Below, piece by piece: positions 1 through 49,641 of a stretch of DNA of 49,641 nt. Origin of the DNA: Octopus bimaculoides (Eukaryota); the NCBI RefSeq assembly GCF_001194135.2, contig NC_069001.1, positions 19,452,228-19,501,868 on the forward strand, read 5' to 3'. A program made the position numbers and the translations under genes. The stretch's first letter is position 1. Every line of letters starts with the position of its first letter. The notes beneath the pieces are model-generated. The model was not told the origin of the DNA. It searched no databases and saw only the letters and a program-made list of their open reading frames with translations.

Positions 1-104
1 GATTATTTTTTCTAAATAGAAGTAAATTCCAAAGTAAACGTTTCTAGTAGAGAAGTAGAAGAGAACAGGAGCAAAAATTGGACTATACACGCAGGGTTAA
101 ATAT

Positions 105-474
105 AGAAACTATCACAGTGTCGCTTCCCGAAGAATTTTAAAATGTTAGCTTTCCGAAACTTTTTTTTTCAATCTTGCAAAAATACGAAGATTAAGAATA
201 AACAGAAAAAGTACACAAATATATTTTACATAGTTGTCGTATACGTCGGTTTTGTTTTCACATAAGATCAATGAAGAACACAAACACGTACTGAAACAGT
301 GACTAAACTTATGTTATTATAAACAAAACAGACGTATACGACAACTATGTAAAATATATTTGTGTACTTTTTTCTGTTTATTCTTCATCTTCGTGTTTTT
401 GTAAGATTGAAAAAAAAAATTTCGGAAAGCTAACATTTTAAAATTCGTCGGGAAGCGACACTGTGTTAGTTTCT
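105..474. repeat. Long inverted repeat (arms ~105-257 and ~321-474), MITE/foldback-like
   Basis: Arms are reverse complements with scattered mismatches, e.g. TCGCTTCCCGAAGAATTTTAAAATGTTAGC vs GCTAACATTTTAAAATTCGTCGGGAAGCGA. Confidence 0.85.
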
Positions 475-617
475 GCATAGAAAATTTCATTAAAACATAT
501 TCATTTTTCTGAAAGTTATGACCTCCCAAAGTCTGGGGGGTAAAACCCTGTAGCTATGCCGCATGTATGATACATAAGCTCAATCAGAACAGAGCAGGCA
601 TTCCTACACATGTGCGC

Positions 618-1290
618 CCCACCCCAACTTTGTTGCCTCCTAACTTCTAGAAAAATGGATACATTTTAACGAATTTTTCTACAAATATGCTTCAAATGGT
701 ATAGATTCTGATATATTGAAATATGTGCTGAAATTCTTTTTCAGAGAGTGGAGTAAGTATTTTCGGAAATTCACACGAGCCGGCTTTGTTTACTCATAAC
801 TTTCCGAAAAATGGGTACTTTTTAATGAAATTTTCTATAAATAACTTTCACAGTATGTAGGCCACGATTATATTGGAATTTAATTTGGAAAAAAAAAAAT
901 GGTGGTCCTGCGTGCATACATAGACACACATCACATACACCTAGAAAATACAATGAAGGTTCATTATACATCAGTATGAATGTGTGTGTGCTCAATTATT
1001 TTTCTTTCTGCACTAATTTCCGATATAATTTGTAATTTACACACTCTGGAAGGTATTTGTAGAAAATTTCATTGAAAAATACCCATTTTTCTTAAAGTTA
1101 TGAGGAAACAAAGCCAACTTGTGTGAATTTTCCGAAACTCCTCTTTTCACCCCAAGAAAAACATTTTTCACAACAAATTCCGATGTAATCGGAATCTACA
1201 CCATCTGAGGCGTATTTGTAGAAAATTTCACTAAAAAAAATAACCATTTTTCTGGAAGCTACTAAGAGACAAAGTCAGGTGGGGATGCCC
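618..1290. repeat. Degenerate ~670-bp palindromic foldback-type element built from an AGAAAATTTCA...CATTTTTCT..AAGTT module
   Basis: Module reversed at ~646-680 and ~805-845 and forward at ~1055-1100 and ~1213-1265, symmetric about ~950. A further forward copy is at ~478-520. Confidence 0.65.
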
Positions 1291-1321
1291 AACAATTAAC
1301 TAATTATATAAATACACTAAC

Positions 1322-1652
1322 CTTTACGTCGTTGGCCCTTAAATAGAGATTTATGTAAATAAGGTATTTCATCGGTTATTTCTGCAGAGATATTATTCTG
1401 TTTAATAATTGTTTCACTTGAATTATTGCATAAGAAGTCATCAATGTTGGGTCCATGCACGAGTTTTTCTCTGAAAGTTTCTAAGTTACTTTTGCGAGGT
1501 GATGAGCTTTCGTTAGGTTTAACTGAAGACACACATCGTCTGTAGGGTGGTAATTTTCTATAATGGGAGCTTAAATGTGGTTGGGATTTTCGTCGAAGAC
1601 AAGTGATGAAGGTATAATTTGTTGACAACAAACGGTTGAAAGATAACATCAT
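1322..1652 (-). CDS. CDK5RAP1: Probable first coding exon of CDK5RAP1 (mitochondrial presequence plus N-terminal region), on the opposite strand to the 3' exons
   Basis: 110 codons + 1 nt ending AAA G|GTTAGT (phase-1 donor). Residues 1-47 have no D/E and are R/S/L-rich (presequence-like). FREKLVHGPNIDDFL...EIPYLHKSLFKGQRRK(V) matches my recall of human FSSRLAAGPTFQHFL...PPPYLMMDELLGRQRKVYLETYGC. Confidence 0.8.
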
Positions 1653-2019
1653 TTAAATAGAGCTGACGAAGGACAAGACTAGAGGAGACAGCAATACCAG
1701 TCTGAAACGGTGTAAAGCCACATTTTATCGGACTGAAAATAAAGGAGAGAAATAAACCTCAAAGAAACCCATAAGAAAACTAGAATCTAAATAAACTAGT
1801 CATGAATTGGTATCTAAAGAAAAAAATAAATAAAACACTTTCCATTCAAAACACTTCAGCTAGCATTCTAACGTGTGACCAGTTGTAATTGTTCGAAGCT
1901 TATGATGACATTGGTGTCATCTCTGGGATAAAGTTATAATAGCTTGATGGAATTATTGTAATCTTTAAAATAAAGTTATATTCACTTTCACTTCATTATT
2001 ATTTTAAAGATAAGCATGA

Positions 2020-2162
2020 TGGCAGAATCGCTAGCACACCGAACAATAACAGTTGCCGGCATTTCGTCCCTCTTTACGTTCTGGGTTCAGATTCCACTGG
2101 GACGGACTTCGCCTTTCATTCTTTCGGTTCGATAAAATGAACATAGTCAATATAATCGACTT
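2020..2162 (+). mobile_element. tRNA-derived octopus-type SINE (OK/OR-like), decayed
   Basis: TGGCAGAATCGCTAGC A-box-like and GGTTCAGATTCC B-box-like, followed by TTCGCCTTTCATTCTTTCGG. Confidence 0.65.
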
Positions 2163-3081
2163 TCTCTACTATATTATTAAATATCAAAGTCTTTAGTCAT
2201 ATATGTCTACGACTTGGTTACAGTCACACTGTTACTATATCATAGAATATCACTATTTCTTTTTTTAATTTTTACCCCCCAGCCATAGCTCCCGAAATTT
2301 CCACTCATTCGAATTTTAAACCAGAATTTAAAATACGGACAGTCCGAATTTTTTATACATTTATTTTTTAATACATTAATACATCCACAACTTGATCCCT
2401 GATACTCAGCTTTGTTGTAGACTATCATCAACAATAACTTCAAGATATCAACGTTATAAAAAAGAAAAAATATTCTCTATGTAAAATAAATTTCAAAAAC
2501 CGGCATCAAAATCTCACCCTCTCCATGGTCATGCTTTCAAATTGAAAGCAGGTTTAAGTTTACTTTAAAACATTTTGTGAGTGTAAGAAATTGGTTTGCC
2601 ATGAAGAGAAGGAATAAGTATCAACTTCTGAAGATGGACATTTCGTCATATTTCTCTCCAATGAAAAGATCTTCCCGAAACATCAGACTTTTCCCTTTCA
2701 TCACGGCAAACATTACTATTTTGTTTTCTTTTTCGGAGCCTCGTCTCTGCAATCTTAAAGGAGAGAACGGTAATAATTTTCACCGTTTTATAAAACGGTG
2801 GGCAACGTGGGCTCCAGTTTTCAACCAAGGAATTAAATTTAATTCCACAAAACTATTTGTAGAGGTTATAACCTGCCACAGTTCTGTTGTGTGTGTGTCT
2901 GAAGTCGTTATTAAAAATATATCTAGCTCTGTAAGACGTACACCTTAGTTCAAGTTGAAAGTATTGTGTAAGCCACAATCTCGCTATTTGACATTTGTCA
3001 GTTGTCAATTTCATGAAAATCTGTAGTTTATTATTTGGTAGCCTATTTAAAATTAGTAGAGTCCTGAAACCAGTAAACAAG

Positions 3082-3115
3082 ATGGCAAAAATCATACAAC
3101 TGGATGCTACAGAAG
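3082..3115 (+). CDS. Possible short first coding exon of an unidentified gene, divergent from the CDK5RAP1 5' exon
   Basis: aagATGG start context; MAKIIQLDATE+G|GTAAGT donor, then a pyrimidine-rich start of intron running into the gap. Product not recognised. Confidence 0.35.
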
Positions 3116-3143
3116 GTAAGTTATCTTTTATTTTTCTTGAGCG

Positions 3144-3243
3144 NNNNNNNNNNNNNNNNNNNNNNNNNNNNNNNNNNNNNNNNNNNNNNNNNNNNNNNNN
3201 NNNNNNNNNNNNNNNNNNNNNNNNNNNNNNNNNNNNNNNNNNN
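3144..3243. other. Assembly gap of exactly 100 N
   Basis: Counted. The other gaps are 337, 235, 147, 10, 636 and 10 N; 100 N is the usual placeholder for a join of unknown size. Confidence 0.9.
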
Positions 3244-3689
3244 CCACATTTCTAATGAAGTTCACTGATTTGCAATGTGTTGTCCTGTAGTTTATGTATT
3301 TACAAAACATTGACGAACATGAGTTATATTGTAGTGAATGCTTATGTGTACATGCGTTTGAGAGAGCGAGGAGGGGGAGAATGGAAGACAGTTATAAAAT
3401 AGCAATGTGTACGCATGTTTATATAAGAACACACACAAACTAAATCTTATATCTATAATGTTGATGTGTTTATGTGTATGTTGTTGTCACAGATCACATA
3501 TGTGTGGTTGTGTGTGTTTTTACGTTTCTATGTTATGAAAAATATGTTAGAGGTAGAGGGATAGAAGAAAGCTATTAAATGGGAGAGAGAGAAAGAAGAA
3601 CGAAGTAAGAGTGAAAAGGTAGATAAGAAGGAAAGAATAGAAAGGGAAGAATAGTCTTAAAGCAAGTTAATCTATGACTTTGTATGTAT

Positions 3690-5960
3690 GACTTTCTCTC
3701 TCTCACTGGCTCTCTGTGTGGCTGAGGGCATGTTTGAGAGGGCCATTATGAATAGTAGTGGTCCCAAAACAGTGCCTTGCGGAACACCGCTCACTATTTG
3801 CGTGTCATTGGAGGTGGCCCCATTGGCTACTACCACCTGACTTCTATCCTTCAGAAAGTCATGAAGCCATTCTCCCAATTTTCTAACTATGCCGAGATCA
3901 TGCAGTTTGTGACATATCATTCCATGATCGACTTTATCAAAGGCCTTTGCAAAGTTGAGATATATCACTTCCACATTTGAGTGGTTAAGTAGCTGTTTTA
4001 GCACCCAGTCATAGTGTTGTAAGAACTGAGTCAGGCAGCTTCTTCCTGGTCGGAAACCATGTTGGGTGTCAGGCAGCAAGTCATTTTCTTTANNNNNNNN
4101 NNNNNNNNNNNNNNNNNNNNNNNNNNNNNNNNNNNNNNNNNNNNNNNNNNNNNNNNNNNNNNNNNNNNNNNNNNNNNNNNNNNNNNNNNNNNNNNNNNNN
4201 NNNNNNNNNNNNNNNNNNNNNNNNNNNNNNNNNNNNNNNNNNNNNNNNNNNNNNNNNNNNNNNNNNNNNNNNNNNNNNNNNNNNNNNNNNNNNNNNNNNN
4301 NNNNNNNNNNNNNNNNNNNNNNNNNNNNNNNNNNNNNNNNNNNNNNNNNNNNNNNNNNNNNNNNNNNNNNNNNNNNNNNNNNNNNNNNNNNNNNNNNNNN
4401 NNNNNNNNNNNNNNNNNNNNNNNNNNNNNGGAATCCATCAGGGCCAGTAGCTGAGTTTGGGTTCATTTCATCTGTAGCCCTTATTACATCGTCTTCCTTT
4501 ATATCGATGTAATCAATCATCATTGCCTCTGCTTTTATATCTGCAGTGGTAAAAAAGTCAGTTGGATTGCTGACTTGAAAGTACCCTAGGGGTGGAGTGA
4601 AAACACTTTTGAATTGCTCATTTAGTATTTCACTTATCCTCATTGGGTTTCCTGTGAGTGAACCATCTTTTTCGAGGAGTGGCCCTATCCTCCAATGCGC
4701 TGCAGCTGTTTCTTTGACAAACTTGTAGAAGGCTCTGGGGTTAGATTTTATATTGTCTATAGCCCTGGCTTCTTTGTTTGCTCATGGAAGAGTTGCAGAT
4801 TTTTTTCTATCTCCAGCAGTTGTATTTTCAGGCAAGATTTTTCACTGCTTTCAATTTGTTTGTTTAGGTGATTTGAAATTTTTGTACGCCAGCTCATAAG
4901 AATTTTCCTCTCCCTGGAGATTTTGTTCTGTACTGTGGCTTTTCTCTCTCTTACATTACAGACATGAATTGTTGAAGTTTCATGTCGATGTCCAGGGAGG
5001 AGAGATATTTAGGCCAGTTTTGTTTGAGGATCTTTCTCAATTTGTTTCCAGTTTTCTATGGAAGTTCAAGCTGGAAAGATTTTGAGAGTTTCTTATAGCT
5101 GGTCCCTCTGTACATGGTTTCCTTTGGTCCGTATATGGTCAGCTCTACCATGTTGTGATCCGAGAGTAGCATCGGTGTCACTTTCACATTATGGATGAGA
5201 TCCATATTATTTGTGAAGCAGAGATCCAGTATATTACCTGCCCTAGTTGGTTGGAGGACTATTTGTTCCATGTACAAAGTGTTGGCAAGGTTCAGGAGGA
5301 AATTCACCTGTCCTTATTTGTATCGTGTCATTCCTGGAAGAGAAAGGCCCTCGGGCCATCTGACATTGGGCAGATTGAAGTCTCCCATAAGAAGTACACT
5401 TATGTGTTGTTCTAATGTGACTAGAACTTCTTCTATTTTTGTAAGGCAGTCTTCAAACTTGCCTACATGATTTGGAGCATCTGGAGGGCGATATGTAGCA
5501 CATATAACTACATTGAGTTGTCTTATATGTACAATTAGTGCGTCACGTACTGAATTTGAGTGTGACAAAAGGACCTGGGGTGTGAGGTCTTCGCGGATGT
5601 ACATAGCAACTCCACCATGACTCCTTTCTTTCCTGTCGGTCCGTAATACAACATACTGTGGTATGTGTATTTCTGCATTTCCTATATCTGGTTTCAGGTG
5701 TGTTTCCATAGGTGCTATGCATAAGGCTTGATTGCAAGCAACAAGGTCTTTCAAGAAAGGGATTTTTGTCCTGTTACTAAGTGATAACAGTCCTCTGATG
5801 TTCAGTAAGAGCACCAATGTGATGTGTGTGTTGTTGCCAGTAGTGCCTAGTGCCCACCTTGGGTCTATTTGCTGTAGTAGTCTTGTGTATTGGGGATAGT
5901 CTCAACTGTGAGATTGTAGCCAGGTCAGCTGCTGTACCATCTTTTGTGCCATGCACAAAA
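3690..5960 (-). mobile_element. CR1/Jockey-group LINE, decayed; 3' end missing within the RT
   Basis: APE endonuclease (LLNIRGL...ETHL...DRKERSHGGVAMYI...GDFNLP) and RT (QHGFRPGRSCL...FAKAFDKVDH...GVPQGTVLGP), with frameshifts and a 337-N gap. Confidence 0.9.
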
Positions 5961-6541
5961 AAGATATATATATATATATATATATATATGCATATATCCA
6001 TACATATATGTACATACGTACATCTATATGTATACATACATGCATATATGGGTACAGGACATCAAAAAAACGTTAAACACAATGAGGAACGAAAACAGAA
6101 AATGAACTTTTTTTTGAACAATGGAAAAAAACAAAGAGCGAAATGAGACATGCAATATAAAGAGTATATCCCTTCGTCAGTTGTCCCTGTCCATCTACTC
6201 TGCGTTTCGAATGCAAGGACAATACGCGACTTCGTTGGAACAGTCCTTCCCGCAAAGCAAATTAAATAAAATTTGGAATTTTTTGCGAAGGATGAAAGTG
6301 TTAACAAGAACAGGACAATGAGAACAAGACAGTAAAAACAAACGGTGAGGGCTGCTGGGCCAAGACGATAGAAAAATTATTATGAACGCTAAGTAGAGAG
6401 AGTTAGTGAATCCAACCCAGTAAGGGATAATATCTATCCAATATACTGCTGAGAGGGTACCCAATTATTATTACACTAGTGATTTTTCCAAGTGCAACAA
6501 GTGGGTGCTGGTAAAAGGAGGTTTTACCCTAAATTTATATG

Positions 6542-6771
6542 GCAATAAGAAAATGGAGGGGAATATGTGGTACTCATCAACTTGCAGACACTGTACTATG
6601 TTAATTAACCTATTTATTTTAATTTTTAATTGTTGATATGACAGAGTGTGTCATATATGTTTGTATATTGTCTTTATTGTCCTTTTGGTTGAAAAATAAA
6701 TAGGTTAATTAACATAGTACAGTGTCTGCAAGTTGATGAGTACCACATATTCCCCTCCATTTTCTTATTGC
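6542..6771. repeat. Perfect 79-bp inverted repeat with a 72-bp spacer, abutting a (TA)n tract
   Basis: 6542-6620 is the exact reverse complement of 6693-6771. Confidence 0.95.
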
Positions 6772-6803
<32 letters not shown>

Positions 6804-7981
6804 TATATATACAAACAACGGCATTAATTTTATTCAGCTGCATACTGTTATTAATTTTATTCAGCTGCAACCGTCATTGATTGGTTGAAATTACCGAAAT
6901 ACGACAACTTTAACACAAAATAACTTTGAAAATATAAACTTTTCTCAACAACATTAAGATAAAAGATGTTTTATACGACATATTCTAGCAGTGTGCGAAG
7001 TTTGAAAGTGTTTAGTTACAAAAAATTAATTTCTTGATCTGTTATTTAAAGGGGAAATATCCCCCGTCACCATTATACATAAGTCCTGACTCCAGCTATA
7101 TGAACGCCAGAGTGAGAAATATATACTCTGAAATGCTAACAGACATTTTATGCATGCATGTATGTTGAAGATAAACAAATTTGTGTTCTTTTAACCGCTA
7201 TAAAAAAATACACAGTTTCATAATTGCAGAAATAAATTTCATTAACAAACTGAAGAACATGAAGAAAGAGAAAATAATTACTACATTATTTTATTTATGT
7301 ACATTTAGCATTTATAGTACAATTGGAAAGTAAAATCATTTTGTCATAGAGAATTACTACTTAAAATTCACACTAGCTAATCTTTCATACTAACTACTAG
7401 AGCTCACAACAATTTAAATAAGTCTTGTTGGATTTTTATCATAGACATGGCATAAAAAATAGCCAATATCTCAATGGGTGAGTGTCGTGGAGTTTAGTAA
7501 CATCCTACGAACACTGATTAATTTCCCCAAAATCAGGGTTTCTGTAACTGCTCATACCTGAATTCTAAGAACCGTATTTCGTGAAAGATTTCTCTGACAA
7601 AAGTTTAGAATTCAAATATGGGCAGTAATTTTAACCAATGGGATACCAACAATTATGCTTGTTCAGGCAAACAACCATTACATCATATTGCCACCTTTTA
7701 TGACTTGCTACACTGCTTTATTCTCTCTTACATTGACCTTACTTTTTTCCCTCAATTTCCTTTTCTCTGTCCTCTTGCTCTCTCTCCTTTACCTTTTCTC
7801 TCTAACGTTGTATTTGTTTCTTTTACGCACCTTTCCTCTTCCTTATAACTATTTCTCAGTTTCTCTCCCTCATTTTCCCCTTCTTCTTATTTTGTATTAC
7901 TCTTTCTTTCTTCCTAACACTGTCTGTTCTTTCTCTCTCTCTGTTGTCTATCAAACTTTCACTGATTTTCTGTAATTCCAG

Positions 7982-8112
7982 AAATAAGTCTATCCAGTGA
8001 TTTCATAACTGGTTTCTGTGGTGAGACAGAGGCAGCTCATCATGACACTGTCTCCTTGATGAAAGAGGTCTGCTACAACTTTGCCTTCACTTTCCCATAC
8101 AGTATGAGGCAG
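7982..8112 (+). CDS. CDK5RAP1: CDK5RAP1 internal exon (end of radical-SAM domain)
   Basis: ttccag|AA ATA AGT...ATG AGG CAG|gtgagc. Translates [43 protein letters not shown], carrying the MiaB-family SDFIxGFxGETxxxH and YSMR motifs. Confidence 0.95.
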
Positions 8113-8189
8113 GTGAGCTGAAAGGGAACATATCTTTACTTTTATTTTCATAGATTCTTGTTGAATACAGTGGAGTAGCAGGGACAGTA

Positions 8190-8390
8190 GTGTGTCAGAA
8201 GACTGCCTTGTGGTACTTGCTTATGATGTCTCTTTACGTTTCAAGTTTAACTTTGCCTTTCATCCTTTTGTGATCAATGAAATAAAGTGCCAGTCAAGTA
8301 GTGTGTATGGGGGAGGGTTAATTGATTTGCCCACTCTCCTCAAAATTGCTGGCCTTGTACCAGAATTAGAAAGTATTATTATTATTGTGA
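8190..8390 (+). mobile_element. SINE remnant, same family as 2020-2162
   Basis: CTTTGCCTTTCATCCTTT...AAATTGCTGGCCTTGTACCAGAATTAGAAAGT(ATT)n tail. Confidence 0.6.
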
Positions 8391-8699
8391 TACAAGGGAT
8401 AAACTGAAAGAATGAGTAGAGCCTTCTGTATTTTGTTGGACTCTTTACATTCTGAGTTCCAATTCCTTGATAATCAACTTTAATTTTGATCATTTGGAAG
8501 TTGATACAATAAGTTTCAACTAAAGGTTCGTGTTGACATAAATAACTGTTCCTCTCCATCAAATTTCTGTCTTAATGCTTAATGTTGAAAACAATTATCA
8601 TCATCATCATAGCATATCTCTCTAATCTGACACTCCTATTTAACATGTCTTGAATCATGTTTTTTGTAATTATTTTCTTTTATTTCTTGAATTAAACAG

Positions 8700-8849
8700 A
8701 AAACCCGTGCTCACCATCGACTCATTGATGATGTTCCCAGTGAGATTAAAGCCAGGAGACAGACTGAACTGGCAGAGACATTTCGCAAAGGAGCTTTAGA
8801 ACTGAACACAGAGCAGATTGGGCAGTTACAAATTGTTCTCATCAGTGGA
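8700..8849 (+). CDS. CDK5RAP1: CDK5RAP1 internal exon
   Basis: aaacag|AAA ACC CGT...AGT GGA|gtaagt. 150 nt, phase 0-0. KTRAHHRLIDDVPSEIKARRQTELAETFRKGALELNTEQIGQLQIVLISG. Confidence 0.95.
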
Positions 8850-9419
8850 GTAAGTTCTTTGATTGCTACACTTAGCAAGATGCAAAGCCAAGTAGTTAGA
8901 TTGTTATTCTTATGATCTTAAGGCCATGTATGCAATTTCTGGGGCTAGTAGTACATTGTGTCCTTGAGCAAGGGACTCCATTTGATGTTTCTCAGCTGAA
9001 AATGAGCTGCATGCATCTGCTGTAGAACAGCCTCAGGAAAAAAAACCTAAAATCTTGAAACTGCAAGATGTCAATAACCCTTAGTGGCTGTGGTATGTTC
9101 AATAATTATGATGCAATGACTAAAATTCTGCTTCTTTCCAAGTTTTCTTTGAGTGAGAATCACATCAGTCAAACTTTACTAGAAGGATTGGAAGTCCCCA
9201 TTATCTTTACTAAATCCTTTTATTGGTTTCAGTTAATGGACTGTGGCCATGCTGGGGCTGTCTTGAAAGGTTTTATCATTTCCCAGTACCTGTTTTATTG
9301 AATACTTAAGTTACACATTTGCTTTACACCAGCAAACAAACACAAAGGTGAACACACTGCATCTGGTTATATGTTACCAGTAGCACTGAAGCAACGTAAC
9401 ACAGACACACATTCATACA

Positions 9420-9700
9420 ATAATTACATTCAATTCTCATTGTGCCTTGTGCCACTTGAGGCGATAGCAAGATCATTCCACCTTCTAACACTGAAAGCAT
9501 CCTTGACAGCTTGTTCCATTGTTAACCCTCTATTTTTAAAATCGTTATTGTTCTCTGCCATGTTTCCTTTGGTCAGCCATGTCTTCTTTTACCTTATGGA
9601 ACCCATTGCAAAGTGATCCTGACAATTGAGTTCAGTTTATAGCGACAAAGTCGACCCAGCCGTTTCCATCTCCTTGTCTCAATAGTTTCTCTTATTGGTT
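9420..9700 (-). mobile_element. 3' fragment of an RTE-type LINE
   Basis: Minus-strand peptide WL...RGLTMEQAVKDAFSVRRWNDLAIASSGTRHNEN resembles RTE C-termini. Confidence 0.45.
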
Positions 9701-10783
9701 TCATGTTAGTCTTAGTGTAGTTGACTATTTGAGATCATATTTGGCCTTCAAATAAATTCAAGAATCAGCAAAGCCAACCAATTATTTGGTATTTTAAACT
9801 CAATATGGAAATCATCCATTCATATAATAATAACAACAATAACATATACTCACACACACATACATGCACATGACAGGCTTCCTACAATTTTACTCACAAG
9901 TCATTGTTTGGTCTAGGTTTATATACCTAAGGTGTATGAAAACACACAATGGACTTCTAAACAGTTTCCCTCTAATATTATTTTAAGGTTGTTGATGGCA
10001 GACTTGGTAGAAACAAACCCAGGCTAAATCCTTATAGTCATACCCTGGGTTTTTTTCAAATACCAAACTCCTACTTTCCTCTCGTCACCCATGATTTTAA
10101 TACAGATTTGACAGTGGCTAGAATGAGATACAAATGGAAGAAGTTCTGGGAACCAAGTGGCATGTTAAATGAGGATGGGAAGGGAAACTGAAAGGAAAGG
10201 CGTGTACTGCATGTGTGAGGGGTGCTATGACTCATGGGTGAGAGACCTGAGTAATGAATGCAAAGCAGCAGAAAAGGCTGAAAAGAACAGAAATAATGGT
10301 TTGGTGGATGAGTGAAGTATTGTCAAGAGGGGAAGATAGATTATGAATTGCAGAGGATGATGGGAATAGGGCCAGTGGATGATTGGAGTATTGCTAAGAA
10401 AAATTATAGAGGACGATAGGAGGAAATAGAGCTGCTGAATGATGTTCGAGAAGAGAAATGGAATGAAATGGCTGGGTCATGTGAGAGGAATGATGAATTT
10501 GTACATGAAAGTACATAGAGGAAGATGAAGACTGAGAAAGATAAAGCTAAAGGTGATTGGGTCAGTTAGGAAGCATGTAGAGGATGGATCAAGACAGATT
10601 GGTGAGGATATAGAGGATAGGGCAAAACAAGCAGAAAACTATCATGAGGCCCACAATGCTGATCCCTGATTCAATCTCAATAGTCTGATTAGTATGGAAA
10701 GATTAAACCCAATGCTGTTCCTCATGGCTATGGCTTCAATTATCCACTGGTAATGTTTACTGAATTCTTTATTTATCACCCAG

Positions 10784-10924
10784 ATGAGTAAGCGGTCTCA
10801 ACTGGATCTTGCTGGCCGGAATGATGGCAACACAAAAGTTATTGTACCACAGACCAAAATACCAATTTCTGATGAAGCAGAGCCAACAAGAACAATAGAA
10901 GTGGGTGACTACATTGTTGTTCGA
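10784..10924 (+). CDS. CDK5RAP1: CDK5RAP1 internal exon (TRAM domain)
   Basis: acccag|ATG AGT AAG CGG...GTT CGA|gtgagt. 141 nt. MSKRSQLDLAGRNDGNTKVIVP...GDYIVVR (SKRS...GRNDGN motif). Confidence 0.95.
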
Positions 10925-11944
10925 GTGAGTAATATTGTTTCCATATCTAATGATTTCTAATGGAGCATGATGGATGAGGGCCGAAAGTTCAAACCCGTGA
11001 CACTAATTATATTGTTGATAAACCCTAGTTCTACCTTGATCAAGCCAAGTATAACTAAAGGTATTCCACTCATGATTATCATGTGTTTTTTCTGATTTAC
11101 TGTATTTGGCTCTGCAGTACTTGATGTACAAATCACATTAACATCTTTTGAAAAGCTGTTAATGTGATTTGAAGGAGGTTTGGCTGGCATTCCTAACACT
11201 GTATAGGGGCTACCTTGTTTATACCTTTTACTTAGGGAGACACATTGCAGAGAACAGTCAGCCTAGCTATAAAACTTGACACAACCAACTAATGGGGATC
11301 CTCTTTCAGACCACATAACCTTCTAAATTTCCATCAAATTACTACCATTTTAACAAGTTTTCATTTAACCTAAATAGCTATGTTTTATGTACTTTTGTTC
11401 ATTGTAACATTCTGGTAAGATTATTATTACAAAATAATATAGTCTATTTTGTTTTAGCAGGTTCTATATGAAAGTAGTTCACCATCTTTCAACTGAGCGT
11501 ATGTTTCTGCCCCCTGCTGAAGGACAAATTCAACAGTGGAGGCAAAGAGATCACACTTGATTTTCTTGTTTAGCCCAGAAATTCATATTTTACTTATGTC
11601 ATGCAGAATTTACCAGCTGCTTACATCACTGTTGTTGGTGTTGAAGATCAATGTAAGAAAAGCAGTAACAATTTTTATTTTCCTTTTTTTCATACTAGCA
11701 TGAGTTAGACAAACATAATTATTGAGGGATTGTTTTACAACCAGATACCCTTCCTGTTACTAACCTTTACCTGTTTTTCAAGTAAGGTTCACTTATTTGT
11801 AGTCATTGAAGGCACAAACCCGATGAATAATTTGTTTGACAAAAGAAATGACATCACTATTTTGTAGCTCAGCAATTTCTGGATACATGCAGTGAAAATA
11901 GACACACACACACAATCATCATCTATTTCTAGATCTACCTGTTC

Positions 11945-14085
11945 TATAGGTCCCCTTCACAGTTAGAGATCAGCACTTCTTTATACAGCTGTCCTCATTT
12001 ATACACATCACATGACCATACCAGCATAGTCGTATCTTTTGCACACCACATCTGATGGCTCTTATGCCCAATTTTTCTCTCAAGATGCTTACACCCAGTG
12101 GAGCATAGTAGATTCATTTCTTTCAAGCCATCACATGTCTACTACAGTCACAGCCCATGTTTGCTGCTGTGTAGCATGGTTGTTCACACTCGACACCATA
12201 CAGTCTGCCTTTCACTCTGAGTGAGTAGCCCTTTGTTGCTAACAAAGGTAGAAGCTTTCTGAACTTTGCCCAACCTAGTCTTATTCTAGCAGCTACCCTC
12301 TCAGAATATCCACTTCCACTGTTAACTTGGTTATCTAGATAACGAAAGCTATCAATTACTTCTAGGTATCCCCCGCTGGCATTTTATAGTGTCTATTTTC
12401 CATATATTTTTAGTGTTTATTGTACCTGTGCATCTGCCACACACAAAAACTATTTTCCCAATTAACCTTCCTCTGCACCTTTTATGTGACCATAGCTTGC
12501 ACCAGGTACACCTTATGAAGCCTCTACCTACACTTATTCTACATTAACTCTAAAGCTCTTTGATCCTAGACCTTGCTTCCACTGTTGAAATTTTTTCTCC
12601 AGTTCTGGTAGTGATTCAGGTATAAGAACAAGGTCATCAGCATAAAGGAGCTCCCAGGGACAACCCAGCTTAAATTTCTCTACTATTTCCTGAAGGACTA
12701 TGATGAACAAGAGAGAGCTGAGGACTGATCCTTGGTGAACTCCTACTTGTACATTGAATTCATTGCTATAATTGTTGCCAACCCTCACCTTACTGCCAGC
12801 ATGGCTTGTACAGCTCTCACCAGCCACTCCTTTAACCTTAGTTTCTGCTATGACCACTAGATAAGGGAGTGAGGGACCCTGTCGAAGGCTTTCTCCATGT
12901 CAACAAAAGCCAAGTACAGAGGTTTATTTCTGGTTAGGTACTTCACCTGCAGCTAACTTACCAGGAATATAATGCTTCTCCCTGGCACAAAACAAAGCTG
13001 TATCTCATCTAGCCTAACTCTCTTCCTAATTAGTTGGGCTATGATTGTCTCTGCAACATTCATCACCTGACCCAACAACTTGATACCTCTGTAATTATTT
13101 CTGGCTAAGGCATCACCTTTGCCTTTGTAGCAATTGACTATTGTGCTGCTATACCAGTCATTGGATATGACTCCTTCGTGTACAACCTGATCAACTATAT
13201 GGGTAATGAAACCATAACCCACACTGCCAGATATTTTAAGCATCTCAGCAGTGACTCCTGATGGGCAAGGGGCTTTCCCTGTCTTCATATCCTTCATGGC
13301 CTTATCTACCAAGCTACTGTTTTATTTGGATTGCTGGTCCCTTTGTTGGATCCATATTAGGCAGACTCTCCTTCTCCCGTGAGTTCTCTACATTCAGCAG
13401 CTTTTCATAGTGGCACTTCCAAGCCTCTTTCTTAGCAGAATCATTAACTGCAAGTGAAACATCATCCATGCAAATGCACTTCTGTGATATTGTTCCAATA
13501 ACATCACAATTTTCCCTGACTCAACTGTCTTGCAAGCAGAAACACTTCAAGCCACTGATCCTCATAGTGCAGAACATTGGCAAACTTCTTCCTTTCTGTT
13601 TCACTCCTGGCTAGGTATACCTGCCTCCTTGCTACTGCCACTTTTCCAGTCTTTCCAGGTCTGCTTCTTTGCTCTAATGACCCTGTTAACTACACTGTTT
13701 CACTACCATGTCACTCTAGGTCTAGTTGGGACTTTGTACCAGCCACAAATTTGGTACTGCCAGACATATCTGTTGAAATCACCAACCACGAAGATATGGT
13801 CACTGCAATTTGTCTTTGAGGTAGCCTGCAGCAGAATGTCATAAAAGTTGTTCTTTTGTTGATGTACCCTATCACATACTCTGACTACCTCAATCACCTT
13901 ATTAACTCATTTCTCTGCTAAAAGTATGCCCATACCTCTTACCCCATCACTGTTGCCTTCCCAAAAGGGATAACACCTATGTCACTTGCCAGTGGGGAAC
14001 CTGGCTGGAGATCCCCTCCACCTAACTTCTTGAATGCAAAACATATCAACACATCTCTGTTGAAGCATCTCAACAATCCCACCTA
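11945..14085 (-). mobile_element. RTE-clade LINE (PHD-insertion family), decayed
   Basis: APE remnant (VVGDFN); RT motifs KAPCPSGV, NYRGIKLL, QGSVLSSLLF, LLYADDLVL; IVFVCGRC; FRYLDNQV. Confidence 0.9.
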
Positions 14086-14569
14086 CATTGACTCTGCCAA
14101 CTCTGAGTGAATGTAAGGGGAGGCAGCATATAACGAGGTGGGGGAGCTGTCGCTTTTGGAATCTGAAAAGGTTTTATAGTCTTAAAAACTATGCTAAGCC
14201 TGGCACGTTAAATAATCGTAAAGAAGTTTTCTTAAAATGTGTTCATTTCAAGCGCTACCTACTGGAAAATTGCGTTTCCCAGTTTGCTATTTAAGCTAAT
14301 AATAGACCTTACCGAAATAGATCCTAGCTTCCATTTATCCAGGGGAGATAACCCGTACTCAACTTTTTCCACTGAGCCATTTAACTTTTTTTGCCCTGTT
14401 GTTTTTCCAGCTCTGCGAAAAGTTAAATTTGATGTGCTGTCCACAAAGCTGTTGCATTCATGGATATGAAACTATTGGTCGCTTGTTTTAATATTTACTG
14501 CTCCTATTCTTTAGAGTGTGCTTCTTTTTCTGGTATATGTTTTATTGATAATATATATCCTCATCATCA

Positions 14570-15435
14570 GAGCTAGAGAAGTTTCAGGTGCAAAAGCAAG
14601 GTCGAGAATCGAAGGACCTTAGAGTTAACCTAGCAAAAATCAGAGTCTTAGTAAGTACGAAGGCGGACAAATCACAAATCCCTTCAGGTAGATGGCCCTG
14701 CTCGATCTGTAGAAAAGGTGTCGGTAGAAACTCCATAAAATGTACTTGGTGTAAGCTATGGCCAAATAAGGGGTGCAGCAGTATCAAAGGAAGGTTTGCT
14801 GGGAAGATAGTTTTTGTGTGTGGAAGATGTGCAGGTGCAATAAATACCAAAAATGTACAGAAAACAGATTCCATCACATGCCAGTAGTTGATAGCTTCCG
14901 TTACCTAGGTGACCAAGTCAGTAGTGGGGGTGGATGCTCCGATAACATAGCTGCTAGAATAAGAATAGGCTGGACAAAGTTCAGAGCTATCTCTACTGGT
15001 AACAAAGGGCCTTTCAGTCAGAGTGAAAGGTTGACTGTATGATGCCTGTGTGCAAACAGCCATGTTACACGGCAGTGAGACAGAAATGAAGCTAGTATGT
15101 GCTACATGTGTGCTTGAGAAGACCCAGCAAGCCAAGTGAGATTGGACAATGCCCATTTAAAAGCACCCTTCAATCGTCAGGCGATATGCCATGCTTGTAA
15201 AGACCTGTTGAACCAAGTGAAATTGTAGTCATGCCTGATGTCAGTGCTGCCTGACTGGTAGCACCTAAGAAGCGCACACTACATTATTGGAGTGGTTGGC
15301 ATTAGAAAGGGCATCCAGCTGTAGAAACCTTGCCAAATCAGATTGGAGCCCGGTGCAGCCTCCTAGCTTACCAGTTCTGTCAAACTGTCCAACCCATACC
15401 AACATGGAATGTGGACATTAAATGATAGTGATCAT
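14570..15435 (+). mobile_element. 3' part of an RTE LINE (PHD-insertion family) with 3'UTR and (GAT)n-like tail
   Basis: RVNLAKIRV...WPCSICRKGVGRNSIKCTWCKLW...FVCGRC...SFRYLGDQVSSGGGC; the UTR ends CCAACCCAT...GGACATTAAATGATAGTGAT. Confidence 0.88.
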
Positions 15436-15710
15436 CATCATCGTTTAATGTCCATCTTTTATGCATGCATGGTTAGGACGGTTGAACTACCCAAGGCTAC
15501 TGTGTCTGTTTAGGCAGAGATTTTACGGCCAGATGCCCTTCCTAACACCAACCACTCTGCAGAGTGGATTAGCATAGCTGAGGTTATTTTTGGTATGATT
15601 TTTATGGCTGGATGCCCTTCCAAATACCAACCACATTACAGTGTGGACTGGATGGTTTTAACATGGCACTAGCACTGGCAGGTAACCAAGTAACTTGCAA
15701 GACAAGGAAT
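15436..15710 (-). mobile_element. RTE 3'UTR-only copy, tail-to-tail with the previous element
   Basis: (CAT)n CGTTTAATGTCC...GATGCCCTTCCTAAC...ACCACTCTGC on +. Confidence 0.75.
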
Positions 15711-16194
15711 TATGAGAGGGACAGGGCATTTGAGGAGGGGAACATATGTCAGAGGATGAAAAGTTAGAGTGTGACAGAAAGACAGAGAGGTAGAAGCTGG
15801 TGTCTTACCACAAAAGAGAGAGCATTAGAGGAGGTGATCCAGTATCAGATGATGAAAGGTTAGAGTGTAACAGTGAAATAGCGAGGCAGAAATAAATGTC
15901 TTGCTATTGAAGAGGTACAAAAAAGGCCAGAAACAAAGTAATACTTAGTTACCTAGTCAGAGGAAAAACAAGAGGAGAGAGCTGGTGTAGTGCTAGGGTA
16001 TACTCACAAGTAACAAGAATGAGTGTAGAACCTGGGTAGAAAAATAGAGTGTGTGGAGCAGCGATACAGTGAGGGCAAGAAAGGGGATTAGAAAACAATC
16101 ATAATTTATGAAGAGGAAATGCAAGGAAGAGAACGATGCAATTAGAAGAGTTGTAGTTTGGGTGAAAAGTGTGTTGTTACATGTGGGTGGGACA

Positions 16195-16700
16195 CAACTC
16201 TTCTAGCACTCAGTTTCATGGACAGGTCTTCTCTAGAAGCTCATATTGCCAAACAGCTCGGTCCACTGTCATTTTAACTCTGTGAACCCACAACATCCTA
16301 AGATCATTCCGCATCACTTTCTCCCTTATCTTCCTGGGTTTCCCTCTTCCACAAGTACCATCCACTTCTGTATAGTTCTCTTCACTCATATGCACCACAT
16401 GTCCAAACCAATGCATTCTCCTCTCCTGCATACTACATCTAATCCTTCTTATGCCTCACTTTTCTCTCAACAGTTATGCTTTGCCGGTCATGCACACTGA
16501 CATTGCAAATCCAACAGAACATACTACTTTCATTCCTCTCCAGCCTACACATATCCTCCGCAGTCAGTGCCCATGTCTCACTACAATGTAACATGGCCTT
16601 TCTCATGCAATCTACCTTTCACTTTGAGAGAGAGTCCTTTTGCTGCCAACAGAGGTGGTAGTACTCTGAACTTCCTCCACCCTATTCTTATTCTAGAATA
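16195..16700 (-). mobile_element. RTE LINE C-terminal fragment
   Basis: RRMHWFGHVVHM...GRGKPRK...NDLRML. Confidence 0.8.
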
Positions 16701-17371
16701 TATATATACATATATATATTACACAAGCAGATCCACTTTGTAGCTTTGGTCAGCTTGTGGCCATATTAGAAGACATCTACAAAGTTGGGGAGTGAGCTTT
16801 TCAACCACATTGCCATGTATGGGCCTAAATACGTATAATTTAAATATCAAAGGTTTAAGTTATAAGTCTATCACTATAAAGTCTAATTTTTTTTCTTCCT
16901 GTAGGTATTGTATTTCTAATAAAAGCACACAATGTATTTGAATTAATTTAAACAATTAATTAGAATAATAATTTCACATATACCTCCCAATTTTCAATTA
17001 TTTCATTAAAAGCATGGCCATGAGAGCATCAACCCTTAAATGGCAGACACCATCAACTGAGGTTTCAAAATTTTTTTAGATGGATACGGCCACCATCAGA
17101 GTAAAGTGAATATTTTACAGCACTTCCCAATGAGAGACTAACAATTACACTCGTACTTATTTAAAATATTAAATAAGTATACAAATTATCCTTAAGAAAA
17201 AGATATTTTGTTTTTTGCGCATTCATACAACCCTTTCCTGTCATTTAAGGAATAACAAGAAATTTTTATGCTGTTATTCATGTAATAAGATTTTGGTGGA
17301 GATTGTAAATTAAATACAAATCCCTTTAAATGAAAGTATTTAATATCAGTTTCCTGTCCTAAAGCATCATA

Positions 17372-18170
17372 ATCGTTACCTTTTAACATCCGCTTTCCAT
17401 GCTGACATGGGTTGGACAGTTTGACTGAGGACTGGCAAGCCAGGAGGCTGCACCAGGCTCCAATCTGTTCTGGCAAGGTTTCTACAGCTGGATGCCCTTG
17501 CTAACGCCAGCCACTCCGAATGTAGTGGGTGCTTTTTATGTGCTACCGACACGGTGGAGGGAGGCTGATGCAGCCAGGTGGCACTGGCAACAACCATACT
17601 TAAATGGCACTTTCAGGCAGCACTGGCATCCCCTGTCTACCTCTTCCACAGGTTCCTTCCACTGTTAAGGTGTGACACTGCACACAGCTGTCCTCATCCA
17701 TACGAAACATGACCATACCAGCACAGTTGTCTCTCTTTCACACTACATCTGATGCTTCTTATGTCCATCTTTTCTTTCAGGGCGCTTACACTCTGTCATA
17801 TATGCACAATGACATTACACACCCAGTGGATGTCAGGCCTATGCATGTCCTCAGCAGTCACAGCCTATGTTTCACTGCCATGTAACATGGCTGTTCGTAC
17901 GCATGCATCATACAGTCTACTTTTCATTAGGCACTTTGTTACCAACAAAGGAAGGAGCTCTCTGAACTTTGCTCAGGCAATTCTTATTCTAGCAGCTATG
18001 CTCTCAGAGCACCCCCCCCTACTGACTTGGTCACCTAGGTAACAGAAGCTATCAACTATTTCTAGTTTTTACTCCTAGCATGTGATGAAATCTGTTTTCT
18101 GTACATTTTTGGTATTTATTGCACCTGCACATCTTCCACACAAAAACCATCTTCCCATTTAACCTTTCTT
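17372..18170 (-). mobile_element. RTE LINE 3' fragment (UTR plus C-terminal ORF)
   Basis: TTTAACATCCGCTTTCCATGC 3' terminus; SFCYLGDQV and FLCGRCA motifs on -. Confidence 0.8.
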
Positions 18171-18589
18171 TGAGCTGGAAGTTGCAACCAAATCTCTCTC
18201 ATGCCAGACCCATCTTTAAAAAAGTATTGCAGTTACAGTGTCTAAGTTAGAAATGGGAGGGTCTTATCTGGAATGCCTTTGGTCATTGTTGAACTGGAGT
18301 TAAATAAGAAATGTATAAAGTTAGATTCAGTCATCTGCCATATTGCATAAGCCATTGTTATGTCTGGAAATGTTGCTGTATGTAGAATTCTGTATTGCAA
18401 AATCCATTTTCTCATTCATTACATTTCACAAAGTGAATGAACATGGAAATCAATGGGAAAATTCATCCAGACAAAATTATTAGGAATGCAATAATACTTT
18501 TGTAATGGGTGTGAATATCTGTAATTTACTAAATTCCTTCCTCTAAAATCTCAATCATATTGAAAATCTATTATTTTCTCTTCCAAAAG

Positions 18590-18679
18590 ATAACCGGTGC
18601 CTCTTCTCAAGTGCTGAAAGGTGAACCTCTCTACCACACAACTTTGGTAAACTTCAGCCGAAAACATACCCTCAAATGA
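18590..18679 (+). CDS. CDK5RAP1: CDK5RAP1 terminal coding exon
   Basis: ttttctcttccaaaag|ATA ACC GGT GCC TCT TCT CAA...AAA TGA. ITGASSQVLKGEPLYHTTLVNFSRKHTLK*, comparable to recalled human ITSASSQTLRG...RTTL. Confidence 0.92.
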   Translation: MTGASSQVLKGEPLYHTTLVNFSRKHTLK

Positions 18680-18906
18680 GTCCAATATTGCTACAGTTAA
18701 TTGGTCGTTTGCTTGAGTAATGGGAGTGAAATCTACATTTCAGCCTCATCAATTTGCAGTCCACTTTCAACTGTCGGTGACTAACATCAGCTGCAACTAT
18801 GAAAATATCCAACTAACAATCAACCTGCAAGAGAACACAACTAAATCTTTCTCAAGTCAACCCTACCATCTTAAAACAAAGCATTAAATTGTATAACTTA
18901 GAATAC

Positions 18907-19072
18907 AATAAAAAGCAGTGAGAAAGATGATACCTGCAAAGCCCAAAGAATGTGAAAGAGTCCTGTACTGCCTCAGATTGGCTTTATTTGGAAGAACTAT
19001 GGCCTAGGATTGAACAACAATGAAAATAATTTATAATATACAAAATAAAGCTAAATAAACATCACATTTATT
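18907..19072. terminator. Candidate polyadenylation signals of the two convergent genes
   Basis: + strand AATAAA at 18907, 19044 and 19054; - strand AATAAA (TTTATT on +) at 18983-18988 and 19067-19072. All lie between the two stop codons. Confidence 0.5.
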
Positions 19073-19081
19073 ATCACAATA

Positions 19082-19345
19082 TCATTTCTTCTTCTGACGC
19101 TTATGTCTTTGTTTATGCTTTTTTTGATGTGTTGGTGGTTTTGGCACATTTTTCGATGCTGCCGTTGTCTGGTTAAGCAAAACACTATGAGCAATAGGTT
19201 TGATAATGGTACCTAGCTTGGTCTCAATTTTCGGTTTAATCAGTTCTTTTACCACAGTTTGAGGATTCCACTCTTTACCAATAGGAGCTGCTATACTCGC
19301 AGCAAAGTCTTTGGCATTGACATAAGGAAATGGTAATTCTTTTAC
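19082..19345 (-). CDS. UTP14: UTP14 terminal coding exon
   Basis: atttcag|GTA AAA GAA TTA CCA TTT CCT TAT...AAG AAA TGA. VKELPFPY...APIGKEWN...PKIETKLGTIIKPI, then a basic tail. Confidence 0.95.
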   Translation of the reverse strand, partial: VKELPFPYVNAKDFAASIAAPIGKEWNPQTVVKELIKPKIETKLGTIIKPIAHSVLLNQTTAASKNVPKPPTHQKKHKQRHKRQKKK

Positions 19346-20377
19346 CTGAAATATATTATATGAATAGCATTAGATTGATTATGACAGTTGTTGCAGTGAT
19401 GATGAGGATTTGTAACTTGAGGCAGGTGAAACTAACATGTAGACTTCAAGTTAATAGGAAGCTTCTATACGATTGCTTGACCCACTAGAAATTGCAACCA
19501 CATATTTTTCAAATCATACAATCTTTAAAAAATTGAAAGTATAATATAGTACTAGATACATTATGTCTGGAAAAAAAACAGAGCCAGGATAGTTTGCTGA
19601 GTGGCTAAACAACAAACTAAGAAACCAAAGCTTTGTTTGAAGACGTCTGCCATTTTATAAATGCAATAGATGCTAGAGTTGTGTTGCTGTAACAATAAAT
19701 TATAGTTGTGGTAATGATGGATATGTAGTATTAAGTATAACGAAACAACAGTAATGGTGGGGAAGATCTTAAGTCAGACAAGAAGGGAAAGTGCCTATGA
19801 AAATCTAACTTTTCTAAAACTGGTGTGGTTGATATTTAACCTGAACATTTATAAAGAATTTCAGTGGACTGCAGTTCTAGGAAAGCTAGACTACATGAAG
19901 TATTTAGTGCAGGGTGAGGAAGGTCAAACTCAGTAAAGAGTAACAAAAGGGTGTAAGTTTAGGTGGTGTATGCATCTAACTAGTTCAAAAGAACATGTGA
20001 TTATTATGGAAGTAGAAAAAAAAGAGAGGAAAGTATGCATCTGCGGTGTTGGCTTAACTAACAGCTATTGAATTAATTGGTGGGGATCTCTTTGAGGTCA
20101 AACAAACTGTAAGAGAAAACAGCCAGACTTCCTTAATATTACACAATATTGTCTTTAAAAAAAGGAAGAAAGCATTGGACAATGTAGTTCTAGATATACA
20201 ATATTTGAATATAAGGTCAAAATGAACAGAGCTGGTCTGCTTGATCAAGGTTAACCCAGCACTAAACATCACTAGTTAATAAATTGTTGTGATGGTAATG
20301 TAACAGAGAAAGCAAAATGATCATGTGTTGATGAGGCAATAAATGTTGGAGAAAAGATCTAGAGGAGTAACACTTAC

Positions 20378-20477
20378 CTGATATTTACGTATAGCAGTGT
20401 CTCTGGTTTCGTCAATGATTACATGTCCAAGAGGATCATCTTTTTGAGGTTCTGTTAGTGGAGCCTTCTTTATAAAT
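20378..20477 (-). CDS. UTP14: UTP14 penultimate coding exon
   Basis: ttttctcag|A TTT ATA AAG...TAT CAG|gtaagt. 100 nt, phase 2-0, completing CA|A of the previous exon. FIKKAPLTEPQKDDPLGHVIIDETRDTAIRKYQ. Confidence 0.93.
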
Positions 20478-20599
20478 CTGAGAAAAGGGAAAAACATTCT
20501 GAGATCACATCCTACCAAGGTCAACCTTGCCTTTCTTCCTTCAAGGGTCAATAAAATAAAGTACCAGTCAATCATCAGAACAAAGTTTGTACAGAATTA

Positions 20600-21365
20600 G
20601 AAACTGAAGATGGAAACATCACCTATGTCAAAGTGTAAAAAGCATTCTAAACACTCTGAAATCATCAGAACACTTGAATTTATCCAGTAAGTTCAACAGA
20701 CCATTGATTACAATCCCAGAAAATCTACGAGGTCAATTGCAAAAGATCTCCATGTGTCAGAAGGGACAATTAGAAATGTTGTCCACAAAGACCTCAGATA
20801 TAAATCTTATATGATGAGGAAAGGTCAATTTATGTCAGAAAAGTAAAAGAAAATCACTACATAAGATTTAAAAGGCTCTTAAACAAACTGAAAAATCCAG
20901 CAGAAGAAATGATAGATGGTTATGTGCAGACCCTTCTGAAATTTCAAGAGTTATGCATACAAAATTTCCTGCAATTGTCATGGTTTTAGGGGTTATCAGC
21001 AATGAAGGATATGTGAGGTCTCCTTACTTCTTTCCACAAGGCCTTAGAATTAACTCTACCACTTACATTGAAAACAGTTGTCCCTAATATATGGCCTCCT
21101 TATTCCCCAGGTCTCAATCTATTGGACTATTGTGTGTGGAGCATTGTTGAAAAAGGTCAATGAACATGCCCATAACACCAAAGATTCTTTGAAAACTGTC
21201 ATAGTCAGAGTAATGTCCAAAATGAACTATGACAACTTGATTCGAGCATGTAGATGATTTAGATCTCATATAGAAGCAGTTGTTGAAGCTGGAGGTGACC
21301 TTATTGAATAACATTATAGAAAAGAAGGTTTATTTTTATCCTTGTAGCATTTTTTGATAATAAAG
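20600..21365 (+). mobile_element. Tc1/mariner-superfamily transposase remnant
   Basis: IRNVVHKDLRYKSY; KFPA.VMVLGVIS; WPPYSPGLNLLDYCVWSIVE...ACRRFRSHIEAVVEAGG (WPPxSPDLNP-type motif). Confidence 0.85.
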
Positions 21366-21371
21366 TTATCA

Positions 21372-21756
21372 GTAGGAGTGGCTGTGTGGTAAGTAGCTTG
21401 CTTACCAACCACATGGTTCTGGGTTCAGTCCCACTGCATGGCACCTCAGGCAAATGTCTTCTACTATAGCCTCGAGCCAACCAAAGCCTTGTGAGTGGAT
21501 TTGGTAGACGGAAACTGAAAGAAGCCCGTCGTATATATATATGTATGTGTGTCTGTGCTTATCCTTCCAACATCACTTGACAAGCAATGCTGGTGTGTTT
21601 ACGTCCCCGTAACTTAGCAGTTCGGCAAAAGAGACCGATAGAATAAGTACTAGGCTTACAACGAATAAGTCCTGGGGTCGTTTTGCTCGACTAAAGGCAG
21701 TGCTTCAGCATGGCCACAGTCAAATGACTGAAACAAGTAAAAGAGTAAAGAGAGTT
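21372..21756 (+). mobile_element. Near full-length tRNA-derived SINE (octopus OR1-like)
   Basis: GGAGTGGCTGTGTGGTAAG A box and GGTTCAGTCCC B box, internal (TA/TG)n, 3' CAGCATGGCC...TGACTGAAACAAG(TAAAAGAG)n. Confidence 0.85.
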
Positions 21757-22784
21757 ATGATACATGGACTATGATAGAAAAGATTCCATTGTTGACTGTC
21801 CTTTCCCATTTCTACACACAATGAACCCAAGACTTCATTATACATGTTTTATAGGCACAAGAGTGGCTGTGTGGTAAGTAGCTTGCTTACATGTTAGAAT
21901 ATCTAAGGCTACAAGGAACCCCTGCACATGCATTCCTCACTGTGTCCCTGGATCTTGACTACCAGCTTGGTCTTGTTAGTCTTTCGACCCACAGTAATCC
22001 ATGGGATTACAATTGGGGAAATTAGGAGGCCAGAAATTGTGGCTGGTGAAATTGGAGCAATTCTCAATCCAGTGTCAGTCATGTAACTGTTGATTGTAAA
22101 TAGTTGAAGAGTCAAAGATAGAAAAATAGGCTCCATATAACCTGCATAGAAAAGACCTGTCAGTTATTGTGAAGTAGTTCATTTGCACCAACTCTAAATA
22201 TTTTTTTTAGACAAAGATGTTACTAGGGATAAGAAATACATCCTTTATCACTGGTAGTTTAATCTTGGGAATAGAAAGGCCATGTAGCTGAGAGGGGACT
22301 AGCATCCAAAGAAATCATCCATTATGCAGTACTAAACAACGGTTACAGCTGAGGTTTAATGCCAACAATTAGTGTCTATAACAACTTTGGACAAACATGC
22401 CGGTCCTTAGTAAAAAGATGAGGTAATTCTTCACCACATTAATGCATGTCTCTGTACTGCACAAGAAACCAAGGATGTCCTAGAGAAACTTTGCTTGGAA
22501 AAATTGTTTTACACATATCCTACATCCTTCTATTTAGGATTTGTTTAGGAATCTATAAAGCTATTTTGATGGGCTCACACAAAGGAGGTTCGACATGAAT
22601 CAAGAAGGTTATTGAAAGCAATACCGAAAGAATATACTGACTAAATACATCTACAATCACTAATATTTTGTTTTTCTAAATTCATTTGAAAATCAGGCAG
22701 AACTTCTGCTATAGCCTGATACATACATAGTGTATAAAAACATATATAGTTACAACTTGATACATATGCTATATAAACAATATA

Positions 22785-22911
22785 CAGGGTGTCCACAAAG
22801 TCTGGGTACATGGGGATTAACACATACTTTAAGAAATTATTGTTTCTTATATTTAATTGTTTATGTTATGATTTTATTTACTCCATGTACCCAGACCTTG
22901 TGGACACCCTG
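22785..22911. mobile_element. 127-bp Tc1/mariner-type MITE
   Basis: ~29-bp TIRs CAGGGTGTCCACAAAGTCTGGGTACATGG with one mismatch, flanked by TA on both sides. Confidence 0.92.
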
Positions 22912-22914
22912 TAT

Positions 22915-23640
22915 ATTGTTACAATCAGACGTTGCAGATGATATCATCTTGACAGCTCATATACCTATGGAACTGGAGGAAATGCTCACCAATGTCCACA
23001 CTACAAGCCAACCTGTTGGCTTCAACATGAACTTTAGAAAGATCAAGGTCATGTTCAATAGGCACGCTATGCCAGCACCCATCACCGTAAACGGCAAGAC
23101 CATAGAAGAGGTAGACAGCTATGTTTAACTGGGACAGATGGTGACAAAAACCAGAAATCTCTTCCTGGAAATCATGAGAAGAATAATGCTTGGTTTGGAG
23201 GAACCTATAAGAAGGTGGAAAACTTCATGAGAAATCTCCAGGCCTTAATGAAAATTAAAAGAGTACATCCTGCCAGTGATGATTTATGGTAGTGAAATAT
23301 GGGCTTTGAACACTACTGTCATGAATACCCTCATTGTAGCCCAACAACAAATGGAATGAATCATATTCTGCATCACATTGCAAGACAAGAAAACCAATAT
23401 CTGGGTATGACAGTACACGGGGCTCAATGACATCATAAGAACCATTAACAAGAACAAATATAAATGAGCTGGCCACATTGTGTGACTGAAGGACAACCAA
23501 TGGACAATCAGGATGATAGAATGGACACCAGGACAAAAGACAAAATCGAGTGGTTGACCAAAGACAAGATGGCAAGATGATCTCACCCACTACCTAGGGC
23601 CTACATGGCAGTAACAGATGTAGGTTAATGAAATTCACAG
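22915..23640 (+). mobile_element. 5'-truncated RTE LINE, second family (no PHD insert)
   Basis: ADDIIL...NFRKIKVM...EEVDSYVxLG...WAGHI...RPKTRWQDDL, broken by stops and frameshifts. Confidence 0.85.
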
Positions 23641-24832
23641 CATAATATCTTGTTCCTTAGTCATTTATTTAATTTCATATTATATTCTGCACTTAACTAA
23701 TGCTTTATTCTGAAACATACATATACTGAGTTCTAACACCAGGTTGCTATGTCTAAGCAAAATATATATCAATATGAGAAATAAAGATAAACAAAGGTTT
23801 ATATTATAGTTTCCTATACATGTTTTGCCATTATGATTGTTTGGAGCCCTGCAATAGGTATTTCAAGTGCATTTAGATGCAAACACAAAAGATCATCAAG
23901 GAACACTTTACTGCATTAAGTTACAGATAATTATGTAAAGATTTGAATAGATAGCAAGGCATTTTATAAATATTTTGGGAGGAAAATAGAAAGAAAGCAA
24001 TTGGGTGAGAAAAGGGGAGGATAAAAGAGAGACTGAGAAAACAAAGAGATAAAAAGGAAAAGAAAGAGGAAATTATGAAGAGGGGAAAAATGGAAAAGAG
24101 AGACAAGCATAAAGAAAGAATAATTTGTACATCTAAAGCAGAGATAAATAAAATATAGAAATATAAAGATACAAAATATAATATAGCATAACTTACATGA
24201 AATGAATACAGGTAAGTAAATATATAAAAAAAATTAAGTATATTAAATAAATGAATAAATAAATAGTTAAGAGATAGAGAAAACACAAAGACAGGAATGT
24301 AGAGTAGGGAAAGAGATCAGGTGAAAGGTAGAGGGAGAGGTAAACGATAAATAAAAGAGGAGTCAATTACCAGTAAATCATTAACATTGAGATTGAAATC
24401 CAAAGGATAGGAAAAATCAATGGACAAAGTCATGAATCCACATGTGATACGAGTCCAAAGGTCATTTTTAAAATGCTGCATTTTTTTCAAGGTATAAATA
24501 CCAACAGACAAAAGGTCATGTGCAGGTGCTCAAATATGCTCACACACACAGAGCAGTTGTACATCTATTTGTAGATACAATTTCTACTAAATATATATGC
24601 CATACATTGTTACAAACATATATATATATATACCAATAAATATCAATAAACACTGTTACAAACTGATGTAAATCTCTACAAACAGCAAGTATAAACCTAT
24701 AGCCTGATACGTGTGGATGCTGTATAAGCATTATACATAGGTACAACCTGATACACACACACACGTTTTTGTGTGTGTGTGCTGTATAAACATACTAGCT
24801 CAAAATAACTAATAACAGAAATCCAAACTTAC

Positions 24833-25473
24833 TGTTTTCTCTTCCTCCAACTGACTTGCAATCCATCTCCACCCCAGGATCCCCAACCAGGAAGAGTAAG
24901 GTCAATATCCTTGGGCCTGTTTCTTTCCTTTACTGCTTTTTTTTCCTCCTTAAACTCTTCAATGACATCATCATTGGCAAATGCCTGACTTAGCGTCAAT
25001 TTGTCATCATTGCCATTAGATTCACTTGCCCTGTCCTCTTCCATCACATCTTCCTCCTCAACCATATTTGTCTGGATAGATGTTGCAATTGGAGTGCTCA
25101 TATCAAGGATCTGTTTTGGATCAAGACTGATGTCACTTGTTGGTACAGGTGGTTCGACATATTTAGATCTGGGGCCAGTATCTCGCAGTGATTTAGGAAT
25201 TTCTTCCATAGGTTCCTCAACAATCATGTTGTCATTTTGTATTGACTGAGATGTTGACTTCAACTTCTTTACTGTAATGCGAGTGGCGCACATCCATGCA
25301 TTACTGCCTCTTGTGCTTACACTTTCTGTGTTTTCTGGAAGGCTTTCATCACTTTCATAACCACTCCCTCTGCAATCTTCATCATCATTATTGTCATTAT
25401 CTTCTTCAATAACAGGTTGTTTCTTTGTTAGCTCTCGGTTTTTTTTAATCATATCACTTATTCTTTGCTGGGT
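24833..25473 (-). CDS. UTP14: UTP14 large internal exon
   Basis: ttttag|ACC CAG CAA...AGA AAA CA|gtaagt. 641 nt. Contains KNRELTKK, an acidic tract, AFANDDVIEEFKEEK and PKDIDLTLPGWGSWGG (Utp14 signature). Confidence 0.96.
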
Positions 25474-25947
25474 CTAAAAAATAGAAACAGAGAAGGAAAA
25501 ATGCATGAGAGATAGAAAGACACAGATAAGAAATGGATGAATAATTATAAATCAAAAATAAAAAGATAACACTACAGAGTGGACAAAGGAGATATATTGG
25601 AGTGAGGTAATTACAGAGGGATTAAATTTAGATCAGATTATGAAAGTTACAGAAAGAGTTATAGTTGAACTGATTAGGAAGAAAATTAATTTGGATGAAA
25701 CGTAGTCCACCATCTTCATCTGAAATCCTCCTTCCAAGTAACCTCAAGATGTTGCATCTTATGCAGGAGATGACAAATCACCAGAATAATTTGGTGATAT
25801 GTGGTATCAGAAAAGACTTGACACAGAAGAACATCCAGCTGTGCAAGCATTGAGAATTGAAAGTCACAGGAATGGTAGTGATGATGTAAAAGGAATAATC
25901 TATTTACATGCATGTGTGGGTCTATGGAAGTATTTGTAGTCTTTTAC

Positions 25948-26090
25948 TTCATCATCATCATTTAACATCCGTTGTCCATACTGGCAAGCTGGAAGGCTGC
26001 ATCAGACTCCAGTCTTATTTGGCACGATTTCTATGGCTGGATGCCCTTCCTAAAGCCAACCACCCAGCAAAAGTCTCCCTGGGCCAATAG
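25948..26090 (-). mobile_element. RTE 3'UTR-only fragment
   Basis: (CAT)n TTAACATCCG...GGATGCCCTTCCTAAAGCCAACC on +. Confidence 0.7.
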
Positions 26091-26199
26091 GTGGGGGTAG
26101 TGCAGTGCAAGCTACACCCACTAAAAATTATTCATCTGCACAGGTACTTCCTGTACACCAAATCTTAATAAAGTGATTGAATTGGTTGGTTGGCAGAAA

Positions 26200-29100
26200 C
26201 CTAAAAATGCACTTGTAACTTACTCTAAAATGTCTCAAACAGATTCAGTAAATGGCAAAAAAGGCTTGGGAACGTCAGGGGAACAGGTCTGGCTTGGTAG
26301 GTGTCCCAGTGTATAACAGGCTGGACCCGGTCATCATTCTGCCACTGCGGTCAAACAAGAGGCCAGAAAGACATACTGCACTTATTGCATGTGAGCTTAA
26401 GAAATATTCCCTTGGTATAGTTGCGTTCTCTGAAACTCATCTCTCTGGTGATTGTCAAGTAAATGAACCTACTTATGGATATACTATCTTTTGGAAAGGC
26501 CTACCTAAGGGTCAGCATAGAGAATTTGGTGTTGGGTTTGCTCTCAAGAATACATTAGTATCCTCCATTGCAGAGCTTCCAAGTGGTTTATCTGAATGGA
26601 TCATGTCATGCCGTATTAAACTGACAAAAGATAGGTTTCTTACCGTTGTCAGTATTTATGCACCAACAATGTCCCATTCTGATGAAACTGTAGGACAGTT
26701 TTATGATGATCTAGCACAATTATTGAGGAAAGTACCAATTTCTGACAAGCTGGTCATATTGGGAGATTTCAATGCAAGAGTTGGAAAGAACTATGTTTCA
26801 TGGCCCGTTTTAGGTCGACATGGGATCGGAAAATGGAGTAGCTCTTTTAAGCAGAAATATAAATATAAAACCATTTGGATGCACTGAAGATCTAAGCACT
26901 GGCATCTGATAGATTATATTCTGATCAGAAAATGTGATATGAAAGATGTTTCTAGCATTCGGGCCATGAGAGGGGCAGAGAGCTGGACTGACCATTATCT
27001 AGCGCGTGGAAAAATAGATTTTTTGACAATGCCTAAAAATCGACCGTCTGGTCCTAACTTTAAATTATCAAGCAACTAGCAAAGATTCCATGATGCTATA
27101 GAAAGTATCGATTTTGATCCAAACAATCTATAGGAATAATTGAAAACAAAAGTATTTCAGGCTGCAAGTTCGACAGTGAGATTTAAATCACGTAAGTCCA
27201 GTGACTGGTTCTCAGATAAATCAGCAGAAATTCATGATCTACTTTTAGAAAAACAAAACTTAGGCAATACGCTTATTTCTCAGTCCTTGAACCCCAACTC
27301 AAACGAAGCTTACAAAAAGCTGAAAAGGAAAGTGCAGACTGCTCTAAGGAAAATTAAACAGGAATAGTGGAATGATAGAGCAAAAGGGGCACAAGAAGCA
27401 GCTGATATATATGATGCCAAGGGTTTGTACTCCTTTGTTAAGGAGGTATATGGCCCCAAATCTTGTTCAATAGCTCCAGTGAGAACTGCAAATGGACATT
27501 TTCTTCTGACACCACTTCTATTAATAAGCATTGGGTAGAACATTTTTCTGCACTTTTGAATAGACCATCATCCGTTGACATATGGATAGAAAAAAATTGA
27601 ACACCTTCCAATTATAGAAGAGATGGCATTTGAACCAACTCTAAATGACATTTATTTAGCTGTGAATCAGCTGAATAACAATAAGTTTCCAGGGTCTGAT
27701 GGAATCTGTGCAGAGGTCTTGAAATATGGGGGTGACAAAATGTTTGAACTCTTAAATATATTAATTTGTCACTGTTAGAGAAGAGAGAAAGTGCCTCAAG
27801 ACTAGATTGATGCCATTTTAGTCTCCTTGTGTAAATCGGAGCCAAAGGATCTGTGTGGTAATTTTCGTGGGAATTCGCTTTTGTCGGTGATTGGAAAGGT
27901 ACTTGCCTGCATTTTTTTTTAGAACATTTAAATACCTTTATAGTTTCAAATATAGTATCTGAGTCTCAGTGTGGTTTTCATTCCTCCATGGGGACAGCTG
28001 ATTGTATCTTTACTGTCAGACCATTACAAGAAAAGTGCATTGAACAGAATCTTGCCCTATACCATTGCTTAGCAAAGCATTCGATACTGTTAATCGAAAT
28101 GCTCTGTGGCTAATTCTAAGGAAATTAGATTGCCCAGAAAAATTTGTAAACATGATCAGGACTTTGCATCAAGATATGACAGCTAGAGTTAACTTTGGTG
28201 GTAGGCTCTCTGAATATTTTGCTGTGGAAAATGGAGTAAACCAAGGAGGCCTCGATGCACCCACCCTCTTTGCAATATACTTTGCTATTGTACTGTCATA
28301 CGCTTTTCAAAACTCTGAGGAGGGTATTTACATAAAATATCAAACAACAGGGAATGTTTTTAATCTGATCAGACTGAAATTCAAAACGAAGGTTTTTACT
28401 TCACACATTAGGGAACTTTTGTACACTGACAACTGCAATCTTGTCAGCCATTCTGAAACAGGTCTGCAATCTCGTATCTGCATTTGACTCAGCTTGTGAT
28501 GATTTGGGCTTGACCATCAACTTGAAAAAAACAGTTGTAATTGTCAACCTGCCTGTGGTGCTATTTGTAACCCTCCTAAAATTTTTATTAAGGGAAAGTT
28601 ACCTGAGGTTGTCGATTCGTTCGTCTACCTTGTAAGCTTTGTTCAAAATGATGGAAATCTTGATACAGAAATACAACTGCGAATTCAAATGGCAGCAAAA
28701 TCATTTGGTGGCTTGGAGTCATGCATTTGGTGCCAGCAACATATAAATAAGAATACAACGCTGACTCTTTACAAATCATTTGTCTTACCATCCCTGTTGT
28801 ATTCCTGTGAAACTTGGACTTGTTATGAGAGATGTTTTCAACTGTTAGAACAATTCCACCAAAAATGCCTTCATCGCATTTTAAAAATTAAATGGAGTTC
28901 TTTTACTCTAAACACAGATGTCCTTGCATCTGCAGGCATCACCTCTATTAAAGCTATGATTTTGAGGAACCAATTGAGATGGTGTGGCCATATTGTTCAA
29001 ATGGTAGATGAACGCACGCCGAAACAGCTGTTTTATGGTGAGCTTGCAGAGGGGAAACGCTATCAGTGTAAACCTAGAAAAAGGTTTAAGGATGGCATAA

Positions 29101-29655
29101 GGACTACTCTGAAGTCACTAGGAATGGCTCCAAAAGATATAGAAACTCTTGCTTCGGATCGAGTTGGGATGGCAAACAAAGGTGTGGAGTGAAGTGAAAG
29201 CATTTGAAGAGACCAGGATAACACAAGTAAGACTCAAAAGAGATCTAAGGAAGAATGTAACAATCAAGAAGGTGAATGACAATGACCTTTTTATGCGTAC
29301 AGTCGGTGACAGACAATGCCTGTCTTTTTCTGGCCTCAAATCTCATTTGCGAACACATGGAAAACGAACCTCCACCAACTATTCTGCCTATATGCCTGTG
29401 CACACCTTTGAATGCAGTGTATGCCAGAATGTTTGCAAATCCAACAGAGACCTCAAAAGACATTTTAAGATCTACAAAGAGCAGAACTTATCGGCAGCTC
29501 TTGGCGGTCCAAATCAAAGGTGCAATCTATGTGGGTATCTTTTCAGAACATTGTCTGGTTTAAAAAGCTACATCAGATGCCATGATGGTGCTAAGGTGTA
29601 GGTACAAAAGAGGTGGTCAAACTCTACATAAGGAGTAGACAACCACTACCATGTA
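26200..29655 (+). mobile_element. Near full-length BovB-like RTE LINE, decayed, ending at (TA)n
   Basis: APE (RPERHTALIACELKKY...FSETHL...SIYAPT...LGDFNARVG), RT (KAFDTVNR...GVNQG...LLYTDNC), LRWCGHIVQM and C-terminal C2H2 fingers; many stops. Confidence 0.92.
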
Positions 29656-29656
29656 C

Positions 29657-29712
<56 letters not shown>
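29656..29712. repeat. (TA)n microsatellite
   Basis: Direct reading; similar tracts at ~5963-5990, ~6772-6795 and ~39799-39820. Confidence 0.95.
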
Positions 29713-29716
<4 letters not shown>

Positions 29717-30444
29717 TCATCGTTTCATGTCTAACAGTGATCCAGCATGGCCACAACCTTAGGGCTGAAACGTATAAAAAAATTAATGAATAAGAGAGTT
29801 ATTAGTGAGGGATTATCAATCCAGGTGAAATACTTCATAAGCTCTCTGTTAGTACACCAGGCTAACAATACTGTTTAGATTAATAAAGAACTCCAAGTAT
29901 TCTTGTGGCAAGATCTGAGGTTATAGTTCACCACCATTCTATATTGTAAATCCATGGTTGTGCTCCAGTTATGCTGGTTTTTAATTAATGATCATTATTT
30001 ACTTTGCCTTTACTGGTGTAAAGTTGACTTACAGCTGTTTCCAGAAGTCATAATACGTTCGTGTCTGTTGATTGCAGGATATAATTCTATTATTCTTTTT
30101 CTTCAACTCAAATTGTTTTGATGCATCGTGACACATTTTACACCATGCAGATCAATCCAAAGATGTCAAGTTAAACTGTAGAGATTTTAGCAATTGCTTC
30201 AACTTATCCTTATATCTTAGGACAGGTCTTCCTTCGCCACAATATCCCTCCATTTATTGGCCAAACAAAACAATTTTTGCAATGTGGTCATTTTTCACTC
30301 AAACATGTCCTACCCATCTGCACTAAATTCTCAGCAGCATGCTTTAGATACTGGAGATATCACATTTTTCTAAGATTTTCACATTTGATATCTTATCTTG
30401 CCATTTTATGTTGTAGATATGGTGCAAACAGCACATGTGAAAAG

Positions 30445-31370
30445 TTTCATCATCATCATCATCATCATCATCGTTTAACATCTGCTTTCCATGCTAGCAT
30501 GGGTTGGACGATTTGACTGAGGACTGGTGAAACCAGATGGCTACACCAGGCTCCAATCTGATTTGGCAGAGTTTCTACAGCTGGATGCCCTTCCTAACGC
30601 CAACCACTCAGAGAGTTTATTTGGTGCTTTTACGTGTCACCCGCACGAAGGCCAGTCAGGCGGTACTGGCAACGGCCACACTCAAAATGGTGTATTTTAT
30701 GTGCCACCCGCACAAGAGCCAGTCCAGGGGCACTGGCAACGATTTCGCTCGAAAGTCCTTACACATGCCACGGGCACCAGTGCNNNNNNNNNNNNNNNNN
30801 NNNNNNNNNNNNNNNNNNNNNNNNNNNNNNNNNNNNNNNNNNNNNNNNNNNNNNNNNNNNNNNNNNNNNNNNNNNNNNNNNNNNNNNNNNNNNNNNNNNN
30901 NNNNNNNNNNNNNNNNNNNNNNNNNNNNNNNNNNNNNNNNNNNNNNNNNNNNNNNNNNNNNNNNNNNNNNNNNNNNNNNNNNNNNNNNNNNNNNNNNNNN
31001 NNNNNNNNNNNNNNNNNNAGGAGACGATGTTGGCATGGGTGCCAGTTGTCGAATTTAACTCAATTTCGATTTCACTTGCCTCAACAGGTCTTCGCAAGTG
31101 GAGTTTAGTGTCCAATGAAGGAAGGTACACATAAGTGGGCTGGCTACACCCCTGACAGAGGCCTTGGATTTAGGTCTCACTTGGCTTGCCGGGTCTTCTC
31201 TCGCACAGCATATTTCCAAAGGTCTCGGTCAGAAGTCATCGCCTCGGTGAGGCCCAATGTTCGAAGGTCGTGCCTTACCACCTCATCCCAGGTCTTCCTG
31301 GGCCTACCTCTTCCACAGGTTCCCTCAAGTGCTAGGGTGTGGCACTTTTTCACGGGGTACATGCTTCTGC
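30445..31370 (-). mobile_element. RTE 3'UTR and C-terminal fragment spanning a 235-N gap
   Basis: (CAT)n CGTTTAACATCTGCTTTCCATGCTAGC; GTCGRGRPRKTWDEVVRHDLRTLGL. Confidence 0.85.
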
Positions 31371-31699
31371 CCCATACAAAAGTGTGCTTAAAATACAAGA
31401 TTTGTATACACTTATTTTCATTTTCAAACTGACACCATATTCATCCCATAAATGATGGGAATATTTTCCAAAAGCACTTGTAGCCTTAGATATTCTAACA
31501 TTGATTTCATCGTCAAGAGTACCCTTAAAGTTTACTATACTTGATGAGAGTCCATAATGTGTGTGTGTGTGTGTGTATGTGTAGCGTCATTTTAATGTCC
31601 ACTTTACTGTTCTTACTTTAGAATTAGTAGTGAATTCTTGATTTAATATGCAGATTTAAAGTGTCCAGCCCTTTGGTTTGAGAATCATTCTCATCAAAC

Positions 31700-31990
31700 T
31701 AATCTTGGTGCTTGCATTTCACAAATCATGGAGCTACTTCAGCAGATGATTTGATGCTGTCAGGAATTTGTGCCACAAAACTTCAGGGTCATTGCTTTCC
31801 TCTATTTTCACAAGCTTTGAGTTTAAATGCATTTCAAAATCTTTTGTCATTTCTGGATTTTTTAAAGAAGAGACATTTATTCTTGAATGTATACTGGATC
31901 TCAGTGTCTTCTTTGTATATTGTTTAAAAAATACCTTACTGCGAACCATTCTATCACAGTAGCAGATTAGCTCACAGACTGAGACCTGTC
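31700..31990 (-). mobile_element. RTE LINE linker fragment
   Basis: RINVSSLKNPEMTKDFEMHL...PEVLWHKF resembles the RTE APE-RT linker. Confidence 0.5.
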
Positions 31991-32635
31991 ATCCCTCTAT
32001 GGGCAAGCAGTCAAGGCAGCAACAACACTCCATCAAATGTATGGAAGATAGTGTGAACAAAGGCAACAACAAATAGTTGTAATAATGTTAGTGCTAGCAA
32101 TAGTACCAATGAAAATAATAGGTAAAAGTGGTAAAATGAAAATTAGAAAATTAGAAAGTGATACAATGACAACTTGCCAAAATAGGCAATAATTAACATT
32201 AACATGTGATGCAGTGTAACTATGCCTTTGGCAACTAAACCAGCAACCCCACTAAGCTTGCATGGTGAGGAGGGTGAAATATTGATTTTTGGACACCCTG
32301 CAGAATGAAAAACAAAACTCAGCAAAGGGCAAAGGAACTCAGAAAAGTCAGTGGCCATCCAAAAACAGGTGGACAGAACTCATTAGCCTCGGTCAGCAGC
32401 CTATTTGGGAGAAGAAACACCTCTGATTTGGGTGACAATCTGTCAGTGTCTAATGGTTTCTTCCTTGGAATGAAAGCGGAAGAACCACAAAATGGTCGGA
32501 TGGAGATAATAATAATAATAATCTTAGCTGAATGGAAGTGCCTTTTTGATGGCATGCGCTGCTCTCTCACTCAACAATAACAACTGTAATAAGAAAGACA
32601 AGGCCCATTGCAACTGTAGAGGAGGTAAAGAATGT

Positions 32636-35187
32636 CACCCTTTTGATACCAACCCAGCCACAACTGCCTGAAATATTTTTTGGTTCAAGAGTACCCACTG
32701 TTATTTAAATGCAAATTTGAACACAAATCTCATTAGTGCATTTGTGGAAACATGTGATTTCACTTTGTAAATAGTTGAGTTATAGTGTCTGACATTGTTT
32801 GACGTGATATCTGAACTCAGTGAATTTTGGGAGATTTTTTTTCCACATTTTCTCTGCATCGATTTTTTTCAACTTTGAAAATGTATAGGAGTTTCATGCT
32901 ATCAAGCAGTGATTCCAAACTTGAGGGTTTTTCAACAGAAGATATGGAGATATCGAGAAAAGGAATGACTGAAGTACAAAAGCACGTAGTGTATGAGAAT
33001 GAATCAGATATTTCTGTATCCAAAACTGAAAGCAGCAATTCTGAAGAAAGTGGTGATGGTGATAGTGAGGACAATTTTACACCGGAATGGAGTGAAAAGT
33101 TAAAAAATATTTTTATTGACAATTTTTCTGAAGAGACAGGGTCTACCCATAGTCTTTCACAGGAAGTGAAACTGTTAGACTTTTTTCTCTTATTTTTTTC
33201 AGTATGCTTGTTTGAAGCCATCACTGCAGAAACAAACCGTTACACAGAAGATAACAAACTGGAAAAATAAGATAGCTTGTGGTTTTCTACAACCATAGAA
33301 GAAATACAGGCATTTTTTGCTATAAATATTATTATGGGTATAAGATTATTACCCAGGATTACAAATTACTGGAGCAATTAGGAACTTTTTGGCAATCAGT
33401 ATGTTTCTAGTATTATGTCATGAATACAATTTGTGAAACTGAACCAGTATTTACATGTGAGAGACATTAGCAGTACCCCAGTACATGGAGAACCAAACTT
33501 TGATCCCTTATTTAAAATAAGACGTCGCATCAATTGCATTCAAAATGCATATAAAACACTTTACAACCCTGAGCGATACTTATCTATCAATGAGGGCATG
33601 GTAGAGTATAAAGGAAGGGTACACTTCCGACAGTGTATGACAGGAAAGCCCATGATGTGAGGGATCAAAGTTTGGAAAATTTGCGAAGCAAATACTGGGT
33701 ACTGCTGTGGGTTTAGCTTTTATACTGGGAAAAGAGACAATAATGTTAGTCAGCATGGCCCCAGGGTATGATGTGGTCTGGAATTTATCACTTCCATACC
33801 ATAACCAGGGCTGTATATTATTTTTTGACTGATTTTTTTTAGTTTGGTCAAGCTTGCAGTGGATTTAGAAGCTGTGACAACATATACGTGTGCTACAGTA
33901 ATTGCTAGTAGAAAAGGGCTGCTGTTGGATATAAAAAAGCAAAATTTAAACAAAGAGGTAAAATAATCCAACAGCAGAAAAGAAATCTGCTAGTGACCGC
34001 ATACAAAGCCAAGAGGCCGATAAATTTTCTATCTACCGGTGCACAACCATGTGTAGATGAAAATGGCACCCCATTTGTGAACCTTGATTATAACAGGCAC
34101 ATAGGCAGTGTGGATCAGCTGAACCAAATGATGAGTTATTAACCAGTTGGTAGACCAGGTAATAAATGGTGGCAATACCTGATTTGGTATATAGTAAATA
34201 TGAGCATTGTAAATGCATTTATATTATATACCAAATCAGGAGGGGCTTACAAGCGGTGCAGCCATCTGCAGTTCTGAGAAGATATAGCAACGCAGTTGAG
34301 GGCAGGTTATTCCTCAAAAAAAATAACTGCAGGAATGAAAAGCAAAACCTGCCAGAGAGATATCCCTCTGAATTCAGCTGATCTCCATAAATTAGAAAAA
34401 AATTGGGGGTCACGAAAGGCAGTGTTGTGAATGAAAAACTCCCAGTGGACAGCCAGTTGAAACGTCTTTCCAATGAGCATTCTGCAAGGTTGTTGTATGT
34501 AGAGAGGGATGTTTTACAAGTTTCCATGATAGAAATGTGTGAATATTGTATATATATATGTATGATTAGATTGTATAAATATTTTTCAAATTTACTTTGT
34601 TTTTACTTTTTACTTACCTGTAATTTTAATTTGCTTGTAAAGTGAGTGACAAGTTTTGATTTAATCTCTATTGTAAATCTTTATTATATATGTTCTAGTG
34701 TATTCATGTATATGTATGAGTATATTTCATTTAGTTATGTAGTTATTTTCAAGTTTTCTTCAAAAACAAATTCCAGTATTTCATTTTATTTTACCTTTAC
34801 CTGTTCTTATGTGCATTAAATTCAACTGATAATCTAGTGATGTGCACAATTCTTCGATATTAAAATTTTGTTGCATATCCAGTTGAATATTAGCTGATGA
34901 CTCATTTTCTATGGAGATGTTTAAACAAAATTTTAATATTTTTATATTTTGCTCAGTTTACCTGTATTTACCAGTAATTAGAGTCGCTTTGAGACAAAAG
35001 TTATGCAATAGAATTAATTAAGAACCCTTTCTTCAATTGTGTTCCAAATATCACATTAATATGTTGACAAGTAAAAAAGTTACAGTTGTTTAATGAAACT
35101 AGTTTAAATTCATGATTATTTTAGAATTTAATTGAAACTCATGAGGGGTGTATTTTGGTCAGAAATACAGTAAACGAAAGAGTTAAT
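32636..35187 (+). mobile_element. Decayed piggyBac-type DNA transposon (PGBD4-like transposase)
   Basis: Acidic N-terminus; FFLLFF...AETNRY; EEIQAFFAINIIMG; DPLFKIR; LSINEGMVEYKGRVHFRQ; GIKVWKICEANTGYCCGF. The 3' end reads ...GAAAGAGTTAA. Multiple stops and frameshifts; 5' TIR degenerate. Confidence 0.82.
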
Positions 35188-37224
35188 TAAATCATATCTG
35201 GAAAAGAATGTAGTTTATGAATATGCAGTAGTAACTCATAATAAAACTTACTGTTACATAGGATGTTGCGCAACAACATTTAAGCTCTGCTATACATCTC
35301 GTCATTCAAACCCCAAAATAAGGAAAATGTGACATCACTTAGCAAGCTAATATGGCAATTTCGGGACAAAAAGGCAAAACATGAGCTAAAATGGTTGAGC
35401 AAAATCATATGAAACAGGAAGAAGTAGATGTGAACTTTGCCTAGAGGAGCCACTCTGAATACTTACGTCAGAGAGTAACCTTATTAACCATAGGCAGCAA
35501 TTAGCAACACATTGTAAGTATTTCAATAATAAATCCATCAGCAGATAATTTCCACATTATATATGGTCAAGATGGGTATGATGCCTAAAGAATACATGCA
35601 AATTTCCTAATTTTATATTTATATGTATGTGTTTTTTATTTCATTAAATTTTTAAAATTTTATTTTATTTATTATTATCTTATAATAATTCTGCTTGTCG
35701 ATGCATTATTTAGCCTGTCAGTAATGCTTTCACGTGATTAGAGAAAAAGAGGGAGAAGCGTCCGTGACAAGGTAGGGGGAATGTAATATTTATTATGTGG
35801 TTAAAAATGTTAGTTGAAGGTAGAGGAGGAGAGTTAAAAATATAATCTTAGCAGAGGGATGTTGTGATGTTGAGGTTATATAAAGGTAGAGAGAAGGGGA
35901 GAGGAGAGAGAGAGAGATGGTGGTGGTGTGGATAGTGAAATGTGTTGTTTTTTTTAATTGAACTAAGTTTTTCTTATATCACTTAACGCATGTGCATAAG
36001 TGCAATTCCATGAAATATTCACACTTATTTACATGGCATGTACAGCTTTTTTTTTTATGGGGAAAAATGGAAAATTATGAGTGAATATTCATTTTATGCA
36101 TGCTGGTATTAAGTCTATAAAATTGTGCATAAAGTACATTAAGTGTATATATAAAGTGCATTAAGTAATCATCATATTCCAATTTCTTTCATTTTTCAAT
36201 GGGTAGCAGATGAGCTACTATTTTTCCATTCAGACACAGCACAGGCTACGCTTTCAGGTTTTTTGGATAAAGCTTTCAGATATAACCCAGTAGGTTTACC
36301 ATTAATTCCAGGAAATATTCACAGAACCTGCTAGTTGTTATTATTGTTTTGGTATTACTTTTTATTTTTGTAAAATTCTTTAATTGTTAATTTGCTTTAA
36401 TGCTAATTTCAAATTTTAATTCATAATCTATTTAATGGTTTAAATTTTAAAATTCCTTTAATTTAGTTTAATTTTAAATTATATTCAGCCTCTAATTTTA
36501 TTTGGCTTTAAATCAACTCGATTTTATTTCATTTTAACCTCATATTTTCCCCTCTATTTTAAGCTTTCTCAACCTCCCCGTCATAATATGGCTACTGCTA
36601 ATCTTTCATTCATTCTCTCATACAATTCCCCTACTATGCATGATAGTACAAATGACCAAATATTAAAGATTTAAGTTGACCATATGTGAATTTCAACGCA
36701 AAATTTGAAGAATATCTAACCTAAAAACAATACAAATAGTTTCATGTGTAATGACTCCATTACAAACATTAATGTTTTATGACTGTCCTTTCCACAATTT
36801 CAGCCAGCAATTGCCTCCCCACCTCTATTCTTTCTATTCCTTTCCTTCTCTTTGCCTTAGTCCTTCCCTTCTAAATCATCACTTCTCTTCCCCTTTCCTC
36901 TTCTCCATGCCTATACCATACCTTCAGTGTTCTGCTTTGTTATAATCAGAAAGGGCCCCAATGAAAGTAGTATTAATTTTTTTAGATCATTCAACTTCGC
37001 TCAACTGATCAATAGACCAACTGAGTAAATCTATCAGTAACAAACCTATAATGACAACTGAAATCATGTCTGACCATGGATATGTATTACATTACTTGGA
37101 AACAAATGAGGTCTGACAACAGGAAGAGCATCAGGCCATAGGAAAGCTGTCTCAACAAATTCCAAATTCCATCCATACAAGAACAGAAGAAAAGTAGGCA
37201 TTAAAGTGATGATGCACACACACA

Positions 37225-37458
37225 TTATTTATAGTGATTTACAGTTTGTGTTCACCTTATCTCACTCTCTCCACAAAATCAATGTTGCCAGTACAGGTGC
37301 ACAAGTGTGACATGAATCAGATGTTGAAATAATCACAGAGCAATGTAAAATGAAGTGTTTTGCTAAAGAACACATGCACCACCCAGTCTGGGAATTGAAA
37401 CCACAATCTCACAAATCATGAGTGCAATACCCTAACCACTAGGCTGTGCATCTTCACA
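37225..37458 (-). mobile_element. tRNA-derived SINE remnant
   Basis: On -: GCCTAGTGGTTAGGG A box and GGTTTCAATTCC B box. Confidence 0.65.
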
Positions 37459-37699
37459 TAAAGATATATATACATACACATACACATACAAACAAATGAG
37501 TGAACAAATGAAAGAAACATTCAATACATATTTGGTTGGGATTACACATTTGACTTGGCTTCATATAATTTTCATGGGCAGATAGAATATGTCTATCTGC
37601 TTCCAAATGTATGATGAGATGGACATGTCTCATGAAAGTCATCTGGAGCTGAGTTAAACTGTTATTAAATATGTATACATGCATGCACATATATGTGTG

Positions 37700-38975
37700 T
37701 GTGTAAAAACTTACTGTTAACAAAAGTCAGGATGCATGGCATTCAAATACTCAATAAAAGAAAAACACATTAAATACTACAAAGCATACATGCAGGACAG
37801 ACACAGAAGGACCCTAATTCTTCATCAGTTATCGACCAAAATACTAATATTTAGTTTCATGCCTTTAACGATAAGACTGAGATCTTCATATATCGGCAGC
37901 ACCCGCAAAATTTGCGGAGAATTAGGGCTCGAGCAAACAAAACAATACAGGGTGGACATACAGAAGTAAGCAAATGTAAATTGAAATGACAGACGAAGAC
38001 AGAATAAATACGGCCTTTCGGCCAAGCACGAGAGTGATGGGTAACACCTAGAAGAAATCCTAAATAGATATAGGAGAAATAGCAAGAAAGAAGAAAACAT
38101 TGACCGGCAAGGCAAGCATCTGGTGGTGAAAACACAAAGAAATGAGAAAATTAGTCACAGGTCATGTGTGGGCAGTAGATAGAAGGGAGGGAGGATGAGA
38201 GAGAGGGAGAGAGAACGTGGCAGAGAGAACAGGGAAGGAAGGAAAGGGGGAAAGTCTACAGGGAAGGAAGGAAGGAAAGGAGAAAGTCTACAATTAAGAG
38301 TGAGAAGATGAGAGAGAGGGAGAGAGGAAGTTGGGATGCTAGAAAAGGAATATGATGACGAGAGAGAAACAAAGAAGACAGTCACAAAACATATATAAAA
38401 CTTAATGTTAACAAAAGTCCGCATGTGTGGCATTCAATAAATGAAAGTGCATTAAATACTACAAAACGTACACGTAGGACAGGCGTTTGCTCAAGCCCTA
38501 ATTCTCCACAAAGTTTGCAGGTGCAGCCAATATACAAAGATCTCAGTCTTATCATTAAAGGCATGAAACTGAGTATTAGTATTTTGGTCGATAACTGATG
38601 AAGAATTAGGGTTCTTCTATGTCTGTCTTACATGTACGTTTTGTAGTATTTAATGAATTTTCAATTATTGAGGAACTGAACTCCACATATCCAGACTTTT
38701 GTTAACAGTATGTTTTTATATATTTTTTGAAACTATCTTCTTTCTTTCTCTCTCGTCCTCATATTCCTTCTCTAGCATCCCAACTTCCTCTCTCTCGTCT
38801 TCTCACTCTTAATTGTAGACTTTCTTCCTTCTTTCTTTCCTTCCCTGTTCTCTCTGATGCACTCCCTCACCCTCTCTCTGATCCTCCTTCCCTTCTATCT
38901 ACTGATGAAGAATTAGGGTCCTTCTGTGTCTATCCTACGTGTATGTTTTGTAATATTTAATGCATTTTTCATTTA
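37700..38975. repeat. Direct and inverted repeated modules (pseudo-LTR-like) adjacent to a Penelope endonuclease remnant
   Basis: 37706-37935 recurs directly at ~38395-38480 and inverted at ~38480-38720 and ~38901-38970; 38160-38390 recurs inverted at ~38725-38900. Confidence 0.8.
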
Positions 38976-39039
38976 TATATATATGTATTTACATATATGT
39001 ATGCAAAAATTTTGAGTGCTATATCAGAAGTTATAATGC

Positions 39040-39480
39040 CATGACGCTGAATAGAAAAGAGATGCAAGCAGCTAGCCAGCAAAGACCATGCAACCTCATA
39101 ATTCACAAGAACTGTCGACTGGATGATAAATGTCTGGCAAAGTTAGTTGCATACAGTACAAAGGTCGAATCAAACTGCAGCGATGAACCTGAAACATATA
39201 TTAGGGCAACAAATCTCACATTCAAAAACCATTATTACAAGCATAAGCATTCGTTTGTCGGCCTTGACAGAAAATGTACTACAGCTTCGTCAAAGTTTAT
39301 ATGGTTCTCATGCGAGAGAAGTCTTCATGAATTTAAATTGGCCTGGTTTATTGTAGTTAATGTGCTACCATACAGAAATGGGAGCTTTAAATCAAAGATG
39401 CAGCGTGGCCTTTGAAAAACAGAAATCTGACTCCTAACAAAAGAAATGAACTGTTAACACCTTGTATGCAAGTATCACTT
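39040..39480 (+). mobile_element. Penelope-like element GIY-YIG endonuclease remnant
   Basis: CNLIIHKNCRLDDKCL...YIRATNLTFKNHYYKHKHSF...SSKFIW...PYRNGS resembles PLE CNC..CPL.GKCL...YIG.T...FK.RY..H..SF. Confidence 0.8.
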
Positions 39481-39819
39481 AAAAGCATTATTTTTGAACA
39501 TTGCTTAAACAGCAACACAATTTCATGATTTGTATAGAGTTTGTGATGTTTAAGTATTACCATGAGATTCAGAAATGAAATCAAAACCAGCTGTTTTTCG
39601 CACATGTCATTCAGAAAGGTTTTTAAATGAAAGAACATATTCAAACAGTGGATACTCAAAGAAACTCAGGCTTGGTTTACCATCTGATAATTGGAAATGA
39701 GCAACTCAGTAATGGAAATCAGAGCCTTTGAATTATAATGTATTAAAGAATTATTCTACTTCTGTATTGAGTCCTGTAATTTATCACTTCGACAGATTTA
39801 TATATATATATATATATAT

Positions 39820-39963
39820 AATTTTATATAAAGGGCATTAACAGTGTAGTAATGCCTCACGCTTCGAGGGACTAAATAAGTAAAAAAACTACCAAAAAAT
39901 AAGCAACATATTTACTGAAAGCGTGAAGCATTACTACACAGTTAATGCCCTTTATATAAAATT
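39820..39963. mobile_element. MITE-like element with ~45-bp TIRs; duplicate copy at ~40260-40403
   Basis: AATTTTATATAAAGGGCATTAACAGTGTAGTAATGCCTCACGCTT vs its reverse complement, with 2 mismatches. Confidence 0.75.
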
Positions 39964-40617
39964 ATTTATATTTATGAAAAAATGATGAATTTTTTTCATT
40001 ACGAAATTTTTTTCATTATTTTTTTCATTATGAGGTTTTTTCACGCTGACTACTTGATAAATTCTTATAAAGAATTTATCCTATATTATATTATANNNNN
40101 NNNNNNNNNNNNNNNNNNNNNNNNNNNNNNNNNNNNNNNNNNNNNNNNNNNNNNNNNNNNNNNNNNNNNNNNNNNNNNNNNNNNNNNNNNNNNNNNNNNN
40201 NNNNNNNNNNNNNNNNNNNNNNNNNNNNNNNNNNNNNNNNNNTATATATATATATATATAATTTTATATAAAGGGCATTAACAGTGTAGTAATGCCTCAC
40301 GCTTCGAGGGACTAAATAAGTAAAAAAACTACCAAAAAATAAGCAACATATTTACTGAAAGCGTGAAGCATTACTACACAGTTAATGCCCTTTATATAAA
40401 ATTATTTATATTTATGAAAAAATGAATTTTTTTCATTACGAAATTTTTTTCATTATTTTTTTCATTATGAGGTTTTTTCACGCTGACTACTTGATAAATT
40501 CTTATAAAGAATTTATCCTATATTATATTATATATATATATAAATAAATATAGATAAATATTTTGTATGTGTATTTCGTGTGCAAGATTCTTGATGTGGA
40601 TACGTGTGTTGAAAGAA

Positions 40618-40976
40618 ATACAATTAAACCTTGGGAGAGGCATTATGCTGGTAATAAACACACGCACTGGTTCAGTCCTTTATTAATTTATAAACAGTAT
40701 ATAGTTTTTTGTTAAATAATTTCATTGCACTCAATAATTTCATTGCACACATACGAGCTTACACACATTCATATGCTCATACCGAACAGTTTCAAAACAA
40801 CGCCAAATCATACATTCAAAATAAATCGAAGTGGAGAGACAAGTTACTGAAGAGATTGCAAGAGTGCAATGAAATTATTTAACAAAAAACTATATACTGT
40901 TTATAAATTAATAAAGGACTGAACCAGTGCGTGTGTTTATTACCGGCATAATGCCTCTCCCAAGGTTTAATTGTAT
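40618..40976. repeat. 115-bp inverted repeat (1 mismatch) with a 129-bp spacer, ending at a TA-rich tract
   Basis: 40618-40732 is the reverse complement of 40862-40976 except GCTGGT/GCCGGT. A 16-bp tandem copy, AATAATTTCATTGCAC, lies at 40733-40748. Confidence 0.93.
40843..40883 (+). ncRNA. Degenerate minimal type-I hammerhead-ribozyme-like motif
   Basis: GTTA-CTGAAGA-G-ATTGC(AAGAGT)GCAAT-GAAA-TTATT-TAAC. Both core boxes, a 5-bp stem II and a 4-bp stem I are present; C11.1 is missing and stem III is very short. Confidence 0.4.
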
Positions 40977-41394
40977 ATATAAATAAATATATATATATAC
41001 AAACATACGTATGTACATGGATGATGATGATGATGATATACATTATTATTTTAAAATCCATTTACCATGCTTGCATAGGTTGGGTGAGATTACATTAGAG
41101 CAGAGTTCTCAATGGTTGTATGCCTTATCACTGAACCTTTTTGAAACAAGGTAATAATTTTCCAGTTTATCCAACAGCAAATAGCCTAGACGTGGCTACA
41201 CAGAAAACTGGAAACAAACAACATCACATGAACAGGCAATTTGATCAAGCAAGATCATGCAACATTTCAAAAAGCCTGGACATGCTTTTGCAATGGACTG
41301 CAAGCAGACAGTACAGTTTGCATGAACAGTGAGGCCATTATTTACAATGACTGCATGTAAAGAAATATAAAATCACTCCCATACACAAATGTAA

Positions 41395-41530
41395 CAGACT
41401 TCTTTCAGTTTCCCCTCTATTGGTTGGTATGGAATCACAATAGAAGACACTTGCCTAAAATATCACGAACTGAGGCTGAACCTGAAACCACATGGTTGGG
41501 AAGTGAACTTCTTAACCATAAAGCCATGCA
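41395..41530 (-). mobile_element. OR1-like SINE 5' fragment
   Basis: Reverse complement of the 21372 SINE head (CTTCTTTCAGTTTCC...GAAGACACTTGCC...ACCACATGGTTGG). Confidence 0.65.
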
Positions 41531-41624
41531 TGTGGTGTGTGCATGTATACACATATTATGGTTCCAGCTGTCTATTCGACCACAATTCAAACCTGCTAAG
41601 ATCAAACTAAAACAGTTTACTCAC

Positions 41625-41702
41625 ATTAGGATCATATTTGGCATACATCATCAGTCTTTTCTGGAATTTACTACCTCCACGATGTTTTAATGAAATCCGT
41701 TC
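41625..41702 (-). CDS. UTP14: UTP14 internal exon
   Basis: attttcag|GAA CGG ATT...CCT AAT|gtgagt. 78 nt. ERISLKHRGGSKFQKRLMMYAKYDPN (Utp14 ERMSLKH...AKYD motif). Confidence 0.92.
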
Positions 41703-42813
41703 CTGAAAATATGAAAAACAAAAAAATGAATGAAGAGGAAAAATCCTTAGATATAACAGCACTGGTACTGCTGCTTAGCTCTGATTCAATACAATTATGA
41801 TTAGACATAAAGAGGCGGGAGACATTGTTGTCTGATTAAGAAGTTTGTGTCACAATCATGAGGTCTCAGATTTGATACCTTGGGCAAGTATCTTCCATCA
41901 TACCTTTGGGTTAGCCCATGAATGGCAAATAAAACTGAGAAGACAGAAATTGCATAAATTATAGGATGGACTGTATCAGTTCTTGAGTGGCAGATGTAAT
42001 CTGTCTTCGTTTTAACAACACCACCTGGTCCTTCAGTGCTATGTTTTTATTTTTTTTATGACCAGAGTTAAGGCAAATCTTGCAGATTTTCTCTAAACAA
42101 ATTCTGAAGGAGAGCTGATATGGCAAAGCTTCAATCAACTCCTACCAGTCCACTATCAGACAGTGTTACATGAGATACTTGAATCCTGGTACAATTAAGA
42201 AGTCTACATTTTCAAACATAACAAATACAAGTGTGTATGTCACTACTTCACTTCACACCTCCACCATCACCCAGTACCACATGTTTTATTGACTCACCAT
42301 CCGTAGGGGATTGCCAACCAAGTTTAAAGAGCTTGTCACCTGCCCGTGTGATGTAACAACCTCTACCCTGTTCATATCCAGATGTTATTTTGGTATATCA
42401 ATGATTTTTTCACTAGGGATCTATTCTTAGACAGGGGCCTGTGCCAGGCACTGTCAGCTCAACCTGGAACTTAGGCAGTCACCACACATTGAAGTAATAA
42501 CTAAGATTTCTTCTCACTATCTACTATTGGGAGCCATTAGGGATGCCTGCGCTGTTGCAGGCATTCAAATCAAATTTGTCTGAATGAAAAACTCACATGA
42601 CATGGCTATTTCTCTTCCTTTTTCCCCACCAGTTTCAAAGGCTCCAGCAAAATGTTTATGAGCATTGTACCCCCACCTTCCACTAACACTTCCAGTTATA
42701 AACATCCTGTCTTATTTGCAGACAGTTTATCTAGGACTACATTATCTAATGTGTCCTTTATTTTTTAAAGACATTTAATACATTCAAACACATATAGTCT
42801 GGTATGTAAAATA

Positions 42814-43680
42814 TGAGGTGCATTCTAAAAGTTTTTAAACTTTTATTAGGTAAGGCTGTTATAAGTGTCCAAGATTATTGTTAATTTTAGTAAATCATTA
42901 TTATATATCGAGTAAGCGGACCTGTCAACTTTTGTTATTCCAGATTAAAGGAGACAGTTGTAACAGTACTTTAAACACACCCTGTTAAACACTGCTTGTT
43001 GCAGCTGACTAGTTTGCAGAATGCAGTTGGGATGTTTGGAAGCTTGCTATGCAATAAAAGTTTGTGTTTAACTGAGCAAAAATACTGCAGAAATGAAATG
43101 CCCCAGAGTGTTTATGGATTAACTTTCATGCTGGCACAAGTGAAAGACTATAGGAGGTGTGGAGAGAGGGTATCCAAACATCAGAGCTTGTTGAGAAAAT
43201 TCACGATTTTCTGGATGAAGGCTTTTGTGTGTCTATAAAGACAATCAGAATCCAGTTTGGAGTTGATGTGGCAACTGTACACAAGATTATCCACAAAGAT
43301 CTCAACATGAGCAAAATTTGTACTAAGTTTGTTCCTGGGTGCTCAGTGATAAGCGTCCTTGTAACCAACTACTTGACAGCAATGAATTCAAAACTGTCCC
43401 TCATCCTCTCTACAGTGTAGACCTTGCTCTATGACTTTTGGATGTTCCCAAGCTGAACGAGAACCTCACGGGCAGTCGTTTTGAAGATGAAGGAGGCTGT
43501 GACAAGGGTCCTGAATATCTTCACTTTGGAGGACTACAATGAAGACTTCATGAAATGGCTGAAGCACTACAACAAGTGCACTGAAGTCAGAGGATCCTAT
43601 TTTGAAAGAAATTAGTGTTTTGTACTTCTTTGAAATGAATGTCTCCTGAAAAAGTTTTAAAACTTCTGAAATGCACCTTG
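42814..43680 (+). mobile_element. Internally deleted mariner element
   Basis: TIRs (TA)TGAGGTGCATTCTAAAAGTTTTTAAACTTT and AAAGTTTTAAAACTTCTGAAATGCACCTTG(TA). HTH VATVHKIIHKDLNMSKICTKFVP; DLALYDFWMFPKL...GSYFE. Confidence 0.88.
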
Positions 43681-44042
43681 TATGAGGCCTCAGAATTATA
43701 AAGCAAGCAAATGTATAAAGTTACAATGATTCATGACACATCTTTAAACACTAGTAACCAGCTGCATAAAAATGAGCCAACGAGGGTACCACTACATGAT
43801 TATTAAATCTGCATGAAATAGCAAGCAAATCTAACAAAATCACATATTACTGTCTCCAAAAAGAACGCATTGGAAAATACATTACAAGCCATAGATATGC
43901 TATGTTTTGGGAAAAGAATACAAGGTAGTTACAGCTGATCATAGTTATGCTCAGTCAAAATTAACCAGGGGTTAACAACAATTGTATACACATGAAATTC
44001 AGTTGCTATGATTCACCAATGACTGCTGGCTCTCCAACTTAC

Positions 44043-44166
44043 TTTAGCATGAGATTTTTCAATGATTTTCATTTGGTTCAGGAATTTTTCAGGATCATCT
44101 TTTGCCAATTCATTAACACGAGATTTTTCCTTTTCAAGCTTCTCTCTTTTCAACACACGTCGATAA
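44043..44166 (-). CDS. UTP14: UTP14 internal exon (most 5' exon found in the window)
   Basis: tttttcttgtag|T TAT CGA...GCT AAA|gtaagt. 124 nt. YRRVLKREKLEKEKSRVNELAKDDPEKFLNQMKIIEKSHAK; joins in phase with the next exon. Confidence 0.88.
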
Positions 44167-44419
44167 CTACAAGAAAAATTAAAGATTATATTACAAAATG
44201 CAAGAATACTGATCATAACACTGAAACACACACCAGCATATTAATGCTGCTGTAAGTAAAGTTGTAGCTACTTTACAAATCTGGGACCTACAGTTACATT
44301 TTTCACACTCTGGTTACATCCCTACTTCATAATTGATACCATTATCTACTACACATGTAGGAAATTCTGTCAGGGTGTGTTTGTTTAAGGAGTTGTTAGC
44401 TTTAGCTAACTCCTACATT

Positions 44420-47400
44420 CATCGTCATCATCGTTTAACATCCGCTTTCTATGCTAGCATGGGTTGGACGGTTTGACTGCAGTCTGGGAAGCCAGGAGGC
44501 TGCACCAGGCTCCAGTCTGATCTGGCAGTATTTTTACAGCTGGACGCCCTTCCTAATGCCAACCACTCCGTGAGTGTAGTGGGTGCTTTTTACGTGCCAC
44601 CGGCACAGGGGCCAGAGGAGGCTGGCAATGGCTACAATCGGTTGGTGCTTTTTACGTGCCACCAGCACGAAAGCCAGTCAAGGCAGCATTGGCATCGGCC
44701 ACATTCGGATGGTGCTTTTTACATGCCACCAGCACAGGGATCACAACTACAATTTCCATTTGATTTTCATTTTGATGTTGATGTACTTTACTCAATAGGT
44801 CTCCTCAAGCACAGCATGTCGCCCTACAATCCAAGGTATTTTTGAATGGGCTGGGGCTGGTTATGCAAAACTGGTGTAGAATACAGCTGTGAACTCTGCC
44901 AGGTCTTTTCAGTCACAGCATATCTCCAGAGGTCTCTGTCTTTCGTCATTGCCTCTGTGAGGCCCAACTTTTGAAGGTCATGCTTGACCACCTCATCCCA
45001 TGTCTTCCTGGGTCTCTCTCTACCCCGGATTCCTTCAACTATTTTGGAAGGCAGTTCTTTACACAGCTCTCCTCATCCATCCATAGTACATGACCATACC
45101 AGTGCAAACGTCTCTCTTGCACACCACATTCGATGCTTCTTATAGCCAACATTTCTCTCAGGGCGCACATTGACATTACACNNNNNNNNNNAACGTCTCT
45201 CTTGCACACCACATTCGATGCTTCTTATAGCCAACATTTCTCTCAGGGCGCACATTGACATTACACATCCAATGGATCATGCTAGCTTCATTTCTTTCGA
45301 GCCTACGCATGTCCTCAGCAGTCACAGCCCATGTTTCACTACCGTGAAGTATGGCAGTTCGCACACATGCATCATACAATCTACCTTTCACTCTGAGCGA
45401 GAGGCCCTTTGTCACCGGCAAAGGTACAAGCTTTCTAAACTGTGCCCAGGCTATTCTTAATCTAGTGGTAACACTCTCTGAGCATCCACCTCCACTACTA
45501 ACTTGGTCACCTAGGTAGCGGAAGCTATCAACTACTTCTAGTTTTTCCCACTGGCATATGATGGAATCTGTTTTATGAGTATCTGTGGTGTATATTGCTC
45601 CCATGCATCTGCCGCACACGAAAGCTATCATCATCATCTAACGTCTGCTTTCCATGCTGGCATGGGTTGGACGATTTGACTAAGGACAGGCGAACTAGAT
45701 GGCTACACCAGGCTTCAATCTGATCTGGCAGAGTTTCTACAGCTGGATGCCCTTCCTAACTCCAACCAGTGTATTGGGTGCTTTTACGTACCACCAGTAC
45801 GAGGACCAGTCAGGCACTACTGGCAATGACCACGCTNNNNNNNNNNNNNNNNNNNNNNNNNNNNNNNNNNNNNNNNNNNNNNNNNNNNNNNNNNNNNNNN
45901 NNNNNNNNNNNNNNNNNNNNNNNNNNNNNNNNNNNNNNNNNNNNNNNNNNNNNNNNNNNNNNNNNNNNNNNNNNNNNNNNNNNNNNNNNNNNNNNNNNNN
46001 NNNNNNNNNNNNNNNNNNNNNNNNNNNNNNNNNNNNNNNNNNNNNNNNNNNNNNNNNNNNNNNNNNNNNNNNNNNNNNNNNNNNNNNNNNNNNNNNNNNN
46101 NNNNNNNNNNNNNNNNNNNNNNNNNNNNNNNNNNNNNNNNNNNNNNNNNNNNNNNNNNNNNNNNNNNNNNNNNNNNNNNNNNNNNNNNNNNNNNNNNNNN
46201 NNNNNNNNNNNNNNNNNNNNNNNNNNNNNNNNNNNNNNNNNNNNNNNNNNNNNNNNNNNNNNNNNNNNNNNNNNNNNNNNNNNNNNNNNNNNNNNNNNNN
46301 NNNNNNNNNNNNNNNNNNNNNNNNNNNNNNNNNNNNNNNNNNNNNNNNNNNNNNNNNNNNNNNNNNNNNNNNNNNNNNNNNNNNNNNNNNNNNNNNNNNN
46401 NNNNNNNNNNNNNNNNNNNNNNNNNNNNNNNNNNNNNNNNNNNNNNNNNNNNNNNNNNNNNNNNNNNNNNNNTTATCTTCCCAGTTAATCTTCCTTTGAT
46501 GTTGCTGCACCTCTTATGTGTCCATAGCTTACACTGGGTACATCTTATGGAGTTTCTACCTACACCTTTTCTACAGATCGAGCAGGGCCACCTACTTGAG
46601 GGGGGGGGCGATGTGTTCGCCTTCCTACTTACTACAACTTTGGTCTTTGCTACATTGACTCTAAGGCCTTTTGATTCTAAGCCTTGTTTCCACACCTGAA
46701 ATTTCTTCTCTAGTTCTGGTAGTGATTCTGCTATGAGGGCCAGGTCATCAGCATAGAGGACTTCCAGAGACAATCTGTCTTGAATTGCTCTGTTATTATC
46801 TGGAGGACTATGATGAATAAAAGGGGACTGAGGGCTAATCCTTGGTGGACCCCTACTACTACCCAGAATTCTTCACTATACTCATTGCCAGTCCTAACCT
46901 AACTCACAGCCTCTCCATATAGGGCCTGTACAGCCCTTATTAACCATTCGTCAATCCCCAGTTTCCACATCGCCCACCAGATAAGGGATCAGGGACCCTG
47001 TCAAAGGCTTTCTCCAAGTCCACAAAAGCGAAGTATAGGGGTTTATCTCTGGCTAGATATTTTTCCTGCAGTTACCACATCAGTGGTGCTTTTCCCTGGC
47101 ACAAAACAAAACTGCACCTCATCTAAGCTGACTCTCTCCCTAATGAGATGGGCTATGACCCTCTCCGTGACCTTCATCACCTGATCCAGCAGTTTGATAC
47201 CCCTGTAGTTATTTCTATCTAAAGCATCACCTTTACCCTTGTAGCAGTTGACTATGGTGCTGCTATGCCAGTCATTGGGTATGAATCCATCATGAACTAC
47301 CTGGTTTACAATGCGGGTGACTAGGCCATAGCCCACACCACCAGATGTTTTAAGCATCTCAGCAGTGATTCCTGATGGGCCGGTGGCTTTTCTTGGCTTC

Positions 47401-48485
47401 ATACCCTTAATTGTTCTATCTACCAGGGAGCTGTCTATTCAGATAGCTGGTTCCTCTACTAGGTCAACATTTGACAGGCTCACCTCCTCCCATTCATTCT
47501 CCACGTTCAGCAGTCTTTCATAATGGATTCTCCAAGCCTCTTTTCTGAATCATTAAAAGCTAGTGCAACATCATCCATGCAGACACACTTCTCTCCTGTG
47601 ATATCACAATTTTCTCTCTCACACTGCCTTGCAATCTGAAATACTCCAGTTCTTTGGTCCACATGCTCCTGGACATTGGCAAACTTCTTCTCTGCTTCAC
47701 CCTTGGCTATGTATTTCTGCCGCCCAGCCTCCCTTTTGGCTANNNNNNNNNNTCACCCTTGGCTATGTATTTCTGCCGCCCAGCCTCCCTTTTGGCTATC
47801 TGGTACAGTTCCCTGCTACCCCCACTCTTCCAGGCTTTCCAGGCCTGTTTCTTTGCTTTAATGGCTTTGTTTACCGTACTATTCCACCACCACATTACTC
47901 TAGGTCTGGAAAGGACTTTGCACCATCTGCAGAATTGGTCTGTGGCACTCAGTAAGCTGTCTCATAGGAATTTCCAGCTACCTTCTATGTCCGATGTCTG
48001 TAGCTCCTCCTCCCTCTCATCAAATTTCTTGATGAGGATGTTCCTAAATCTCTGGCCATGTGAAGGGTTCTTTAGCTTCCAAATCCTTCTTTTCTGGATT
48101 GGTCTGCTTCTTGGAATTCTTCTGGCCTCAAGTCTAAAGTCACTAATGATTAGTCTATGCTGGGAGTACATTCTTCACCCAGAAGGGTCTTTGTATTTAA
48201 GAGCAACCCTGCGTCCCGCTGTCTGGTGAGGATGAAATCAATCTGGCTAGCAGAGTTCCCTGATTGATAGGTTATCAGGTGGCTGTCTGGCTTCCTGAAG
48301 TTAGTGTTGCAGATTAAAAGGTTACATGCATCACAGAACTCCAGTAGCCTATTTCCTTCATCGTTTCGGGAACTAATACCATGGCCCCCGTGTACACCAG
48401 TGAAGATACTGGATTGCCACCCAACATGCCCAGTAAAATCTCCAGTCACAAAGATTGTTTTATTGATTTTGATGAACTTGACACA
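44420..48485 (-). mobile_element. Largest RTE LINE copy (PHD-insertion family), with a nested 3'UTR piece at ~45628-45836 and three gaps
   Basis: APE (GDFTGHVG...LLICNTNFRK...SQIDFIL), RT (KATGPSG, NYRGIKLL, VDLEKAFD, VLYADDLAL), PHD, FRYLGDQV, LHGSETW, then the 3'UTR to (GAT)n. Confidence 0.92.
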
Positions 48486-48699
48486 CGAGTAAGGATCCTT
48501 ATATATATAACTACATTTTCCTATATTATCTGGTATAAATCAAACTGAGTATGCTTATTTCTTAGTATTTGAACTGTTAGAGTTATTTTCGCAATTTATT
48601 CAGTACAACCCTTAAAGAAGTAAATAGTATTTTCCTAAACAATAAATCCACTTATTTCACGAATATACCATGAATGATGATGCCTTTCATATCACTTCA

Positions 48700-49369
48700 G
48701 CCAATTGACAAGTGCTGCATGAAGAACGGTTCTCCTTTTAGACAAATGCACTCTCAACACAAAGGTCACACCCTGTTTACATGTAGGAATACCTCAAAAT
48801 CTATCTGTACATCTTGAAAATGGCCAGCGTGTATATTTCACACAAGACAATACTTGAAACATAGTTCTAAATCCATGAGAAACTACTTTGGCAGCTTTCT
48901 TCAAATTATGCCAATGTGATCTGTTTATCCGAACACTGTTGTATATAGAGGACCCCGTGTACTATACCTGGGCAACAATAGATGGAACAGACATAAGCAA
49001 GAAATGCACACTGAGGGCTGGGAAGAAGATGCTGTCTTCAGAAGTGGAGCCATCAGGCAGGTGTACACTGTGCACCCTAATCTGCAGGAGTGCTTCTTTC
49101 TGCATCTACTGCTACACACTGTGAGAGGTCCTACATCATTCACAGACTTTCGAAGACACAATGAGAAGTCTGCACAACCTATAGAGAAGCCTGCGCCAAA
49201 CATGGACTACTGGACGACGATGCGCACTGGGACCAGATACTGGAGGAAGCAGCAGTCAGCACAGCACTAAGTCAACTGCGCCAGCTATTTTCTATTATAT
49301 TGATGACGTGTGGCTTGCGTGAACCTCACAAGCTTTGGGCGATCCACAAAACCAGCATGGCAGAGGACA
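48700..49369 (+). mobile_element. Helitron Rep/helicase remnant
   Basis: HLENGQRVYFT; TLAAFFKLCQ; QVYTVHPNLQECFFLHLLLHTVRGPTSFTDF; QLRQLFSIILMTCG...LW...SMAED. Confidence 0.88.
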
Positions 49370-49641
49370 TGTTATGTTTCCCTCGGACTGACTCGCAGAG
49401 ATAACATAACGAGTTATACAGTTTAATTATTACATTTATTGTTCAATTACATACAAAGAACGCACTCACCCAATGTTCGTTATGAATAAACAAAAGTCAT
49501 GTCCGCCATATATATATCAATGACATTTTACTACGACAGTCCCACAAGACAACAACAATGAAACAATGAACTCAGACGAACCACATGACACACGGAACGT
49601 CAGACGAATTACATATCTAACAGTCCATATAACACCTCCCC
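49370..49641 (-). mobile_element. 3' LTR (265 bp, 49370-49634) plus polypurine tract of an LTR retrotransposon extending beyond the window
   Basis: TGTTAT...ATAACA inverted termini; on -, GGGGAGG immediately precedes TGTTAT; - strand AATAAA at 49435-49440. The flanks are not a TSD, so this is not a solo LTR. Confidence 0.7.

What the first reader, a model, noticed from the sequence alone, without database searches (positions are those of the whole stretch)
1322..18679. CDK5RAP1 appears split across strands: 5' exon on minus, 3' exons on plus
Seen: a - strand exon (1652-1322) with a presequence-like N-terminus, CDK5RAP1-like GP..FL / PYL / G..RK(V) motifs and a phase-1 GT donor points out of the window leftwards. 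The last four exons run rightwards on +. I found no middle exons (YLETYGC, CxxxCxxC) in the sequenced part of 3244-7981. Known: animal CDK5RAP1 is normally single-copy and collinear. Inference: the only exactly-100-N gap (3144-3243) lies between the two parts, and flipping the left scaffold would restore a normal gene, so mis-orientation is most likely. A real inversion, an inverted paralogue, or trans-splicing from opposite strands (mod(mdg4)-like) would be exciting but is less likely.
Basis: partly seen in the sequence, partly recalled or inferred. Interest (0 to 1): 0.75.

Follow-up and report, generated by a model that had tools for sequence, protein, structure and literature searches.

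The report
Octopus CDK5RAP1 split by scaffold mis-orientation
The octopus CDK5RAP1 gene really does sit on opposite strands either side of a 100-N gap in this assembly, but transcripts show one normal unbroken mRNA, so the split is almost certainly a wrongly oriented scaffold and not biology.

Summary
The window is Octopus bimaculoides. The first coding exon of CDK5RAP1 lies on the minus strand (CDS 1652-1322, phase-1 GT donor). The last four coding exons lie on the plus strand (7982-8112, 8700-8849, 10784-10924, 18590-18679). The codons between them are nowhere in the 49.6 kb. The only 100-N gap (3144-3243) separates the two parts.

Transcript contigs settle what the gene is. In eight runs exon 1 is spliced to an exon outside the window; where its letters were shown (four runs) it reads GYLETYGCQMN. 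One contig (run X27) holds the 5'UTR exon, exon 1, 939 nt absent from the window, and exon A. Exon 1 and exon A have opposite orientations relative to the window. A second run (X30) fits the same structure by exact length arithmetic. The implied CDS is 1797 nt, in frame, 598 aa.

The published assembly method joined the 2015 shotgun scaffolds with Hi-C (HiRise, Juicebox) without closing gaps. The same supplement names a 100-bp default gap. Short-read DNA contigs stop at the gap, and its right side is high-copy repeat.

The best explanation is a Hi-C orientation error, most simply a flipped left block (confidence about 0.9). I could not test orientation directly. Trans-splicing from opposite strands is not excluded (about 2%).

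The parts
2518..2694 (-). CDK5RAP1 non-coding 5'UTR exon. It extends to about 2814 in run X31.
   Evidence: X27 record 1 joins 2518-2694 to 1701, and X31 record 15 joins 2518-2814 to 1732. The minus-strand donor GT is at 2517-2516.
1702..2517 (-). 5'UTR intron (GT..AG on the minus strand). There is an alternative acceptor giving an exon start at 1732. The intron is retained in one X18 contig.
   Evidence: X18 record 19 runs 1318-2696 unspliced.
1322..1701 (-). CDK5RAP1 first coding exon. The CDS runs 1652-1322 (110 codons plus 1 base) and includes a presequence-like N-terminus. The donor is AAAG|GTTAGT.
   Evidence: In 8 runs the contig leaves the window at this donor; in the 4 runs the next letters were shown and read GYLETYGCQMN.
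1..1321 (-). Start of CDK5RAP1 intron 1, which runs out of the window to the left. It is full of nested inverted repeats.
3144..3243 (.). The only 100-N gap in the window. It is inferred to be a Hi-C (HiRise/Juicebox) join between two 2015 shotgun scaffolds. No read-level evidence of continuity was found.
   Evidence: gap list; DNA contigs stop 19-98 nt past 3143; repeat to the right; assembly method and 100-bp default gap.
3244..7981 (+). The 3' part of the intron before exon A. It holds an antisense LINE-like element (RT 3672-4092 and 4430-4643, endonuclease 5314-5817), the 337-N gap at 4093-4429, and high-copy simple repeats at about 5890-6840.
7982..8112 (+). CDK5RAP1 exon A (..[22 protein letters not shown]). 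It enters in phase 1. The preceding exon, outside the window, ends ..YLDLVHHIRHVIP.
8700..8849 (+). CDK5RAP1 exon B (KTRAHHRL..QIVLISG).
10784..10924 (+). CDK5RAP1 exon C (MSKRSQLDLAGRNDGN..GDYIVVR), part of the TRAM domain.
18590..19079 (+). CDK5RAP1 last exon. The CDS runs 18590-18679 (ITGASSQVLKGEPLYHTTL..K, stop TGA). The 3'UTR reaches about 19079, with AATAAA motifs at about 19044-19059.
   Evidence: (X13 record 4 ends at 19079).

Best explanation
This is an ordinary single-copy, collinear CDK5RAP1 gene, the mitochondrial tRNA methylthiotransferase of the MiaB family. Its apparent strand split is a scaffolding artefact.

The chromosome-scale O. bimaculoides assembly was made by ordering and orienting the 2015 short-read scaffolds with Hi-C. 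The 100-N gap at 3144-3243 is one such join. The block to its left carries the divergent neighbour's first exon, the CDK5RAP1 promoter, the 5'UTR exon and exon 1. By inference it also carries the middle 954 nt of coding exons beyond the window's left edge. That block was placed next to the correct neighbour but in the wrong orientation.

Reversing the block in place would put exon 1, the middle exons, exon A and exons B-D in one line on one strand.

Shown: the exon positions and strands, the single mRNA, the reading frame, the nature of the gap, and the lack of any bridging contig. Inferred: that the middle exons lie just left of the window on the minus strand, and that the true orientation is the reverse.
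For: (1) One mRNA. X27 record 1 (1933 nt) breaks down as 291 nt (exons C+B), 142 nt (7971-8112, laid on '-'), 939 nt not in the window, 384 nt (1318-1701, laid on '+') and 177 nt (2518-2694, '+'). X30 record 7 (1754 nt) equals 382+939+142+150+141 exactly. In X32, 563+406-30 = 939.

(2) Frame. 331+954+131+150+141+90 = 1797 nt = 599 codons. That is close to my recollection of human CDK5RAP1 length (about 590-600 aa).

(3) Junction sequences. Exon 1 continues into GYLETYGCQMN. YLDLVHHIRHVIP precedes exon A.

(4) The break coincides with the only 100-N gap. PMC9068888's supplement says the 2015 shotgun assembly was combined with Hi-C using HiRise and Juicebox with no gap closing, and names a 'default gap of 100 bp'.

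(5) DNA contigs of 4 runs end 19-98 nt past 3143, and 3244 onward is high-copy repeat. The join therefore rests on Hi-C alone.

(6) The 2015 UniProt model A0A0L8I2G6 starts at an internal Met of exon A, as expected if that scaffold began inside the intron.

(7) The neighbour gene's exon 1 (to 3115, plus strand) is also left without its next exon. The first 30 nt of that exon are absent from the whole window.

(8) Local orientation errors of short contigs are a documented, frequent Hi-C scaffolding error. 3D-DNA gave 4.3% on short-read contigs, and shorter contigs fared worst (PMC7672694).
Against: There is no direct evidence of the true orientation. The sequence left of the window could not be fetched. 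The left block's size is unknown, and a large block would be less prone to a flip. The 100-bp default gap is stated in the paper for the squid pipeline and only implied for octopus. Logan contigs are unstranded de Bruijn contigs, so a chimeric contig is conceivable in principle, although three runs agree to the nucleotide.
Confidence: 0.9

Rival explanations
1. This is a scaffolding error of another kind. The two blocks are wrongly ordered or wrongly joined, for example with the right block misplaced or other small scaffolds missing between them, so a simple in-place flip of the left block would not fully restore the gene. It is still an artefact.
For: Hi-C scaffolders also make order errors among short scaffolds. 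Nothing here fixes the left block's length or what lies at its far end. The neighbour gene's exon 2 is also missing.
Against: Both halves of one gene being adjacent argues that placement is right and only orientation is wrong. A single flip is the most parsimonious repair.
Confidence: 0.06
2. The assembly is correct, and CDK5RAP1 mRNA is made by trans-splicing two pre-mRNAs transcribed from opposite strands, as in Drosophila mod(mdg4) and lola.
For: Exon n-1 to exon A is joined in mature RNA while the window holds the two halves on opposite strands. No tool result here proves the orientation is wrong.
Against: The strand switch falls exactly on an unsequenced Hi-C join. No promoter, separate 5' end or alternative 3' modules are seen upstream of exon A. 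That interval is an antisense LINE fragment and simple repeats. The split would cut a radical-SAM-family enzyme in mid-protein in a gene that, as far as I recall, is collinear in other animals; not tested here. The prior for such trans-splicing is very low.
Confidence: 0.02
3. There is a real inversion, fixed or polymorphic in the reference animal, with a breakpoint in the intron before exon A. The intact mRNA seen comes from another allele or from other animals.
For: The orientation in the assembly, taken at face value. The RNA runs come from several studies and animals.
Against: It would destroy a conserved tRNA-modification gene. Intact mRNA structure is seen in every study sampled, including the 2015 runs. 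The breakpoint would have to coincide with the scaffold ends and the 100-N join.
Confidence: 0.015
4. The minus-strand exon belongs to an inverted partial paralogue or pseudogene of CDK5RAP1 and not to the gene whose 3' end lies on the plus strand.
For: Protein similarity of exon 1 alone is weak (E=0.013; one search found no word hits).
Against: The exon is expressed, has its own 5'UTR exon, and is spliced to YLETYGCQMN. It sits in the same contig as exon A with an in-frame 954-nt middle. DNA depth of the left block is flat at the level of its single covering contig in all four runs (8-52x by run), against thousands for the repeat right of the gap.
Confidence: 0.005

Closest known systems
Local orientation (flip) errors of short scaffolds in Hi-C scaffolded assemblies (HiRise, 3D-DNA; described in PMC7672694)
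   Same: The strand switch falls exactly at a scaffolder join marked by a fixed-size N gap. The neighbours are placed correctly but one is reversed. A gene is broken across strands, which the paper notes hinders gene prediction. The input was a short-read shotgun assembly (PMC9068888 supplement).
   Different: The true orientation was not observed here. The error is inferred from an intact mRNA and the assembly method, not from comparison with a reference.
Vertebrate CDK5RAP1, named mitochondrial tRNA methylthiotransferase in the database hits (from my own knowledge it makes ms2i6A37 and belongs to the MiaB family)
   Same: The domain order matches as far as it can be seen: a presequence-like N-terminus, the GP..FL / PYL / G..RK motifs, then (V/G)YLETYGCQMN. 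The C-terminal part matches at SLSSDFI.GFCGETE, YSMRQKTRA.HRL, SKRS..DL.GRNDGN and a TRAM domain. The predicted length is 598 aa.
   Different: The radical-SAM core with its CxxxCxxC motif lies outside the window and was not seen as sequence, only as a 954-nt in-frame stretch. The N-terminal 100 aa are poorly conserved.
Drosophila mod(mdg4) / lola trans-splicing of exons encoded on opposite strands (from my own knowledge)
   Same: As the assembly stands, 5' exons on one strand and 3' exons on the other give one mature mRNA.
   Different: In those loci the arrangement is in contiguous, verified sequence, with many alternative 3' modules that have their own promoters. Here the switch sits on an unsequenced join, there is one 3' module, and no separate promoter is seen.

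Membership tests
CDK5RAP1 / MiaB-type methylthiotransferase gene | N-terminal MTTase (UPF0004) domain starting with the conserved YLETYGCQMN cysteine motif | tested here: met
   Transcript letters after exon 1 read GYLETYGCQMN in 4 runs. Eleven of 12 residues are identical to P0036, a bird CDK5RAP1. The exon itself lies outside the window.
CDK5RAP1 / MiaB-type methylthiotransferase gene | Radical-SAM core with a CxxxCxxC cluster motif | not testable with these tools
   The 954 nt between exon 1 and exon A are not in the window. Contig sequences cannot be read out beyond 30-nt loose ends. Only their length and frame are known.
CDK5RAP1 / MiaB-type methylthiotransferase gene | C-terminal TRAM domain | tested here: met
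   Pfam PF01938 TRAM, E=1.6e-6, 28.3 bits against a cut-off of 21, on the exon A-D peptide. Homologues carry PF04055+PF01938.
CDK5RAP1 / MiaB-type methylthiotransferase gene | Mitochondrial presequence-like N-terminus | tested here: inconclusive
   Composition only: 9 K/R, 10 S/T and no acidic residue in the first 47 aa. No targeting predictor was available.
Hi-C scaffold orientation artefact | The strand switch coincides with a scaffolder join (fixed-size N gap) with no sequence-level bridge | tested here: met
   It is the only 100-N gap. DNA contigs stop at it, and the right flank is a repeat. The method and the 100-bp default gap are given in the PMC9068888 supplement.
Hi-C scaffold orientation artefact | The biological molecule (mRNA) is collinear across the break | tested here: met
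   X27 record 1 holds exon 1 and exon A in one contig. The X30 and X32 arithmetic agrees, and the ORF is in frame.
Hi-C scaffold orientation artefact | Independent evidence (long reads, a second assembly, a Hi-C map) shows the opposite orientation | not testable with these tools
   There is no eukaryotic genome collection or long-read run to hand. The look-up of encoding contigs had no record for P0001.
Opposite-strand trans-splicing (mod(mdg4) type) | The genomic arrangement on opposite strands is verified in contiguous sequence | tested here: not met
   The two halves are separated by an unsequenced 100-N join that no contig crosses.
Opposite-strand trans-splicing (mod(mdg4) type) | An independent promoter or 5' end for the 3' module pre-mRNA | tested here: inconclusive
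   No distinct transcript start was seen upstream of exon A. There was only a low-depth contig running 7651-8004 across the intron-exon boundary, plus repeats. Unstranded contigs cannot settle this.

The most novel reading that the evidence does not exclude
The assembly orientation is correct, and octopus CDK5RAP1 mRNA is assembled by trans-splicing a 5' pre-mRNA from the minus strand to a 3' pre-mRNA from the plus strand of the same locus. To my knowledge that would be the first mod(mdg4)-like opposite-strand trans-splicing of a conserved housekeeping enzyme gene in a mollusc.
Probability: 0.02. Interest if true: 0.8.

Novelty: not a real feature. Interest (0 to 1): 0.08.

Why it matters
As biology it does not matter much. 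The gene is a normal CDK5RAP1 orthologue.

As quality control it is useful in three ways. First, it pinpoints a probable mis-oriented block in the O. bimaculoides chromosome assembly. That block breaks CDK5RAP1 and probably also its head-to-head neighbour, whose later exons are likewise missing from the window. Second, it explains why no database model holds exon 1 and why the one octopus model found for this gene (UniProt A0A0L8I2G6, 126 aa) is only a fragment. Third, it shows a cheap general test for such errors: one transcript contig whose pieces lie on opposite strands either side of a 100-N join. If the orientation were real, it would be a striking case of opposite-strand trans-splicing, but the evidence gives that about 2%.

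Tried and rejected
- Word-based protein search with the exon-1 peptide found nothing. No database model contains this exon.
- Looking up the 2015 model P0001 to fetch its scaffold failed, as it is not on record.
- A third protein search with the middle region, meant to find a 2015 octopus 5'-half model, was swamped by vertebrate CDK5RAP1. It only showed that my from-memory human sequence is 99% identical over 97% of the query to a database human isoform.
- DNA contigs across the gap do not bridge it. They stop 19-98 nt past 3143, and the right flank is a repeat.
- A very short stretch (2950-3143) laid nothing, so that call was wasted.
- I searched 19.3-35.6 kb for the neighbour gene's later exons and listed none. 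Only Utp14 exons were found there.
- The inverted-paralogue idea was rejected because of the single-contig result and the frame arithmetic.
- An apparent exon A start at 7971 (RNA alignments) was rejected in favour of 7982. The only AG is at 7980-7981, and the extra 7-11 nt are microhomology with the end of the previous exon.
- An apparent continuation of CDK5RAP1 contigs past 19349 was rejected as a 3'UTR intron. The junctions are CT..AC, so they are minus-strand Utp14 introns, merged because the contigs are unstranded.


Full report
**What the window is.** The concatenated peptide of the four plus-strand exons is identical, over all but the model's last 11 residues, to UniProt A0A0L8I2G6, a 126-aa 'TRAM domain-containing protein' of Octopus bimaculoides. 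The window holds seven N runs. Only one is exactly 100 N (3144-3243). The others are 337, 235, 147, 10, 636 and 10 N.

**Checking the observation: the minus-strand exon.**
- An ORF starts at ATG 1652 and runs 110 codons plus one base to 1322. There the sequence reads AAAG|GTTAGT, a good phase-1 donor.
- Its first 47 residues have nine K/R and no D/E.
- Similarity to human CDK5RAP1 is weak but in the right place. Residues 55-101, just before VYLETYGC, match with E=0.013.
- A word-based search found no protein containing this exon.

**Checking the observation: the plus-strand exons.**
- The exons are 7982-8112, 8700-8849, 10784-10924 and 18590-18679 (stop TGA). All have canonical AG/GT sites.
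- They match human residues 419-584 and hit Pfam TRAM.
- Nothing matching residues 102-418 exists anywhere in the 49.6 kb on either strand.

**RNA evidence.**
- Logan contigs of eight RNA-type runs from several studies were laid on the window.
- In four runs the contig that covers exon 1 continues past the donor with the same 30 letters. Read on the minus strand, the mRNA is ...GGCCAACGACGTAAAG|GTTATCTTGAAACCTATGGTTGTCAGATGAATGT, which translates as GQRRK-G-YLETYGCQMN. That is the hallmark start of the MiaB/CDK5RAP1 N-terminal domain, and 11 of 12 residues are identical to a bird CDK5RAP1.
- In four runs the contig holding exon A carries upstream letters that read YLDLVHHIRH, followed by [11 protein letters not shown].
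- Neither flanking exon is in the window.

**The single-contig result.**
- X27 record 1 is one 1933-nt contig. It contains 291 nt (exactly exon B plus exon C), then window 7971-8112 laid on the minus strand. Next come 939 nt that lie nowhere in the stretch.
- It then contains window 1318-1701 and 2518-2694, both laid on the plus strand. In one RNA molecule, therefore, exon 1 and exon A have the same sense, while in the assembly they have opposite senses.
- X30 record 7 (1754 nt) equals 382+939+142+150+141 to the nucleotide.
- In X32 the 563 nt beyond exon 1 and the 406 nt before exon A sum to 939 after a 30-nt (k-1) overlap.
- Four and eleven ambiguous junction letters must be added to the 939 nt, giving a middle of 954 nt. 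The CDS is then 331+954+131+150+141+90 = 1797 nt = 599 codons, in frame, 598 aa.
- The contigs also reveal a non-coding first exon (2518-2694/2814) and a GT..AG 5'UTR intron on the minus strand.

**The gap.**
- DNA contigs of four genomic runs cover 2500-3143 at single-copy depth and end 19-98 nt beyond 3143. From 3244 on, k-mer depth is in the thousands, so this is a high-copy repeat. No contig bridges the gap.
[quoted passage not shown] They state that scaffolding was by HiRise with Juicebox curation.
- The same supplement names a 'default gap of 100 bp'.
- The variable-size gaps in the window are therefore the old mate-pair gaps. The single 100-N gap is a Hi-C join whose orientation rests on contact frequencies alone.
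- Local orientation errors of short contigs are a documented weakness of Hi-C scaffolding. 3D-DNA gave a 4.3% local error on short-read contigs, worst for short contigs (PMC7672694).
- The 2015 gene model starts at an internal Met in exon A, as expected if that scaffold lacked the upstream exons.
- The second gap (4093-4429) lies within one antisense LINE-like element. An RT-domain ORF is on its left flank and an open frame ending ...SATGPDGF on its right, with an endonuclease ORF further on. It sits in an intron and has no bearing on the gene.

**Interpretation.**
- The most likely account is that the left block was placed next to the right block correctly but reversed. That block holds the neighbour's exon 1, the CDK5RAP1 promoter, the 5'UTR exon, exon 1 and, by inference, the middle exons beyond the window's left edge.
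- Flipping it in place gives a collinear gene.
- A second clue points the same way. A plus-strand gene lies head-to-head with CDK5RAP1. Its exon 1 ends at 3115|GT with ATG at 3082 and reads MAKIIQLDATE. It is spliced to an exon (DLKPQITIAA...) that is absent from the whole window, and no piece of its contigs was listed in 1-35.6 kb. If the flip is right, that exon lies further left on the minus strand.

**Rivals.**
- An inverted paralogue is excluded by the single contig and the frame.
- A gene-breaking inversion is contradicted by intact mRNA in runs from 2015 to 2023, and it would need a breakpoint exactly at the join.
- Opposite-strand trans-splicing, as in mod(mdg4), cannot be formally excluded because I could not see the true orientation. 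However, the switch sits on unsequenced N, no separate promoter or alternative 3' modules are seen, and the prior is very low. I give it about 2%.
- A more complex mis-join, rather than a simple flip, gets about 6%.

**Limits.** I could not fetch the sequence left of the window, another cephalopod assembly, or long reads. Contig sequences are visible only as coordinates and 30-nt loose ends. The orientation error is therefore inferred, not observed.

**Verdict.** The strand split is not a real biological feature, and interest is low except as an assembly correction.

Noticed in passing
window 2685-3115 (+), ATG at 3082, donor 3115|GT: This is the first exon of an unidentified plus-strand gene (MAKIIQLDATE, then DLKPQITIAA from the next exon). 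It lies head-to-head with CDK5RAP1 and overlaps its 5'UTR exon (2518-2814), so the two probably share a bidirectional promoter. Up to about 1220 nt of its downstream exons (X27 record 2, 1532 nt) were not found in the window, so the same 100-N join probably breaks this gene too.
   Followed up: partly
window 19082-19345, 20374-20477, 24833-25473 (-): These are exons of a Utp14-like gene on the minus strand. The last coding exon hits Pfam Utp14 at E=1.2e-16, and its introns are CT..AC on the plus strand. Its 3'UTR overlaps the CDK5RAP1 3'UTR tail to tail, so unstranded contigs fuse the two genes into one 3311-nt record.
   Followed up: partly
window 7971-7981: The last 7-11 nt of the intron (TGTAATTCCAG) match the end of the preceding exon, apart from one letter near 7971. 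RNA alignments therefore start at 7971 or 7975 instead of 7982, and the intron end reads in frame as VIP. This may be chance microhomology or a trace of how the intron arose.
   Followed up: partly
window 3672-5817 (-) and 12534-13312 (-): These are antisense non-LTR retrotransposon fragments inside CDK5RAP1 introns: RVT_1 at 3672-4092, an endonuclease ORF at 5314-5817, and a second RVT_1 fragment at 12534-12857. The 337-N gap at 4093-4429 lies inside the first element. These sequences have genomic k-mer depth in the thousands to tens of thousands.
   Followed up: partly
window 105-474 and 628-1291: Intron 1 holds nested inverted repeats. One near-perfect long palindrome has arms 105-210/369-474 (94% complementary) with an inner pair 206-257/321-372 (98%). 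Several 40-100-nt units are repeated directly and invertedly (for example 760-859/1038-1137), which looks like a MITE/SINE-type cluster.
   Followed up: no
window 10925 onward versus 18590-18679: The 2015 UniProt model A0A0L8I2G6 ends ...GDYIVVRVLYESSSPSFN, which disagrees with the RNA-supported junction 10924 to 18590 (...VVR|ITGASSQVLKGEPLYHTTL...). Both its start (an internal Met in exon A) and its last exon are mis-annotated.
   Followed up: yes
window 1701/1732 and 1318-2696 (-): The 5'UTR intron uses two acceptors, giving an exon start at 1701 in X27, X30 and X32 and at 1732 in X31. One X18 contig retains the whole intron.
   Followed up: no
window 5890-6126 and 6601-6837: These simple TA/CA-rich repeats have extreme depth in RNA contigs (10^4-10^5) and many spurious 'joints'. 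They are not related to the gene.
   Followed up: no
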